Origin: an uncultured Candidatus Saccharibacteria bacterium
GTDB taxonomy: Bacteria > Patescibacteriota > Minisyncoccia > Minisyncoccales > CAZKCU01
Assembly: GCA_964431915.1 (NCBI GenBank)
Contig: CAYSLI010000001.1
Span: 191,824 to 255,823 of the forward strand
DNA: 64,000 nt
Reading direction: 5' to 3'
Made by a program: the position numbers and the translations under genes
Shown here: piece by piece, positions 1 to 64,000 of the stretch
Layout: each line of letters opens with the position of its first letter
Position numbering within the stretch: the first letter of the stretch is position 1
Notes under the pieces: generated by a model
The model's database searches: none
Seen by the model: the letters and a program-made list of their open reading frames with translations, nothing else
Told to the model about the DNA's origin: nothing

Positions 1-1
1 G

Positions 2-334
2 TTAAAAAAAAGACATGGTATTGGATTTTCGGAGATGAAGATTGGAAGAATTCTATCTCCCTTGATTGATTTGATGCTTTCTGAGATAGAAAAAATCTCC
101 CAGAACTTCTATAAGACTGAGGGAAAAGAAATAGAAAAAGTTATTTTAGCCGGGGGATCGGCCCTACTTCCCGGGCTGAAAGAATACTCTTTAAAGCGCC
201 TCAAAAAAACTGTGGAGATAGCTAATCCTTTTACTGAAATTTTTTATTCCCCAGTTTTAGAACAAACTTTAAGAGAAATAGGGCCTTCTTATGCGATAGC
301 GGTTGGAATGGCTCTCAGGGGTTTGAAGTTTTGA
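2..334 (+). CDS. pilM: Type IV pilus assembly protein PilM, C-terminal fragment (gene starts upstream of window)
   Basis: The reading frame is open from position 2 with no in-frame stop before the annotated Met at 35. The tail ...ILAGGSALLPGLKEYSLKRLKKTVEIANPF is typical of the actin-like PilM C-terminus. pilN/O-like genes and pilB/T/C follow. Confidence 0.6.
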   Translation, partial: LKKRHGIGFSEMKIGRILSPLIDLMLSEIEKISQNFYKTEGKEIEKVILAGGSALLPGLKEYSLKRLKKTVEIANPFTEIFYSPVLEQTLREIGPSYAIAVGMALRGLKF

Positions 335-353
335 GTAACCACTAATATCATTT

Positions 354-881
354 ATGCCAATAGAAATTATTCCAAAAAAAGTTGAAGCTAAATTACCGGT
401 AGTTAATATTTTATCCTATTTATCCTTAATTTTACTTATTATTTCTGTTTTGGGTTACTTTATCTTAGGTTATTTTCAAAAAAATTCAGCCAGGACTCTT
501 CAGAATATAGAAGATATTATATCCCAAAAAGAAACCCCTGAAGTAAAAGTCTTGGAGAAAAGAGTTTTTGGATACCAGAAAAAAATTGAGATAGTTAGTT
601 CTTTGCTTACTTCTCATAAGGTGAGCAGGAATTTCTTTAGTTTTCTTGAAAGTTTCTCCTATCCTAAAATTTTCTTTTCTAAGCTAGATTTAAATGTTGG
701 AAAATTGCAGGCTTCCGTTTCTGGTCAAACAGAGACCTTTGAGAGTTTAGGCCAGCAACTTTTGATTTTTAGAAGGGGAGAATTTGTTAAAGATGTTAAT
801 TTAACAGAGGTTTCAATTGGAAAAGAGGGGGAAGTTAAATTTACCATTGAACTTTCTTTTAACCCTCAGCTATTTAAATAA
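354..881 (+). CDS. PilN-like fimbrial assembly protein (N-terminal single TM)
   Basis: Single N-terminal TM helix followed by a periplasmic domain. Position immediately after pilM, and size, are typical of PilN. Confidence 0.5.
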   Translation: MPIEIIPKKVEAKLPVVNILSYLSLILLIISVLGYFILGYFQKNSARTLQNIEDIISQKETPEVKVLEKRVFGYQKKIEIVSSLLTSHKVSRNFFSFLESFSYPKIFFSKLDLNVGKLQASVSGQTETFESLGQQLLIFRRGEFVKDVNLTEVSIGKEGEVKFTIELSFNPQLFK

Positions 882-896
882 AATTAGGAATTACCT

Positions 897-1436
897 ATGT
901 CAAAATCAATTGCCATTGTCATTTTACTCATCAGCATCTTGGTGATAGGGGTTTTCTTAATCTGGCCAAAGTACCAGGACCTGAAAGGCCTCCAGCTTGA
1001 AATTGGGAAAAGGAGAGCTGAACTTCAATACAAAGAAAAATATATTTTAAATCTCCAGGAAGTTTCCGAAGAACTGGAAAAATATAAGCCAGAACTTTCT
1101 AAGATCGATTCTGCTCTTCCCTTTAATCCTTCTTTGCCTTCTCTGTTTAATTTCTTACAAAAAGCCAGTTCTCAAAGCGGTCTGATTTTTAGAAATGTCG
1201 ATTCCTTTTCCATAACTACCCCTAAAGAAAAACCAGGAATTAAAGAAATTAGTCTCAATCTCGAAGTTTCTGGTTCTTATTCTGCTTTTAGAAATTTTCT
1301 TTCGACCTTAGAAAAATCAGCCAGACTCATTGAAATAGAAAACATCTCTTTTTCCTCTCCTGGAGAAAAACCCACTGTTTCCACAAAGGAAACTCCTTTT
1401 GATTTTGATTTAAGAATAAAAGTTTACTCTTATTAA
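897..1436 (+). CDS. PilO-like pilus assembly protein
   Basis: N-terminal TM helix, coiled-coil region, C-terminal domain. Synteny pilM-pilN-pilO. Confidence 0.5.
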   Translation: MSKSIAIVILLISILVIGVFLIWPKYQDLKGLQLEIGKRRAELQYKEKYILNLQEVSEELEKYKPELSKIDSALPFNPSLPSLFNFLQKASSQSGLIFRNVDSFSITTPKEKPGIKEISLNLEVSGSYSAFRNFLSTLEKSARLIEIENISFSSPGEKPTVSTKETPFDFDLRIKVYSY

Positions 1437-1449
1437 TTTACCAGGGACT

Positions 1450-1719
1450 ATGGCTATTACATTTTTTCAACGTAGAAAGAAACAAAAATCTCTAGTTTTA
1501 GTTTTTGTGGTAGTAATTATTTTAATTTTTGTTGTAGTTTGGCGAGGTTTTTTGACAAAATCTGAACCTGTTTTGGCTCCGATAATTTTAGAACCTCCAA
1601 AAATAGAAATAAATTTTGGAGTATTAAAAAGTCCTATTTTAAAAGAGTTTCAATCTTTTGAAGAAATTAAGCCTTTTGAAGAAGAAATAGGTCGAGAAAA
1701 TCCATTTGAACCCTACTAA
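1450..1719 (+). CDS. Small single-pass membrane protein in the T4P cluster (possible PilP-like accessory)
   Basis: 89 aa with a hydrophobic N-terminal helix (LVLVFVVVIILIFVVVW). Located between the pilO-like gene and pilB. No recognisable motif. Confidence 0.3.
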   Translation: MAITFFQRRKKQKSLVLVFVVVIILIFVVVWRGFLTKSEPVLAPIILEPPKIEINFGVLKSPILKEFQSFEEIKPFEEEIGRENPFEPY

Positions 1720-1721
1720 CT

Positions 1722-3452
1722 ATGCCAACTTTAGTCCAGCAACTGGTCAAAAAAGGAATTTTAGAAAAGGAAAAAGCCGCCTCGCTGGAATTCGAAATTA
1801 AGAGTTCCGGAAAAAAAGATGAGAAGGTAATTTTAGAAAGGGGGATTGTTTCTGAGAGTTTTTTATTTGGTTTAAAGAGTGAGAATTTAAAAATTCCCTT
1901 AAAGGACGTAGTAGCTTCGGAAATTCCTTTGAAAATTCTAGAACTCATTCCCGAAGAATCGGCCAGATATTACAAAATGGTGCCCCTATTAAAGAAAGAT
2001 AATCTCCTGGAAGTTGGGATGGTTTTTCCCGAAGATCTAAAAGCTCAAGAAGCATTGAAATTTTTAGCCAGGCAGGGCAAGTTTTCTTATCAGGTTTTTT
2101 TAATTACCTTAACTTCTTTTAATAATCTTTTAAAACAATACCGAACTTTAAAAAAAGAAGTAAGCCGCGCCCTCGAGGAGTTAGAAATTGAGTTAAGGGA
2201 AGAAAAAATGGAGATAAAGCCAATGAGAGCGGCTGAATTTGAGAGATTGGCTGAAGAAGCTCCTATTATCAAAGTAGTAGCAGTTATTCTAAGACATGCA
2301 GCTGAGGGAGGAGCCTCTGATATTCACGTTGAGCCGACTAAAGAAAAATCAAGAGTCCGATTTAGGGTTGATGGGATTTTACATTCTTCTATTTTTTTGC
2401 CTTTAAGAGTTCATCCGGCAGTTGTGGCCAGAATTAAAATTTTATCCAATTTAAAAATTGATGAAACCAGAATTCCTCAAGATGGTCGGTTTTCAACAAA
2501 AATTAATGGCAAAGATATTGATTTCCGAGTTTCTACTTTTCCCACTGCTTTAGGAGAAAAGGCAGCAATAAGAGTTCTTGATCCCACCGAAGGATTAAAA
2601 TCCTTTGAAGAACTGGGATTGGAGAGGAAAAGTTTTGAAGTGGTAAAGGCAGCTATTAAAAAACCTTATGGTTTAATTTTAGCTACCGGTCCCACTGGTT
2701 GCGGAAAAACCACTACTTTGTATGCGATTTTAAATATTCTAAATAAAGAAGGGGTAAACATTGTCACCCTTGAGGATCCTATCGAATATTTTGTTGGAGG
2801 AGTTAATCAATCCCAGATAAGGCCTGAAATTGGTTACGATTTTAGCCAGGGTCTTAGGCAGGTGGTCAGACAGGACCCAGATGTTATTATGGTCGGAGAA
2901 ATTCGAGATGAAGAGACAGCAGCTTTAGCTATTCACTCTGCTCTAACCGGCCATATTGTTTTATCTACCTTGCATACCAACAATGCCGTAGGAGTAATTC
3001 CAAGACTTATTGATATGCAAGTGAAACCTTTTTTAATTCCCTCTGCTTTAAGTATAGCCATAGCCCAAAGATTGGTAGGTAAATTGTGTCCCTACTGCAA
3101 AAAAAAGGTAAAGCCAAAAAAAGAAGTTCAAAATTTAATTTTAAAAGAGGTCGAATCTTTGCCTCAAATTATTAAAAAGAAGGTTAAAATTTCCTCCCCG
3201 CTCTCGATTTATGAGGCTAAAGGCTGTAAAAAATGCAATTTTAGAGGTTTTTCCGGCCGGATTGGAGTTTTTGAAGTACTGTCAATGACTGATGAGTTAT
3301 CTCAGATAATCTTAAAAGAACCCGAAGAGCAAAAAATTATTCGGGAAGCTTCTCGTCAGGGAATGATTACTATGAGACAAGACGGAATACTGAAAGTATT
3401 AGACGGCATTACCACTATTGAAGAGGTCTTGAGAGTAGCTGAGGAAAAATAA
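1722..3452 (+). CDS. pilB: Type IV pilus assembly ATPase PilB/GspE
   Basis: Walker A GPTGCGKTT, Asp box and His box of secretion ATPases. A tetracysteine CPYC...CKKC zinc motif. N-terminal GSPII-like domain. 576 aa. Confidence 0.9.
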   Translation: MPTLVQQLVKKGILEKEKAASLEFEIKSSGKKDEKVILERGIVSESFLFGLKSENLKIPLKDVVASEIPLKILELIPEESARYYKMVPLLKKDNLLEVGMVFPEDLKAQEALKFLARQGKFSYQVFLITLTSFNNLLKQYRTLKKEVSRALEELEIELREEKMEIKPMRAAEFERLAEEAPIIKVVAVILRHAAEGGASDIHVEPTKEKSRVRFRVDGILHSSIFLPLRVHPAVVARIKILSNLKIDETRIPQDGRFSTKINGKDIDFRVSTFPTALGEKAAIRVLDPTEGLKSFEELGLERKSFEVVKAAIKKPYGLILATGPTGCGKTTTLYAILNILNKEGVNIVTLEDPIEYFVGGVNQSQIRPEIGYDFSQGLRQVVRQDPDVIMVGEIRDEETAALAIHSALTGHIVLSTLHTNNAVGVIPRLIDMQVKPFLIPSALSIAIAQRLVGKLCPYCKKKVKPKKEVQNLILKEVESLPQIIKKKVKISSPLSIYEAKGCKKCNFRGFSGRIGVFEVLSMTDELSQIILKEPEEQKIIREASRQGMITMRQDGILKVLDGITTIEEVLRVAEEK

Positions 3453-3471
3453 ATATCAAATTTTTAAAAAT

Positions 3472-4539
3472 ATGTCCAATTATACTTCCCAACTTAGAGA
3501 TTTATTAGCTTTAACTATTCAAGAACAATCCTCTGATTTACATATTTCAGTAGGTCATCCTCCGACTTTGAGAGTCACAGGTCGCCTTGTTCCTTTAGTA
3601 AAAATGAAAAAAATTTTACCAGAGGATTCTCAAGGGCTTGCTTTTGAATTGATGCATGAAGACCAGCGGCAGAGATTTCTTCAGCAAAAAGAGATTGATT
3701 TCTCCTATAATTTTGAAGATAAGGCTCGCTTTAGAGTTAATATTTTTTTTCAAAAAAGAAATATATCTGCTGCTCTTCGTTTAATTCCGGCAGAAATTCA
3801 AACCATTGAGGAGTTAAATCTTTCCCCGGTTTTACACGAGTTTACTAAACCAAACCAGGGGTTTGTTCTAATTACCGGACCTTCTTCTCATGGAAAATCT
3901 ACCACTTTAGCTGCTCTAATTGACGAGATAAATCACACCAAAAGCGAGCATATCATTACCATTGAAGACCCCATAGAATATATTTTTAAAGATGACAAAT
4001 GTATTATTGACCAGAGAGAGGTTTATCAGGACACTCTCTCTTTTGCCCGGGCTCTAAAGTCTACTTTTCGCCAGGACCCTAATGTAATTATGGTTGGAGA
4101 AATGAGAGATCCTGAGACCATCTCCACTGCCATTACAGCTGCTGAGACCGGCCACTTAGTTTTTGCAACTTTGCATACAAATTCAGCCAGCCAGACTATT
4201 CATCGAATCGTTGACTCTTTTCCTCCAGACCAACAAGTCCAGATTAGAGCCCAGCTGTCAGGCTCTCTCTTAGGGGTAGTTTCTCAAAGACTCGTTCCGA
4301 GAATTAGAGGAGGATTAATACCGGCCTGTGAAGTGATGATTTCTAACGCGGCGGTATCTAATATAATTCGGGAAAATAAAATTCATGAATTGGATCTTGT
4401 TATTGAAACTTCAGCTGAATTAGGAATGATTAGCATCAATAGAGCTTTGGCCGATCTGGTTAAGGTCAAGGAAATTTCCTTAAAGAATGCCCTCATTTAC
4501 TCTTTAAATCCCGCCGAGTTGAGAAAGCTGGTAAGATAA
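3472..4539 (+). CDS. pilT: Twitching motility retraction ATPase PilT
   Basis: Walker A GPSSHGKSTT, MVGEMRD and ATLHTNSA motifs typical of PilT. 355 aa. Confidence 0.9.
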   Translation: MSNYTSQLRDLLALTIQEQSSDLHISVGHPPTLRVTGRLVPLVKMKKILPEDSQGLAFELMHEDQRQRFLQQKEIDFSYNFEDKARFRVNIFFQKRNISAALRLIPAEIQTIEELNLSPVLHEFTKPNQGFVLITGPSSHGKSTTLAALIDEINHTKSEHIITIEDPIEYIFKDDKCIIDQREVYQDTLSFARALKSTFRQDPNVIMVGEMRDPETISTAITAAETGHLVFATLHTNSASQTIHRIVDSFPPDQQVQIRAQLSGSLLGVVSQRLVPRIRGGLIPACEVMISNAAVSNIIRENKIHELDLVIETSAELGMISINRALADLVKVKEISLKNALIYSLNPAELRKLVR

Positions 4540-4548
4540 TAATCAAAT

Positions 4549-5751
4549 ATGAAGTTTAACTATCAGGCAAGAACTCAAGAAGGTCAGATTCAAACAGGTG
4601 TTGTTGAGGCTTCTTCAAGAGAAGCAGCTCTTACTCTTTTGCAAAAATATGGATTGTATGTCACTTTTTTTGAGGTAAGTAAAGTTCCCTTTTACGCTAA
4701 AAGAATAGAAATCTCTCAAAGAATTTCCAGAAAGGATGTAGTAATATTCTCTCGCCAGTTAGCCATCATGTTCAAATCTAATGTTCCGGTGGTAGAAGCT
4801 CTTCAGACTTTATCTAATCAAACCAAAAACCAGAATTTCAAAGAAAAAATTCTTAAAATATCCGAAAAGGTAGAAGGAGGAACTTCTCTTTCTGTCTCTC
4901 TGAGTTCCTATCCTAAGATTTTTTCTCCCTTTTATACAAATATGGTCAAATCTGGTGAAGTCTCCGGTAAGCTTTCTGAAGTTTTAGGCTATTTAGCCGA
5001 CCATTTAGAAAGGGAATATAATTTTTACTCAAAAGCAATTACGGCAATGATTTATCCTGTTTTTGTTTTTTTTGTTTTTTTAATTATTCTAACCCTGATG
5101 GTTGTTTTTGTTGTTCCTCAATTATCTCAGGTTTTAGAAGCTACTGGCGAAGAAGTCCCCCAGATTACTAAAGTAGCAATGGGTCTTTCAAGTTTTCTGA
5201 AAAGATGGTGGTGGGTTTTTACTTTATTCTTTTTAGGGTTGGGAATTTTTGTTTTTAAATTTTCAAGAAATAAAGAAGGAAAAAAAATTGTTGATAAATT
5301 CTCTCTAAAATTACCTCTATTAGGCGAATTTTTTAAAAAAATTTATCTTTCTCGCTTAGCCGAGAATCTTTCCACTTTAATTTCCAGTGGTCTTCCAATT
5401 GTTCGGGCTCTTGAAATTACTGGAAAAATCATTGGGAATGATGTCTACGAAACTATTATTTTGAAGACCCAGGAAGGGGTAAAAAGAGGAGAGCCAATGA
5501 GTTCAATTCTTTTAAGGTATCAAGAATTTTTTCCTCCTCTATTTGTCCAGATGACGGTAGTAGGAGAAAGGACCGGCCAATTAGGAGTAGCCTTGATGAA
5601 TATAGTTAATTTTTACCAAAGAGATGTTGAAAGGACCTTGGATAGTTTTGTCAGTCTTTTGGAGCCAATTTTAATTATTGGTTTAGGAGTAATTGTGGCT
5701 GGGTTAGTTATGGCTTTTTTACTGCCTATTTACCGTTTGGGGATGTTTTGA
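4549..5751 (+). CDS. pilC: Type IV pilus platform protein PilC/GspF
   Basis: 400 aa with a duplicated GspF domain and three TM segments. Follows pilB-pilT. Confidence 0.85.
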   Translation: MKFNYQARTQEGQIQTGVVEASSREAALTLLQKYGLYVTFFEVSKVPFYAKRIEISQRISRKDVVIFSRQLAIMFKSNVPVVEALQTLSNQTKNQNFKEKILKISEKVEGGTSLSVSLSSYPKIFSPFYTNMVKSGEVSGKLSEVLGYLADHLEREYNFYSKAITAMIYPVFVFFVFLIILTLMVVFVVPQLSQVLEATGEEVPQITKVAMGLSSFLKRWWWVFTLFFLGLGIFVFKFSRNKEGKKIVDKFSLKLPLLGEFFKKIYLSRLAENLSTLISSGLPIVRALEITGKIIGNDVYETIILKTQEGVKRGEPMSSILLRYQEFFPPLFVQMTVVGERTGQLGVALMNIVNFYQRDVERTLDSFVSLLEPILIIGLGVIVAGLVMAFLLPIYRLGMF

Positions 5752-5770
5752 AGTTTTCCACAACTTGGCC

Positions 5771-5802
5771 TTGACTTAGATAAACTATTATATGTTATAA
5801 TC
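5771..5802 (+). promoter_or_regulatory. Sigma70-like promoter for the major pilin gene
   Basis: TTGACT at 5771-5776, about 18 nt spacer, then TTATAAT (-10), roughly 95 nt upstream of the pilin ATG. Confidence 0.4.
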
Positions 5803-5899
5803 TATAGAAGAGATTTCAACCTTTGCCATAATAAATTGATATTTAAAAATTAAAGGTCGAGTAATGCTAAAAATTTAAAAACTAATAAATAATATTAAA

Positions 5900-6325
5900 A
5901 TGAAAATCTTTACTAAAAAGGGTTTTACTCTTATTGAACTTTTGGTGGTTATTGCTATTATCGGGATTTTAGCCTCAATTGTTTTGATTTCTTTAGGTGG
6001 AGCCAGAGATAAGGCAAAGGACGCTAGGGCTATTGCTGAAATGAGCCAGATTCGAGCCACAGCTGAAATGATTTATGCTTCAGATGGAGACTATGATAAT
6101 GTTGTCTGCACTCAAGCTGATATGAAAGCTCTTTGTGATGATATTAAGGCTCAGACAGGAGAAGATGTAAGCGTTAGCAAACCTACCTCACCTGCTTTGG
6201 AATATTGTGCCTCTGTTAAATTACTTACCCAAAAAGACGGTGCTGATAATTATTATTGCGTAGATAGTACCGGAATAGCAAAAGAGACTACAGCGGCTTG
6301 TACAGCTACTCATACCTGTCCATAA
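5900..6325 (+). CDS. Type IV (major) pilin with prepilin leader
   Basis: MKIFTKKG|FTLIELLVVIAIIGILASI gives the class III leader with G-1, F+1 and E+5. C-terminal Cys pair. 141 aa. Has its own promoter and terminator. Confidence 0.85.
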   Translation: MKIFTKKGFTLIELLVVIAIIGILASIVLISLGGARDKAKDARAIAEMSQIRATAEMIYASDGDYDNVVCTQADMKALCDDIKAQTGEDVSVSKPTSPALEYCASVKLLTQKDGADNYYCVDSTGIAKETTAACTATHTCP

Positions 6326-6365
6326 ACTGGCAAAAGAGATTCGTTTGTTAAATTAGCTAAATCAA

Positions 6366-6395
6366 AGCCCGCCTTCGGCGGGTTTTGATTTTTTA
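6366..6395 (+). terminator. Rho-independent terminator after the pilin gene
   Basis: agcccgcc-ttc-ggcgggtt GC-rich hairpin followed by TTTTGATTTTTT. Confidence 0.7.
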
Positions 6396-6422
6396 CAATT
6401 TAAAGGTTAAAATAGAGAGAAA

Positions 6423-7190
6423 ATGGGGTTTTTCTATTTCATAGTTTTTATTTTTGGTCTAATAGTCGGAAGTTTTTTGAATTCAATAATTTATCGCCTA
6501 CCTTCTGGCAAAAGTTTTTTAATTCAGAGATCTTATTGCCCTTATTGTAAACACAAATTAAGTTGGAAAGATTTAATCCCGATTTTCAGCTTTCTAATTT
6601 TAAAAGGAAAATGCCGCTATTGTAAAAAAGCAATTTCTTGGCAATACCCCTTAGTGGAACTGACCACAGCAATTTTATTTCTCTCATTTTTCATTTCTCA
6701 TTTTTCATTTTTCATTTTTATCATTGCTTGTTTCCTAATAATTATTTTCGTTTATGATTTAAAACACTACATTATTCCTGATAAAATAATTTATCCAGCC
6801 ATTGCCATAGCTTTTTTTTATCAATTGCTACGCCCCGTACTCAACAAAGTTGTAGTATCGGGGTTTGGAATTTTAAATCCTCTTTCCTCTGCTATTTTAG
6901 CCAGCTTATTTTTTCTTTTAATAGTTTTGTTCTCCCGGGGTAAATGGATGGGCCTCGGCGATGTAAAATTAGCTTTCTTTATGGGTTTATTTTTGGGTTT
7001 TCCAAATATTTTAATTGCTCTATTTTTAGCTTTTTTTATCGGTGCTATAATAGGAATAGGGATGATAATGTCTGGTAAAAAAACTCTAAAGTCAGAGATT
7101 CCCTTTGGGCCATTTCTTGTAACAGGGACATTCATAGCATTGTTTTGGGGACAAGCGATTATTAATTGGTATTTAAATTTATTTTTATGA
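6423..7190 (+). CDS. pilD: Prepilin peptidase (A24 family) PilD
   Basis: N-terminal CPYCKHKL...CRYCKK zinc-binding tetracysteine and a polytopic membrane domain. Follows the pilin gene. Confidence 0.8.
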   Translation: MGFFYFIVFIFGLIVGSFLNSIIYRLPSGKSFLIQRSYCPYCKHKLSWKDLIPIFSFLILKGKCRYCKKAISWQYPLVELTTAILFLSFFISHFSFFIFIIACFLIIIFVYDLKHYIIPDKIIYPAIAIAFFYQLLRPVLNKVVVSGFGILNPLSSAILASLFFLLIVLFSRGKWMGLGDVKLAFFMGLFLGFPNILIALFLAFFIGAIIGIGMIMSGKKTLKSEIPFGPFLVTGTFIALFWGQAIINWYLNLFL

Positions 7191-7705
7191 AGAGAGGCTT
7201 TACTTTAATTGAGCTCATTGTTGTCACCAGTATAATCATTCTTTTGTCGGTGATAGTCTTTCCTAATTATCGGGATATCGAGAGGCAATTTGCCCTTCAG
7301 AGGTCATCCCACAAATTGGCCCAGGATATAAGAAGAGCCGGGGAGATGGCGATGTCAACAAAAGAATTTCAGGGAAAAGTTCCGGCTGGCTACGGAATTT
7401 ATTTAAAGCAAGGAGAAAAGGATTATTTACTTTACGCTGACACTAATCCACCTGGGGGAAATGAGAAATACGATGGAGGAGATGACAAAATAGAAACTAT
7501 TAATTTAGAGAAAGGAGTATATATTCAGAATATTTCGCCTTCTTCTTTGAGTATAAATTTTAAACCTCCCATCCCGACTATTAAGATTAAAAAGGAAGGT
7601 GGCCAAGATTCAACAACAGCTGTAATAACCCTCTCGCTTGAATCTGATTCAACAAAAACAAAAATAATTAAAGTCAACTCCGCCGGTTTAATTGATGTCG
7701 AATAA
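7187..7705 (+). CDS. Minor pilin / pseudopilin (prepilin-type N-terminal cleavage/methylation domain)
   Basis: MKRGFTLIELIVVTSIIILLSVIV leader. Start moved to the ATG at 7187, because the ORF-track start at 7166 adds a non-pilin extension. Confidence 0.65.
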   Translation: MKRGFTLIELIVVTSIIILLSVIVFPNYRDIERQFALQRSSHKLAQDIRRAGEMAMSTKEFQGKVPAGYGIYLKQGEKDYLLYADTNPPGGNEKYDGGDDKIETINLEKGVYIQNISPSSLSINFKPPIPTIKIKKEGGQDSTTAVITLSLESDSTKTKIIKVNSAGLIDVE

Positions 7706-8222
7706 ACTATTGCAAAATTACCGTAACAAAAAGAAAATAGGAGAAGAAAAGGCATTTACCTTGTTGGAGGTATTGGTAGCTATTTTTGTAATTACGGTAG
7801 GGATAACCGGAACTTTGGGCATAATTCAACAGGCAATTTCTTATACTCAACTTTCTTCCTCAAGACTGGTAGCTAACTATTTGGCCCAGGAGGGAATTGA
7901 AATAGTTAGAAACATCAGAGACACAAATTGGCTTGAAGGGAGAACCAATCCAGGTATTACTTGGTCAGATGGTATTCCTTCGGGTAATTGGGAAGCAGAT
8001 TATAAAACTCAAAATTTAACCCAAAGTTATGCTGGTACTTATTTAAATATTGATAATGACGGTTTTTATAGTTATTCTTCTGGTTCCCCGACAAAATTTG
8101 AGAGAAAAATTGCTATTTCAAAAGACACAGATATTTTGAAAATTTCTGTTCAAGTTGAGTGGCGAGAAAGGAGAAGAGATCATCAGGTTACTGTCCAAGA
8201 GAATTTATATAAATGGTATTAA
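7692..8222 (+). CDS. Minor pilin / pseudopilin (PilV-like)
   Basis: KAFTLLEVLVAIFVITVGITG cleavage/methylation motif after a Lys-rich leader. Confidence 0.6.
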   Translation: MMSNKLLQNYRNKKKIGEEKAFTLLEVLVAIFVITVGITGTLGIIQQAISYTQLSSSRLVANYLAQEGIEIVRNIRDTNWLEGRTNPGITWSDGIPSGNWEADYKTQNLTQSYAGTYLNIDNDGFYSYSSGSPTKFERKIAISKDTDILKISVQVEWRERRRDHQVTVQENLYKWY

Positions 8223-8273
8223 AATCATTTAAAATAAGTAAATATTAATATGTTTAAATGCTTAAATGCTAAA

Positions 8274-8840
8274 ATGACGAAGGGGGGATTTACTTTGATT
8301 GAGATGCTGGTGGCGGTGATGATTTTTTCTCTGATTATAGGAGTAATTTCAGGAGTTTTTATTTCTGGTCTTAGGGGTCAGAAAATGACCCTGTCTTCTC
8401 AAAAGCTTTTAGATCAAATAAGTTATGCCTTAGAATATATGAGCCGGGCTTTGAGGATGGCAAATAAACAGACTGCTGATATTCCTACTTGTCTTTCCCA
8501 GGAAGGTTTGAATTATGAAATTACCCATAGTGGTTCTGGCCTGAAATTTATAAATCATTTAGAAGAAGATGATTGCCAAGAATTTTTCCTTGAAGATAGC
8601 CAGTTAAAATACAGAAAAAAAATTGGTCAGGCAGGTGAGGAAACATTGGACCTAACTTCTTCTAATCTCCAAATAACCTATCTTAATTTTTCCATTAGTG
8701 GGGAGGGGCAAGATGATGACCTTCAACCAAGAGTAACAATCTTTTTAAATATGAAAGGTAAAGGCCAAAAACCTGAGGAACAGCCAGAGATGAAAATTCA
8801 AACCACAATTTCTCAAAGAAACCTCGATGTTAAATATTAA
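8274..8840 (+). CDS. Minor pilin / pseudopilin (PilW/GspJ-like)
   Basis: MTKGGFTLIEMLVAVMIFSLIIGV. Start moved to the Met preceding the GFTLIE motif. Confidence 0.6.
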   Translation: MTKGGFTLIEMLVAVMIFSLIIGVISGVFISGLRGQKMTLSSQKLLDQISYALEYMSRALRMANKQTADIPTCLSQEGLNYEITHSGSGLKFINHLEEDDCQEFFLEDSQLKYRKKIGQAGEETLDLTSSNLQITYLNFSISGEGQDDDLQPRVTIFLNMKGKGQKPEEQPEMKIQTTISQRNLDVKY

Positions 8841-9198
8841 TCGGACTATTAAGGCTATGAACTATAAAAAAATCTCGCAAAAAGGCGTTTCTCTTTATCT
8901 TGCCCTATTGATTATGGCCGTCCTTTTGTCCATAGGATTGGGGATATCAGCCATTTTATTTGGTCAAATAAAGATAATAAGAGGAATAGGAGATTCGATA
9001 GTAGCTTTTTATGCTGCTGATACCGGGATTGAAGAAGTGCTTTATAGGGGAGCAGCTGTTTCTGGAAATTTAGAAAATGGAGCAAGTTATAGCACCCGAG
9101 TTTTAGCACCAGGACCAGATTGTACAGCTACTAACTACTGCATCATATCAAAAGGAAGTTTTAAGGAAACAAAAAGGGCAATCGAAATCATAAGGTAA
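8827..9198 (+). CDS. PilX-like minor pilin (PilX N-terminal domain)
   Basis: KGVSLYLALLIMAVLLSIGLGISAIL hydrophobic N-terminal segment typical of PilX_N. Last gene of the minor-pilin set. Confidence 0.45.
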   Translation: MLNINRTIKAMNYKKISQKGVSLYLALLIMAVLLSIGLGISAILFGQIKIIRGIGDSIVAFYAADTGIEEVLYRGAAVSGNLENGASYSTRVLAPGPDCTATNYCIISKGSFKETKRAIEIIR

Positions 9199-9206
9199 AT
9201 CTATCT

Positions 9207-11222
9207 ATGACCAAATATGAGGCTAAAAAGAGAATTGAAAAATTAAAAAAGGTGATTAACCATCACCGTTATTTATATCATGCTCATGATCTTCAAGAGA
9301 TTTCTGATTCTGCTCTCGATTCTTTGAAAAAAGAACTTTTTGATTTAGAAAAATTATTTCCCGCGCTTCTTACTTCTGATTCTCCGACCCAAAGAATAGG
9401 AGGCAAACCCTTAGAAAAATTTGAGAAAGTTAGACACCCTGAGCCGATGTTTTCTTTTAATGATGCTTTTTCAGAAGATGATATGAAAGATTGGCTGGAG
9501 AGAGTTTCAAAGCTTTTAACGACTGAAGAAAAATCAGAGATAGATTTTTTCTGCGAGCTTAAAATTGATGGTTTAGCTATTGAACTGATTTATGAGCAGG
9601 GGATTTTTAAAACCGGTTCCACCAGGGGTGATGGAATAATTGGCGAAGATGTTACTCAAAATTTGAAAACAATTGAAGCCGTACCGCTTAAATTAGAAAT
9701 TAAAAATCTGAAAAAAGAAATTCCCTCACGACTTGTCGTGAGGGGAGAAGTATTTATTCCTAAAGGAGAATTTGAAAAAATTAATCAAGAGCAGGTCAAG
9801 AAGAACCTATCTTCTTATGCCAATCCAAGAAATGTGGCCGCCGGCTCTATCAGGCAGCTTGACCCAAAAGTAACAGCTTTTCGAGGACTCGACTCTTTTG
9901 CCTATGATTTAGTTACTGAGCTTGGTCAAAAAACTCATCAAGAAAAACACCAGATCTTAAAAGCCTTAGGTTTTAAAACTAATCCCCACAATAAATATTG
10001 CAAAAATTTGAAAGAAGTTTTTGATTTTCATAAAGCAAGCAAAAAACTAAGAGAAAAGCTCTCCTATGAAATTGATGGGATTGTGGTTATTATTAATCCA
10101 AATGAAATTTTTGAGAAATTGGGGGTAGTGGGAAAGGCGCCCCGGGGAGCTATAGCTTACAAATTTCCTTTAAAACAAGCCACCACTATTATTAAAGATA
10201 TTGTTGTCCAGGTAGGAAGAACCGGAGCTTTAACCCCGGTAGCAATTTTGAAACCTGTGAAGGTTGGCGGAGTAACAATTTCCAGAGCCACTCTTCATAA
10301 CGAAGAAGAAATAAAAAGGTTGGGAGTAAAAATTGGCGATACGGTTATTGTCGGCAGGGCAGGGGATGTTATCCCTGATATTGTCAAAGTTTTACCAGAA
10401 CTAAGAACCGGGAAAGAAAAGGTTTTCAGAATGCCAAAAAAATGCCCGTCCTGCAGAACAAGGATTATTAAACCCGAGGGAGAAGTTGTTTGGCGTTGCC
10501 CGAACCCAAAATGTTCAGCTCAGCTGAGAGAATATTTTTGCCATTTTATTTCAAAAGGAGCTTTTGATATTTCAGGCCTTGGTCCTAAAATTGTTGATAG
10601 AATGATTGATGAAGGTCTAATTTCTGACCCATCCGATTTATTTGCGCTTGAGGAAGGAGATTTATTGCCTCTTGAAAGGTTTGCTGAAAAATCGGTTAAA
10701 AATTTAATTAAGGCGATTCAGTCTCGAAAAAAAATTCAATTATCAAAATTTATCTACGCTCTGGGAATTAGAAATGTTGGAGAAGAAACTAGTATGGATT
10801 TGGCAGACTATTTTGGCTCTTTAGAAAAATTAAAAAAGGCAAACCTCAAAGATCTTGAAAAAGTTATGGATATTGGCCCAGTAGTGGCTAAAAGTATTTA
10901 TGATTGGTTTTCCCAAAAAAGTAATTCCGAATTTTTGGAAAAACTAAAAAAAGTTGGAATAAAAATAGAAAATCCAAAAATTAAAACTAAAGATTTAAAG
11001 TTTAAAGGAAAAGTGTTTGTGCTTACAGGTAGTTTGGAAGCCATAACTAGAGAGGGAGCAAAAGAAAAAATCAGATTACTTGGCGGAGAAATTTCTGAAT
11101 CAGTTTCAAAAAGAACTGATTTCGTTGTTGCTGGCAAAGAACCCGGCTCAAAATTTGAGAAAGCGAAAAAACTTGGCATAAAAATAATAAGGGAAAAAGA
11201 ATTCCTAAAGTTAATCCGCTAA
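9207..11222 (+). CDS. ligA: NAD+-dependent DNA ligase LigA
   Basis: Adenylation KxDG motif (ELKIDGLAIEL), Zn-finger Cys cluster (CPSCRT...CPNPKC), HhH region and C-terminal BRCT. 671 aa. Confidence 0.9.
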   Translation: MTKYEAKKRIEKLKKVINHHRYLYHAHDLQEISDSALDSLKKELFDLEKLFPALLTSDSPTQRIGGKPLEKFEKVRHPEPMFSFNDAFSEDDMKDWLERVSKLLTTEEKSEIDFFCELKIDGLAIELIYEQGIFKTGSTRGDGIIGEDVTQNLKTIEAVPLKLEIKNLKKEIPSRLVVRGEVFIPKGEFEKINQEQVKKNLSSYANPRNVAAGSIRQLDPKVTAFRGLDSFAYDLVTELGQKTHQEKHQILKALGFKTNPHNKYCKNLKEVFDFHKASKKLREKLSYEIDGIVVIINPNEIFEKLGVVGKAPRGAIAYKFPLKQATTIIKDIVVQVGRTGALTPVAILKPVKVGGVTISRATLHNEEEIKRLGVKIGDTVIVGRAGDVIPDIVKVLPELRTGKEKVFRMPKKCPSCRTRIIKPEGEVVWRCPNPKCSAQLREYFCHFISKGAFDISGLGPKIVDRMIDEGLISDPSDLFALEEGDLLPLERFAEKSVKNLIKAIQSRKKIQLSKFIYALGIRNVGEETSMDLADYFGSLEKLKKANLKDLEKVMDIGPVVAKSIYDWFSQKSNSEFLEKLKKVGIKIENPKIKTKDLKFKGKVFVLTGSLEAITREGAKEKIRLLGGEISESVSKRTDFVVAGKEPGSKFEKAKKLGIKIIREKEFLKLIR

Positions 11223-11238
11223 TTAAAGTTTAAGTTAA

Positions 11239-12327
11239 ATGCGAATGTTCAGGCATTTTAAAAAATTAGACTGGATTTTAATTACTTCCACAGTATTATT
11301 GGTAGGGATTGGTCTTTTATCCCTCTATAGCAGTTCCCTTGGCGGGGGGGATTTTCTGAATTTTAAAAAGCAGATTATTTTTTTTGGAGGAGGATTTTTT
11401 TTAATGCTCGGCCTGAGTTTTCTTGATTGGAGAGCTTTAAGAGAAGACCCTTACCTAATTTTAATTCTCTATTTTGTCTGTTTGGTTTCCCTAACTGGCT
11501 TATATTTTTTCGCTCCAGAAATTAGAGGAACAAGGTCCTGGTACAAAGTTGGTCCGATTTCGATTGACCCAATAGAGTTTACTAAAATTGTTTTAATAAT
11601 TTTATTAGCCAAATATTTTTCAGGGAAACATATTGAGATGTATCGGATAAGACATATTTTTCTTTCTGGATTCTATGTTTTAATACCAGCTCTTTTAATT
11701 TTTTTTCAACCAGACCTGGGCTCAATTTTAATCTTAATTGCCTTATGGATAGGAATTTTACTTATATCTGGAATAAAAATCCGCCATTTTTTAATCCTTT
11801 GCCTCTGTGGTGTCTTAGTTCTAATTTTAGGTTGGTCAACTGTTTTAAAAGATTATCAAAAAGAAAGAATTATAAATTTTATTATGCCCCAAATTGAACC
11901 CTTAGGAGGAGCCTGGTCGCAGACTCAAGCAAAAATTGCCATAGGTTCTGGTGGAATTTTTGGTCAGGGCTTAGGACAGGGTTCTCAGACTCAATACGGT
12001 TTTTTACCAGAACCCCAGACCGATTTTACTTTTGCAGCTATTGCTGAAGAATTTGGTCTGGTTGGGGTGGGAATTTTATTCTTTTTATTTTTTCTTTTAA
12101 TCTGGAGGATAATAAAAATTACCCTATCGGCAACTAGTAATTTTCCTCGACTTTTTGGCACAGGCCTTGCTATTATTTTAATCTCTCAAGTTTTTATCAA
12201 TATCGGCATGAACCTTGGAATTTTACCGATAATAGGAATCCCCTTGCCTTTTGTAAGCTATGGAGGTTCTTCTTTAATTATGACTTTTGTTGGTTTGGGT
12301 ATATTACAGAGCATTAAGAGCCATTAG
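11239..12327 (+). CDS. SEDS-family peptidoglycan glycosyltransferase FtsW/RodA
   Basis: About 10 TM helices and 362 aa. Conserved FtsW/RodA C-terminal region (PLPFVSYGGSSL). Confidence 0.8.
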   Translation: MRMFRHFKKLDWILITSTVLLVGIGLLSLYSSSLGGGDFLNFKKQIIFFGGGFFLMLGLSFLDWRALREDPYLILILYFVCLVSLTGLYFFAPEIRGTRSWYKVGPISIDPIEFTKIVLIILLAKYFSGKHIEMYRIRHIFLSGFYVLIPALLIFFQPDLGSILILIALWIGILLISGIKIRHFLILCLCGVLVLILGWSTVLKDYQKERIINFIMPQIEPLGGAWSQTQAKIAIGSGGIFGQGLGQGSQTQYGFLPEPQTDFTFAAIAEEFGLVGVGILFFLFFLLIWRIIKITLSATSNFPRLFGTGLAIILISQVFINIGMNLGILPIIGIPLPFVSYGGSSLIMTFVGLGILQSIKSH

Positions 12328-12336
12328 TAGTTTGAC

Positions 12337-12371
12337 AGCTTGTTTATGTGGCGTTAAAATTAAAGAATGCT
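12337..12371 (+). promoter_or_regulatory. Sigma70-like promoter upstream of the histidine kinase
   Basis: TTGACA, 17 nt spacer, TAAAAT. Confidence 0.35.
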
Positions 12372-12429
12372 TTCTCAGCCTCCGATTCAAAAAACTCCAC
12401 CTGAAACTCAATAATAACAAAAAAGCAAT

Positions 12430-13530
12430 ATGATAAATCAAAAAGATGTTGGAGAGAGCGAAGAAGATAATTCTTTTTCTTCCCATTTCGCTGACGCTCG
12501 GGAAGAAAAAGAAAAAATTCTAACTATTATTGATAATTTGGCCGATGGGCTGATGGTCTTTGACAAAGAAGGAAAACTTTCATTAATTAATCCTGTGGCC
12601 AAAAAAATTTTTGGGATTGAAAAAGAGATTTTGGGTAAATCAATTGTTGAATTTTTAAATTTCCCCAATCTTAAAAATTTATTTTATCTTTTAGGAAAAG
12701 AAATCAAAGAAGTTTTTAGAAAGGAATTGGAAATTAGAAAAAATTTAATTTTAGAAATAACCTCTCTTCCAATTTTGAAAGAAGGAAAAAAACTTGGCAG
12801 CCTGATTATTCTCCACGATATTACCAGAGAAAAAACAATTGAAAGGATGAAGACTGAATTTGTTTCTATTTCTGCTCATCAGTTGAGGACGCCGCTTTCA
12901 GAAATTAAATGGACGTTGGAAACGTTATCAAAAGAAAAATTAGGGAAATTAACAGAAGGGCAAAAGGAAATACTTAAAAAGGCTTATGGTTCTAATAAAA
13001 GGATGCTTGCTCTTATTGATGACCTTTTAGATGTAGTCAGGATAGAAGAAGGCAGGCGTCTTTATAAATTAACTCTTTCTAGCTTTGAAGAAGTTGTTCA
13101 ATCGGTTATAGAATCTTATCAGGAGAAAATTAGAAAGAAGCAAATTAAATTTGAATTTCGGGTTCCAAGTAAGAAATTGCCAAAAATTGAAATTGATACT
13201 GGAAAGATATCTTTGGCAATTCAGAATCTTTTAGATAATGCCATTAGATATAATTTACCGGGAGGCATGATAACTATTACTTTAAATTCTACAGAAAAAG
13301 AAATAGAATTTTCAATTGAGGATACCGGAATCGGAATTCCCGAAGACCAGCAGCAAAATGTTTTTAAAAAATTTTTTAGAGGATCAAATGCTGTTAAAAT
13401 GGAAACTGAAGGAAACGGTCTCGGTCTTTTCATTGTAAAAAATATCATTGAAGCTCATAACGGAAAAATTTGGTTTCAATCAAAGGAAAAGAAAGGTACA
13501 ACCTTTTATTTTAATCTGCCTTTAAAATAA
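12430..13530 (+). CDS. Sensor histidine kinase (PAS + HisKA + HATPase_c), cytoplasmic
   Basis: H-box SAHQLRTPL. N/G1/G2 boxes (DNAIRYN, EDTGIGIP, GNGLGL). N-terminal PAS-like region. No TM segments. Confidence 0.8.
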   Translation: MINQKDVGESEEDNSFSSHFADAREEKEKILTIIDNLADGLMVFDKEGKLSLINPVAKKIFGIEKEILGKSIVEFLNFPNLKNLFYLLGKEIKEVFRKELEIRKNLILEITSLPILKEGKKLGSLIILHDITREKTIERMKTEFVSISAHQLRTPLSEIKWTLETLSKEKLGKLTEGQKEILKKAYGSNKRMLALIDDLLDVVRIEEGRRLYKLTLSSFEEVVQSVIESYQEKIRKKQIKFEFRVPSKKLPKIEIDTGKISLAIQNLLDNAIRYNLPGGMITITLNSTEKEIEFSIEDTGIGIPEDQQQNVFKKFFRGSNAVKMETEGNGLGLFIVKNIIEAHNGKIWFQSKEKKGTTFYFNLPLK

Positions 13531-13532
13531 AT

Positions 13533-13668
13533 ATGAGAAAAATTTTAATGGTAAGGATCTTGAACGTAGTAAAAGATCCTTTTGACCAAAATTTATCATG
13601 AAAAAGAAAATTTTAATGGCAAGGATCTTGAACATAGTAAAAGATCCTTTTGACCAAAATTTATCATG
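13533..13668 (+). repeat. Two tandem 68-bp units duplicating the response regulator's start region, each with a 9-bp-stem hairpin
   Basis: Unit: atgaaaaagaaaattttaatgg(t/c)aaggatcttgaac(g/a)tagtaaaagatccttttgaccaaaatttatc. The start codon plus first 6 codons (MKKKIL) of the downstream response regulator are present three times. The inverted repeat aaggatctt/aagatcctt occurs in each copy. Confidence 0.8.
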
Positions 13669-14034
13669 AAAAAGAAAATTTTGGTAATTGAAGATGAGAA
13701 AACTTTAAGATTCCTTATCGTTCAGACCTTAGTTCAAGAAGGTTTTGAGGTTGAAGAGGCAATTGACGGAGAAGAAGGAATTCAAAAACTAAAAAAGAAT
13801 AAACCGGATTTAATTTTATTAGATTTGCTTTTGCCGAGCATCAACGGCTTTGAGGTCTTATCAAAAATAAAAAGAGATTCTAATTTAGAATCAATTCCAG
13901 TAATTATTCTTTCTAACCTTGGACAAGAAGAGGAAATTAAAAAAGGGTTGAATTTAGGGGCAATTGATTATTTAATTAAGGCTCATTTCACCCTTGATCA
14001 GGTTGTTTCCAGAATAAAAAAGGTTTTAAAGTAA
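13666..14034 (+). CDS. Response regulator receiver domain protein (CheY-like, single domain)
   Basis: Acidic pocket and DLILLDLLLP phospho-acceptor motif. 122 aa with no output domain. Confidence 0.8.
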   Translation: MKKKILVIEDEKTLRFLIVQTLVQEGFEVEEAIDGEEGIQKLKKNKPDLILLDLLLPSINGFEVLSKIKRDSNLESIPVIILSNLGQEEEIKKGLNLGAIDYLIKAHFTLDQVVSRIKKVLK

Positions 14035-14036
14035 TT

Positions 14037-14306
14037 CTATAATCCTAAAAAAACGTTAACTTTGTTTTTGGTAACTTCCAGTACTCCTCGTTTAAATTGG
14101 TAAGTGGCTTTTTTTTTGTCCGGAGTAAGGATTGAAAGGTTGTTAAAAATAAGGCTAATAAAGTTGGCATGTTTGGGTAAAATATCAAATTTACCCAATT
14201 TATTTTGAGACGAAACTACTTCTGCCTTTCCCTGATAAAAAACTTCTTTAACAATTGGCAACCAGAATACATTTACTTCTAAAAATTCTTTTTTTTTAGA
14301 ATTCAT
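14037..14306 (-). CDS. atpC: F-type ATP synthase epsilon subunit (short form, beta-sandwich only)
   Basis: The LEVNVF...GKFDILPKHANFISLI...LEV pattern aligns with the epsilon N-terminal domain. Terminal gene of the atp operon. Confidence 0.7.
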   Translation of the reverse strand: MNSKKKEFLEVNVFWLPIVKEVFYQGKAEVVSSQNKLGKFDILPKHANFISLIFNNLSILTPDKKKATYQFKRGVLEVTKNKVNVFLGL

Positions 14307-14319
14307 AGATTAATTTCCT

Positions 14320-16520
<2,201 letters not shown>

Positions 16521-16521
16521 G

Positions 16522-17991
16522 TTACTTTGAAATTGTTTTTTCAATTTCTAACATTATTTCTTTCGTCAAAAATTGAAGATGGTCAAAATCTTTTATTTCT
16601 TCAATTTCTTCTTTGAATTCTGGTAAAACTCCCTTTCGGTAATCTTCCAACAGTTTATCAATTTCTATTTTCATCTCTCTTAAAGATTTATCTTTCCAAA
16701 AGCCAGACAATAAAAGTCCGATCAAAAGCAATTGCAGTTTTCGGGGAATTGTTATCTCAACCTCTTGATTAAAAAGAGATTCTAATTTTTCACCAAATTC
16801 AATGTTTTTTTGAATTTCTGTTGGTAATTCAGCGCCAAATTGGGTAATTTCTAACAATCTTTGATATTCAACCAATTTCTTTCTGACCCAGCCGGACAGT
16901 TCTCTTTCCATGGGAGTTTTTGTTTGATTTCCCACTCTTGAAACCGAAAGAAAAGCATTTATTGCCGGTCTTTTTCCTTTTCTAAACTCATTGATATCAA
17001 AAAAAATATGACCATCGGTCATTGCCATTAGATTAGTTTGGATATAACCAGAAAGGTCATTTTCTAAAGTTTCAGCCACTGGCAGAGCGGTAATACTTAC
17101 TTCTTTATATTCTTTGCTTTTAATATTTCCGGCCCTTTCCAATAGAGCGGCCTGAATATGAAAGATTTCTCCGGGGTAAGAATCTCTTCCCGGTACTCTC
17201 TTTAATAAAAGCGATATTTCTCTATAAATTTTGGCATGAGTGGTTAGGTCATCTAAAACAATTATTACCTTTTTTCCTTTATCTCGAAAATATTCGGCAA
17301 TACTCATCCCGCTATAAGGAGCTAAATAAGTTAGGGTAGGGGAATCATCAGGCGTAGTATGGATTATTATTGTTTGGTCAAAGACTTTTTGGTGCTTTAA
17401 ATATTCCTCTACCCATTTAATGGCTGTATCCTTTTTTCCGATTCCCACATAAACACAAACTACTCCTTTTTTTGTCTGACTGACAATGGTTTGTAAAAGG
17501 AAAGCGGTTTTCCCTGTTTTACCATCGCCAATTATCAATTCTCTTTGACCATATCCAATTGGAACTAAAAGGTCAACGAGTGTCACTCCGCTCTCCAAAG
17601 GTGTATTCACTCTGACTCTTTTTATAAAAGAAGGGGCGTCTTTTTTGACTGGTTGATATTCTTTTTCTCCTCTAATTGGTCCTAGGCCATCGGTTGGTTG
17701 AGAAAGAGGATTAATTATTCTCCCTAGTAATTCTTGACCAATAGGTATTTCAAACGATTTCTCTGTCCTTACTACTGCCTCTCCAATTTTTAGCTCTTTA
17801 ATATCAATCATTAAAATCTCAGCTAATTTTTCTTTTAAACCATGGACAATTCCCCTTTTTCCAGTATTAGTGATTACCATTTCTTCTAGCTTTAAACCTG
17901 GTAGGCCGGAAACATAAGCTACTGAATGCGAAAGAGAAGTAACATAACCTATTTCTCTCGTTTTTTCTAAATAAGTTTCAAAATGACTCAT
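16522..17991 (-). CDS. atpA: F-type ATP synthase alpha subunit
   Basis: P-loop GDGKTGKTA. 489 aa. Confidence 0.95.
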   Translation of the reverse strand: MSHFETYLEKTREIGYVTSLSHSVAYVSGLPGLKLEEMVITNTGKRGIVHGLKEKLAEILMIDIKELKIGEAVVRTEKSFEIPIGQELLGRIINPLSQPTDGLGPIRGEKEYQPVKKDAPSFIKRVRVNTPLESGVTLVDLLVPIGYGQRELIIGDGKTGKTAFLLQTIVSQTKKGVVCVYVGIGKKDTAIKWVEEYLKHQKVFDQTIIIHTTPDDSPTLTYLAPYSGMSIAEYFRDKGKKVIIVLDDLTTHAKIYREISLLLKRVPGRDSYPGEIFHIQAALLERAGNIKSKEYKEVSITALPVAETLENDLSGYIQTNLMAMTDGHIFFDINEFRKGKRPAINAFLSVSRVGNQTKTPMERELSGWVRKKLVEYQRLLEITQFGAELPTEIQKNIEFGEKLESLFNQEVEITIPRKLQLLLIGLLLSGFWKDKSLREMKIEIDKLLEDYRKGVLPEFKEEIEEIKDFDHLQFLTKEIMLEIEKTISK

Positions 17992-18458
17992 AATTGTTTT
18001 TGAGAAAACAACTTATCTATCTCTTTGGCTAATGAAAGATTAATCTGTCTTCCTTGATATTCTATGAGTGCTCCGCCGACAATTTCTGGATTGAAATTAA
18101 AATCTAAAATCACCTTTTGGTTGATTTCTTTTTCCAGCCAAAGGGAAATTTTATTAATAAATTCTTTTTTTGGCTGGAAAGCAATTACTATTTTAATTTG
18201 AGGGAGATTTTGAAGATGTTTTTCAAAATTTTCAAAAAAAATCCGATTATCTTCAGGATTTTTTGAAATTATTTTCTTTTTTTCCAATTCTTCAAGTTCT
18301 TTTCTGAAATCTTCTTCTATATTTCCCTTAACCCTTTCCGATAGGGGAATATTTATATTTTTAAAAATTGACTCCTGAACTAAATTTATTTCTTCAAGGA
18401 GAAATAATAAATCTTCCTTAGTAACTATTTTTTTAGCAAAATCTCTAAATATCTCCAT
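17988..18458 (-). CDS. atpH: F-type ATP synthase delta (OSCP) subunit
   Basis: 156 aa. C-terminal ...VGGALIEYQGRQINLS pattern. Operon position between b and alpha. Confidence 0.7.
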   Translation of the reverse strand: MEIFRDFAKKIVTKEDLLFLLEEINLVQESIFKNINIPLSERVKGNIEEDFRKELEELEKKKIISKNPEDNRIFFENFEKHLQNLPQIKIVIAFQPKKEFINKISLWLEKEINQKVILDFNFNPEIVGGALIEYQGRQINLSLAKEIDKLFSQKQL

Positions 18459-18481
18459 TTTACATTATTTTCATCATCTCA

Positions 18482-19138
18482 TTATAAAATTTTTTCCTTT
18501 TTTGCTTTTTCTAAAGCTTGTAGAACTAATTCTTCGTGAGTAGAAAGATCAATTGCTTTTCCGATTGTTTTCTTTGCCACATCTTCTATTATTTGATAAA
18601 TTTTTTGGTCTATCTCTTTTAATTTTTCTTTTTTATAATCTTCAATATTCTTTTCGGTTTGGGCAATTTTTTGGTTTATGGATTTTGTAGCCGTCTGGTA
18701 AATTCGGCCGATTTTTTCATCCAGACCTTTGCTTAATTCATCCGTTCTTTTTTTTGCCCCTTGTAATATTGAATCTTCGGCCTGAGAGCAGGTATTGCTG
18801 AATTTTAAAATTTCGTTGTTGGTTATTTCATCCCAATTAGCTATCTTATTTTCTGCTTCTTGGGAAAAAACGGCTATTTGTTCTTTATAAGATTCTATTA
18901 CTTCATCGGCAATTTTTTGGCTGATTTCCGAAATAGTCTTCTCTGTTTCCTGGTTAATCATTTTTTCTAATTCTAATAAGAATCCTTCAGAGAATTTTAA
19001 AGATATAACGTCCTTTTCTTCTTTTTCTTTTTTGGACCTTTTCGCTAAATAATAAATATCTAAGCCAAATAAAATTACTGCCATTATTGCCAAAATGCCA
19101 AAGCCAAGCAAAATAATAAGGAAAATTTGAGTATTCAT
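18482..19138 (-). CDS. atpF: F-type ATP synthase subunit b
   Basis: Single N-terminal TM helix followed by a long charged coiled coil. Operon position. Confidence 0.7.
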   Translation of the reverse strand: MNTQIFLIILLGFGILAIMAVILFGLDIYYLAKRSKKEKEEKDVISLKFSEGFLLELEKMINQETEKTISEISQKIADEVIESYKEQIAVFSQEAENKIANWDEITNNEILKFSNTCSQAEDSILQGAKKRTDELSKGLDEKIGRIYQTATKSINQKIAQTEKNIEDYKKEKLKEIDQKIYQIIEDVAKKTIGKAIDLSTHEELVLQALEKAKKEKIL

Positions 19139-19192
19139 ATACCGAGCTTCCGAAGGAAGCGAGGGTGAAGATGAAGCTTTAGCTTCATCGCC

Positions 19193-20940
<1,748 letters not shown>

Positions 20941-21150
20941 TAGTGCTTTGGACTTTAGATTTCTCGGTTACTCGAATCGCAATGAAGGGTGAAGAAGAGA
21001 TTTATCTCTTCGCCTACCCGAGTCGCAGCGAAGTCAAAGAGCGCTCCGCACTCTTTTCCACCTTCGTCCCGCAAACGAGACTCGGTGAGTGAAGAAGAAC
21101 GGATGTTCTTCGACTATATTTATAGATGAAGTTTTCCACAATTGTAGCCC

Positions 21151-21179
21151 TTGACAAGGGTGTTTACTTCAAAGATAAT
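21151..21179 (+). promoter_or_regulatory. Sigma70-like promoter for the giant DGR target gene
   Basis: TTGACA (21151-21156), 17 nt spacer, GATAAT. A roughly 230-nt 5' leader follows, containing the palindromes atttcccgtcacgggaaat and acataaaatatttatgt. Confidence 0.45.
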
Positions 21180-21407
21180 GAAATAATCGATTTATTTCCC
21201 GTCACGGGAAATGATTTCCTAAAGAAAAATAAGATAAAAAGATAAAAAAAGAAGACCCGTTTACTCTCTCAAATTTTTTCAAAATTTAAGAGAGCGATAA
21301 GCGCCAAAGATTAGGAAAAAATTAGTCGCTTTTTTGCTGAATACATAAAATATTTATGTGCTTCAGTATGGGTCTTCTGCGTTGAAGTTTACCAAACCTA
21401 AAAGATT

Positions 21408-24400
21408 ATGTCAATAGAGAATAAAAATGAAAATTTAATAAGCATTGAAGAATTTATTGCTAGAGCAAGAAGACTTGGAGTTGATTTTGGAAAAGGTGAC
21501 CCTAAAAATCGTCTGCGCTATTACGTCAAAATCGGTCTTTTGCCACATCTTCAAAGAAAGTCTTTTAACGGTCTGCCTCCAAACGGTGCTTACTTGGAAA
21601 GCACTCTTGGAATTTTGCTTGAGATTGACAAAAAATTAAAAGCCGGAAAGAGTATTCAGGAAATAAAAAGAGAGGAAGAAGAAAAAGTTTTTGAGAAAAA
21701 GCTGCCAAAAATTACTACTCCCCATACATATATGTATGGTCCGGGAATTGAATCTTTTCAGTTAAAAACTGAAGTTCCGCAAACAGAAAAAGAAAAAGGA
21801 GAAGAATTGGAAATCAAAGAAACTCCTGAAATTATTATTGAAAGAAAACCCTTTGTAAAAATACCGGCTATTTTAAAAATTGTGCTTTTGGTTTTAATTT
21901 GCGTTTCAACCCTTTTTTTTACAGATGAAAAAATTAATTTTATAGATCCAATTCCTTATTTTTTAGCTAATATAAGCGAACATATAAGTGGATTTAGAAA
22001 ATTAACTCAATTGCCGGCTTCTTCTCTTCGCGAAGAAGTTTTTAGCCTTCCGGCTGTTGAACCCTATCTTACTATCAATGCTGAAACAGCTATTAACGCT
22101 CTTTTAAAAGCAAAAGAAAAAATAACTGCCCCAAGTTTCGCTTTAATCAGAAATGAATTTGAAGGAAGAATTACTGCTGCCGGACTTACTGTTGAGAGAG
22201 AATATAATTTTCCAGATTTATCCGGAACTGTTTGTTTAGCTACCGGAAATTGTTTTGGTTTAGAAGGAGAAGTAATTACCCTTGGCGGCACCCCCAACAG
22301 ATTAGCTAAATTTATTTCTGCTCAGGAAGTTAGAGATTCTTCAATCAGCGATTTATACCTTGGGGGGGTAGCAATTGCTATTGATTCAGTCGGTAATGTT
22401 GGAATTGGAATTGAAGATCCTGCTCATCCTTTCCATGTTGAGGGAAGGATTCAGGCAACAGGTGATATTTGTACTGATTTGAAAGGCGGCAGGTGTTTGA
22501 GCACTTTGCGGGTTGGTGGTGGTGGAGGAGGAGGTATTGGCGGTTCAGGTTCTGCCAATTATCTTTCAATCTGGACCAGCTCCGGCAGTTTAGGAAATTC
22601 TATTCTCTATCAGACCGGCGGGAATATTGGCATCGGGACGACGGGGCCGGCGGCGACGGCGTTGTTGGACCTCACCTCGACGGAGAAAGGATTTCTTGCC
22701 CCGCGAATGACAGAAGCCCAAAGAGATGCTATCTCTTCACCAGCAACAGGACTTTTCATTTACAACACAACCACCAACCAGTACGACATGTACAACGGAA
22801 CATCATGGGGCGCGGTTGGCGGCGGCGTGCCCACTGACGCCCAGTACGTTACCTTAGCAGTCAATGCCACTTTAACCGATGAAAGAGTCTTAACCGCCGG
22901 AACCAATATTTCAGTAACTGATGGAGGAGCTGGAGGTAATGTAACAATAGCTACCATAAATAATCCTGTTTTCTCAACCTCAGTTACCTCTCCAATTATT
23001 TATGGTTCTTCGGCTGCCTCGGGTAATCTTACTTTAAGAACAACTTCTGATGCTACCAAGGGTTACGTCATTTTAGCTGACGATGGCGGCAACGTCGGCA
23101 TCGGGACGGCAAGCCCTACTTCCCTTTTTTCTGTTGGTGCCTCTTCCCAATTCCAGATAGATACTTCTGGAGATATTATCAAACTAAAAAACCTTACCTA
23201 TTCTTGGCCTTCATCTCATACTGCTGATGGTTTCTTAAAAGATGACGGTTCAGGAACCTTAACCTGGACAACCATTGGCGGAGCAGGAGGAGTAACTGGC
23301 AGCGGAACTGCTGGATACATTCCCAAATGGAGCACCAGCACTACTTTGACTGATTCTGTTTTATATGAAACTGGAGGCAATATTGGCATTGCCACAGCCA
23401 GCCCGGAAGTGGAATTAGATATTGCTGGCCAAGCCAGAATTACCAGCACTACCACTCCCCAGTTATCAGTAAGATACGATGCTGCCAAGTATCTCAATAC
23501 CCTCCTTTCTTCAGGTGAAACCACTTTTCAGACTGGTTTTTCCTCTTTCTTGTTTAAGAGTCTACAGCAAGCAGTTTATTTTTGGACAAGAAAATCTGAC
23601 TGGGATGCCCCTGATGTAGGAACTTATTCTGCTCCTGCCTTTGCCGACTTAGACGATGACGGAGATTATGATTTATTGATTGGAAGATATTATGGACAAA
23701 GCTATGGCTATGAGAACACAGGAACTGTTTCCAGCCCAGCCTGGACAAGAGAATCTGACTGGGATGCTCCTGATATAGGCGATCTTATGCCTGCTCCTGC
23801 CCTTGCCGACTTAGACGATGACGGAGATTATGATTTATTGATTGGAAGCTTTGATGGAATAAGTTATGCCTATGAGAACACCGGAACTGTTTCCAGCCCA
23901 ACCTGGACAAGAAAATCTGACTGGGATGTCTCTGATGTGGGGACTGGGAGTGGCCCTGGCTTTGCCGATTTAGACAATGACGGAGATTATGATTTATTGA
24001 TTAGAGAAATTAGCGGAGTAAGTTTGGGTTATGAGAACACAGGAACTGTTTCCAGCCCAGCCTGGACAAGAGAATCTGACTGGGATGCTCCTAGTGTGGG
24101 ACTTTCTTATTCTTCACCTGCCCTTGCCGACTTAGACGATGACGGAGATTATGATTTATTGACTGGAGCCAGTGGTGATAGAGTTTATGCCTATGAGAAC
24201 ACAGGAACTGTTTCCAGCCCAGCCTGGACAAGAAAATCTGACTGGGATGCTCCTGATGTGGGATCTGCTAGACCTGCCCTTGCCGACTTAGACGATGACG
24301 GAGATGATGATTTATTGATTGGAGCCACTGGTGGAGTAAGTTATGCCTATGAGAACACCGGAAGTGGTGGTCAACTGACTACCCGTTTAGTTATAGACCA

Positions 24401-27400
24401 AGACGGTAAAGTTGGCGTCGCTACGACAGCACCCTATGAAAGATTAGAGGTGGCGGGAGGGACAAGAGTTGGTCAGGCACCGACAACCTATACTACCCTT
24501 TCAGCTGATATGACTGACAGTCAGACTACTGCCACTGTTGCCTCTACCTCTGGTTATCCTTCGGTTGGAACCTTGCTAATTGATTCAGAAGCTATGACTT
24601 ATACAAATAAGAGCGACACCGTGTTTACTGGTTTAACCAGAGGGGCTTTGGGAACAACGGCCGCTACCCATAGTTCAGGAGTAACAGTCAAAAACTATCT
24701 CTTTACTGCCTTAGCTACCGCCACCACTCCTAACATGGTAATAACTGGAGAGGGTAATCTGGGCATCGGGACGACAAATCCTGGGGCCAAGCTCGATCTT
24801 AGCTATACCCAGACAGCAGTTGGAGGAGACGAAGGAATAAGAAGTTTGGTGACCCAAGGAACCAATGCCTTAACAGGCACTCTAAGGGCTGGCTACTTTG
24901 TTGCCACCAACGGAGAACTTGACAGCTCCTCTGGCACTATCAGAGGAATAGAAGTTAAAGCCAGAGCTGCAGGTTCTGACCTGACAGGAGGTTCAGTCGG
25001 CACTCTGGAAGCAATCTCAGCTTCAGCTGATGCTAAGGATGAAACTGTCATCACCTTAAGAGGAGCAGAACTTATCTTAGACGGTCAAACAGGAGCCAGT
25101 GTTACTACAGCTGTCGGCTTAAGGATTGCTAACAACTTCCAGGCAAATATAGCCACTACTTCTTATGGTCTTCAAATCTACCGTGATTCCTTTGACTATA
25201 CAGCTGATATTCAATTATCTTCTGGTGGCACTATTGGTGGCTCCAGCGGAACTTTATCTATCACCAGTGGGGGCAATGTGGGCATCGGGACGGCAACTCC
25301 TTCATCTTTCAAATTACAGATAGCAGGAAGTTTAGGTCCTGATGCTGATAACCAATATGATTTAGGTTCAGCAACAGCCAGATGGAGAGACCTCTATTTG
25401 GGTCCTTCTTCTCTGAATATCTATAATACTACCGGAGCTGACGCCGAATACTTCACTATTGGTTATGATGCTACTCCAACAATTAGCTTTTCTTCCTTAG
25501 CTAATGGTTCAGGTACAGCCAGAAACTTCAACTTTACTGGTGGCAACGTCGGCATCGGCGATACTTCGCCAGCTTCTTTATTAACTGTTGGCTCAGGTGA
25601 TTTATTCCAGGTAGATAGTTCAGGAGACATTGTTAAGATAAAAAACCTTACTTATTCTTGGCCTTCCTCTCACACTACTGACGGTTTCTTAAAAGATGAC
25701 GGTTCAGGGACCTTAACCTGGACAACCATTGCTGGAGCCGGAGGAGTAACTGGAAGCGGAAATGCTGGTTATCTGCCTAAATGGAACACCAGCACTGACT
25801 TGACTGATTCTGTTTTATATGAAACCGGCGGCAACGTCGGTGTTGCCACAGCCAGCCCGGGGGTGGAATTAGATATTGCTGGTCAAGTCAGAGTTACCAG
25901 CACTACTACTCCCCAGTTGTCAGTTAGATACGATGCTAATAAATATCTCGATACTCTTCTTTCTTCAAGTAACGAAATTATTTTTCAGACTAGTTTTGCC
26001 TCCTTCTTGTTTAAAAGCATGCAGTTAGTAGGTTCTTTCTGGACAGCAAAATCCAGCTGGGATGCCCCTGATGTGAGCGCGATTGGCATTTCTGCCCCGG
26101 CCTTTGCTGACTTAGACGATGATGGAGATTATGATTTATTGATTGGAAGATACGAGGGAACAAGCTATAGTTATGAAAACACCGGGAGTGTTTCCAGCCC
26201 AACCTGGACAAGAAAATCCGGCTGGGATGCCCTTGATGATGTGGGAACTTATTCTACCCCAGCTCTTGCTGACTTAGACAATGATGGAGATTATGATTTA
26301 TTGGTTGGAGAGAGCAATGGAATAAGCTATGCCTATGAAAACACCGGAGATGTTTCCAGCCCGACCTGGACAAGAAAATCCGACTGGGATGCTCCTGATA
26401 TGGGAGGTAGTAGTTGTACTTCCCCGGCCTTTGCTGACTTAGACAATGACGGAGATTATGATTTATTGATTGGAGTATATGGTGGGACAAGCCTTGGCTA
26501 TGAAAACACCGGAGATGTTTCCAGCCCAACCTGGGCAGCAAAATCCGACTGGGATGCTCCTTATGTGGGAGCTCGGGCTTCCCCAGCTTTTGCTGACTTA
26601 GACAATGACGGAGATTATGATTTATTGATTGGAGTATGGCCTACTGGAATAAGCTATGGCTATGAAAACATCGGAACTATTTCCAGCCCAACCTGGACAA
26701 GAAAATCCGACTGGGATGCTCCTGATGTGGGAACTTATTCTTCCCCAACTCTTGCTGACTTAGACAATGATGGAGATTATGATTTATTGGTTGGAGAACA
26801 AAGTGGAATAAGCTATGCCTATGAAAACACCTCCGAAGGTCAACTGACTACCCGTTTAGTTATAGACCAAAACGGTAAAGTCGGTGTCGCTACGACAACA
26901 CCCTCTGAAAGATTAGAGGTGGCTGGAGGAACAAGAATTGGTCAGGCACCAACAACTTATACTACCCTTTCAGCTGATATGACTGACAGTCAGACTACTG
27001 CCGCTGTTGCCTCTACCTCTGGTTATCCTTCAGTTGGAACCTTGCTAATTGATTCAGAGGCTATGACTTATACAAACAAAAGTGACACCGTATTTACTGG
27101 TTTAACCAGAGGAGCTTTGGGGACAACGGCCGCTACCCATAGTTCAGGAGCAACAGTTAAAAACTATCTCTTTACTGCTTTAGCTACCAGCACTACTCCC
27201 AATATGGTAATAACTGGAGAGGGTAATCTGGGCATCGGGACAACGAATCCGGGAGCCAAGCTTGATATTTCATATACTCAAACAGCCGCTGGTGGTGATG
27301 AGGGAATCAGGAGTTTGGTAACCCAGGGAACTAATGCCTTAACAGGAACCTTAAGAGGAGGATACTTTGTAGCTACTGATGCAGATTTAACAGGTTCAAC

Positions 27401-29270
27401 AGGAACAGTCAGAGGAATTGAAGCTAAAGCCAGGGCTTCTGATGGAGGCAGTTATTCTCATGGTGTTTTGGAAGCTATATCTGCTTCAGCTGATGCCAAG
27501 GACCAGACAGTAAGTTATCTTAGGGGGGCAGAGATTATGATTGATGGGAAGTCAGGGTTTGATGTAATCAATGAGGCAGTAGGATTAAGAATAGCTAACA
27601 ATCTCCAGGCAGCAGTAACCACAGGTTCTCTTTATGGTCTCCAGATTTACAGGGACAGCTTTGATTACGATGCTGATATTCAGTTATCAAGTGGAGGCTT
27701 GATAGGAGGCAGTGGTGGTCATTTGAATATTGATTCTTCTGGAAATGTCGGCATCGGGACGGCGAGTCCAAATCACTTATTACATCTTTCCGAAACTACT
27801 ACAGCAGCAGGCGGGGATACTCTTTTACGGGTTACTGGCTTGCATACCGATGACACTGCTATGACCGGTACCCTACGGGGAGCATACATTGATATTAGTA
27901 ATGGCATTTTAGCATCAACAGGAACAATCAGGGGTATGGAATTAAAAGCACGCACCGAAGCTCCGGGAGATGAAGGGAATGATGTAGCCGTTCTTGAGGG
28001 TTTGTCAATCAGCGCTGATTCTAAAGACCACAGTGTTACAACAATGCGTGCTGCAGAGTTTATTCTTGATGGTTCTATAGGCGGGACAATCACAGAAGCT
28101 GTGGGCTTAAGAATAGCCAACAATCTTCAAGCCAATAAAGCCACCACTTCTTATGGACTTCAAATCTACCGGGACTCCTTTGATTACACAGCAGATATTC
28201 AATTATCTTCTGGTGGCACAATCGGAGGTTCCGGCGGAGACATGGTTATAGACAGCAGCGGCAGCGTCGGCATCGGGACAATGGGGCCGGATAGAAGACT
28301 CGATGTTTTAGATGCCTCAGCTGCCCAATTAAGGCTTACTTATATTGATAATTCAGTTTATACTGATTTCACTTTAGACACTAACGGAAATTTAACAATT
28401 AACCCGGCTAAAAATATTTATCTTAAATATAGCGCCAATACCGGGTCTAACCTCTGGGTTTGTGAAGGGACGGCTTGTCCTGGCGCAGATACAAGTATGG
28501 GTAGTGGTGGTGGAAATTTAGTGGTTGAAGGAGGAATTTATGGCGGCACCCGCTGTCCTTCGGATATGGTTTATATTCCTGGCGACAAGCCTTTCTGTAT
28601 TGATAAATACGAGGCATACAATTCAAATTCAGGCTCGGTTTGTAATAATACTGATTGTCCCTGTGGTGACGGGACCCAGGCCCAAGTTGATGCTAATACT
28701 ACTATCGCTATTGCCGGTTCTGCTTCAGGGCAAACTCCTTTAGTGTCTATTACTTGGTGTTCGGCTAAAAAGGCCTGTGAAAATACCGGAAAGCACCTGT
28801 GCACAAACCAAGAATGGTCCCAGGCCTGTAATTATAAAGGTGGACAATTTAATATTACTGCCGAAGAAACAGCAGAAACTATGTCCTGCAATACAGCGGA
28901 TGAATGCAGTGGGGCTGCCTGTAATACTGGAGCCAGTTCAGGTTGTGTTACCCAAGAAGGAGCTTATGATATGATTGGTAATGTTTGGGAATGGGTGGAT
29001 AAAGTGGTTACGGCTGACCCGACTAATGGTTTGGGCAGTAACTATGTTACCGGATATGATTTCGCTACGGGTTTGCCCATATCAGTAGGAGCTTCTAGTA
29101 ATGCTTATGGCAATGATTATTACTATGCTTATGATGGCGCAGGAGCGGCTCGCGCCGCTATCCGCGGCGGCGGTTGGACCTATGGCGCGAACGATGGTTG
29201 CTTCTACCTGACTCTGAGCGATGCTCCGTCCAACGCGGACACGCGCCTTGGTTTCCGTTGCTGTCGCTGA
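21408..29270 (+). CDS. Giant (2620 aa) surface protein and DGR variable protein. It has a MerR-like HTH N-terminus, one TM helix, a duplicated block of FG-GAP-type beta-propeller repeats, recurring GNVGIGT motifs, and a C-terminal FGE-sulfatase/C-type-lectin-fold domain that carries the VR.
   Basis: N-terminus IEEFIARARRLGVDFGKG..RLRYYVKIGLLP matches the MerR HTH signature (RYYxxxGLL). TM helix IPAILKIVLLVLICVSTLFF. Twelve repeats of SDWDAPDVG...ADLD(D/N)DGDYDLL(I/V)G...Y(A/G)YENTG, the FG-GAP Ca-binding pattern. C-terminus MVYIPG...GNVWEWV...RGGGW...GFRCCR shows FGE-sulfatase hallmarks. Confidence 0.85.
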   Translation: MSIENKNENLISIEEFIARARRLGVDFGKGDPKNRLRYYVKIGLLPHLQRKSFNGLPPNGAYLESTLGILLEIDKKLKAGKSIQEIKREEEEKVFEKKLPKITTPHTYMYGPGIESFQLKTEVPQTEKEKGEELEIKETPEIIIERKPFVKIPAILKIVLLVLICVSTLFFTDEKINFIDPIPYFLANISEHISGFRKLTQLPASSLREEVFSLPAVEPYLTINAETAINALLKAKEKITAPSFALIRNEFEGRITAAGLTVEREYNFPDLSGTVCLATGNCFGLEGEVITLGGTPNRLAKFISAQEVRDSSISDLYLGGVAIAIDSVGNVGIGIEDPAHPFHVEGRIQATGDICTDLKGGRCLSTLRVGGGGGGGIGGSGSANYLSIWTSSGSLGNSILYQTGGNIGIGTTGPAATALLDLTSTEKGFLAPRMTEAQRDAISSPATGLFIYNTTTNQYDMYNGTSWGAVGGGVPTDAQYVTLAVNATLTDERVLTAGTNISVTDGGAGGNVTIATINNPVFSTSVTSPIIYGSSAASGNLTLRTTSDATKGYVILADDGGNVGIGTASPTSLFSVGASSQFQIDTSGDIIKLKNLTYSWPSSHTADGFLKDDGSGTLTWTTIGGAGGVTGSGTAGYIPKWSTSTTLTDSVLYETGGNIGIATASPEVELDIAGQARITSTTTPQLSVRYDAAKYLNTLLSSGETTFQTGFSSFLFKSLQQAVYFWTRKSDWDAPDVGTYSAPAFADLDDDGDYDLLIGRYYGQSYGYENTGTVSSPAWTRESDWDAPDIGDLMPAPALADLDDDGDYDLLIGSFDGISYAYENTGTVSSPTWTRKSDWDVSDVGTGSGPGFADLDNDGDYDLLIREISGVSLGYENTGTVSSPAWTRESDWDAPSVGLSYSSPALADLDDDGDYDLLTGASGDRVYAYENTGTVSSPAWTRKSDWDAPDVGSARPALADLDDDGDDDLLIGATGGVSYAYENTGSGGQLTTRLVIDQDGKVGVATTAPYERLEVAGGTRVGQAPTTYTTLSADMTDSQTTATVASTSGYPSVGTLLIDSEAMTYTNKSDTVFTGLTRGALGTTAATHSSGVTVKNYLFTALATATTPNMVITGEGNLGIGTTNPGAKLDLSYTQTAVGGDEGIRSLVTQGTNALTGTLRAGYFVATNGELDSSSGTIRGIEVKARAAGSDLTGGSVGTLEAISASADAKDETVITLRGAELILDGQTGASVTTAVGLRIANNFQANIATTSYGLQIYRDSFDYTADIQLSSGGTIGGSSGTLSITSGGNVGIGTATPSSFKLQIAGSLGPDADNQYDLGSATARWRDLYLGPSSLNIYNTTGADAEYFTIGYDATPTISFSSLANGSGTARNFNFTGGNVGIGDTSPASLLTVGSGDLFQVDSSGDIVKIKNLTYSWPSSHTTDGFLKDDGSGTLTWTTIAGAGGVTGSGNAGYLPKWNTSTDLTDSVLYETGGNVGVATASPGVELDIAGQVRVTSTTTPQLSVRYDANKYLDTLLSSSNEIIFQTSFASFLFKSMQLVGSFWTAKSSWDAPDVSAIGISAPAFADLDDDGDYDLLIGRYEGTSYSYENTGSVSSPTWTRKSGWDALDDVGTYSTPALADLDNDGDYDLLVGESNGISYAYENTGDVSSPTWTRKSDWDAPDMGGSSCTSPAFADLDNDGDYDLLIGVYGGTSLGYENTGDVSSPTWAAKSDWDAPYVGARASPAFADLDNDGDYDLLIGVWPTGISYGYENIGTISSPTWTRKSDWDAPDVGTYSSPTLADLDNDGDYDLLVGEQSGISYAYENTSEGQLTTRLVIDQNGKVGVATTTPSERLEVAGGTRIGQAPTTYTTLSADMTDSQTTAAVASTSGYPSVGTLLIDSEAMTYTNKSDTVFTGLTRGALGTTAATHSSGATVKNYLFTALATSTTPNMVITGEGNLGIGTTNPGAKLDISYTQTAAGGDEGIRSLVTQGTNALTGTLRGGYFVATDADLTGSTGTVRGIEAKARASDGGSYSHGVLEAISASADAKDQTVSYLRGAEIMIDGKSGFDVINEAVGLRIANNLQAAVTTGSLYGLQIYRDSFDYDADIQLSSGGLIGGSGGHLNIDSSGNVGIGTASPNHLLHLSETTTAAGGDTLLRVTGLHTDDTAMTGTLRGAYIDISNGILASTGTIRGMELKARTEAPGDEGNDVAVLEGLSISADSKDHSVTTMRAAEFILDGSIGGTITEAVGLRIANNLQANKATTSYGLQIYRDSFDYTADIQLSSGGTIGGSGGDMVIDSSGSVGIGTMGPDRRLDVLDASAAQLRLTYIDNSVYTDFTLDTNGNLTINPAKNIYLKYSANTGSNLWVCEGTACPGADTSMGSGGGNLVVEGGIYGGTRCPSDMVYIPGDKPFCIDKYEAYNSNSGSVCNNTDCPCGDGTQAQVDANTTIAIAGSASGQTPLVSITWCSAKKACENTGKHLCTNQEWSQACNYKGGQFNITAEETAETMSCNTADECSGAACNTGASSGCVTQEGAYDMIGNVWEWVDKVVTADPTNGLGSNYVTGYDFATGLPISVGASSNAYGNDYYYAYDGAGAARAAIRGGGWTYGANDGCFYLTLSDAPSNADTRLGFRCCR
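23088..28260 (+). repeat. Intragenic tandem duplication: two ~2.45/2.2-kb near-identical blocks (about 23088-25541 and 25542-27740) plus a partial third copy (27741-28260)
   Basis: Anchor ggcaacgtcggcatcgg recurs at 23088 and 25542, with gaaatgtcggcatcggg at 27741 and cagcgtcggcatcggg at 28258. Protein blocks are about 85-90% identical (TYSWPSSHT(A/T)DGFLKDDGSGTLTWTTI..., six FG-GAP blades, ...LQIYRDSFDY(T/D)ADIQLSSGG). Confidence 0.8.
29146..29268 (+). repeat. DGR variable region (VR), the last ~41 codons of the giant gene
   Basis: 123-bp match to the TR at 29705-29827 (offset 559). All 17 mismatches fall at TR adenines. The 3'-terminal 21 nt (ttggtttccgttgctgtcgct) are A-free and identical to the TR. 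Confidence 0.85.
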
Positions 29271-29328
29271 AGGGGTTTAAATTTAATCTAAAATCTAATT
29301 TCTGAAAATCTAAAACTAAAAACATCAA

Positions 29329-29667
29329 ATGTTATATGATTTACACCTATTTCAAAAAGTATATGATTTCCTTTTATGGATAAAACCCACTGTTCAGAGA
29401 TTTACTAAAGTTCATAAATATAGCTTAGGTATTCAATTAGAAAATGAAGTAATAGAACTTTTAAAACAAATTGTTAGAGCTAATTTTCAAAAAGGCAACA
29501 AAAGAGAACTTATCGAAGAATGTTTTGTTCATTACGAAATTATTAAAGTTTTAATAAGATTAGGTAGAGAGTTCAATCTTTTAAATAAGAGTCAATACGA
29601 ATTTGTGGCAAAAGAATTAGTTGAAATAGGAAAATTATTGGGTGGTTGGTACAAAAGATTTTCTTAA
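29329..29667 (+). CDS. avd: DGR accessory variability determinant Avd (four-helix-bundle protein)
   Basis: 112 aa. Aligns with Bordetella phage Avd and the 23S-rRNA-IVS family, e.g. ...KELVEIGKLLGGWYKR versus the Avd C-terminal EVGRILGSWIAR pattern. Located between VR and TR as in canonical DGRs. Confidence 0.8.
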   Translation: MLYDLHLFQKVYDFLLWIKPTVQRFTKVHKYSLGIQLENEVIELLKQIVRANFQKGNKRELIEECFVHYEIIKVLIRLGREFNLLNKSQYEFVAKELVEIGKLLGGWYKRFS

Positions 29668-29704
29668 TTTGCTATCTACTTTTAGTAGGTAGAGGGATAA
29701 AATC

Positions 29705-29827
29705 AAAATCGCGCCGCTATCCGCGGCGGCAATTGGAACAATGGCGCGAACGATGGTTGCTTCAACCTGAATCTGAACAATGCTCCGTCCAACACGAACA
29801 CGAACATTGGTTTCCGTTGCTGTCGCT
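29705..29827 (+). repeat. DGR template repeat (TR), non-coding
   Basis: Translation in the VR frame gives IRGGNWNNGANDGCFNLNLNNAPSNTNTNIGFRCCR, with AAC codons at every position that differs in the VR (VR: IRGGGWTYGANDGCFYLTLSDAPSNADTRLGFRCCR). Confidence 0.85.
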
Positions 29828-29955
29828 TCAGTGATTCATTAAATAATTGGCCAGAATTCTTATCTTAATTGAGATGAGAAGCGTGCCGTTAAACCCCAGA
29901 TTTTATTCCTTCTTAAGTAAGTTAAAGGTTGAAAAGGAAAATATTAAGCCTGTAT

Positions 29956-29996
29956 CCCGAGGAAGTAGGAGTAGGAAAGGAAACTTCTTCCTCGGG
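29956..29996 (+). promoter_or_regulatory. 10-bp-stem hairpin in the TR-RT spacer (candidate DGR RNA structural/priming element)
   Basis: cccgaggaag-N21-cttcctcggg. A second imperfect hairpin, cttatctt-aatt-gagatgag, lies at 29863-29882 just 3' of the TR. Confidence 0.4.
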
Positions 29997-30031
29997 TTAA
30001 TAGGCTTTACTCCGTTAGATAAAAAAGATAA

Positions 30032-31111
<1,080 letters not shown>

Positions 31112-31128
31112 ATTATTTAATTTAAACT

Positions 31129-32244
31129 ATGTTTCAAAAAATTATTAATTTTTTTAAATATCATAATGCTTTTGCCATTGGCATCAGTTTAGTTTTAGTT
31201 TTAACTTTTTCTGCGATGGCGTCGGAGGATGTTAGAAATGCCGTGATTGGCGAAAAGATTGTTACAGAGCAAGGCGTAGATAACTCCCAACTCCTACCTG
31301 TTGATTTAGATAATTTTGATGTAGATTTAAAAATTGACAATGTTTTAGAAGATGAAGAAAATTATTACATTGATTATAGTTTTAATACAATAGCGGTCAG
31401 GGATAATGTCTGGCAGCCAGTTGTTAAAGCAGAAAAATTTACCGTGAATAAAAATGCCTTGGGAAATAGGGACTTGGGAATTTATTTAGCCGAGGAATTA
31501 GGAGAAGTAGCTCAAGCTGAAATTACTTATTTGAAAAAAGCTCAAAAAACTGAAAGAGAAAGGGGACTAACTCAGATTGTTAGAACTACGGATTATACCG
31601 GACTAATTGGTTTAACCCTTGATTTAAAAAACAAAGTTCTACCTGGCTATGAACCGGTTATTAAGCCACCAGCAATTGAGATTGCTCAGATTACTCAACC
31701 TTTAATTATTGAAGAGCCTCCTATTATTGAAAAACCGGTTGTTGAAGAACTTGTTTGCCAGCCATCAGAAGAAATCTGCGATGGTGCGGATAACAATTGT
31801 GATGGTCAAATAGACGAAGGCGGCGTTTGCCCCAAAGAAGAGCCTTTGGCTCCCTCCGGGGCAGGTGAAGCAGCACCGGTAGCTGAACCTATTTGCGATG
31901 TAGACCATTTAGATTTGTGTACTACTCAAGAGTTATGTGAAGGAGTTAGTTTATATTGGTACAATGAAATTTGCAACTTAGAGCCAGAAACTCCTGCCTG
32001 CCAGCCAACAGGGGAGGTTTGTGACGGCATAGACAATGACTGTGATGAATTAATTGATGAAGATTTAGGCCAAGCTACTTGCGGAGTGGGGGCTTGTGCA
32101 GTAACCATAGATAATTGTATAGGTGGTCAATCCCAAACTTGTACTCCCGGAACTCCCACTGAGGAAATCTGCGACCAGATAGACAATAATTGTGATGGCC
32201 AAATTGATGAAGGAAGTGTCTGTGTAGAACCTCCAACCGAATAA
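31129..32244 (+). CDS. Secreted Cys-rich protein with four CDGxDNxCDGxIDE(G) repeats (MopE-like putative metal-binding motif)
   Basis: Signal peptide. Repeats CDGADNNCDGQIDEGGVC, CDGIDNDCDELIDED, CDQIDNNCDGQIDEGSVC and others. Confidence 0.6.
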   Translation: MFQKIINFFKYHNAFAIGISLVLVLTFSAMASEDVRNAVIGEKIVTEQGVDNSQLLPVDLDNFDVDLKIDNVLEDEENYYIDYSFNTIAVRDNVWQPVVKAEKFTVNKNALGNRDLGIYLAEELGEVAQAEITYLKKAQKTERERGLTQIVRTTDYTGLIGLTLDLKNKVLPGYEPVIKPPAIEIAQITQPLIIEEPPIIEKPVVEELVCQPSEEICDGADNNCDGQIDEGGVCPKEEPLAPSGAGEAAPVAEPICDVDHLDLCTTQELCEGVSLYWYNEICNLEPETPACQPTGEVCDGIDNDCDELIDEDLGQATCGVGACAVTIDNCIGGQSQTCTPGTPTEEICDQIDNNCDGQIDEGSVCVEPPTE

Positions 32245-32304
32245 CCGAAAATAGGTGCAAAAATAAGTGTCAACTCTGTTTTTCTTTAACAACTTTTATA
32301 GAAT

Positions 32305-32620
32305 ATGGAAATTCGTATTTTCGATAAATCTTTAGAGAAATTTATTAAGAATCTGCAAAAGCCAACAATTGCTAAACTTTTGCGAACAACTAATTTACTT
32401 GAGAAATTTGGTCAGAAATTAGGGCCGGCCCCATACGAAGAAAATTTCAACTCGCCCTTTTGAGCTTAGAATTTCTGGTAAACAGGAAGTCAGAATTTTT
32501 TACAGTTTTTATAAATCGCGGATTTTTCTTATACACGGCTTTGTTAAAAAATCACAAAAAATCCCTCAGAGAGAAGTTAGGACGGCTTTCCAAAAATTAA
32601 GACTACTTGACAAGGTATAA
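32305..32620 (+). pseudogene. higB: HigB/Gp49-family (RelE/ParE superfamily) toxin, frameshifted
   Basis: MEIRIFDKSLEKFIKNLQKPTIAKLLRTTNLLEKFGQKLGPAPY... reaches a stop at 32461. The +1 frame continues ...KISTRPFELRISGKQEVRIFYSFYKSRIFLIHGFVKKSQKIPQREVRTAFQKLRLL (classic HigB C-terminus). A frameshift lies near 32440. Confidence 0.6.
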
Positions 32621-32642
32621 CATATACGTTATATAGAAGTTA

Positions 32643-32933
32643 GTGCGTATGAAAAAGAAAACTTACAAACAACTAAAAAAGGAGTTATTAAAAGATAAAA
32701 AAACTAAACAGCTCTATGAGAAATTGGGGCCAGAGTTCGCGGTGATTGAAATGATTATTAAAAAAAGGATTGAGAAGGGGTTGAGTCAAAAAGAACTTGC
32801 CAGAAAAATCGGCACCAAACAATCGGCTGTTTCCCGGCTGGAATCGGGAACTTACAATCCCAGCCTTTCTTTTCTGCAGAAAGTAAGTGAAGCCTTAGAT
32901 GTGAAATTAAAAATTTCTTTGGCAGCGAGATAA
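32643..32933 (+). CDS. higA: HigA-like XRE-family HTH antitoxin
   Basis: HTH_3 motif LSQKELARKIGTKQSAVSRLESG. Immediately downstream of the higB remnant. Confidence 0.7.
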   Translation: MRMKKKTYKQLKKELLKDKKTKQLYEKLGPEFAVIEMIIKKRIEKGLSQKELARKIGTKQSAVSRLESGTYNPSLSFLQKVSEALDVKLKISLAAR

Positions 32934-32993
32934 AAAAGTGAGGTCTATTTTATTTGATTGACATTACTTCCAAAAAGATTAAAATTAAAGTGT

Positions 32994-33212
32994 ATGACTA
33001 ATTCTTCAAAAACAATAACCTTATCGAAAGCCCTAATTCAAAGGAAAAAGGGAATAGCGATTTTACCTTTGGAAGAATACGAAAGAATCAAAGAAGATTT
33101 AGAAATGCTTCAATCAAAGAGATTGGCAAAAGAAATTGAGAAGGCAAGAAAAGAAGTAAAATCTGGGAACGTAATAAGATTAGAAGAATTGGAAAGGAAA
33201 TTAAATTTATAG
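32994..33212 (+). CDS. Phd/YefM- or RelB-type antitoxin
   Basis: ...IAILPLEEYERIKEDLEMLQ...KEVKSGNVIRLEEL pattern. Start likely at the internal Met (MTNSSKT). Confidence 0.5.
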   Translation: MTNSSKTITLSKALIQRKKGIAILPLEEYERIKEDLEMLQSKRLAKEIEKARKEVKSGNVIRLEELERKLNL

Positions 33213-33222
33213 ATTCTCTGTT

Positions 33223-33474
33223 ATGAGATTAATTTTTACGAGGATAGCTTTTCATCAATTTCAAAAATTAAACCGCCCTGCTTAGAAAAGAATTGATGAA
33301 AAGCTACGTTTTTATTTATCTCAGCAAAATCCTCTGAAATTTGCCGAACCTTTAAGAGACCCTAAATTCGGAGATTGGAGGTTTCGAATCGGAGATTATA
33401 GAGTCCTTTTTGATGTTGAAGATAATAAAATTGTTGTTTTAAAAGTAGAGCATCGAAAAAACATTTATAAATAA
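33223..33474 (+). pseudogene. relE: RelE/ParE-family toxin with an in-frame TAG at codon 21
   Basis: MRLIFTRIAFHQFQKLNRPA*KRIDEKLRFYLSQQNPLKFAEPLRDPKFGDWRFRIGDYRVLFDVEDNKIVVLKVEHRKNIYK, with TAG at 33283-33285. The rest of the frame is intact and shows the typical RelE motif (YRLRVGDYRIIY-like). Confidence 0.6.
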
Positions 33475-33486
33475 TTCGCAAAAAAT

Positions 33487-35931
33487 ATGAAACTTCCAAT
33501 AAAAATTAATTCAAATAATAATCTTCCTAAAAAAACTTCTCTGAGACAAAAGAGGTCTTCTGTTAAAACCGAGCCCATTCGACTGGCTCAGGGCAAGGAA
33601 ACTCCAGATACTAAAATCCAGATTCTCAAGAAGGTTAAGCTCTGGGATAAAATTGCCAAGGTTAGTATCTATCTTTTAGTATTTCTAACGCCTCTATTTT
33701 TTCTTCCTTGGACTCTTAACGTTCTTGATTTTAACAAGCAGGCCTTGATGGGGATTTTAGTAATTTTAGCCCTTTTTGCCTGGATTTTGAAAATTTTGGT
33801 TTCTGGCAAATTTGAATTTAATCTAAGCTGGCTTTCTCTTCCGATAGTAATAATGCTGGTGGTTTATGGGATTTCAACCCTTTTTTCTTTTTGGCCTTAT
33901 GGAAGTTTTTGGGGCTGGCCGCTTAATGTTAGCGCCGGATTTTTGACCCTACTTTATTTCGTATTTTTGTATTTTTTAATCGCCAATGTTTTTACAAAAA
34001 AGCAAGAGATTTTTCGGCTTTTTCTTACTTTAGTTAGTTCAGGATTTTTAGCAGCAGTCTTTGGCGGGCTTCAACTCTTTAGTAAATTTATCTTACCATG
34101 GGATTTTACCAGAATTATCTCTTTTAACACCATCGGAACAGTAAATTCGCTGGCCATATTTTTAGCTATTTTGCTTCCTTTGACAATTATCTTACAGCTT
34201 ATTGCGAAAAAGTGGATGCGGATGATGTTAGCGATTTTTGCCTTGGTAATGTTAGTTAGTTTAGTTTTGGTTAATTTTTGGGCGGCCTGGTTGGTTTTAA
34301 TCGCGGGGGCAGCAATACTTTTTATTTTTCAGATGCTTAACATTAAGGCTATTCATGGTGGCGGGATTCAGCTCTCAATAGCTCTTTTAATTATTGCTTT
34401 GTTTTTCGTTATTTTTAGGATTTCTTTGCCCGGCCTTCCCCAAACTCCATTTGAAGTTTCCCCAAGCCAGAGAGCAGAAATCAGTATTGCCGCAAACACT
34501 CTATCTAAATCTCCTATTTTGGGTACGGGACCGGGAAGTTTTGTCTATAATTTCTCAAAATTTAAATCAAAAGACCTGAACCAGACAATTTTTTGGAATG
34601 TCAGGTTTGTATCAGGTGCTTCAGAAATTCTTGATAAATTAATCACCACCGGAATTCTGGGAGTTCTTTCTTTAATTTCTATTTTTGGAATGTTTTTCTG
34701 GCTGGGTTTTAGATATTTAAGAGAAAAAGCCAGAGATATAATAGATGGAGCACCTTTCCTGTTTGGGCTGGGAATTTTTTCGTCTTTTGGCGGAATAGTC
34801 TTGAGCCAATTTCTCTATCCTGCTAATTTTTCTTTAGCTTTAGTTTTTTGGATATTGCTGGCAGGATTTACAGCGCTTGATAAAAGAAAAATTAAATCTT
34901 GGGAGATTAGCCCTGGTTCTTCTCTGGTGGTAGGATTATCTTTTTGCTTAGTTTTGGTTTTAATTTTTGGCATTGGACTTCTTTTCCTTGGAACCCAAAA
35001 ATATATGTCCGAAATAAAGTATTTTCAGGGATTGAGAGATTGGCAAGCGGGCCAAACAGAGCAGGCGATTTCACGTCTAAAAGCAGCAATTAATTTAAAT
35101 CCAAGCTTAGACGTCTATTGGCGAGATATCTCCCAGCTTTATTTAGTAAGATTAGACGAAGTTTTGCAGAGGGCTGACTTAAAGGAGATGACTTCCGAGG
35201 ACCAAATTCTTATGACTGGAGCTATAGATTCGGCAAAAGAGGCAACCAGATTAAATGAAGTTAATGTCGCTAATTGGAATGTCAGAGGATTCATTTATCG
35301 GAATATGATGGGAATAGTTGAAGGCGCCGGGGACTGGGCCCTGAATTCCTATCAGAAGGCAGGGGAATTGGAGCCTACAAATCCTTATATATTTACTGAA
35401 ATTGGCAGAATTTATATTTCAAAATTTGATTTAGGTGAAGGAGAGAGGCAAGAAAATTTAAGATTAGCTTTAGAAAGTTTTGAGCGGTCCCTTCAGCTTA
35501 AAGAGGATTATGCTCCAGCCCATTTCCAGATTGCGATGATTTATGTTAGAGAGGGAAAAACTAAGGAGGCAATAGATAAAATTGAGACAATCAAAGAGGT
35601 AGCACCGCTTGATGCAGGTCTCGCCTTTCAATTAGGTGTTATTTATTACAATGATAATCAGTTTGACAAGGCGAAAGGAGAATTTCAAAGAGCGATAAGA
35701 TTAGATGGAAATTATTCCAATGCCCGTTATTTTCTGGGATTGATTTATGACCGGGAGGAAAATAAAAAGGGAGCAATTTTGCAATTTGAAAGGATTGAAA
35801 AATTAAACCCCGAAAATTCAGAAGTTAAAAAGATTTTGGCTAATTTAAGAGCTGGAAAGCCGGCTTTAGAAGGGATTGAGCCAAGCCAGCCCCCAATTGA
35901 AGAAGCGCCCCCAGAAAGATTAGAGAAGTAA
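33487..35931 (+). CDS. Polytopic membrane protein with O-antigen-ligase/Wzy_C-like domain and C-terminal TPR repeats
   Basis: About 12 TM helices. ILGTGPGSF motif of the O-antigen ligase family. The C-terminal ~300 aa are TPR-like (AxxxY/F periodic repeats). Confidence 0.55.
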   Translation: MKLPIKINSNNNLPKKTSLRQKRSSVKTEPIRLAQGKETPDTKIQILKKVKLWDKIAKVSIYLLVFLTPLFFLPWTLNVLDFNKQALMGILVILALFAWILKILVSGKFEFNLSWLSLPIVIMLVVYGISTLFSFWPYGSFWGWPLNVSAGFLTLLYFVFLYFLIANVFTKKQEIFRLFLTLVSSGFLAAVFGGLQLFSKFILPWDFTRIISFNTIGTVNSLAIFLAILLPLTIILQLIAKKWMRMMLAIFALVMLVSLVLVNFWAAWLVLIAGAAILFIFQMLNIKAIHGGGIQLSIALLIIALFFVIFRISLPGLPQTPFEVSPSQRAEISIAANTLSKSPILGTGPGSFVYNFSKFKSKDLNQTIFWNVRFVSGASEILDKLITTGILGVLSLISIFGMFFWLGFRYLREKARDIIDGAPFLFGLGIFSSFGGIVLSQFLYPANFSLALVFWILLAGFTALDKRKIKSWEISPGSSLVVGLSFCLVLVLIFGIGLLFLGTQKYMSEIKYFQGLRDWQAGQTEQAISRLKAAINLNPSLDVYWRDISQLYLVRLDEVLQRADLKEMTSEDQILMTGAIDSAKEATRLNEVNVANWNVRGFIYRNMMGIVEGAGDWALNSYQKAGELEPTNPYIFTEIGRIYISKFDLGEGERQENLRLALESFERSLQLKEDYAPAHFQIAMIYVREGKTKEAIDKIETIKEVAPLDAGLAFQLGVIYYNDNQFDKAKGEFQRAIRLDGNYSNARYFLGLIYDREENKKGAILQFERIEKLNPENSEVKKILANLRAGKPALEGIEPSQPPIEEAPPERLEK

Positions 35932-35953
35932 TTTTTATCCTGAATTTTTACCC

Positions 35954-35976
35954 TATTGATTTACGAAATCAATAGA
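35954..35976 (+). terminator. Perfect 10-bp inverted repeat (ctattgattt-acg-aaatcaatag) downstream of the TPR membrane gene. Candidate terminator or operator.
   Basis: Seen directly in the sequence. There is no strong T-tract after it. Confidence 0.35.
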
Positions 35977-36077
35977 TTGAGCGGAGCTTGACTTTTTTGG
36001 ACAAAGGGAATAAAATAAATTGATTATTAATTTCATTACTTGATTTCTCTTAGTTAAAAAATTAAATAAAAGACATG

Positions 36078-36110
36078 ACCCTAAAAAACAGGAGCTTAGG
36101 GTATTTTTAA
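36078..36110 (+). terminator. Terminator/attenuator-like hairpin plus T-run just upstream of rpoB
   Basis: accctaa-aaaaacaggag-ttagggt followed by atttttaaattttgcttt. rpoB ATG is at 36121. Confidence 0.3.
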
Positions 36111-36120
36111 ATTTTGCTTT

Positions 36121-39100
36121 ATGGAGGAAATAAAAACAAAAAGTTTCTCAAAATCAAAAGTTTCTTTAGATTTACCTTTTTTATTTACTCTCCAAAAAGA
36201 AAGCTGGGAAAGATTTTGGACAGAAGGTTTAAAAGAACTTTTTTCTGAAATTTCTCCAATCAGGGACTATACCAAAAAAGAGTTAGAGCTTTGGTTTTTA
36301 GATTATAAATTAGATACGCCTAAATATAAAACTGATTTTGAGGCAAAACAGAACAATGATTCCTATGAAGCTGCCTTGAGGGCGGTAGTGAAATTAGTCA
36401 ATCTTAAGACCGGAGAAATTAAAGAGCAAGAGGTTTTTTTAACTGATTTCCCCTTAATGACTGAAAGGGGAACTTTTGTTGTTAACGGAGTGGAAAGGGT
36501 GGTAATTTCCCAACTTATTCGTTCTCCCGGAGTCTTTTTTAATAGCCAGTCTCTGCAGGGTAAAGATTGCTTTGGAGCAAAAATTATTCCCAATCGAGGG
36601 TCCTGGTTGGAATTTGAGTCAGACCCCTCTGGTTTTATTGGAGTAAAAATTGACAGAAAAAGAAAGGCTCCAGCTACCACCTTATTAAGAGCTTTTGACA
36701 AGGATAAAGATAAAAATGAAGCGATAAAAGAATTGTTCCGAGATGTAGACACTGGGGAGGTTAAATACATTGAGGAAACTTTAAAGAAAGATTTAACTCA
36801 TAATCAAGATGAGGCCTTGGTTGAGGTTTATCAAAGATTAAGGCCCGGCGATGTAGCTACTCCTGATACAGCTCGGGAACTAATTGAGAACATGTTTTTT
36901 AACTTTGGAAGATATGATTTGTCAAAAGTGGGAAGGTGGCGAATGAGACAGAAATTACCGGCACTCCGCGGCGAGGAAAAAATTAGGGTGCAAGATAGAG
37001 TTCTGAAACCAGAGGATGTGGTGGCGGTTATTCGAGAGATAATCCGTCTTAATAACGATCCAAATGGAAAGCCAGACCAGATTGACCATTTAGGGAATAG
37101 AAGAGTAAGAACTTTAGATGAGCTCTTACAAAACAGGATAAGGGTAGGGTTAATGCGCATGGAAAGGAATATTAAAGACCGGATGTCAACTTTAGATATT
37201 TATACCTTAACTCCGGTTCAACTCATTAACCCCCGTCCGGTTATGGCCATAGTCAAGGAATTTTTCACCTCCTCCCAGATGTCCCAATTTATGGATAATG
37301 AAAATCCTCTGGCTGAGTTAGAGCATAAAAGAAGGTTGTCGGCAACCGGGCCAGGAGGTCTGACCCGGGAAAGAGCTGGATTTGAGGTAAGGGATGTTCA
37401 GCCCTCTCATTACGGAAGAATCTGCCCTATCCAAACTCCAGAAGGACCAAATATCGGATTGGTTGGTCATTTAGCTTCTTTCGCCAGAATTAATCCCTAC
37501 GGTTTTATCGAGACTCCTTATTTTAAAGTAAAAAAAGGTAAGGTGACCTCAGAAATTCATTATCTTAATGCCTATGAAGAAGAGAAATATAATATTGCAT
37601 CGGGAGCTGTGCCAATAGATGAAAAAGGCAATATCTTGCCTCAAAAAGTTGAGGCAAGAATAAAAACTGAACCAGGGCTGGCAGATAGAGAGAAAATTGA
37701 CTTTATTGACGTTTCTTCTGAGCAATCTATTTCAATTGGAGCATCTTGCATCCCTTTTCTACAAAACAATGATGCCAACCGAGCCTTGATGGGATCAAAT
37801 ATGCAAAGACAGGCAGTCCCCTTAATAAAAGCAGAACCTTCTTTAGTTTGTACTGGAAAGGAGGAAAGAATAGCCAGAGACTCTGGCCAGGGAGTGATTG
37901 CCGAAGAAGACGGAGTAGTACTTGAAGTAGACGCTGACCATATTGAAGTCAAAAGTCAAAGATCCAAACTCAAAAGTTATCCTTTGAGAACTTTTATTAG
38001 AACTAACCAATATACTTGTTTTCACCAAAAACCGGTAGTGAAAAAGGGTCAAAAGATTAAAAAAGGAGATTTTTTGGCTGATGGAGGAGCAATGTCTCGG
38101 GGATATCTGGCTTTAGGGCAAAATATTTTAGTGGCCTTTCTTCCCTGGCGGGGAGGGAATTTTGAAGATGCGATTTTAATTTCAGAGAGATTGGTAAAAG
38201 ATGATGCCTATACTTCAATTCATATTGAGAGCTTTAGCTGCGACGTTAGAGAGACAAAATTGGGGCCAGAAATCACTACCTCTGACATTCCTAATGTTTC
38301 AGAAGAGAAATTAAAAGATTTAGACGAGGAGGGAATTGTCAGGATTGGAGCAGAAGTTGGCCCCAATGCTATTTTAGTTGGGAAAATTTCACCAAAAGGA
38401 GAGGCAGATTTAACCGCTGAAGAAAGGTTATTAAGGGCAATTTTTGGAGAAAAAGCCAGAGAAGTAAAGGACACCTCCTTAAGTATGGAACATGGAAAGA
38501 GGGGCAGAGTCGTAGGGATAAAGGTTTTTTCCAGAGAGGCAGGTTATAAATTAGAGCCAGGAGTTATAAAAAGGATTGAGGTAGGGGTGGCCGAGATTCG
38601 GAAAATTCAATCAGGTGATAAGTTATCCGGTCGCCACGGAAACAAAGGAGTAGTTTCTAAGGTTCTACCGACTGAAGAGATGCCGTTTATGGAAGATGGA
38701 ACTCCGATTGATATAATTTTAAATCCCTTGGGCGTTGTTTCGAGGATGAATATCGGCCAGATTTTAGAGACTCACCTGTCTTTTGCAGCCAAAAAATTGG
38801 GCTATATTGCCATTTCCCCGGCTTTGGCAGGGGCTAATGAAAAAGACATAAAAGAAGAACTGAAATTAGCCGGTCTTCCCGAAGATGGAAAGGTTAGATT
38901 ATTTGACGGAAGAACAGGCCTTCCTTTTCCTGGAAAAATTACCATAGGTTATATCTATATGATGAAATTGATCCATATGGTTAAAGATAAAATCCATATG
39001 CGCTCCATAGGTCCTTATTCTTTGATTACCCAACAGCCCTTAGGAGGAAAAGCCCAATTTGGCGGTCAGCGATTTGGCGAAATGGAAGTCTGGGCATTAG

Positions 39101-39312
39101 AAGGTTATGGTGCAGCTCATACTCTTCAGGAAATGCTGACTATAAAATCTGACGATGTTATGGGGAGAGCAGCTACCTACGAAGCAATATTAAAGGGAGA
39201 ACCAATCAGAAGCCCCAATATTCCAGCTTCCTTTAATTTATTGGTTAATGAGTTGAAGGCAATGGGATTATCAATAGAAGTAAAAGAAAAGAAAAAAGAG
39301 GAAACAAAATAA
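36121..39312 (+). CDS. rpoB: DNA-directed RNA polymerase beta subunit
   Basis: 1063 aa with conserved beta-subunit blocks throughout (e.g. ...NMQRQAVPL..., GRHGNKGVVS...). Confidence 0.97.
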   Translation: MEEIKTKSFSKSKVSLDLPFLFTLQKESWERFWTEGLKELFSEISPIRDYTKKELELWFLDYKLDTPKYKTDFEAKQNNDSYEAALRAVVKLVNLKTGEIKEQEVFLTDFPLMTERGTFVVNGVERVVISQLIRSPGVFFNSQSLQGKDCFGAKIIPNRGSWLEFESDPSGFIGVKIDRKRKAPATTLLRAFDKDKDKNEAIKELFRDVDTGEVKYIEETLKKDLTHNQDEALVEVYQRLRPGDVATPDTARELIENMFFNFGRYDLSKVGRWRMRQKLPALRGEEKIRVQDRVLKPEDVVAVIREIIRLNNDPNGKPDQIDHLGNRRVRTLDELLQNRIRVGLMRMERNIKDRMSTLDIYTLTPVQLINPRPVMAIVKEFFTSSQMSQFMDNENPLAELEHKRRLSATGPGGLTRERAGFEVRDVQPSHYGRICPIQTPEGPNIGLVGHLASFARINPYGFIETPYFKVKKGKVTSEIHYLNAYEEEKYNIASGAVPIDEKGNILPQKVEARIKTEPGLADREKIDFIDVSSEQSISIGASCIPFLQNNDANRALMGSNMQRQAVPLIKAEPSLVCTGKEERIARDSGQGVIAEEDGVVLEVDADHIEVKSQRSKLKSYPLRTFIRTNQYTCFHQKPVVKKGQKIKKGDFLADGGAMSRGYLALGQNILVAFLPWRGGNFEDAILISERLVKDDAYTSIHIESFSCDVRETKLGPEITTSDIPNVSEEKLKDLDEEGIVRIGAEVGPNAILVGKISPKGEADLTAEERLLRAIFGEKAREVKDTSLSMEHGKRGRVVGIKVFSREAGYKLEPGVIKRIEVGVAEIRKIQSGDKLSGRHGNKGVVSKVLPTEEMPFMEDGTPIDIILNPLGVVSRMNIGQILETHLSFAAKKLGYIAISPALAGANEKDIKEELKLAGLPEDGKVRLFDGRTGLPFPGKITIGYIYMMKLIHMVKDKIHMRSIGPYSLITQQPLGGKAQFGGQRFGEMEVWALEGYGAAHTLQEMLTIKSDDVMGRAATYEAILKGEPIRSPNIPASFNLLVNELKAMGLSIEVKEKKKEETK

Positions 39313-39326
39313 TATCTATTAATTTT

Positions 39327-42300
39327 ATGAGAGTAGCAGATTTAGAATCAATTAGAATAAAATTAGCCTCACCAGAGGAGATTTTGGGCTGGTCGCATGG
39401 GGAAGTAACCAAACCTGAAACCATTAATTATAGGACTCAAAAGTCAGAGAAGGACGGACTTTTTTGTCAAAAAATTTTTGGGCCGGAAAAAGATTACGAA
39501 TGTTATTGCGGGAAGTACAAAAAAATTCGTTACAAAGGAGTAATTTGTGACAGATGTGGAGTGGAAGTAACAAAATCTTCAGTCAGACGAGAACGGATGG
39601 GTCATATTAAATTGGCGACTCCTTGTTCTCATGTCTGGTTTTTAAGAGGGGTTCCTTCCCGAATGGGAATGATTTTGGATATTCCAGCTCATCAATTGGA
39701 AGGAGTAATTTATTTCGCCTCCTATATTATAACTAGTGTTTCAGAGGAAGCTAAGAAAAAAGTTCTGGGGAAAATCGAGACAGAATACAAGATGAAAGCC
39801 AGAAATCTTAAAAACAAGAAGAACAAGAAGGACCAGAAGAGCCAGAAAAACCCTAAAGCTATAAAAGGTTCTGGGACTACTAAGGTTTCTATGACTGAAT
39901 TAAAGACGGCAAGAGATAGAGCAAGAGAAGAAGTGCTTTCCTTAAAGCCTATGAAAGTCTTATCTGAAATTGAATTTCATGAGTTTTCCTTTAAATATGG
40001 AGAGTGTTTTAAAGCCGGTACCGGGTCAGAAACCCTGAGGAAAATTTTTGAGAAAATTGACCTTAAAAAAAAGATTAATAAATTGAAAGATGAATTAAAG
40101 AAAACCACTTCCCTGACTAGAAGAAAAGTTTTAAGAAGATTAAAAATTTTTCAAGGAATGGAAAGGACCGGCCTCCGACCAGAATGGATGTTCCTGACGG
40201 TTTTGCCGGTATTGCCCCCGGATTTAAGACCAATGGTTCAACTTGATGGCGGAAGATACGCCTCCTCTGACTTAAATGACCTTTATAGGAGGGTAATTAA
40301 TCGAAATAATCGGCTTCGCTACCTTCTGGAAATTGATGCCCCGGAAGTCATTGTCAGAAATGAAAAAAGAATGCTCCAGGAAGCAGTGGATGCTTTAATT
40401 GATAATGGAATGAGAAAAGGAACAATAACCCAGGCTACTACCGGCGGCAGAAGACTTTTGAAATCTTTGACTGATATGCTCAAGGGAAAGCAGGGCAGGT
40501 TTAGACAGAATCTTTTAGGGAAGAGAGTTGATTATTCTGGAAGGTCAGTAATTGTCATTGGCCCTAAGTTGAAACTTGATCAGTGCGGACTTCCTAAAAA
40601 GATGGCTTTGGAGCTCTTCAAACCCTTTATTATTAAGAAAATTTTGGATAAAGAACTTGCCTATAATGTTAGGGGAGCTACAAGGTTGATTGAAACAGAA
40701 ACAGATGAAGTCTGGGCGGCTTTAGAAGAGGTAGTCAAAGATAAATTTGTATTATTGAATCGGGCTCCGACTTTGCACAGATTGGGAATTCAGGCCTTTA
40801 GGCCAGTTTTAATTGAGGGAGAATCAATTAGAGTTCATCCAATGGTTTGCGAGGCTTTTAATGCCGATTTTGACGGGGACCAAATGGCAGTTCATCTTCC
40901 TTTGTCAGATGAGACTCAGAAGGAAGCGGAACAAATAATGTTATCTACTCTCAATCTATTGAAACCAGCTACTGGTGTTTCAATTGTCACTCCTACCCAG
41001 GATATTATTTTAGGATGCTATTGGCTAACAAAAATTGTTGAGGGATTAAAAGGCGAGGGTAAAATTTTTGGTTCTCCAGAGGAGGCGGAACTCGCCTATG
41101 AGTTTGGCCAAATCAATATAAAAGCCAGGATAAAAGTCAGAATGCCGAATGTAGTCAAAGAGGATAAATCCTCTTCTTCACCCTTCGCTGCAGCTCGGGT
41201 AGTTGATGGTTCAAAGTTTATAGAGACGTCTGTAGGAAGAATTTTATTCAACGAAACTTTACCGGAAAATCTTCCTTTTCAAAATAAAGCTATGAATTCT
41301 AAAAAATTAGAGACACTCTTAAGAGAAATTATTGAAAAATATGGGCAGGAGACGTCTTGGAAAACTCTGGATAAAATTAAAGATTTAGGTTTTGAGGCAG
41401 CTACTATTTCCGGAATATCCTGGGGGATGGACGATTTAATTGTTCCTCCCTTAAAGAAGAAAATTATCAAAGAAGCTGAAAAAGAGGTAGAGCAGATTAA
41501 TAACTATTACAAAACTGGTCTTTTTTCCAAAGAAGAAGAAACCAATAAAGTTATTGAGGTTTGGCTGAAGGCAAAATCGGAAATTGAAAAATTGGTGCCT
41601 CAAACTTTACCAAAAACAGGTTCGGTCTTCCAAATTGTAGATTCCGGGGCCCGAGGCTCTTGGGGGCAGCCAGTTCAGATGGCAGGAATGAAAGGTTTGG
41701 TTACTAATCCAGCCGGACAAATTATTGAGCTTCCGGTTAAAAGTTCTTTTAAAGAAGGATTTGATGTCTTGGAATACTTTATTTCTACCCACGGGGCAAG
41801 AAAAGGAACAGCAGATACCGCTTTAAGAACTTCCACTGCAGGTTACCTTACCAGGCGGCTTGTCGATGTTTCTCATGAAGTGGTGATTGGAGAGGAAGAT
41901 TGCGGGGACCAGACAGGAATTGAAATACTTAGACAAGATGCCGAAGATATTGGTCAAAATTTTCTTTTTAAGATTTTGGGAAGAATATCATTAGAGAATG
42001 TAAGATTTAAGGTGGAGGTTCCTGCAGGGAAAAGGGCAACCTTTAAGACCATTGTTAAAAAAGGAGAGATTATTGATTGGAAGAAGGCTGAACAAATAGT
42101 AGAAGCGGGAATTGAGAAAGTCAGAGTGCGTTCTCCAATAAGCTGCAAATCCGTCAGGGGGATTTGTCAAAAATGTTATGGTTGGGATCTTGGGGTAAAT
42201 CAATTGGTTAAATTAGGGGAAGCTGTGGGAATTGTAGCTGCCCAGGCTATTGGAGAACCAGGTACTCAGTTGACCATGAGAACTTTTCATACTGGAGGAG

Positions 42301-43034
42301 TGGCAGGTGGGGGAGATATAACTTTTGGTCTTCCCAGGGTTCAGGAGGTTTTTGAAGCCAGGAGACCTGGAGGAAAGGCCCAAATTTCCCACCTTGGAGG
42401 AAAAGTATTAAAGATAACCCCGGAGAGAGTTATAAAAATCAAAAGTAATAATCCGGGGGAAGCTGCTAAAAAAGCTGAAATTGTTGAGTATCAAATACCG
42501 CCGAAAATGGCTATCTGGGTGAAACCTGGTCAGGATATCAAAGCGGGTCAGCAACTTTGTGAAGGAAGTTTAGATTTAAAAGAGTTATTTAAAATAGGCG
42601 GGACTAAAGAAACCCAGCATTATGTTATTAATGAGATTCAAAAAATTTATGTTTCTCAAGGAGCAACCATTCATGATAAACATATCGAGGTAATAGTTCG
42701 GCAGATGTTCTCGAGGGTAAAAATTAAAGATGCTGGTCAGAGTATTTTTACTCCCGGCGAGATTATTGAGAGGGCAAAATTTTTAGAAATAAATTCTGCC
42801 TTGAAAAAAGAAGGAAAAAAACCGGCGACCTCGGTTCCCATTTTGCTTGGAATATCTCGGGTATCTTTAACTACCGATTCCTTTTTATCGGCTGCTTCTT
42901 TTCAGGAAACTTCAAGAGTTTTGATTAGAGCTGCAATCGAAGGAAAAGAAGATAAACTCCGTGGGTTAAAAGAAAATGTTATTATTGGTAAACTTATACC
43001 AGCTGGGACGGGTTTTAAGAAGTTTAAGAAATAG
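39327..43034 (+). CDS. rpoC: DNA-directed RNA polymerase beta' subunit
   Basis: Zn-finger CYCGKYKKIRYKGVICDRCG. NADFDGD catalytic motif. 1235 aa. Confidence 0.97.
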   Translation: MRVADLESIRIKLASPEEILGWSHGEVTKPETINYRTQKSEKDGLFCQKIFGPEKDYECYCGKYKKIRYKGVICDRCGVEVTKSSVRRERMGHIKLATPCSHVWFLRGVPSRMGMILDIPAHQLEGVIYFASYIITSVSEEAKKKVLGKIETEYKMKARNLKNKKNKKDQKSQKNPKAIKGSGTTKVSMTELKTARDRAREEVLSLKPMKVLSEIEFHEFSFKYGECFKAGTGSETLRKIFEKIDLKKKINKLKDELKKTTSLTRRKVLRRLKIFQGMERTGLRPEWMFLTVLPVLPPDLRPMVQLDGGRYASSDLNDLYRRVINRNNRLRYLLEIDAPEVIVRNEKRMLQEAVDALIDNGMRKGTITQATTGGRRLLKSLTDMLKGKQGRFRQNLLGKRVDYSGRSVIVIGPKLKLDQCGLPKKMALELFKPFIIKKILDKELAYNVRGATRLIETETDEVWAALEEVVKDKFVLLNRAPTLHRLGIQAFRPVLIEGESIRVHPMVCEAFNADFDGDQMAVHLPLSDETQKEAEQIMLSTLNLLKPATGVSIVTPTQDIILGCYWLTKIVEGLKGEGKIFGSPEEAELAYEFGQINIKARIKVRMPNVVKEDKSSSSPFAAARVVDGSKFIETSVGRILFNETLPENLPFQNKAMNSKKLETLLREIIEKYGQETSWKTLDKIKDLGFEAATISGISWGMDDLIVPPLKKKIIKEAEKEVEQINNYYKTGLFSKEEETNKVIEVWLKAKSEIEKLVPQTLPKTGSVFQIVDSGARGSWGQPVQMAGMKGLVTNPAGQIIELPVKSSFKEGFDVLEYFISTHGARKGTADTALRTSTAGYLTRRLVDVSHEVVIGEEDCGDQTGIEILRQDAEDIGQNFLFKILGRISLENVRFKVEVPAGKRATFKTIVKKGEIIDWKKAEQIVEAGIEKVRVRSPISCKSVRGICQKCYGWDLGVNQLVKLGEAVGIVAAQAIGEPGTQLTMRTFHTGGVAGGGDITFGLPRVQEVFEARRPGGKAQISHLGGKVLKITPERVIKIKSNNPGEAAKKAEIVEYQIPPKMAIWVKPGQDIKAGQQLCEGSLDLKELFKIGGTKETQHYVINEIQKIYVSQGATIHDKHIEVIVRQMFSRVKIKDAGQSIFTPGEIIERAKFLEINSALKKEGKKPATSVPILLGISRVSLTTDSFLSAASFQETSRVLIRAAIEGKEDKLRGLKENVIIGKLIPAGTGFKKFKK

Positions 43035-43058
43035 CCAGAAACGATATAATAAAAGAAG

Positions 43059-45260
43059 ATGGCTAAAAAGAAAAATCAAAAAAAGAATAGAAGAATCTTT
43101 GGAAAAACAAGGAATCCAGGATACCTTTCCGCTTTGTCCGGCAAAACCAAAAGATGGATTTGGGGAATTTTATTTTTATTAGTGGCAATAATTCTGATAT
43201 TTTCTTTTGCGGATAAAGCCGGGATAGCCGGGAAAGCTCTAATGAAAGGACTTACTTTTTTAATAGGAAAGACAGTTTTTATAATTCCTTTAATTTTTGC
43301 AATAGCTAGTGGAATATTTTTAACCACAAAATACAAAAAATTTTTATTGCCAGCAACTTTAGCAATTCTGCTTTTGATTTTGGGAATTTCTGGAATTTTG
43401 GGGAGCCTAAATTCGGACCAAAAACTTGCCCCAGTTAAACCTGGAATAGGAGAGGGAGAGGGGGGGTGGATAGGTTATATTTTTAGCTTATCCTTGATTA
43501 AATTATTTGGTTTTTGGGTAACTCAAATTATATCTGGAGTTCTAATTATTATCGGGGGTTTAATTTTCTGGCAATTTTTAAAACAAGCTATGCCTTCAAA
43601 AACTGAAGCCGAAATCTTGGAAAAGGAAACTTCTGAACCTTCTTTTATTAAAAGAATTTTTAGGCCAAAATTTAGGGTAAAAGAAATCCCGCCCCTATCT
43701 CCCAAAGAGAGGGAAAAAGCTGAAGCACAACCTGGCTTTCCGGAGTCAAAAACTAAAGTACCGGAACCTGCTGCAATTTCTAGCCCGGAAGGTTATCATT
43801 TCCCGCCTTTGGATTTACTTGAGTCAGATACCGGGCAACCTTCCAGCGGTGATATCAAAGTAAATTCGGCAATCATTAAAAAAACTTTACAAAATTTTGA
43901 TATTCCAGTAGAGATGTCCAAGGTAAATATTGGCCCCACTGTTACTCAATATACCTTAAAGCCAGCTGAAGGAGTAAAATTATCAAAAATTACCGCTTTA
44001 AGTAATAATCTTTCCTTAGCCCTGGCCGCTCATCCCATTAGAATTGAAGCTCCTATTCCTGGCAAACCCTTAGTGGGAATTGAGATTCCAAACAAAATCC
44101 GAACGAGGGTGAGACTGAGAAATCTTTTTTCTCTTCCTGAATTTCAAAATCATCCTTCGAATTTAGCCATTACCTTAGGAAAAGATGTAACCGGGAAGGC
44201 TGTTTTTACAGATTTAGGAAAGATGCCTCATCTTTTAGTTGCCGGGGCTACGGGTACTGGAAAGACAATTTATTTAAACTCTTTAATTTTGAGTCTTCTT
44301 TATCGAAATGGGCCGGAGATTTTAAGATTTATTTTAATTGACCCCAAAAGAGTGGAATTTCCAGTCTATCAAGATTTCCCCCACCTTTTAACCCCGGTAA
44401 TTTATAATGCCCAAAAAACAATAAATGTATTAAAATGGTTGACCTTAGAGATGGAAAGAAGGTTTGAAATTTTGGCCGAGACAAAAACTCGAAATATCAC
44501 TCTCTATAATGAAGCAGTTTTAAAAAAGGGCGACCATTTAATGCCTTATATTGTTTTAATTATTGACGAGTTAGCTGATTTAATGGCTGCCAGAGGTAAA
44601 GAAATTGAAGCTGGAATTGTTAGGTTAGCCCAGATGGCCAGAGCGGTTGGCATCCATCTGGTAGTTGCTACTCAGCGACCCTCGGTTGAGGTAATTACCG
44701 GTTTAATTAAAGCTAACATAACTTCAAGGATTGCCTTTCAGGTCGCTTCTCAAGTTGATTCAAGGACAATTTTAGATATGGCTGGAGCAGAAAAACTTTT
44801 GGGGGTAGGAGACCTTTTGTATCTTTCAGCTGAATCGGCTAAACCCAAAAGAATGCAGGGAGCTTATGTTTCAGAAAAAGAGCTAAAAAGGGTAATGGAA
44901 TTTTTCAAGAAAAAAGGCATGCCTCCTATTTTTAAAAATGAACTTGAAGAAAATTTGAAAGAAGAGTTAGAAAAAAGAGAAATGGATGAAACGGGAGAAA
45001 GAGCTGAAACCTTTTTTAAGGGAGAAGATCCTCTTTATGAAGAGGCCAAAAAATTAGTGATTCGCTCAAGAAAAGCCTCAGCTTCTTTACTTCAAAGATA
45101 TCTCCGGATTGGCTATGCCAGGGCGGCAAGACTTATTGACATGCTCCAAGAAAGGGGAGTGGTTGGGCCAGGAGAAGGAGCTAAAGCCCGCCAGGTTTAT
45201 ATAAAAGAAGAAGGAGGGACTGAAGAAGAGGAGGAGTCAGATGGCTGGAAAAAAGTTTAA
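43059..45260 (+). CDS. ftsK: DNA translocase FtsK/SpoIIIE
   Basis: N-terminal TM helices, linker, Walker A GATGTGKT, and a C-terminal gamma winged-helix domain. 733 aa. Confidence 0.9.
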   Translation: MAKKKNQKKNRRIFGKTRNPGYLSALSGKTKRWIWGILFLLVAIILIFSFADKAGIAGKALMKGLTFLIGKTVFIIPLIFAIASGIFLTTKYKKFLLPATLAILLLILGISGILGSLNSDQKLAPVKPGIGEGEGGWIGYIFSLSLIKLFGFWVTQIISGVLIIIGGLIFWQFLKQAMPSKTEAEILEKETSEPSFIKRIFRPKFRVKEIPPLSPKEREKAEAQPGFPESKTKVPEPAAISSPEGYHFPPLDLLESDTGQPSSGDIKVNSAIIKKTLQNFDIPVEMSKVNIGPTVTQYTLKPAEGVKLSKITALSNNLSLALAAHPIRIEAPIPGKPLVGIEIPNKIRTRVRLRNLFSLPEFQNHPSNLAITLGKDVTGKAVFTDLGKMPHLLVAGATGTGKTIYLNSLILSLLYRNGPEILRFILIDPKRVEFPVYQDFPHLLTPVIYNAQKTINVLKWLTLEMERRFEILAETKTRNITLYNEAVLKKGDHLMPYIVLIIDELADLMAARGKEIEAGIVRLAQMARAVGIHLVVATQRPSVEVITGLIKANITSRIAFQVASQVDSRTILDMAGAEKLLGVGDLLYLSAESAKPKRMQGAYVSEKELKRVMEFFKKKGMPPIFKNELEENLKEELEKREMDETGERAETFFKGEDPLYEEAKKLVIRSRKASASLLQRYLRIGYARAARLIDMLQERGVVGPGEGAKARQVYIKEEGGTEEEEESDGWKKV

Positions 45261-45280
45261 AGTTGTGATAATCTAAAATT

Positions 45281-46276
45281 ATGGCAAAACAAAAAAAACA
45301 AGATACTAAGAAAAAGGATTTGGCAGAGGCGGTTGAGGAAATCAAACAGCGGTTTGGTGAAGGAGCGATTATGAAACTAAAAGAGGTAAGACCGGTTGAT
45401 ATTGGTGTTATTCCTACGGGAGCAATTTCTTTAGATTTAGCCTTAGGAGTAGGTGGAATTCCCAGAGGGAGAGTGATTGAAATTTATGGGATTGAATCGA
45501 CCGGAAAAAGTACTTTAGCTTTGCATGTTTGTTCTGAGGCCCAAAAAAAGGGCGGTGTGGCTGCTTTTATTGATGTTGAGCATGCCTTAGACCCAGATTA
45601 TGCCAGAAAAATCGGAGTAAACCTTGATGACCTTTTAATTTCCCAACCAGACTCAGGTGAACAAGCTCTCCAGATCGTTGAAACTTTAGTTAGGCCAGGG
45701 CTGGTAGATGTCGTTGTTATTGATTCGGTAGCCGCTTTAACTCCAAAAGCCGAGATTGCCGGGGAGATGGGTGAGTTTCAGATAGGACTTCAAGCCCGTC
45801 TTATGAGTCAAGCATTGAGAAAGCTTTCCGGGATTGTTGCTAAGACAAAAACAGCTGTTATATTTTTAAATCAAACCAGAATGAAAATTGGGGTTAGGTG
45901 GGGGAATCCAGAAACAACCCCTGGGGGATTAGCTTTAAAATTTTATGCCTCGGTAAGAATTAATTTAAAAAGAATAGCTCAGATAAAATACAAGGATGAA
46001 ATTATTGGCAGCAGGATTAAGGCAAAAATAGTTAAAAATAAGGTGGCCGCTCCTTTTAAAACTACCGAATTTGATATTTATTACAATGAAGGAATTTCCA
46101 AATTTGCAGATATTTTAAATACTGGAGTAAAATATGAAATTGTCAAAAAAGCCGGCTCTTGGTTTCAATTTGAAAATACAAAATTAGGCCAGGGGATAGA
46201 GGAGGGCAGAACTTTTTTAAAGGAAAATCCGGAAGTAACTAAAAAAATAGTCAAAGAGATAAAAAAAGCGATATAG
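45281..46276 (+). CDS. recA: Recombinase RecA
   Basis: Walker [11 protein letters not shown]1/L2 loop regions. 331 aa. Confidence 0.97.
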
Positions 46277-46342
46277 ATGATATAATGAATCAAAACAAAA
46301 AAACGACTTTAACCAATAGGCCGTTTTTTTTGTTCAAGATAG

Positions 46343-47013
<671 letters not shown>

Positions 47014-47454
47014 TTATTCGCCTAAAATTTCTTCCAATTTTTTATCTATTTCTTTTAATTCGACCTTTTTTTCTTTTGGTTTGACAATTTTTTTATCTTT
47101 GTAAGTTTTAGAAGGCGAAATTTTGAGGGGCTGAGGCATTTTTTTACCTCCTGCTAGGGAGATTTTAGGTTGTGGTTTAGTTAAAATTAGATAACGGAGA
47201 ATCTGATTTTCTGACCTGAGCCTTTTTTCCAAACTTCCTAATTTTTCAGGAGCCAAATTAAAATTTATGGTAACTACAAAAGCTTCCTCTTCGTTTTTTA
47301 TTGGATATCCCAATTTTCTTTTAAGAGAATTTCTGCTATCAGTAAAAATTCCATCTTCTCCCTGAATAAGAGATTGTATTTTCTTCTGAAAGGCCTCTCC
47401 TTCCTCTTTAGAGAGACCGGGAGTAAGAAGATAAGTGATTTCGTATTGTTTCAT
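47014..47454 (-). CDS. rpsF: 30S ribosomal protein S6 (with C-terminal Lys-rich extension)
   Basis: MKQYEITYLL... S6 N-terminal fold. Synteny. Confidence 0.75.
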   Translation of the reverse strand: MKQYEITYLLTPGLSKEEGEAFQKKIQSLIQGEDGIFTDSRNSLKRKLGYPIKNEEEAFVVTINFNLAPEKLGSLEKRLRSENQILRYLILTKPQPKISLAGGKKMPQPLKISPSKTYKDKKIVKPKEKKVELKEIDKKLEEILGE

Positions 47455-48530
47455 ATTTTAAATTCTATTATATCGCCGTCTGCAACCAAATAATCTTTTC
47501 CAACTGTTCTTAACCAACCCAGCTCCCTTGCTTTGGTCCAAGAATTAGCTTCAATTAATTTTTGCCAGGGGATGACTTCAGCCCGGATAAACTTTTCCTC
47601 AAAATCAGAATGAACTTTTGCTCCTGCCTGAGGAGTTGGGGTCTGACGTTTTACGGTCCAGGCGCGAGTTTCTTTTCCTCCAGCTATGGTAAAAAAAGTA
47701 ATTAAACTAAGGGCATTGTAACAACCCAAAATTAACTGGTCAAGCTGAGATTTTAGTTTGAGTTCTTCTATTTCCGACTCTGACAATTCTGAAATTTCTT
47801 CTTCTTCTTTTAAATTCATTACCAAAAACTTATCCTTCAATTTAACGAGGTTCAGCCGTGTCACATTGTTGATGTTTAGAATATAGAAAATGGGTTTTTG
47901 AGTTAAAAACTGATATTCTTTAATTTCTAATTTCTCTTCCTCGGTTAAATCAATCTCAGAAATCAGTTTTCCCTGGGATACCCCTTGCTTTATTTTCTCC
48001 AAAAACTCTAATTTTTTAGGAACTTTTTTATCTCTCTTTGTATCTTTCTGGACTTTTGAAATTAAATTTTCTAAAGTTTCCAGGTCTTTCATCAAAAGCT
48101 CTAGTTTAACAATCCCAATTTCTTTTTCTGGATTAATTTCTCCCAAAACATTCTCAACATTTGGATTTTCAAAAACCCTGATTACTTCTAAAATGGCATC
48201 ACAGTTTCTAATGTGAGCCAGAAACTGATTTCCTAACCCTTCGCCTTTGTGAGCTCCTTTAACAAGACCGGCAATATCTACAAACTCAATGATAGTAGGG
48301 GTAACTTTTTCCGGTTTAATAATTTGAGCAATCTTTTTTAATCTTTCGTCAGGGACAGAAACTGTTCCATAATTCGGATGCAAGGTTGTAAAAGGATAGG
48401 CAGCGATATCAACCTTTTTTTTGGTTAGAGCTTTAAATAATGTTGATTTTCCAACATTGGGTAAGCCAACAATAGCTACTGAAAAACTCATATTTTTATG
48501 ATATAATAAAGCATTATGAAAATCAACCAT
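47451..48530 (-). CDS. ychF: Ribosome-binding ATPase YchF (Obg family). The true start is probably the internal Met at 48491.
   Basis: G1 VAIVGLPNVGKSTLF. AYPFTTLHPNYG. C-terminal TGS domain. Confidence 0.85.
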   Translation of the reverse strand: MVDFHNALLYHKNMSFSVAIVGLPNVGKSTLFKALTKKKVDIAAYPFTTLHPNYGTVSVPDERLKKIAQIIKPEKVTPTIIEFVDIAGLVKGAHKGEGLGNQFLAHIRNCDAILEVIRVFENPNVENVLGEINPEKEIGIVKLELLMKDLETLENLISKVQKDTKRDKKVPKKLEFLEKIKQGVSQGKLISEIDLTEEEKLEIKEYQFLTQKPIFYILNINNVTRLNLVKLKDKFLVMNLKEEEEISELSESEIEELKLKSQLDQLILGCYNALSLITFFTIAGGKETRAWTVKRQTPTPQAGAKVHSDFEEKFIRAEVIPWQKLIEANSWTKARELGWLRTVGKDYLVADGDIIEFKI

Positions 48531-49982
48531 CGAGTGCCGCTATTGCAGCACGAAGATAAAGATGAGAACGAAGTTCTCATCGCCCCCTCAATTTTTCGCG
48601 CCTATGATATTCGCGGAATTTACCCGGAACAGTTGAATGAAACTGTGGCTTGGAGAGTAGCCAGGACAATAGCTGAATTTTACCCTAAGCCCCAAAAATT
48701 AGTTGTTGCTTGTGACCCGAGATTAAGTTCGCCGTCTCTTTTGAAAGCAGTAATAAACGCTTTTTTAGAGAGTGGCAAAGAAGTAATAAATATTGGAATA
48801 GCTCCAGATCCTTTATTTTACTTTACTATCTTCCACTATAATTACGACGGTGGGATAATGATTTCTGGTTCTCATAATCCAAAAGAATATAATGGAATAA
48901 CCTTGAACATTAGAAAATCGGCAAAAGGCAAACCAGGAGATATAATTCAAGAAGAATTAGAGAAAATCAAAGAAAGAGTTTTAGAAAAAAGAGAGTTTGA
49001 AAGCTCGACAAAAAGGGGGAGTGTTAAAGAATTTGATCCAACTGAGGATTACATTAATTATGTAGCCTCGCGAGTAAAACTTAAAAGGCAATTAAAAATT
49101 ATTATTGACTCAGCTAATGGTTCCTGCGGTTATCTTCCGGAAAAAGTTTTTAAAAAACTAGGTTGTGAGGTAAAAACTCTTTATGCTGATTTTGATGGTA
49201 CTTTTCCAAATCATCCGCCAGACCCTTATAAAAAAGAGAATTTAAAAGATATTGAAGAAAAAGTTTTAAAAGAAAAAGCTGATATTGGTTTTGCTTTTGA
49301 TGCTGATGGCGACAGAGTGGCACCAATTGACAATAAAGGAAGGCAGGTTTTAGGAGATGCTTGTCTTTTAATGTTAGCCCGACATGTCCTGAAAAAGAAA
49401 AAAGGTCCGATTGTTCATTGTATGCGGGCTTCAAAAACTCTTTTAGATGAGATGGCAAGAGAAGATGTTAAAACTTATTTTTCTGTTTCTCATCATAGCG
49501 CGATTATTAAAAAAATAATTGAAGTGGGTGCTGTTTTTGGAGGTGAAATTACTTATCATTTATTTTTCCCGCTCGATTATTATCTTTATGACGATGCTTT
49601 GTTTGCCTCTTTGAAATTAGCCGAGATTACCTCCCAATACGAAAATTTTTCTCAATATATTGATAATTTACCTTCTTATCAGGCCAGTCCAGAAGTGTTT
49701 ATCGAGTTTCCCGACGAAAAGAAGTTTAAGATTATTGCAAATTTGCAAGAATATTTAAGAAAAAATAGTTATGATTTCATTGATATTGATGGAGCGCGGA
49801 TTAATTTTCATAATGGCTGGGCCTTAATTAGAGCATCGAACACAGGACCATTTCTTAAATGTCGTTTTGAAGGTGAAACAAGAAAAAACTTACTAGAGAT
49901 AGAAAAAAAATCATTGGAGATTTTCCAAAAAGCTGGAGTTCCGATAACAAAAAAGATCTATCAGGAATTAGATCTTAAATAA
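48516..49982 (+). CDS. Phosphomannomutase/phosphoglucomutase family protein
   Basis: Active-site loop GIMISGSHNP. Mg-binding DADGDR. 488 aa. The annotated 5' end overlaps the divergent ychF, so the start is uncertain. Confidence 0.8.
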   Translation: MKINHRVPLLQHEDKDENEVLIAPSIFRAYDIRGIYPEQLNETVAWRVARTIAEFYPKPQKLVVACDPRLSSPSLLKAVINAFLESGKEVINIGIAPDPLFYFTIFHYNYDGGIMISGSHNPKEYNGITLNIRKSAKGKPGDIIQEELEKIKERVLEKREFESSTKRGSVKEFDPTEDYINYVASRVKLKRQLKIIIDSANGSCGYLPEKVFKKLGCEVKTLYADFDGTFPNHPPDPYKKENLKDIEEKVLKEKADIGFAFDADGDRVAPIDNKGRQVLGDACLLMLARHVLKKKKGPIVHCMRASKTLLDEMAREDVKTYFSVSHHSAIIKKIIEVGAVFGGEITYHLFFPLDYYLYDDALFASLKLAEITSQYENFSQYIDNLPSYQASPEVFIEFPDEKKFKIIANLQEYLRKNSYDFIDIDGARINFHNGWALIRASNTGPFLKCRFEGETRKNLLEIEKKSLEIFQKAGVPITKKIYQELDLK

Positions 49983-50004
49983 TAAATCTTTTTAATTGAC
50001 TTTT

Positions 50005-50982
50005 TTAAACTAAGCCCATTTTTTTTCGGACCTCAGCCATAGTAGATTGAGCAATAATCTGGGCTTTTCTGTTTCCTTTATCTAAGATATCTCTGACATA
50101 AACTTCTCTTGAGAGAAGTTCTTTTCTTTTTCGGCGAAATGGTTCTAAAGAATTTATTAGAAGCTTAGCCAAAGATTTCTTAAAATCAGCATAACCCTTT
50201 CCTTTACTTTTTTTCTCAATTTCTTTAATTGTTTTTTCCGAAAACAGAGAATAAATAATTAAGAGATTAGATATCCCTGGTTTCTTTTTCTGGTCATATT
50301 TAATTACCTTTCCAGTGTCAGTGACAGCTGACATTATCTTCTTTTGAATTTCTTCCGGTTCATCAAATAACCCAATACAACCCCGGGAGTCATCGGTTTT
50401 TGACATTTTTTTCTTAGGATTTTGCAAACTCATTATTTTTGCTCCGATTTTGGGAAGTAAAACTTTTGGTTCCTTGAAAGTTTGGCCGAAGATTTGATTA
50501 AATTTTCTGGCAACGGTTCTAGCTAATTCAACGTGTTGTTCTTGGTCTTTTCCTACTGGAACTAAATCGGTTTGATAAAGCAAAATATCAGCAGCCATTA
50601 AAACCGGGTAATTCAAAAGGCCGGCATTGATATATTCTTTGTGTTTTTTGGCCTTTTCTTTAAACTGGGTCATTCTTTGGAGTTCGCCCAAAGGGGTAAT
50701 TGTTCCTAAAAACCAGGCAAGTTCTGAATGTTCTTTGATTTGGGACTGAACGAAAAAAATACATTTTTCCGGGTTGAGACCAGCAGCTAAATAGATAATA
50801 GCTACATCAAGGATATTTTTTTGAAGCTCTTTGGGATTATAAGGCGTAGTGATTCCATGTAAATCAACAATACAAAAAATACATTCATTTTTTTCTTGAA
50901 GTTCAAGCCATTGTTTAATAGCTCCCAAATAATTTCCAATATGTAGTTCTCCAGTTGGCCTAATGCCGCTAAATATCCTCAT
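50005..50982 (-). CDS. trpS: Tryptophanyl-tRNA synthetase
   Basis: HIGH motif (TGELHIGNYLG). KMSKT. 325 aa. Confidence 0.9.
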   Translation of the reverse strand: MRIFSGIRPTGELHIGNYLGAIKQWLELQEKNECIFCIVDLHGITTPYNPKELQKNILDVAIIYLAAGLNPEKCIFFVQSQIKEHSELAWFLGTITPLGELQRMTQFKEKAKKHKEYINAGLLNYPVLMAADILLYQTDLVPVGKDQEQHVELARTVARKFNQIFGQTFKEPKVLLPKIGAKIMSLQNPKKKMSKTDDSRGCIGLFDEPEEIQKKIMSAVTDTGKVIKYDQKKKPGISNLLIIYSLFSEKTIKEIEKKSKGKGYADFKKSLAKLLINSLEPFRRKRKELLSREVYVRDILDKGNRKAQIIAQSTMAEVRKKMGLV

Positions 50983-50990
50983 ATTTTTTA

Positions 50991-52673
50991 TTAAACTTCT
51001 ATGACTACAGGTAAAATCATTGGCCTTCTCTGAGTTTTGGAAAAAAGAAATTGGCCGATTTTGTTTCTTATTTCATTTTTGACATAACTCCAATTAACAG
51101 CTCCCCCAGAACCAGCTGCTTTATCGACAATACCGATTACCTTTTTTCTTGTTTCTTTGAGTAATTCCTTTGACTCTCTAAGATAAACAAATCCTCTTGA
51201 TATTATATCAGGAGAACCCTTGACTTTACCAGAGATTCTATCAATTACGGCTACAATTACAAACATTCCATCCTGAGCTAAATTTTGTCTATCTCTTAAA
51301 ACAACTTCTCCAACATCTCCTATTCCTAAACCATCAACCATAACAAGATTTGAAGGGACGGCTTTTTTCTCTATAAAAATTTCTTTCTGGTTTAAATTAA
51401 TTATTTTTCCGTTTTCAGCTAAAATAATATTTTTTTCGGGCACACCCATTTTTTGAGCAATTTCAGCGTGAATTACTAACATTGAAAATTGCCCATAAGC
51501 AGGAAGAAAAAATTTCGGTTTCATAATGTTTATCATTTTCTTAAGTTCTTCCTGGTGAGCATGTCCGCCGGCGTGAATATCCATCATTTTATAGTGGAAA
51601 ACCCTTGCTCCTTGTCGATAAAATTCATCTTTTAAAACTTGAACCGTTCTTTCATTGCCAGGAATTGCAGAGGAAGAGAAAATAATTGTATCTCCTCTTT
51701 TAAAATGGATAAATTTATGTTCGTTGTTTGCAATTCTCATTAAAACCGCCCGTCCTTCTCCTTGAGCTCCAGTACAAATAACGGTTATTTCTGAATTGGG
51801 ATAATTAGTAATCTGCTTTGCCTTAATTAAAGTGCCATTTTTTATCTTTAGATATCCTAATTTTCTGGCAATTTCTACATTAGTTTTCATTGAACGTCCT
51901 TCTATGCAAACTCTCCTTCCATATTTTTCCGAGAGGGCAATGATTTGCTGAATTCTGTTTAAAAGAGAAGCAAAGGTAGATGCAATAATCCGTCCTTTTG
52001 TCTCTTTGAAAATTTCATCTAAGTTTTCTTCAATTGTTTTTTCTGACAAGGAATGTCCGGGCTCTTCAGCATTAGTTGAATCTGAAATTAAAAGCAGAAT
52101 ATCTCTTTTTCCTAACATTTCTAATTTTTTAAAATCAGTTGGTAAGTCATTTACTGGAGTTTGGTCAAATTTGAAATCAGAAGTAATTAAAACATTTCCT
52201 ACCGGTGTTTTAATGAAAAGGCCAAGATTTCCAGGAATGCTGTGATTTTGTGAAAAAAATTCAATATTAAAAGGACCAATTTTTATTCTATCATTGTTTT
52301 TAACAATAGTAATATCCAATCTTGGCAGATTCGGAAATTCCTCCTGTCTTTTTAGGATGATTCCCCGGGTAAGAGCAGAAGTAAAAATAGGAGGATTGCC
52401 AATTTTTTCAATTAGATAAGGGATAGCACCAATGTGGTCGTAATGGCCGTGGGTGATAAGCGCTCCCAAGATATTTTTTGTTTTATTCTTTAAATAACTA
52501 ACATTAGGAATAATACAATCAATTCCCAGCATATCTTCTTCTGGAAAACCAAGGCCCATGTCAATAATCAAAATTTTCCCTTCATATTCAAGGAGCATCA
52601 TATTACGGCCAACCTCGCCTAATCCACCAAGCGGAATAATGCGGAGGTTGGGCTTTTTTGTTGATTTAATCAT
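50991..52673 (-). CDS. rnj: Ribonuclease J (metallo-beta-lactamase / beta-CASP)
   Basis: HGHYDHIG motif and beta-CASP motifs. Start moved to Met28 of the track ORF (MIKSTKKPNLRIIPLGG...), because the upstream 27 codons overlap a tRNA gene. Confidence 0.85.
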   Translation of the reverse strand: MIKSTKKPNLRIIPLGGLGEVGRNMMLLEYEGKILIIDMGLGFPEEDMLGIDCIIPNVSYLKNKTKNILGALITHGHYDHIGAIPYLIEKIGNPPIFTSALTRGIILKRQEEFPNLPRLDITIVKNNDRIKIGPFNIEFFSQNHSIPGNLGLFIKTPVGNVLITSDFKFDQTPVNDLPTDFKKLEMLGKRDILLLISDSTNAEEPGHSLSEKTIEENLDEIFKETKGRIIASTFASLLNRIQQIIALSEKYGRRVCIEGRSMKTNVEIARKLGYLKIKNGTLIKAKQITNYPNSEITVICTGAQGEGRAVLMRIANNEHKFIHFKRGDTIIFSSSAIPGNERTVQVLKDEFYRQGARVFHYKMMDIHAGGHAHQEELKKMINIMKPKFFLPAYGQFSMLVIHAEIAQKMGVPEKNIILAENGKIINLNQKEIFIEKKAVPSNLVMVDGLGIGDVGEVVLRDRQNLAQDGMFVIVAVIDRISGKVKGSPDIISRGFVYLRESKELLKETRKKVIGIVDKAAGSGGAVNWSYVKNEIRNKIGQFLFSKTQRRPMILPVVIEV

Positions 52674-52675
52674 AG

Positions 52676-52760
52676 TGCCGAAGGTGGGATTCGAACCCAC
52701 AAGGGCTTTCGCCCAACGGCTCCTGGGGCCGCCGCGTTTACCAAATTTCGCCACTTCGGC
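52676..52760 (-). tRNA. tRNA-Leu (anticodon CAG), type II with long variable arm. No encoded CCA.
   Basis: Minus-strand sequence GCCGAAG-TG-GCGAAATTTGGTAAACGC-G-GCGGC-CCCAGGA-GCCGT-TGGGCGAAAGCCCTT-GTGGG-TTCGAAT-CCCAC-CTTCGGC-A. It has a 7-bp acceptor stem, a T-loop TTCGAAT, and a variable-arm hairpin GGGC-GAAA-GCCC. Position 33 is C, which is atypical. Confidence 0.7.
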
Positions 52761-52776
52761 TTATCATCTACGGGGC

Positions 52777-54807
52777 TTACTTCCATCTTCTCTTAGTCTT
52801 AATATACCAATTTTCTATTTCTGAGAACCTTTTTGAAGGGTTAATGATTATCTCTGCTTTTATTCCCTTAATTTTTTCTGAAACCAAGTAAATATAATCC
52901 GGACTGTACAAAAATACTACTGGAGCTTCATTAATTAAGATATTTTGAAATTCTTCCAGATTTTGAGCTCTAATTTCAGGCTCTTGACTCTGACGAGCTT
53001 TTTCTAACAATGAATCAGCTTTTTTATTTTCATAGAAAGATAGGTTTAAACCAGGATCTTTCTTTTGCAAAGAGTGCCAGAAGGGGAAAGGGTCAGGGAT
53101 GGCCCCCAAAACCTCACCAAATAGTAAAGCTGAATAATTTCTTGGCTTAATAATATCTCTTTCAAGAGTTTTGATGTCAAATGTTTTAATTTCGATTTCT
53201 ACTCCCAAGGATTTCCATTGTTCTTTCAAAAGATTGGCTGTCTCAACTAAAAGGGGTTGGTCGACCGTGACTAAAACTAAGGAGAGTTCTAAGTTTTCTG
53301 CCGGAACTTTTTGGCAAAGTTCATTTAATTTGCTGCGGGTAGTTTTGCTGACAACACCGGTTCCTTCTGTGAATCCCCAGGGTTCTAAAATTTCTTTGGC
53401 ATATTTCTCCTGAAAGCGGATGACTGCCTCTTTGGTTTCTGTTCCAAAAAATCCGGTAATTTTAGCTTGAGGATAAACTTCAGGATATTTTGATAGGCAC
53501 TCTTGAAGTTCTTCTACCTCTTCACCTCGAGAACCTGATTTAAGGTCGCTTTTAAATTGAAAAATTGTTTCTTTTTTGACAATCTTTTTCCTGATTCCGG
53601 TTTCATCTTCAACAAATCCGGCTTCTTGTAAGATTTCTTTAGCTTTCTCTGGATTAAACTCATAGTAAGTGCTGGGGAAGGAAAATCCGTAAATTTCTGG
53701 CAAAATCGGAGAATTAACGACTTTTCCTTGTCCCAGAAGGGAAAGCTTAATAATATCCTCTTTGTTAGTGCCGTAATTTAAAGCCTCTCTTATTGTTTTT
53801 TCAGCTAAAATTTCTGATTTCTCTGGATTAAAAAATACAGCAAAGTATCTTGGTAAAGAAAAGTGATAATCTTTAAATTTAGTATCTTCAAAGAGTTGAT
53901 ATTTTTTTGGGTTAAAAATTGAAAGCCCTTGAATTTCTTTTCTTTGGGCAGATTCAATTAGTTCTTCTTCGGTATCAAAAAAATGAAAAGAAATTTCCCT
54001 AATCTTTGGCTTTTCTCCAAAATATTTAGGATTGGCACCTAAAGTTAAAGATTTGACATATCCTGATTTATCTTGTTTTAGGATTTTTAACTGATAAGGT
54101 CCAGAACCAACAGGTTGAAGATTATAAATTGACAAGGGAAAATTTTGGGCAGGAACATCCTGCCAGATGTGGCTTGGTAAAATTTTTAAAGTCAGATTTT
54201 CTAAAAAGGCAGGATAAGGGTTTTTTAATTTGAAGCGGACACTTGTTGTGGAAATTTTCTCAACTTCCACCCCTAACCAATTTACCCTTAAAGAACTTTT
54301 ATAATCAGGATTTTGAACAGTTTTTATAGTAAAAATTATATCATCAGCAGTTAATTTCTCACCATCTTGCCAAAAAACATTTTCTTTTAAAGAAATTTCA
54401 AAAACTTTTCCATTCTCTAAAATTTTACATTCTTTGGCAAGGTCTGGAACAATTTCTCCTTTCTGATTGTATTTCATTAAACCTGAAAAAATGAGCTGGA
54501 CTAAATCTCTGTCAACGTCAGAATTCTCCCCGTAAATTGGATTAATAAATCTGGGATAACCAATTATACCCTCTTTATAAATTCCGCCAATGGCAGGCTT
54601 TATTTCAGTATTTCTAAAATAAAAATTGAGACCGAGAAAAAGGAAAGAGCCGAAAAATAAAGTCAAAAAAATAGCCAACACTATTTTCTCTTTTTTTGTT
54701 AAAATAGAGAGAATTTGTTTCCATTTTGCAAAAGAAGGAAAGGCTTTGGGGAACAATTTCCTTTTAAGATTGTTGAAAACCCTCTTTATTTTAAGAAAAA
54801 AAGACAT
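52777..54807 (-). CDS. Family-5 (oligopeptide/nickel-type) extracellular solute-binding protein with an inserted peptidoglycan-binding (PG_binding_1) domain. No adjacent permease or ATPase genes.
   Basis: N-terminal TM/signal anchor. SBP_bac_5-like lobes. Insert LKSGSRGEEVEELQECL...ITGFFGTETKEAVIRFQEKYA matches the PG-binding repeat pattern. Confidence 0.65.
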   Translation of the reverse strand: MSFFLKIKRVFNNLKRKLFPKAFPSFAKWKQILSILTKKEKIVLAIFLTLFFGSFLFLGLNFYFRNTEIKPAIGGIYKEGIIGYPRFINPIYGENSDVDRDLVQLIFSGLMKYNQKGEIVPDLAKECKILENGKVFEISLKENVFWQDGEKLTADDIIFTIKTVQNPDYKSSLRVNWLGVEVEKISTTSVRFKLKNPYPAFLENLTLKILPSHIWQDVPAQNFPLSIYNLQPVGSGPYQLKILKQDKSGYVKSLTLGANPKYFGEKPKIREISFHFFDTEEELIESAQRKEIQGLSIFNPKKYQLFEDTKFKDYHFSLPRYFAVFFNPEKSEILAEKTIREALNYGTNKEDIIKLSLLGQGKVVNSPILPEIYGFSFPSTYYEFNPEKAKEILQEAGFVEDETGIRKKIVKKETIFQFKSDLKSGSRGEEVEELQECLSKYPEVYPQAKITGFFGTETKEAVIRFQEKYAKEILEPWGFTEGTGVVSKTTRSKLNELCQKVPAENLELSLVLVTVDQPLLVETANLLKEQWKSLGVEIEIKTFDIKTLERDIIKPRNYSALLFGEVLGAIPDPFPFWHSLQKKDPGLNLSFYENKKADSLLEKARQSQEPEIRAQNLEEFQNILINEAPVVFLYSPDYIYLVSEKIKGIKAEIIINPSKRFSEIENWYIKTKRRWK

Positions 54808-55022
54808 TAGAAAATCAAATTTAAAAGAGCTAAGACTACAAAGAGAACTCCAAGCACTATTGTTCCCCAGAAGATTTTTTTTTGAATACCCCGACGGGTA
54901 GCATAAAATCCCCCGGATTGCCCGAAGGCAGAACCAAGGGCAGTTCCCCTTTGTTGTAAGAGAATGAAGATAACCAAAAAGACGGCAACTATAATTTGAA
55001 GAAAAGGTAAATATCCTTTCAT
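54807..55022 (-). CDS. secG: Preprotein translocase subunit SecG
   Basis: MKGYLPFLQIIVAVFLVIFILLQQ...GGFYATRRG, two TM helices, about 71 aa from the internal Met. Confidence 0.7.
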   Translation of the reverse strand: MKGYLPFLQIIVAVFLVIFILLQQRGTALGSAFGQSGGFYATRRGIQKKIFWGTIVLGVLFVVLALLNLIF

Positions 55023-55426
55023 GTTCTTTTTAAGAAAGACCTTTTGGGAATAAATTGAGAGAGGACTAAGTTTAGTCCCCAAAGGATTACAGCTATCCAG
55101 AAAAGAGGTAAAAGACCTTGAATAATTAACTCTGCAAAGAAAATATCAACCGCCCAGATTAATCCCATAGAAATAACCAGACTGGAAAGATTAAAAGTAA
55201 TAATTCTTAGAGGTAAAGTGATTTTATCTAAAATTGGTTTTACAAAAAAATTAAGAAATCCCAAAGAAGCTCCCACAAAAAATAAAGTTTCCATAACCTG
55301 ACCAAATTGTACCTCTGCTCCCGGGATAACAAATGTAGGACCTCTAAATTCTACCCCGGGAACAAATTTTACAGCCAGAAAGAGACCTAGGATACCGGTA
55401 ATAATTTGCAATAATAGGCGTAGCAT
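55019..55426 (-). CDS. Small 4-TM membrane protein (phage-holin-family-4 / PF04020-like)
   Basis: Hydrophobicity pattern and the ...VKFVPGVEFRG... motif. Confidence 0.35.
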   Translation of the reverse strand: MLRLLLQIITGILGLFLAVKFVPGVEFRGPTFVIPGAEVQFGQVMETLFFVGASLGFLNFFVKPILDKITLPLRIITFNLSSLVISMGLIWAVDIFFAELIIQGLLPLFWIAVILWGLNLVLSQFIPKRSFLKRT

Positions 55427-55644
55427 CTTAATTTACGAAGTAAATTGCCCACTGTTCACACACAGTAGTGAGCGAAAGCAAACGGTTCTTAATATAAAAG
55501 GATAGCAAACATTTGATTAAAGGTCAACTTTCTTTTTGGCTAAAGCCATAACTTTTATCTGTTTAAACTTATACTTTAAACATTGATACCTTAAACATTG
55601 ATTTCGGAAGGTGAGAAATTTTATTTTTTGAGATAAATTTAAAT

Positions 55645-56649
55645 TTATTCATCTTCAATTGCAGGTTGAAAATAATTATTTAGTCTAATTTCTTTCGGAA
55701 TTAATTCTTTAATCTTATCATCTTTAATTAAGATTTCTAATATTTGTCCTTTCATTGTTTTTTCAGAAAAGCCTTGGTCAAAAATGAAATTTCCCAAACT
55801 ATAAAAAATATAGCCGTTTTTATACTTCTCATTTCTTTGAATTACATGGGGATGGTGGCCGACGATTAAATCTGCTCCGGTCTCAATCGCCATTTTAGAA
55901 AAATCAATCTGAAATTGAGTAGGTTCGTTTGAGTATTCTTCACCAGAATGTAAAGAAACAATTAAAATATCAGCTTGAGATTTAGCGTTTTCAATATCTT
56001 TTTTAATTTTTTCAAAATTTTTTTCTGAAATCCAAGCAATGCCAGAATTTTTCTCGCCAGCTTTCCAGGTTTCGGGTCCTAAATTAGTATAAGCTAAAAA
56101 AGCAATTTTAGTATCCTTGATTTTTTTAATAAGAGGGGAATAAGCCTCTTTTTCTGTAAAACCGGCCCCAATATAATCAATTCCCGTATTATTTAACTTA
56201 ACTAAGCAATCTTCAAGAGCTTCTCTTGTATAATCAAAGGTGTGATTGTTAGCCAGAGATAAAACATTAAAGCCGGCAAAACTTAAACCCTCAATTGCTT
56301 CAGGATTCACTCTAAAAGAATAAATACTGCCAACCTTAATTCCTTTATCAGAAATTACCCCTTCCAAATTTCCAAAAAGGAGATTTGCTTTTTGTAATTC
56401 TTTAGCAATTTTCAAGAATGGAAACCTGAAATCTCCGTTTCCTTGTTTTTCGACCATATATTCCACTCCACGGTCAAGCATTATATCGCCAACCAAGATT
56501 AGAGTGATTGTTTTTTCCTCGATCAATTCATCTACTCTCGGTTCAGAATAATCTATTGATTTGGGAAATCGATAGGTTTCAATTAAAAGAAATAAACCTA
56601 GGGAAATGATAAAGGTAGTTAAAATTAACCAAGGAAAAATCTTTTTCAT
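55645..56649 (-). CDS. CapA/PGA_cap family metallophosphatase-like protein (secreted)
   Basis: LILVGDIMLDRGV...NNHTFDY...GHHPHVIQ motifs. Start moved to Met29 (MKKIFPWLIL signal peptide). Confidence 0.7.
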   Translation of the reverse strand: MKKIFPWLILTTFIISLGLFLLIETYRFPKSIDYSEPRVDELIEEKTITLILVGDIMLDRGVEYMVEKQGNGDFRFPFLKIAKELQKANLLFGNLEGVISDKGIKVGSIYSFRVNPEAIEGLSFAGFNVLSLANNHTFDYTREALEDCLVKLNNTGIDYIGAGFTEKEAYSPLIKKIKDTKIAFLAYTNLGPETWKAGEKNSGIAWISEKNFEKIKKDIENAKSQADILIVSLHSGEEYSNEPTQFQIDFSKMAIETGADLIVGHHPHVIQRNEKYKNGYIFYSLGNFIFDQGFSEKTMKGQILEILIKDDKIKELIPKEIRLNNYFQPAIEDE

Positions 56650-56673
56650 TATCTTTATTTTACCCCTTCTTGG

Positions 56674-56823
56674 CCCCGTAGTGAAAATTTGACATGGTTT
56701 TCTTTCAGAAAACCAATTATTGCGGAGCCCCATAGAGAAATTTCGAACAATAATATTGATTAGTGGCGAAGCCCATTCGAAATTCTTCTACGGGGTGGAG
56801 CGAGTCAAATTTCTACTACGGGG
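56674..56823 (+). repeat. About 150-bp imperfect palindromic element (MITE-like) in the divergent capA-like/uvrA intergenic region
   Basis: Outer inverted repeat ccccgtagtgaaaatttgac (56674-56693) versus gtcaaatttctactacgggg (56804-56823), 18/20 matching. Inner inverted repeat gcggagccccatagagaaatttcg versus cgaaattcttctacggggtggagcg. Four copies of a CGAAATTTCTMYGGGG-like motif. Confidence 0.5.
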
Positions 56824-56852
56824 TTGAAAGATTCGGAAATTTAGAGTATAAT
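56824..56852 (+). promoter_or_regulatory. Sigma70-like promoter for uvrA
   Basis: TTGAAA, 17 nt spacer, TATAAT, 12 nt upstream of the uvrA ATG. Confidence 0.45.
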
Positions 56853-56863
56853 GGATAACTTCT

Positions 56864-59776
56864 ATGAAAGGCGATTTTATTAAAATTCGAGGCGCCAGGG
56901 TGCACAATCTAAAGAACATAAAGGTTGATATTCCCAAAAATAAAATGGTGGTGATTACCGGTATTTCTGGTTCTGGGAAGTCTTCTTTAGCCTTTGATAC
57001 TTTATATGCCGAAGGGCAGAGGAGATACGTTGAATCATTATCTGCTTATGCTAGGCAATTTTTGGGGATAATGAAAAAACCTAATGTTGATAAAATTGAG
57101 GGAATTTCTCCGGCAATTTCAATTGACCAAAGAAAAGCAGCCCATAATCCTCGTTCGACAGTGGGCACCATTACTGAAATTTATGATTATCTAAGGCTTT
57201 TGTTTGCCAGAGTTGGAAAACCTCATTGTCCAAAATGCGGCAAACTAATCACTCGCCAGACCATAGATCAGATTGTAGAGCAGATTTTGAAGTTGCCCAA
57301 AGGAAAAGAAATTATCATTTTGGGGCCCGTAATCCGGGGAAAAAAAGGAGAACACCAGGGAATTTTAGAAGAAATTCAGAGAGGAGGATTTGTCAGAGTG
57401 AGGATTGATGGAATAATTTATCGGGTCGATGAGGCTTTAGGAAAAACCCTTGATAGAAAGAAAAAACACAACATTGAAGTAGTCGTAGATAGACTTATCC
57501 TAGACAAAGAGCTTGATAAGTCTAGGTTGGTAGATTCTTTAGAAACAGCGCTAAAGCTGGGAAAAGGCATCGTAATTATTAACCGTAAACCTTATAGAGG
57601 TCTGTCGGTATCTGATACCGACAGACTGAGTACTGATACTGTAAACCATAAGGTTGAAGACATCGTCTTCAGTGAACAATTTGCCTGCGAGGAGTGCGGA
57701 ATTTCTCTGCCAGAATTAGAGCCGAGATTTTTTTCTTTCAATAGTCCTTATGGGGCTTGCCCGGCCTGTCAGGGATTGGGAGAGAAATTAGAAGTTGAGC
57801 CCTCATTGGTTATCCCTAATCCCAATTTATCTCTTTCAGAAGGAGCAATTTTTCCCTGGGCCCATGCTTCCCACAAAATAGGAAGACAGGGTTATTTTTG
57901 TTGGCAACTTTCTGATTTAGCTGAAGAGTGTAATTTTTCATTAGATACCCCTGTTAAAAATCTATCAAAAAAAATTTTAGATATTATTCTTTATGGGAGA
58001 GATAACTTTGAGGGAGTAATTCCTAATCTGGAAAGAAGATATTATCAAACTGACTCTGAAGCGGCTCGTCAGGAAATTGAGAAATATATGGTTGAGAGAA
58101 GATGTGAGAAGTGCCAGGGGAAGAGATTAAAACCAGAAGCCTTAGCAGTAACAATAACAGGAAAGTCGATTGATCAGATTGTCGGAATGAGCATTGATAA
58201 AATAAAAGAATTTTTTGAAGAAATCGCAAAGCCGAGGCGGCAAAATACCAGGAAGAGACGCAAAACTTTAAGCGAAAATGAATTCAAGATTGCCCAACCA
58301 ATTATTAAAGAAATTATCAATCGCTTGCAATTTCTGATTGATGTTGGTTTGGATTATCTGACTTTGGATAGAAAAACTAAGACCTTGGCTGGAGGTGAAG
58401 AACAAAGAATAAGATTGGCTACTCAAATTGGTTCAAAATTAACTGGAGTTTTATATATTTTAGATGAACCATCCATCGGTCTTCATCCCAGGGATCAGAG
58501 AAGATTGATTGAAACTTTAAAAAAACTTAGAGATTTGGGAAATACGGTGGTGGTAGTTGAACATGATTATCAAACTATTCGTCAAGGAGCTGATTGGATA
58601 ATTGATATTGGACCTGGAGCAGGAAAACATGGTGGTAAAGTTATTTTTGAGGGGACACCGAAAGAATTACTTAAAGCTTATACACTTACTGGAGATTATT
58701 TGGCCGGTCGGAAAAGAGTTGAAGTACTAAGTACGAAGTACGAAGAAACGAAGAAAAAAAATCTTCAAAATCTTCAGACATCAGACTTTATACTTATTAA
58801 GGGGGCAAAGGAGCATAATTTGAAAGATATTGATGTTAGAATTCCTTTAGGAAAATTTGTCTGTATTACTGGTGTTTCTGGTTCTGGGAAAAGTTCTTTG
58901 ATGAACGACATTTTGGCCCGGGCTTTGATGAGAAAAGTTTATAAATCAAAAGAGGAGCCGGGAAAACATCGAGAAATTTTGGGAACTGAGAATTTAAATA
59001 AAGTGGCTTTGGTTGACCAATCTCCAATTGGCAGAACTCCCCGTTCAAATCCGGCAACTTATACCGGAGCTTTTTCTTATATCAGAGATCTCTTTTCTAA
59101 AACCCGAGAAGCCAGAATTCGAGGTTATCAGCCGGGTCGCTTTTCTTTTAATGTCAAGGGAGGAAGATGCGAAGCCTGTGAGGGTCAGGGAGAGATAAAG
59201 ATTGAGATGTATTTTTTACCCGATGTTTACGTTGAATGCCAGGAGTGTAAAGGTAAAAGATTTAACAAAGAAACTCTAACTATTGAATACAAAGGGAGGA
59301 ATATTGCTGAAATTTTAGAGATGACGGTTGAGGAAGCTTTGGAATTTTTCAAAAATATTCCTGGTCTATATCATAAACTAAAAACTTTAAACGATGTTGG
59401 TTTAGGCTATGTTCAATTAGGTCAGCCAGCCCCTTCTTTATCTGGTGGAGAGGCCCAGAGAGTAAAGCTATCTACTGAACTTTCTAAAAAAACCAGTGCC
59501 AGAACTATTTATATTTTAGATGAGCCGACGACTGGCTTACATCCTTACGATATTAAAAAACTGGTTTTGGTTTTAAAAAGATTAGTGGAAAAAGGAAATA
59601 CAGTGCTTGTGTGTGAGCACAATATCGATATTATTCGCAACGTAGATTGGGTAATCGATTTGGGGCCTGAGGGTGGAGATAGAGGAGGCTATATTGTGGC
59701 CGAAGGAGAACCTTTCGAGATAGCAAAAATTAAGAAAAGCTATACTGGACAATATTTAAAGAAAATGCTAAAATAA
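56864..59776 (+). CDS. uvrA: Excinuclease ABC subunit A
   Basis: Two ABC ATPase modules with two Walker A motifs ([10 protein letters not shown] and [10 protein letters not shown]). Zn-finger Cys clusters. 970 aa. Confidence 0.95.
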
Positions 59777-59824
59777 AATTGGTACAGGAACAATAAAATA
59801 TTTATAGAAAAGGAGGTAAGTAGA

Positions 59825-60244
59825 ATGAAATTCAGTAGAAGAAAAGGACGCCGTATAAAAACTCTTTTAAGAAGCAAAAGAAAAGCAGGGAGAATTGAAT
59901 ATCTTTTTCATCAAATAGGTTTAAAAAAAGGTAAAGCCAACGCTCAAAAAGTTTTTCGAGTTTTGGAATTCTGGCAAGAGAAAAAATGGATTTGGTGTTT
60001 TGGAGAATACCCAAAATGGAGATATCATGATTATATTTTGCATCAAGATGGTTGGTTTTTATCTTTAGAGGGAAAGCAAGTTGATTTCCAAATAAAAAGC
60101 TCTCTCCAAGCTGCTCAAAAACATCTGGAAAAATACCCTGATGTTCCGTCAATAGTTGTTAGTCCAGCGATAAGTATTGATAAATTAAGCGAAGAAATGA
60201 GGAAGCTTTTTAAAGATAAACTTTTAGTAAAAAGCTATAAGTAA
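59825..60244 (+). CDS. Hypothetical protein (basic N-terminus, Trp-rich core)
   Basis: 139-aa ORF with a good RBS (aggaggtaag). No recognisable family. Confidence 0.35.
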   Translation: MKFSRRKGRRIKTLLRSKRKAGRIEYLFHQIGLKKGKANAQKVFRVLEFWQEKKWIWCFGEYPKWRYHDYILHQDGWFLSLEGKQVDFQIKSSLQAAQKHLEKYPDVPSIVVSPAISIDKLSEEMRKLFKDKLLVKSYK

Positions 60245-60276
60245 GGCTAACGAATTGACGATTTTTCGTTAGCCTT
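60243..60276 (+). terminator. 12-bp-stem hairpin overlapping the stop codon of the hypothetical gene
   Basis: aaggctaacgaa-ttgacgattt-ttcgttagcctt. No U-tract follows. Confidence 0.35.
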
Positions 60277-60289
60277 CCTTTATTAGGGC

Positions 60290-60317
60290 TTGACAGATTT
60301 TTATTAATTTCTAAAAT
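60290..60317 (+). promoter_or_regulatory. Sigma70-like promoter for groES-groEL
   Basis: TTGACA, 16 nt spacer, TAAAAT. Confidence 0.4.
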
Positions 60318-60323
60318 AGAATA

Positions 60324-60350
60324 TTAGCACTCAAAGGTCGTAATTGCTAA
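60324..60350 (+). promoter_or_regulatory. CIRCE-like HrcA operator (left half perfect, right half degenerate)
   Basis: TTAGCACTC-aaaggtcgt-aattGCTAA, compared with the consensus TTAGCACTC-N9-GAGTGCTAA. Confidence 0.5.
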
Positions 60351-60373
60351 CATGATAAACACAATTCAATTTT

Positions 60374-60664
60374 ATGAAAATAAAACCACTCGCAGATCAT
60401 ATTTTAATTGAACCAATAAAACAAGAGGAAAAAACAAGAACTGGAATTTTACTTCCCGAAACTGCTGAAAAAGAAAGACCAGAACAAGGAAGAGTGATTG
60501 CCATAGGACCGGGCCGAAAAACTTCCTCTGGTAAAATCATTCCCATAGAAGTAAAAGTAGGGCAAAAAGTTTTGTTTACAAAATACGGTCCAAACGAAAT
60601 AAAGGTCGCTGATAAAGAATATTTAATTGCAAAAGAAGAAGATATATTAGCGATTCTTGAATAG
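60374..60664 (+). CDS. groES: Co-chaperonin GroES
   Basis: MKIKPLADHILIEP...GRVIAIGPG... 96 aa. Confidence 0.95.
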   Translation: MKIKPLADHILIEPIKQEEKTRTGILLPETAEKERPEQGRVIAIGPGRKTSSGKIIPIEVKVGQKVLFTKYGPNEIKVADKEYLIAKEEDILAILE

Positions 60665-60688
60665 AATCGCTAAATTTCTAATTTCTAA

Positions 60689-62332
<1,644 letters not shown>

Positions 62333-62358
62333 AAAACAGAATAGCTCTCATCTATCAA

Positions 62359-62395
62359 AAACTTTTCCTATTGTCTTAGGAAGAGTTTTTGTTTA
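62359..62395 (+). terminator. Terminator-like hairpin after groEL
   Basis: aaaaacttttcct-attgtctt-aggaagagttttt followed by gtttat. Confidence 0.4.
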
Positions 62396-62483
62396 TACTA
62401 AAGAATAGGTATGGGGTTCCGGGATGACTTCCCGGAGGCGCCTTTTCCGAGTATAAAGGTCGTTGGAAAATTAATTAAAAAAA

Positions 62484-63053
62484 GTGTATATGACTCCTTT
62501 TCGAATTATTTTAATAATAGCTGCCATTATTGTTTTATGGGTAATTTTTGCCTATAACCGCTTGGTTTTGCTTTTGAATCGGGCAAAAGAGGCCTGGGCA
62601 GATATCGATGTTCAATTAAAGAGAAGATATAATTTAATTCCCAATTTGGTTGAAACGGTTAAAGGTTATGCTGCTCATGAGAAAACAGTTTTTGAAAATG
62701 TAACTAAAGCCAGGACGGCAGCTATGACAGCTGAACAGTCGGGCGACCCAAAAAAAGTTGGTAGAGCTGAAAATTTCCTGGCTGGAACTCTGAAAACTCT
62801 TTTTGCGGTAGCCGAAAATTATCCTCAGTTGAGAGCTGCAGAAAACTTTTTGGAATTGCAAAAAGAACTTTCTGATACTGAAAATAAAATTCAGGCCGCC
62901 AGACGCTTTTATAACGGAAATGTCAGGGATTTGAATATCAAAATTGAGAGTTTCCCGGCAAATATTATCGCCAATCTTTTCAGATTCAAAAAAATGGATT
63001 TCTTTGAGATAGAAGAGAAAGCTGACAAAGAAACACCGAGAGTAAATTTCTAA
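62484..63053 (+). CDS. lemA: LemA family protein
   Basis: N-terminal TM helix. AYNRLV...AWADIDVQLKRRYNLIPNLVETVKGYAAHEK pattern. Confidence 0.85.
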   Translation: MYMTPFRIILIIAAIIVLWVIFAYNRLVLLLNRAKEAWADIDVQLKRRYNLIPNLVETVKGYAAHEKTVFENVTKARTAAMTAEQSGDPKKVGRAENFLAGTLKTLFAVAENYPQLRAAENFLELQKELSDTENKIQAARRFYNGNVRDLNIKIESFPANIIANLFRFKKMDFFEIEEKADKETPRVNF

Positions 63054-63072
63054 TTAGTAATTAGTCATTTTC

Positions 63073-63966
63073 ATGACCCTATATACTCAGGCCGAATCAA
63101 ATATCCGCAAGACCTGGTTATTGCTCATTGCCTTTTTGATTTTTATTATCGCTTTGGGTTGGATTTTTAGTTATTTATTAGATAATCCTATTTTTCTGAT
63201 TTTGGCTGTAATTATCGCTTTCTTTCAAAGTTTCCTTTCTTATTGGTATTCAGATAAAATTGTTTTGGCAATGACAAAAGCCAAAAAAATAGAGAAAAAA
63301 GACAACCCGGAGCTTTATAGAGTCGTAGAAAATCTTTGTATTACCGCCGGCCTTCCTCTGCCAAAAATTTATATTATAGAAGAGCAACAGCCAAATGCCT
63401 TTGCTACCGGCAGAGACCAAAATCATGCCGTTGTTGCTGTCACTCAAGGGCTTTTGGAAAAATTGGAAAGGCCGGAATTAGAAGGAGTTCTCTCTCATGA
63501 ACTTTCTCATATCGGAAACAAAGATATTCTTTTGGGTACAGTAGTAGTAATTTTAGTCGGGATTATAGCTATGCTTTCAAACTGGTTTTTAAGAATTAGT
63601 TTTTTTGGGGGAGGAAGAAGGTCACGAGGTTCAAGCGGAGTAATTTTTATGATCCTTGGAATTTCAGCTGCTATTTTAGCTCCGGTTGCAGCTATTTTAA
63701 TCAAACTCGCTATTTCCAGAAAAAGAGAATTTTTAGCCGATGCCTCAGGGGCTCTTTTAACAAGGTACCCGGAAGGTTTAGCTAAAGCTCTGGAAAAAAT
63801 TTCAGCTGACCCAAATCCAATGAGAGTGGCTTCCAATTCCACCGCCCATCTTTTTATCGCTTCACCTTTTCGAGGAAAACAAACCAAGAGCTGGTTCACG
63901 AAGCTATTTTTAACTCATCCTCCGGTTGAGGAAAGGACAAGGGTGTTGAGAGGAATGAAAAATTAA
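63073..63966 (+). CDS. htpX: HtpX-like M48 zinc metalloprotease
   Basis: HELSHIGNKD (HExxH). TM helices. Follows lemA, a conserved pairing. Confidence 0.85.
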   Translation: MTLYTQAESNIRKTWLLLIAFLIFIIALGWIFSYLLDNPIFLILAVIIAFFQSFLSYWYSDKIVLAMTKAKKIEKKDNPELYRVVENLCITAGLPLPKIYIIEEQQPNAFATGRDQNHAVVAVTQGLLEKLERPELEGVLSHELSHIGNKDILLGTVVVILVGIIAMLSNWFLRISFFGGGRRSRGSSGVIFMILGISAAILAPVAAILIKLAISRKREFLADASGALLTRYPEGLAKALEKISADPNPMRVASNSTAHLFIASPFRGKQTKSWFTKLFLTHPPVEERTRVLRGMKN

Positions 63967-64000
63967 AATTATGGAATGTCCTCTTTGTAAAAAACCATTA

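Follow-up and report, generated by a model that had tools for sequence, protein, structure and literature searches.

The giant gene of the window, by which we mean the whole 64,000-nt stretch of DNA that was analysed, encodes a bona fide DGR target. We put at roughly 60% the probability that its product is a DGR-diversified, host-binding adhesin carried on an autoregulatory, membrane-tethered scaffold similar to TnrA/GlnR, which would bind DNA and signal. The protein would be a giant surface adhesin, anchored as a type II protein (N-in, C-out) in the membrane of a CPR bacterium similar to Ca. Nealsonbacteria. Its sequence is a mosaic of three parts, namely a lineage-wide scaffold, recombining extracellular cassettes and a strain-specific 3′ graft, the last of which comprises a CLec module of the type found in small DGR targets, an Avd-TR-RT cassette and decayed toxin-antitoxin genes. 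The gene is the sole long ORF at its place and starts with ATG. HTH, TM, FG-GAP and CLec follow each other along the protein (Table 1), which bears out the single giant ORF and the architecture that the initial annotation had described.

Table 1. Features of the giant gene, its leader and its 3′ neighbourhood (window positions)
Feature	Position	Strand	Basis or remark
Distal copy of family-linked palindrome, TTCCCGCGGCGGGAA	20837..20851	.	571 nt upstream of giant gene
Predicted sigma-70-type promoter, TTGACA-17-GATAAT	21151..21179	+	11/12 consensus match
Proximal 17-bp palindrome, TTTCCCGTCACGGGAAA, candidate operator	21195..21211	.	centre about +17 of predicted promoter
Conserved structured RNA element in leader: 9-bp closing stem and 2-3 hairpins	21250..21378	.	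folding, comparison
Giant DGR target gene, 2620 aa	21408..29270	+	ORF call, Pfam domains; identical NCBI protein P0160
aa 1-95, cytoplasmic MerR-fold winged helix-turn-helix, TnrA/GlnR/RacA-like minimal form	21408..21692	+	family profile, model
aa 96-151, cytoplasmic linker rich in E/K/P	21693..21860	+	composition; sequence varies among homologues
aa 152-172, single transmembrane helix, N-in, C-out signal anchor	21861..21923	+	hydrophobicity; 79/80 loci
aa 175-560, family stalk (PYLTINAETAI..FPDLSGTVCL..GNVGIG, Gly run)	21930..23087	+	homologue comparison
aa 726-990, FG-GAP block A, five Ca-motif repeats	23583..24377	+	Pfam, motif count, model
aa 1545-1810, FG-GAP block B, five Ca-motif repeats, inside duplicated block B	26040..26837	+	Pfam, motif count
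aa 2322-2620, C-terminal module: fibre-like motif and CLec/FGE-sulfatase fold	28371..29267	+	Pfam aa 2414-2620
VR (variable repeat), aa 2582-2620	29150..29268	+	repeat comparison
Avd, DGR accessory protein	29329..29667	+	PF22296, NCBIfam
TR (template repeat), 11 AAY codons	29709..29827	+	repeat comparison
DGR reverse transcriptase (IGNLTSQ, YMDD)	30032..31111	+	RVT_1, motifs
Rest of strain-specific island	31129..33486	+	no counterpart in sister L081
Secreted MopE-repeat protein	31129-32244	+	Pfam MopE
Frameshifted HigB-like ORFs and XRE antitoxin-like ORF	32305-32933	+	NCBIfam XRE; toxin remnants by eye only
Phd-like ORF and RelE-like remnant	32958-33486	+	toxin remnant by eye only
Polytopic membrane protein with C-terminal TPR repeats	33487..35931	+	conserved downstream partner of HTH-TM genes

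DGRs vary a ligand-binding face by retroelement-driven rewriting at adenine-templated positions. In the 119-nt VR/TR pair, all internal mismatches (13/13) fall at TR adenines, in codon positions 1 or 2. Avd scored above the cut-offs of both PF22296 (5.7e-17, 62.6 bits against 40) and the NCBIfam equivalog NF033474 DivGenRetAVD (81 bits against 80). The RT matched RVT_1 at 4.7e-21, with the motifs IGNLTSQ (aa 204) and YMDD (aa 236); its top NCBIfam match was a group II intron RT, below the cut-off of that model. At the extreme C-terminus, where an FGE-sulfatase/CLec tip had been proposed, PF03781 matched aa 2414-2620 at 6e-12, with 46.2 bits where 23.3 are required.

These features are shared with known DGR systems: adenine-restricted differences between TR and VR that fall in the first two codon positions, AAY codons, an Avd-TR-RT cassette directly downstream and an RT with the I/LGxxxSQ motif. 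As in the targets with a CLec variable region (Bordetella phage Mtd, Treponema TvpA, Legionella LdtA and small CPR targets), the VR lies at the extreme C-terminus in a predicted PF03781-type fold. The size of the target is unusual, as the initial annotation had supposed. The 87 nearest relatives of the CLec module are proteins of just 190-514 aa, all but two with PF03781 and with a signal peptide on the complete N-termini inspected, and the window target is about 5-10 times larger. CPR clade-2 DGR targets typically have no recognisable TM or other domain (Roux et al., PMC8144416), whereas in the protein studied here a clear signal anchor, propeller repeats of the FG-GAP type and, on the cytoplasmic side, a DNA-binding fold can be recognised. 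The DGR would rewrite 13-plus adenine-templated positions in the last 39 residues, so that the ligand-binding face at the distal tip may vary. Between two assemblies, the sole difference in 2620 aa is N2609S, a single event at a TR-templated mutable AAC codon, which is suggestive of DGR activity.

The part of the protein that lies outside the cell is repetitive. Identity between block A (aa ~560-1300) and block B (aa ~1378-2120) is 68-95%, and an extracellular unit of ~190 aa is present in three copies. These duplications, which include the two five-repeat FG-GAP blocks, make up the recombining extracellular cassettes. The FG-GAP assignment is supported by PF01839 (2.5e-29, 101 bits against a Pfam cut-off of 22.1) and FG-GAP_3, PF13517 (5e-20, 72 bits against 26.9). 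The Ca-binding motif ADLD[DN]DGD[YD]DLL occurs 10 times, 5 times per block. Thus, of the two sets of six blades (at least 12 in total) read earlier from the sequence, the two duplicated blocks hold, and the count is actually 5+5. The repeats of a relative (P0162) likewise come in sets of five.

The model of block A, the sole usable one among five (pLDDT 67), has 5 x 4 strands and reached TM-scores of 0.3-0.5 in Foldseek comparison with 7-bladed propellers, so the blade number given here is that of the repeat count and not of a confident closed structure. The protein shares FG-GAP repeats with the DxDxDGxxD Ca loop, as well as Foldseek hits, with integrin-alpha and FG-GAP propeller lectins (PVL, CRTAC1, ITFG2, UmbA). 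Integrin-type propellers have seven repeats, whereas five Ca-motif repeats per block were found here instead of a closed seven-bladed propeller.

The GNVGIGT-type motif, already noticed as a recurring xGNVGIGTxxP element, was counted 12 times. It is shared with tail-fibre-like giant surface proteins (PF26696 "PTL_trimer", often with Peptidase_S74), some of which were named tail-fibre, trimeric autotransporter adhesin or cell-wall surface-anchored protein by their sources. PF26696 is a precomputed assignment on the window protein and about 40 giant relatives; our local Pfam copy gave no match. Most PF26696 giants differ in missing the HTH-TM anchor, and a DGR tip is present on none of those retrieved. 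The stalk is 38-57% identical to family members of 590-1000 aa. In the literature we found no work joining DGR with FG-GAP and none on the GNVGIGT motif.

Domains and taxonomy lead us to infer the adhesin function and the host. The 90% cluster of RpoB includes a Ca. Nealsonbacteria MAG, and Nealsonbacteria attach to Methanothrix as episymbionts (bioRxiv 10.1101/2022.04.20.488981). This makes the episymbiont adhesin suggested by the initial annotation plausible. The same tip could instead be a diversified receptor for other targets, serving as a phage decoy or in defence, in particle or polysaccharide capture or in contact-dependent antagonism. Cellular DGR targets in general have been assigned to cell-particle, cell-cell or virus-cell interactions, with virus-host arms races possible (PMC8144416), and lectins as well as a lectin subunit of a Streptomyces umbrella toxin are among the proteins that resemble the FG-GAP block best in structure. 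However, Pfam and NCBIfam searches found no toxin, peptidase or nuclease domains in the protein, and the documented lifestyle of Nealsonbacteria is episymbiotic. We regard such other targets as rather unlikely.

A sister genome allowed us to compare the whole locus. There (L081) the gene order is that of the window: ATP synthase operon, IS1595, giant gene, TPR, rpoB, rpoC and ftsK. The sister orthologue (P0161, 3298 aa) is 100% identical to the window protein over aa 1-1298. CLec, Avd, TR and RT are all absent from the sister locus, in which window positions 28371-33596 have no counterpart and the giant gene directly adjoins, on its 3′ side, the gene of the TPR membrane protein. Since the sister orthologue has neither the CLec tip nor the DGR, the tip, the cassette and the decayed toxin-antitoxin genes make up one ~5-kb indel. 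The syntenic comparison indicates that CLec and DGR are a strain-specific 3′ graft; the indel may have arisen by gain here or by loss in the sister. RT, Avd, CLec and a propeller of the window type were found in none of the 80 loci or 159 family proteins compared. The usual C-terminal module of the family (..VPVKVS..GDxLTSSS..GVAMKA.. and a terminal F.W.V.N domain) is present in the sister orthologue, in many giants and in short members; in the window protein the CLec module takes its place. The TPR membrane protein is homologous (E 1e-58 to 1e-36) to the product of the +1 gene in 39 short-class loci. The GC content of the giant gene is 45%. We rejected foreign origin as the cause of this value, as GC3 matches that of rpoB and the excess sits at codon position 2 (0.51-0.55).

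Single-sequence searches with aa 1-110 gave no match in PDB and only sub-threshold ones in Pfam, so we looked for relatives of the HTH with a family profile. In 11 close homologues, conservation starts at residue ~8. From 1.84e9 proteins the profile recovered 319 representatives, and in nearly every one the domain lies within residues 1-100. In GTDB genomes we found 97 loci, nearly all in Patescibacteria, and kept 80 for comparison. The window protein matches the family consensus, that is GxDFGKGDPxNRLRYYxKIGLLP..RK at residues 1-100 followed by exactly one TM. Its TM segment (Kyte-Doolittle 2.62, K/R flank on the N-side and D/E flank on the C-side) is the one hydrophobic segment in the entire protein, in agreement with the single helix predicted after the HTH, and one TM at aa ~100-175 is present in 79 of the 80 homologous loci kept. 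Pfam and NCBIfam hold no model for this hitherto undescribed wHTH-TM anchor family, which is defined here. As judged from these comparisons, the HTH-TM anchor and a fibre-like stalk form a lineage-wide scaffold of hundreds of Patescibacteria proteins, from 220 to >3400 aa.

The initial annotation had called the HTH MerR-like. This holds for the fold, which is a MerR-type winged HTH, and for its N-terminal, cytoplasmic position; it does not hold for the defining dimerisation helix and the promoter logic. The long antiparallel coiled-coil helix of MerR is absent. The model ends in short helices (65-78 and 83-94), after which a non-conserved E/K/P-rich linker runs up to the TM at 152. Domain searches found no MerR-type C-terminal effector-binding region, the TM helix and the ectodomain following instead. 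MerR operators lie within a -35/-10 spacer of 19-20 bp, whereas the spacers predicted here are 16-18 bp and the palindrome described below lies outside them.

Closer in form are TnrA and GlnR, the nitrogen regulators of Bacillus, with a minimal winged HTH of the MerR family. These are soluble proteins of ~85-135 aa controlled by glutamine synthetase, while the window HTH, which would likewise bind DNA, is tethered through a linker and TM to an extracellular protein; the sites differ as well (TGTNA-N7-TNACA for TnrA/GlnR, TTTCCCGT-N-ACGGGAAA here). RacA, the chromosome anchor of B. subtilis, also has a MerR-like HTH, but it is peripheral via DivIVA, contains a coiled coil and has about 25 origin-proximal sites, in contrast to the window protein, whose TM anchor is integral and whose candidate sites, just 1-2 in number, lie at its own locus. 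Membrane-bound one-component factors of the ToxR/CadC type have a common topology with the window protein. CadC begins with a cytoplasmic DNA-binding domain, from which a linker leads to one TM helix, and its sensing domain is extracytoplasmic (PMC5430869). ToxR-like proteins have an OmpR-type winged helix and small periplasmic sensors, whereas the window HTH has the MerR-type fold, and not the OmpR-type one, and carries a repetitive, DGR-diversified ectodomain of 2,450 aa. Our search for literature on membrane-anchored MerR proteins returned nothing relevant beyond CadC.

Upstream of the giant gene we found a 17-bp palindrome, which has only 2 matches in the 64 kb (expected 0.11), both upstream of this gene. 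Across ~1.2 Mb of related loci, 24/29 family genes of mid-size or giant length have it 17-400 nt upstream, and ~24/51 short ones have it 8-56 nt past the stop codon; outside these positions it occurs almost nowhere. Many related loci have a second copy 360-1400 nt upstream. In a reverse test, the HTH was encoded within 35-1065 nt in 17 of the 119 metagenome stretches with the exact palindrome (17/45 where GC was <0.46). The arrangement TTGACA-17-GATAAT is also found upstream of homologous genes. Relative to TTGACA-N16-18-TAnnnT promoters, where promoters and transcription start sites are consensus predictions, the palindrome centre lies near -52 in 12 loci, near -61 in 11 loci and at +12 to +19 in 14 loci (15 sites). 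Co-occurrence and position argue for the palindrome as a candidate operator of the tethered HTH. We rejected two other roles, that of an intrinsic terminator (no U-tract after the palindrome) and that of a DNA-uptake sequence (merely 1-2 copies per 10-64 kb).

A different regulator may read the palindrome, the MerR-fold domain being a cytoplasmic protein-interaction or biogenesis module that does not bind DNA. Two palindrome loci (L087 and L100) have the TPR gene and no MerR-like HTH nearby, so another factor could read the site there. Additionally, if the extracellular part is trimeric, as the PTL_trimer assignment would have it, the fit with a dimeric operator is poor. We consider it unlikely that the domain is such a module and the palindrome is read by a different regulator. 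As a biogenesis module, such a domain could for example recruit DnaJ/Hsp70-type chaperones or insertion machinery for a very long signal-anchored protein.

It is less probable still that the palindrome is an RNA hairpin (a 5′-end stabiliser, or one acting in processing or attenuation) which forms an RNA-level leader with the adjacent structured element and makes the HTH irrelevant. The palindrome occupies +9 to +25 of the predicted transcript in the window and in 13 further loci, and a strongly structured conserved element comes after it. This element has an MFE of -46.3 kcal/mol (z -7.15), and its closing stem keeps pairing through compensatory changes in 3/9 pairs across 14 loci. MAFFT and RNAalifold recovered the closing stem alone because the inner hairpins are not sequence-alignable. 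Rfam searches of the upstream region (gathering cut-off and E <= 10) gave chance-level matches only and no family. The summed MFE of the two strands was -593 versus -606 kcal/mol, and the G-U versus C-A asymmetry favoured each strand in one lineage; the element may thus be a plus-strand leader or a minus-strand sRNA from a candidate promoter at 21414-21386. Against an RNA hairpin, 22 loci have the palindrome at -52 or -61, where it precedes the -35 box and is therefore untranscribed from that promoter, and these two positions are one helical turn apart. Variants are one-sided (TTCTCG or CGAGAA), no compensatory changes were seen in the arms across related loci, the would-be loop T-N-A is itself palindromic, and a U-tract follows on neither strand.

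That the HTH is an annotation artefact, with the true start downstream (e.g. M109) or two genes fused by assembly error, is effectively refuted: a Shine-Dalgarno motif is absent upstream of 21408, but the genome is almost devoid of such motifs anyway, no in-frame start lies between codons 1 and 109, the order N-terminus-HTH-linker-TM recurs in 79/80 independent loci as well as in the majority of the 150 representatives listed, and the N-terminal 1298 aa are identical in two independent assemblies and the sister genome. The ribosome-binding site, which the initial annotation had proposed as the check on a mis-called N-terminus, cannot discriminate here because the genome nearly lacks Shine-Dalgarno sites. 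Comparison of upstream 25-mers revealed the motif in almost none of 39 window genes, several of which have TATAAT right before the ATG. We used N-terminal conservation instead. The entire HTH and the first ~10 residues are conserved in homologues, with the domain at residues 1-100 in nearly all of the 150 listed and of 80 genomic loci, and we reject a mis-called N-terminus.

On the preferred reading of a diversified adhesin on an autoregulatory scaffold, the cytoplasmic HTH would bind the palindrome as a dimer. The site at about +17 of the gene's own promoter suggests that the protein, either nascent or already inserted in the membrane, would act as the repressor of the very costly gene that encodes it. 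In relatives, a site at -52 or -61 could activate the family gene or the downstream gene of the TPR membrane protein. Such regulation would be nearer to the site-position logic of TnrA/GlnR than to the canonical spacer distortion of MerR. The family-linked promoter palindrome lends indirect support to the suggestion that the HTH couples ligand binding to transcription. More speculatively, tip occupancy or proteolytic release may modulate DNA binding. The protein might even be a one-molecule sense-and-respond device of the Notch or ToxR kind, which we consider doubtful. In such a device, the DGR-randomised lectin tip, reaching some 2,400 residues beyond the cell, would engage the host surface, and the signal would pass through clustering, tension or regulated proteolysis, so that host contact at the DGR tip would alter operator occupancy and with it the protein's own and partner envelope genes.

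CPR DGR targets have been described without recognisable membrane or functional domains, which left their location open (PMC8144416). The window protein is a clear membrane-anchored, surface-exposed CPR DGR target with adhesin-type domains. The sister genome appears to document the chimeric fusion that was only hypothesised in that work, and offers a tangible example of how new diversified receptors have been proposed to arise, namely by fusion of a CLec tip to any domain. The members of an unannotated Patescibacteria family (220 to >3400 aa) are defined by their wHTH-TM anchor and have a tightly linked palindromic promoter element, and the analysis yields testable reagents, a 95-aa domain and a 17-bp site. 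If the HTH reads the palindrome, it would stand for membrane-tethered regulators of a new class, in organisms about whose regulation and host recognition almost nothing is known. If the sense-and-respond device were real, an ultra-small episymbiont with very few regulators would wire host contact straight to transcription, and the wHTH-TM proteins would be membrane-tethered transcription factors of a class not described before, spread across the Patescibacteria lineage and having an operator of their own and perhaps a small or leader RNA associated with them.

The window has a GC content of 34%. The presence of rpoB, rpoC, ftsK, recA and an ATP-synthase operon shows that it belongs to a bacterial chromosome; a 'Candidatus Nealsonbacteria' MAG is among the members of its RpoB cluster (90% identity). 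The giant protein gave Pfam matches above cut-offs for the FG-GAP (2.5e-29), FG-GAP_3 (5e-20) and FGE-sulfatase/CLec (6e-12, aa 2414-2620) domains expected from the initial annotation; MerR reached a sub-threshold score only. The GC content of the gene (45%) is owed to codon position 2 (Gly, Ala, Thr and Ser richness), and a foreign origin was rejected as its explanation.

That this protein is the target of a DGR was borne out by a neighbouring Avd gene, the RT motifs and the VR/TR pair, in which 13 of 13 internal mismatches fall at TR adenines, mostly in AAY codons and always at the first or second codon position. In such systems the RT makes adenine-specific errors as it copies the TR RNA, and replacement of the VR by this cDNA varies the ligand-binding face. 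A second assembly of the protein (P0214) differs at 1 of 2620 residues, N2609S, in an AAC codon templated by a TR AAC; this is a single event of the kind that DGR activity predicts. The product of the gene is a giant surface protein that has a signal anchor and a CLec tip diversified by the DGR.

Features of the giant gene and its surroundings (window coordinates)
Feature	Position	Strand	Remarks
257-aa protein	19193-19966	-	Signal peptide, C-terminal TM helices
IS1595-family transposase	20001-20771	-	DDE_Tnp_IS1595 and zinc ribbon; between 257-aa membrane-protein gene and giant gene
Palindrome cores	20837-20851, 21196-21210		Both upstream of giant gene
Structured RNA element	21250-21378 (flanks 21235-21385)		Between palindrome/promoter and start codon; MFE z = -7.15
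Predicted sigma-70-like promoter	21386-21414	-	TTGACA-17-TAAACT; -35 box overlaps giant gene ATG
Giant gene	21408-29270	+	Single ORF, 2620 aa
Stretch absent from L081	28371-33596		CLec module, Avd, TR, RT, MopE-repeat secreted protein, XRE antitoxin-like ORF, frameshifted/eroded toxin remnants (by eye)
VR	29150-29268	+	Final 39 codons of giant gene; 119-nt repeat shared with TR
Avd	29329-29667	+	Above NCBIfam DGR-Avd equivalog cut-off
TR	29709-29827	+	119-nt repeat partner of VR
RT	30032-31111	+	DGR-typical IGNLTSQ motif, YMDD
MopE protein	31129-32244		371 aa, secreted; three CxxxDNxCDGxxDE 'MopE' metal-binding motifs, Pfam 3.9e-14
HigB/Gp49-like toxin, frameshift-split	32305-32463, 32460-32600		By-eye reading; 5' of XRE antitoxin-like ORF
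XRE antitoxin-like ORF	32643-32933		NCBIfam HTH matches
Phd-like ORF	32958-33212		84 aa; then RelE-like remnant without intact ORF (by eye)
Gene starts exemplifying SD-poor window	43059, 47454, 48516, 56864		

Almost none of the 39 window genes has a Shine-Dalgarno motif, so a ribosome-binding-site test gives no verdict on the start of the HTH. In several genes a TATAAT-like box stands 6-12 nt 5' of the ATG, suggesting that this genome produces mRNAs with no leader or a very short one.

Conservation is more telling. The alignment of aa 1-200 with 11 homologues starts at residue ~8 and includes an invariant G..G.G.P..RLRY..K.GLLP...R. A profile of aa 1-95 matched 319 representative proteins out of 1.84 billion (253 at E <= 1e-10), of ~80 to 3068 aa, and nearly every match lies within residues 1-100. 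Among 185,579 species genomes scanned there were 97 HTH loci, nearly all of them in Patescibacteria (Nealsonbacteria, Pacebacteria, WWE3, Woykebacteria and others). On this conservation, the N-terminal HTH is real. It lacks the MerR coiled-coil and effector region, and is therefore a minimal winged HTH like those of TnrA, GlnR and RacA rather than a canonical MerR regulator. The single TM helix proposed to follow it was recovered at aa 152-172, the only strong hydrophobic segment (Kyte-Doolittle 2.62, positive charges on its N-side); ORFs of 79 of the 80 loci kept for analysis have exactly one such helix, 100-175 residues in.

Beyond the anchor, a 'stalk' (aa 175-560) shares 38-57% identity with family members of 590-1000 aa. 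Blocks A (aa ~560-1300) and B (aa ~1378-2120) are 68-95% identical, and a ~190-aa unit occurs three times in the protein. Each block holds five FG-GAP repeats with the ADLD[DN]DGD[YD]DLL Ca loop, ten in total, instead of the at least 12 blades in two 6-blade sets counted initially; the rest of that description of the gene was confirmed. A model of block A has 5 x 4 strands at a pLDDT of only 67, with FG-GAP and lectin propellers as Foldseek neighbours (TM 0.3-0.5), and the repeats of a distant relative (P0162) likewise come in fives. The twelve xGNVGIGTxxP motifs match the precomputed Pfam family PF26696 'PTL_trimer', common to many tail-fibre-like giant proteins.

The syntenic sister locus L081 (JGI 3300031554) is arranged like the window: ATP synthase, IS1595, giant gene, TPR, rpoB, rpoC, ftsK. 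Its giant orthologue P0161 (3298 aa) is 100% identical to the window protein across aa 1-1298 and divergent beyond, where it carries seven BNR/Asp-box-like repeats and the usual family C-terminal module; a CLec domain is missing, and its gene is immediately followed by that for TPR. Near its C-terminus is a Cys-rich 'CDATHLTLCTTQAECE' stretch resembling the MopE protein, which itself belongs to the island missing in the sister genome. RT, Avd, CLec or this propeller were found in 0 of 80 family loci and 0 of 159 family proteins. The CLec module has its 87 nearest relatives in proteins of 190-514 aa, and the complete ones inspected have a signal peptide and one GNVGIGT motif. The sister comparison and these small relatives suggest that a small-target-type DGR module was joined to a resident giant surface-protein gene here, or else was lost from the sister. 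Such a chimeric route has been proposed by Roux et al. (PMC8144416), who noted that CPR DGR targets usually lack a recognisable TM or other domain; the window target, in contrast, has TM, FG-GAP and HTH. The end of the island (32305-33486) holds apparent decayed type II toxin-antitoxin pairs, their toxins called by eye only.

Over 11.6 kb, window 13656-25291 and L081 2274-13884 are 97.8% identical, and both outer flanks ~91.8%. The stretch covers ATP synthase, IS1595 and codons 1-1295 of the giant gene. These identities suggest a recent homologous-recombination patch that ends inside this gene, where the repeat cassettes start differing. The IS1595 transposase occupies the same site in the sister genome and is missing from other family loci.

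Upstream regions of family genes share the palindrome TTTCCCGT-N-ACGGGAAA, whose core occurs twice in the window (0.11 expected). Across ~1.2 Mb of related loci, 24 of 29 mid-size or giant family genes have it 17-400 nt upstream, or else it stands 8-56 nt past the stop of ~24 of 51 short (~220-aa) ones, thus before a conserved TPR membrane-protein gene; about six matches fall >100 nt off these positions, distal second upstream copies excepted. Conversely, 17 of 119 metagenome stretches with the exact palindrome encode the HTH within 35-1065 nt (17 of 45 at GC <0.46), and two more have the palindrome upstream of a TPR gene. The HTH-TM gene alone is common to both neighbourhood types, and this co-occurrence makes its product the prime candidate reader of the palindrome.

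Measured from the best TTGACA-N16-18-TAnnnT predicted promoter, the palindrome centre lies at about -52 in 12 loci, at about -61 in 11, and at +12 to +19 for 15 sites from 14 loci, among them the window (+17). An RNA hairpin would suit the downstream sites, but many palindromes stand upstream of the promoter and are therefore not transcribed from it. These upstream copies, the offset of one helical turn between two position classes, the one-sided arm variants and the symmetric centre favour a dimeric protein operator.

The structured element, found in at least 16 related loci and without an Rfam match, is closed by a 9-10-bp stem (AGAAGRCCC/GGGYCTTCT) that shows compensatory changes; it contains one hairpin of variable sequence and another whose loop is conserved (plus-strand CCAAGGUCGAAAA). 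The minus-strand promoter faces it, and its end on that strand is a U7-9 tract. The element may serve as a leader on the plus strand or, on the minus strand, as an sRNA of ~130 nt antisense to that leader. Most mid-size family loci keep the CTTGACAA motif of this minus-strand promoter 0-40 nt 5' of the start codon. The GC-richer stretch 20940-21120, which separates the distal palindrome from the promoter, repeats GAAGAAGA and CGAGTCGCA motifs, with no ORF or Rfam match.

The 257-aa protein, matched by no Pfam or NCBIfam model, shares a module with the usual C-terminus of giant family members and is the conserved upstream neighbour in 10 mid-size family loci (57-69% identity); two further loci match it at ~35% identity. 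Short HTH-TM genes (L027-L080, ~220 aa) combine HTH, TM and the giants' ~90-aa terminal domain. Their neighbourhood is conserved: upstream lie DprA (-1, divergent), ComM-like Mg-chelatase (-2), ArsR (-3), ComEA-like (-4) and ComEC (-5/-6), and downstream the TPR polytopic gene (+1), then Obg, M23 peptidase, Rho and sortase; this association with DNA-uptake genes could reflect function or merely lineage synteny. At locus L100, a 1390-aa protein (2772-6944) with an integrase SAM-like core-binding-domain-like N-terminus (by eye) takes the place of the HTH-TM gene, and the palindrome (2708-2724) comes after it, just in front of the TPR polytopic gene. PF02899 (precomputed Pfam) also occurs on two giant PTL_trimer proteins, P0177 and P0189. 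Giants of this sort may bear other DNA-binding folds in place of the HTH at their N-terminus.

We infer that the cytoplasmic HTH would bind the candidate +17 operator and repress its own 7.9-kb gene; in relatives, binding at -52 or -61 could activate. The site-position logic of TnrA offers a parallel. That tip occupancy or proteolytic release is coupled to DNA binding is speculative. The initial interpretation is supported in part. Its domains and the documented attachment of Nealsonbacteria to Methanothrix (bioRxiv 10.1101/2022.04.20.488981) argue for a host-adhesin role. The giant protein is a variant that is both DGR target and candidate membrane-tethered transcription factor; its scaffold belongs to a Patescibacteria family not described before.

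Follow-up and report, generated by a model that had tools for sequence, protein, structure and literature searches.

Near the end of a giant gene on a patescibacterial chromosome, a stretch of sequence recurs imperfectly further downstream, beside a reverse transcriptase (RT) gene that itself carries a long dinucleotide repeat. Is this locus a working diversity-generating retroelement (DGR), and what might the repeat do to it? We address this within a 64 kb stretch of DNA, hereafter the window, in which all features described here lie on the forward (+) strand. The best explanation, to which we assign a probability of roughly 93%, is a chromosomal DGR of the lineage belonging to Patescibacteria (CPR) that has recently been active in a natural population. 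Read from the sequence, it runs target(VR)-avd-TR-structured spacer RNA-RT. The original prediction had proposed an intact DGR in the order target(VR)-avd-TR-RT, and every component that it named was recovered.

The repeat pair and its target gene

The VR (29150-29268) forms the closing 119 nt of the target open reading frame, ahead of its TGA stop, and the TR (29709-29827) is non-coding. Alignment reproduces the predicted location of this pair as 119 nt of contiguous homology at an offset of 559. The two copies differ at 13 positions, at all of which the TR carries A and the VR carries G, C or T (hypergeometric P = 2.6e-10 for 13 of 13 mismatches falling on the 27 TR adenines). Seventeen mismatches had been predicted, all at TR adenines. 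The adenine restriction stands, whereas the count falls to 13 once four probable flank positions are removed. These are the edge positions 29146-29149, which read CGGC against AAAA on the TR side (29705-29708) and so add four A-templated differences. Non-homologous flank is a likelier explanation for them than mutagenesis, because the same bases occur in a related assembly (L164) whose second VR allele diversified independently. The A-run at 29705-29708 may also be copied along with the TR.

The TR adenines fall at codon positions 1 (15 adenines) and 2 (12), and never at position 3. Most substituted sites correspond to AAC or AAT codons in the TR. When each TR adenine was allowed to be any base, a degenerate search of the 64 kb window returned just the VR and the TR, leaving a single VR; shuffles lead one to expect no copies.

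The last 21 nt of both repeats are identical and free of A, as predicted, and by analogy correspond to the shared GC-rich element of BPP-1. Their suggested role as an IMH-like boundary is revised: judged against BPP-1, the IMH/IMH* analogue is the diverged sequence directly 3′ of this 21-mer. On the VR side, the IMH-like flank (29269-29281) contains GGGGTTTAA (29272-29280), a perfect complement of spacer RNA positions 29889-29897. On the TR side, the IMH*-like flank (29828-29843) repeats the VR flank in degenerate form, with an indel of 3 nt, and only about 5 of 9 positions pair with the primer segment of the spacer.

The target gene (21408-29270) encodes 2620 aa, and was characterised from the list of open reading frames, Pfam and hydropathy. 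A predicted cytoplasmic N-terminal segment of about 145 aa is followed by one predicted transmembrane helix (about aa 150-172, nt 21855-21923, from hydropathy) and by FG-GAP repeat arrays (Pfam 2.5e-29, above cut-off). Repeats of 162 nt form arrays in the gene. The C-terminal FGE-sulfatase/C-type-lectin-fold domain (PF03781, aa 2414-2620, nt 28647-29267, 6e-12, above cut-off) includes the VR, in agreement with the original prediction. The protein is probably a giant, extracytoplasmic, single-pass membrane protein, and the predicted helix together with the FG-GAP repeats suggests a location at the cell surface.

Accessory protein and reverse transcriptase

Between the repeats lies avd (accessory variability determinant, 29329-29667), encoding 112 aa. 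Two profile models identify its product: Pfam bAvd PF22296 (62.6 bits, cut-off 40) and NCBIfam NF033474, 'diversity-generating retroelement protein Avd' (DivGenRetAVD; 81.0 bits, cut-off 80). Family membership is assigned on these models rather than on alignment with the Bordetella-phage Avd. That alignment, put forward in the original prediction, is weak (BLASTP E = 7e-4 over 30 residues); the family identity claimed with it was upheld.

The RT gene (30032-31111; Pfam RVT_1) encodes 359 aa and contains both predicted motifs, IGNLTSQ (nt 30641-30661) and YMDD (nt 30737-30748). Could it instead be an RT of another class, such as a group II intron, retron or defence-associated (DRT/UG) enzyme, lying beside a coincidental partial gene duplication? 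Generic RT models do cross-match (PADLOC RT_UG17, Drt3a and others; NCBIfam group II RT/maturase at 149 bits), and several public records label homologues 'retron-type' or 'reverse transcriptase/maturase'. However, the NCBIfam scores for non-DGR RTs fall far below their cut-offs (149 against 300, 82 against 200 and 52 against 235). A phmmer search of the PDB places the BPP-1 DGR RT closest among solved relatives (8ub7, E = 2e-55), against E = 2.5e-24 for the best group II intron RT. An AlphaFold model (pLDDT 81.6) likewise has RT structures of the DGR ribonucleoprotein as its top Foldseek matches (8ub7 to 8ubf), with TM of 0.79-0.86 and 34% identity to the BPP-1 DGR RT. In both sequence and predicted fold the enzyme is nearest to DGR RTs, and its locus also has an Avd gene, mismatches confined to adenines and a spacer RNA of DGR type. 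We regard another class of RT as scarcely credible.

A structured spacer RNA and a proposed route of diversification

A structured spacer (Sp) RNA at 29849-30005 was delineated by covariation, a covariance model (R1) and a relation to Rfam RT-14. It comprises helix 1 (29857-29866/29871-29880), which has a tetraloop and resembles an Avd-binding element; a primer segment (29889-29898) complementary to the VR flank; one strand of a Stop duplex (29899-29909); helix 2 (29910-29914/29935-29939), with an A-rich run next to it; and a terminal stem-loop (29948-30005), RT-binding-like, that holds the hairpin 29956-29965/29987-29996 (CCCGAGGAAG/CTTCCTCGGG, loop 21 nt). Compensatory changes occur in 21 of the 28 pairs, 88% of cells are paired, whereas slid controls reach 36-54%, and none of 500 shuffles matched these values. 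Model R1 matches the element in 58 fetched loci, and in every locus with a mapped TR the element lies directly 3′ of it, even where the TR is downstream of the RT. On this comparative evidence the spacer is a conserved, covarying structured RNA, kin to RT-14.

The upstream strand of the Stop duplex, GGGATAAAATC (29694-29704), sits immediately upstream of the TR, at an unchanged position, in 23 of 26 related loci. The duplex itself retains 10-12 of 12 pairs in all 26, with compensatory changes. By analogy, it is the counterpart of the avd:Sp 'cPRT Stop' duplex that sets the 5′ limit of the template in BPP-1 (bioRxiv 10.1101/2023.10.23.563531). Complementarity between primer segment and VR flank spans 9 nt both in the window and in the Bordetella phage, with 6-11 nt among relatives; for BPP-1, complementarity of the spacer to the VR flank has been noted before (PMC5703328). 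The 10-bp hairpin at 29956-29996 is present as predicted. Its proposed priming role is not borne out by the BPP-1 analogy, under which it is probably the RT-binding stem-loop, and the primer is likely the segment upstream of it at 29889-29898.

The course of diversification given here is inferred from BPP-1 throughout, from cis-priming and the priming nucleotide to adenine misincorporation and homing. A transcript of the avd 3′ end, TR and spacer would fold around RT and Avd, with the helix-1 stem-loop holding Avd and the 3′ stem-loop, which includes the hairpin, holding RT. The segment around 29889-29898 would fold back on the imperfect TR flank and prime cDNA synthesis in cis, and the duplex 29694-29704:29899-29909 would fix the stop of synthesis at the TR 5′ end. 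The RT would misincorporate opposite template adenines, and the RNA-linked cDNA would take the place of the VR. The direction of homing would follow from the primer segment, since its match to the VR flank is perfect over 9 nt and its match to the TR flank poor. The outcome would be variation at about 27 nucleotides templated by adenines, all within the ligand-binding face of the C-type-lectin-fold domain, which forms the tip of a giant FG-GAP-repeat protein that is probably extracytoplasmic.

Counting against the main reading, the primer segment and the TR flank are predicted to pair weakly in the window, at about 5 of 9 positions.

Host context and recent activity

Core chromosomal genes surround the cassette (rpoB, rpoC, ftsK, recA, ligA, ATP synthase, uvrA and groEL), which bears out the chromosomal, non-phage setting originally proposed. 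RecA is 93-95% identical to proteins of Nealsonbacteria and Paceibacteria MAGs and places the organism in Patescibacteria (CPR), as predicted. The great majority of RT homologues come from Patescibacteria MAGs assembled from aquatic and groundwater metagenomes, and identities reach 75% in Patescibacteria. A crude scan of 80 related genome loci found this layout in 22, with VR/TR pairs biased towards adenines: at least 80% of the mismatches fell at adenines of one copy, and in most pairs all of them did. The cassette appears unexceptional among DGRs of the CPR clade.

Is the system still operating, or is it a decayed relic whose VR/TR differences are old? Some relatives would fit decay: the RT is frameshifted in some related assemblies (L164, L040 and L104), and one relative lineage (L170 and L171) has VR-avd-TR with no spacer or RT adjacent. 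In the window, however, all open reading frames are intact. Over 14.6 kb of the same locus, the window and L164 differ only by 20 substitutions in the VR and one 2-nt AG indel. Nineteen of these substitutions lie at TR-adenine sites, in favour of the original prediction, which had called for such variation in the population; one, at an adjacent TR T (29161), counts against the main reading. A third assembly, L167, has the same VR allele as L164, and the TR is the same in all three. We found no evidence that the VR alleles come from distinct paralogous loci: the window has a single VR, and the flanks of the locus are collinear with those in L164. Twenty VR differences amid 14.6 kb without any other substitution, beside an invariant TR, call for very recent, targeted, adenine-directed change. 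We consider a relic very unlikely, and read the DGR as recently active in a natural population.

A simple-sequence tract inside the reverse transcriptase

A perfect (AG)19 microsatellite (30428-30465) lies in frame within the RT, encoding (Arg-Glu)6, in the loop that immediately precedes catalytic motif A (3). The 64 kb window has no other dinucleotide tract. Slippage in this tract may, on present sequence comparisons, toggle diversification on and off.

A neutral reading holds that the tract is a low-complexity expansion in a permissive surface loop, and that out-of-frame copies are dead genes or assembly or sequencing errors. The loop does vary in length and sequence among homologues, model confidence is low at residues 141-151, and short-read assemblies are prone to errors in homopolymer tracts such as G11 and A9. 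Against this, one organism displays three repeat lengths in DNA otherwise identical over 14.6 kb: (AG)19 with an intact RT, (AG)18 in L164, where an immediate TAA splits the RT, and an (AG)17-type allele with a frameshifted, truncated RT (P0245), the last recognised by its tail. Simple-sequence tracts occur at the motif-A loop in 15 of 99 relatives, frameshifted alleles among them. They converge on this loop as (AG)n, poly-G, poly-A and one T7, many out of frame, and a further relative (L063) has (GA)10 in another RT loop. Strong tracts are about 31-fold enriched in the loop, at 12 in 7.5 kb against 28 in 546 kb (Poisson P about 2e-14). In 35 truncated RT homologues the motif-A region lies downstream in the wrong frame, right after a tract in 34; both wrong frames recur, in some cases on contigs 20-60 kb long. 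The tracts are pure repeats in DNA rather than mixed codons, which speaks against selection for an Arg-Glu peptide. We hold the neutral reading to be possible, if somewhat improbable, and a switch by slippage may better describe the tract.

Library or assembly stutter could in principle also produce differences in repeat length between assemblies.

A search of one full-text library found no paper linking DGR RTs to repeat-mediated switching, and a slippage-prone DGR RT appears to be unreported so far.

Comparison with known systems

The prototype DGR, that of BPP-1 (mtd-avd-TR-brt), has the same order of target(VR), avd, TR, spacer and RT. It also shares adenine-only mismatches, a C-type-lectin-fold target scaffold, an Avd, and an RT of the same fold. 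The likeness extends to the spacer RNA, in which a stem-loop just 3′ of the TR leads to a primer segment and then to a strand that forms a long-range duplex with sequence upstream of the TR. A short stem-loop with adenosines after it comes next, and a terminal stem-loop closes the series. In both, the primer segment complements the VR flank (IMH) perfectly and the TR flank imperfectly. Yet the two spacers have no detectable sequence similarity; model R1 has no match in the Bordetella phage, whose spacer Rfam assigns to Phage_DGR (RF03022). The window DGR is chromosomal and diversifies a membrane-anchored FG-GAP-repeat protein, whereas BPP-1 is phage-borne and its target is a tail fibre. In alignment, the BPP-1 RT lacks the (AG)19 tract. 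Homing in BPP-1 is boosted by a hairpin or cruciform that directly follows the VR; a non-exhaustive look at the window sequence found no obvious structure of this kind, GC-rich or otherwise, and this counts against the main reading.

Contingency loci built on simple-sequence repeats drive phase variation by slipped-strand mispairing in surface and restriction-modification genes of Helicobacter, Neisseria and Haemophilus. The RT tract resembles them in being an uninterrupted repeat within a reading frame, polymorphic in length between otherwise identical genomes. Changes that are not multiples of three truncate the protein, and repeat types are convergent at one site. It differs in that the gene switched would be a targeted-mutagenesis enzyme rather than a surface antigen or methyltransferase.

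Published CPR DGRs ('DGR clade 2', Roux et al. 2021, PMC8144416) are likewise encoded in cellular genomes and carry a C-terminal CLec-type VR. Their targets usually lack recognisable transmembrane or other domains, unlike the window target with its predicted helix and FG-GAP repeats, and the words 'frameshift' and 'homopolymer' are absent from the text of that paper.

The window spacer aligns over the whole of the Rfam model RT-14 (RF02921; Weinberg et al. 2017, PMC5737381), scoring 28.9 bits against a gathering cut-off of 48.1, a shortfall that also counts against the main reading. Spacers of three relatives (L041, L024 and L006) pass that cut-off at 49-59 bits, at the same positions as their R1 matches. 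For RT motifs other than RT-10, a DGR function was only a speculation in PMC5737381. The present locus connects an RT-14-like motif with a TR, with a long-range duplex lying 5′ of that TR, and with the VR flank.

Adenine-directed variation in natural alleles

The variable repeat (VR, 29150-29268, plus strand) of this diversity-generating retroelement (DGR) forms the last 119 nt, and the final 40 codons, of a 2620-codon ORF at 21408-29270. Its template repeat (TR, 29709-29827, plus strand) is a non-coding direct-repeat copy at an offset of 559. The two repeats differ at 13 of 119 nt, and at all 13 positions the TR carries adenine where the VR has G, C or T. The probability that all 13 mismatches would fall on the 27 adenines among the 119 TR nucleotides is 2.6e-10. 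The original prediction, that mismatches are confined to template adenines, counted 17 of them, and 17/17 indeed lie at TR adenines once edge positions are included. Four of these (29146-29149, CGGC against AAAA) are unchanged in a second, independently diversified VR allele, and are therefore taken as probable flank, leaving the 13 as the core. The TR adenines occupy codon positions 1 and 2 only, mostly within AAC or AAT codons, which is the usual design of DGR templates. A search of the 64 kb with every TR adenine allowed to be any nucleotide found just the two known copies and no second VR, and the same pattern had 0 matches in shuffled sequence.

Exact-protein look-ups recovered the same locus in other assemblies, namely L164 and L166 (identical in sequence, from JGI 3300031355, 45-kb contig), L167 (SRR8556428) and L165 (SRR8556479). 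Across 21411-36000, the window and L164 are 99.85% identical. Their 20 substitutions all lie within 29160-29245, 19 of them at TR-adenine-templated sites and the remaining one at a TR thymine beside an adenine. There is no further substitution in these 14.6 kb, the TR is identical, and the sole difference besides the VR is a 2-nt indel in an (AG) tract of the reverse transcriptase (RT) gene. L167 has the same VR allele as L164, and the TR is the same in the window, L164 and L167. Position 29161, which adjoins a mutated adenine site, is T in the window and in the TR, and G in L164 and L167; this difference may represent an occasional misincorporation at a neighbouring site. The population-level variation at TR-adenine sites to which the prediction had pointed is thus found, and the VR undergoes ongoing adenine-directed variation in the population, with the TR invariant. 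Two assemblies that are identical but for adenine-templated VR changes, the RT repeat apart, provide a natural 'before and after'. This allele pair shows diversification in the wild on the giant envelope protein of an episymbiont-type bacterium.

Components of the cassette

The avd gene (29329-29667, plus strand) encodes 112 aa. It passes the Pfam bAvd profile PF22296 (62.6 bits, cut-off 40) and narrowly passes NCBIfam NF033474, 'diversity-generating retroelement protein Avd' (81.0 bits, cut-off 80). Family membership was therefore upheld. The alignment to Bordetella-phage Avd described at the outset is marginal by BLASTP, so the assignment rests on the profile HMMs. Comparison of the Avd sequence with the PDB yielded DARPin/ankyrin noise only.

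The RT (30032-31111, plus strand; 359 aa, RVT_1) carries IGNLTSQ, an instance of the IGxxxSQ motif, and YMDD. By phmmer against the PDB, it matches 8ub7 with E = 2e-55, whereas the top-scoring group II intron RT gives 2.5e-24. Foldseek searches with an AlphaFold model (pLDDT 81.6) returned DGR ribonucleoprotein RT structures as the top five matches (TM 0.64-0.86, 32-34% identity), ranking DGR RTs above group II intron RTs, DRT9, DRT2 and retron RTs. The predicted DGR lineage of the enzyme thus agrees with its nearest relatives by sequence and by fold, these being similarity rankings rather than a tree. We also considered and rejected a group II intron RT/maturase (TIGR04416, 149.4 bits against a cut-off of 300), and an Rfam scan of the window found no group II intron RNA. 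A retron or DRT (UG/Abi) enzyme was likewise rejected, with scores of 51.7 against 235 for NF038233, 81.7 against 200 for Drt3a and 54.9 against 390 for Drt2. Many PADLOC RT models matched without cut-offs; these generic RT-domain cross-hits were left out of the classification.

The target gene (21408-29270, plus strand) encodes a 2620-aa protein with FG-GAP repeats and a C-terminal FGE-sulfatase domain (PF03781, residues 2414-2620, 46.2 bits against a cut-off of 23.3). This profile match bears out the predicted position of the VR, inside an FGE-sulfatase/C-type-lectin-fold domain at the 3′ end of the target. Against the PDB, sequence searches with the C-terminal domain gave weak FGE/EgtB matches only. 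Hydropathy indicates a single transmembrane helix near residues 150-172, with a charged segment of roughly 145 aa on its N-terminal side, which probably places most of the target, the VR tip included, outside the cell. At 44.7%, the G+C content of the gene exceeds that of the window (36.7%) and of avd and RT (26-33%). A segment of about 2.46 kb is tandemly duplicated within it (23150-23449 and 25604-25903 are 87% identical, 24369-24668 and 26838-27137 94%), and it also has two arrays of 162-nt FG-GAP-type repeats, at 23583-24363 and 26090-26831.

Genomic context and host lineage

Neighbouring genes encode type IV pilus ATPases and platform protein, ligA, ftsW/rodA, ATP synthase, rpoB, rpoC, ftsK, recA, a class I (Trp/Tyr-type) tRNA synthetase, RNase J, uvrA and groEL. 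Given this core-gene neighbourhood, the DGR is chromosomal, as had been proposed. RecA is 100% identical to a database protein (contigs up to 297 kb), and shares 93-95% identity with proteins that carry the names Candidatus Nealsonbacteria or Pacebacteria. DGRs are common in CPR bacteria. Homologues of the RT, with up to 75% identity, come chiefly from Patescibacteria and Saccharibacteria MAGs, and a cell-encoded, CPR-restricted DGR clade is already known from surveys (PMC8144416). The cassette is an ordinary, though unusually clean, member of that clade. A promoter and terminator scan around it found nothing beyond shuffle expectation.

Several other features of the region deserve mention. 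Directly upstream of the target gene, a 256-aa ORF (20001-20771, minus strand) has an IS1595/ISXO2-like DDE transposase domain (E = 6e-8) and may point to a region that is mobile or was rearranged recently. Immediately after the RT comes a 371-aa protein (31129-32244) with three Cys-rich metal-binding repeats of the MopE type. In the related locus L170, too, a MopE-like Cys-rich repeat protein directly follows the cassette, and such a gene may be a conserved neighbour of this DGR. The gap that separates a histidine-kinase ORF from the ORF after it holds 2.1 copies of a 68-nt unit at 97% identity (13539-13682), each unit with a hairpin-like palindrome, GGATCTT...AAGATCC. Finally, a tRNA-Leu(CAG) at 52675-52760 (minus strand) overlaps the GTG at which the RNase J ORF (50991-52754) is annotated to start, so the true RNase J start must be further downstream.

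A slippage-prone repeat inside the reverse transcriptase

Within the RT ORF lies a perfect (AG)19 tract (30428-30465, plus strand; 100% matches) that encodes (Arg-Glu)6, and there is no other dinucleotide microsatellite in the 64-kb window. The tract sits in the loop right before the strand bearing the motif-A catalytic aspartate, where the structural model predicts a helix extension and then a low-confidence stretch. The organism has this tract at three lengths. With (AG)19, as in the window, the RT is an intact 359-aa protein. With (AG)18, as in L164, a TAA directly follows the tract and the RT is called as fragments of 144 aa and 123 aa. A database protein from a 62-kb contig, P0245, has 100% identity over the first 131 RT residues and ends ...RERERERERER-VNSLGEFTA*, the reading expected of (AG)17, an allele known from the protein alone. 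The contig of L165 begins within the tract.

These differences in tract length may be library or assembly stutter. In relatives, pure simple-sequence repeats (SSRs) recur at the same loop as (AG)n of 5-18 units, G11-12, A7-9 and one T7, in 15 of the 99 loci with a delimitable loop. The two closest genome or metagenome relatives, L104 and L040, are frameshifted at this loop, at G11 and A9 respectively. Loop sequence totalling 7.5 kb holds 12 strong SSRs, compared with 28 in 546 kb outside it, an enrichment with a Poisson P of about 2e-14 across loci that are not phylogenetically independent. A search with RT residues 1-131 returned 178 short proteins, the top 120 of which are 123-227 aa long. 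The downstream motif-A region is present in one of the two wrong frames in 35 of these 120; in 34 of the 35 the shift comes right after the SSR-encoded tract, and most of the remaining proteins end at such a tract. Among 120 full-length homologues, 24 keep an in-frame tract. The tract may also be tolerated rather than selected.

At the level of sequence, the tract fits the definition of a phase-variable locus: its length varies between backgrounds that otherwise agree, both on and off frames occur, and repeats are convergent at one site. We put at about one half the probability that the RT tract is a selected contingency switch, in which (AG)n, or Gn and An in relatives, reversibly toggles the RT across a Patescibacteria DGR clade. 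Slippage to an off frame would allow a lineage to lock in a useful VR variant, and slippage back on would allow hypermutation to resume. If true, the switch would be a second-order control of a targeted mutator. To our knowledge, the cellular control of DGR activity is largely unknown, and a slippage-prone RT repeat, with in- and out-of-frame alleles in one population and clade-wide, offers a testable control mechanism. Within the texts searched, we found no connection between DGRs and slippage of an RT repeat, and the slippage-prone RT is apparently an unreported variant.

Repeats and variant cassettes in related loci

A sister RT subclade (44-48% identity) carries a G9-G11 tract 10-45 nt before the first matched RT residues (L109, L112, L125, L131, L134, L141, L148, L149, L151, L153, the second RT of L011, and L154, where the tract is instead (GT)11). 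The tract comes after a conserved short ATG leader, with inconsistent leader-to-RT offsets, and several of these loci have no in-frame start codon between the last stop and the RT body. The tract may act as a further, independent point of repeat-based control or as a programmed slippage site, and may echo, at the 5′ end of the RT, the proposed switch.

Repeats occur in other positions too. L063, a distant Saccharibacteria DGR RT (41% identity), has (GA)10 at 2534-2553 in a different RT loop, just before GIPIGNLTSQ, encoding RERERER in frame. In L108 (84-200; protein P0259), (GA)15 in the RT loop precedes an insert of about 110 nt that has inverted repeats inside it (...TTGCGAGGAGCGAG...); the insert looks like a miniature repeat element, and the reading frame of the RT differs on its two sides. 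Long tracts of (CT)n/(TC)n lie upstream of or inside presumed targets in L035 (3275-3318, 22 units), L010 (1944-1957, 7 units) and L082 (545-556, 6 units), and repeats may therefore affect targets as well as the RT in related DGR loci.

Cassette composition also varies. L170 and L171 (Avd P0243) share about 80% DNA identity with window 29160-29852, a homology to VR-avd-TR that ends exactly at the start of the spacer RNA; spacer and RT are absent after it, and these may be RT-less cassettes, or cassettes served in trans. An MNT/HEPN pair (NTP_transf_2 plus HepT-like toxin-antitoxin) adjoins the RT in L082 (2342-2972) and on the contig of P0105. In L082 the pair separates the spacer RNA from the RT, and no avd was called.

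A conserved spacer RNA

Alignment of the TR-RT spacer from 12 related loci yields four helices of 28 pairs, with compensatory changes in 21 of the 28. In this consensus, 88% of cells are paired; sliding the partners by 1-3 columns lowers this to 36-54%, and none of 500 shuffles reached the observed pairing values. A covariance model built from the alignment (R1) scores 140 bits on the window spacer, and matches 31 of the first 81 sources plus 27 further metagenome or other loci. The element lies directly 3′ of the TR in every locus with a mapped TR. This includes L033 and L035, where the TR is downstream of the RT, yet the element is still just 3′ of the TR. A structured RNA next to the TR, and linked to it by covariation, would by analogy support priming in cis.

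The Rfam family RT-14 (RF02921) aligns over its full length to the window spacer at 28.9 bits (E = 0.042), below its gathering threshold of 48.1. In relatives it reaches 58.8 (L041), 53.9 (L024) and 49.1 bits (L006), at the coordinates of the R1 matches. The window spacer RNA is thus a diverged relative of RT-14, and we do not call it a member. The authors of RT-14 offered a role for such motifs in DGRs as speculation only (PMC5737381).

The prototype DGR of Bordetella phage BPP-1 provides a structural reference. [quoted passage not shown] The window has the same series in the same order, all on the plus strand. A 10-bp stem with a tetraloop (29857-29880) corresponds to the Avd-binding stem-loop, and the segment TTAAACCCCA (29889-29898) to the primer. 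The analogue of the cPRT Stop duplex is GATTTTATTCC (29899-29909), pairing with GGGATAAAATC just 5′ of the TR (29694-29704). Helix 2 (29910-29914/29935-29939) and the A-rich run after it match the short stem-loop plus adenosines, and a terminal stem-loop (29948-30005) the RT-binding stem-loop.

The long-range duplex is present in 26 of 26 loci examined, with 10-12 of 12 pairs, and starts 148-179 nt ahead of the spacer in 23 of the 26. Its compensatory variants include GGGTTAGAATC with GATTCTAGTCC, and GGGATTAAATC with GATTTAATTCC. The hairpin at 29956-29996, originally seen as the priming structure, falls within the terminal stem-loop. It is real and conserved; the priming role was not sustained, and by analogy with BPP-1 the hairpin would instead be the grip for the RT. 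As far as sequence comparison can tell, each RNA element required by a BPP-1-type mechanism has a covarying counterpart here, and by analogy the mechanism would be that of BPP-1. The DGR assignment is as secure as sequence analysis permits.

Homing direction and comparison with the Bordetella phage

The primer segment TTAAACCCC (29889-29897) is the perfect complement of GGGGTTTAA (29272-29280), just 3′ of the VR, whereas the TR flank pairs with it at only about 5 of 9 positions. Relatives display the same asymmetry with other sequences, having VR-flank runs of 6-11 nt and a TR flank with one or two mismatches. A scripted tally gave VR above TR in 10 loci, equality in 7 and TR above VR in 2, which understates the manual reading, as the script stops early where adenine mismatches cluster (several loci: L024, L001, L101). 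In a BPP-1-like phage, TGACCACCT in the VR IMH has its exact complement in Sp48-56, AGGTGGTCA. These patterns suggest that homing direction is set by a primer whose match to the VR flank exceeds its match to the TR flank. This reading is not new, direction from primer-IMH pairing having been proposed for BPP-1 by Naorem et al. (PMC5703328); what is new is that comparison with a distant lineage supports it. The A-free 21-mer initially suggested as an IMH-like boundary corresponds instead to the shared GC-rich element of BPP-1, and by analogy the IMH/IMH* pair is the diverged sequence after this shared 21-mer.

The window spacer is RT-14-related, whereas that of the Bordetella phage belongs to a separate Rfam family (Phage_DGR). 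Even with filters off, R1 has no match on the Bordetella-phage spacer, so the likeness of the window spacer to BPP-1 is one of architecture, not of sequence. A lineage far from the Bordetella phage thus has the same RNA logic, a stop duplex combined with a primer that favours the VR flank, and these comparative RNA data support a general answer to the question of what sets homing direction.
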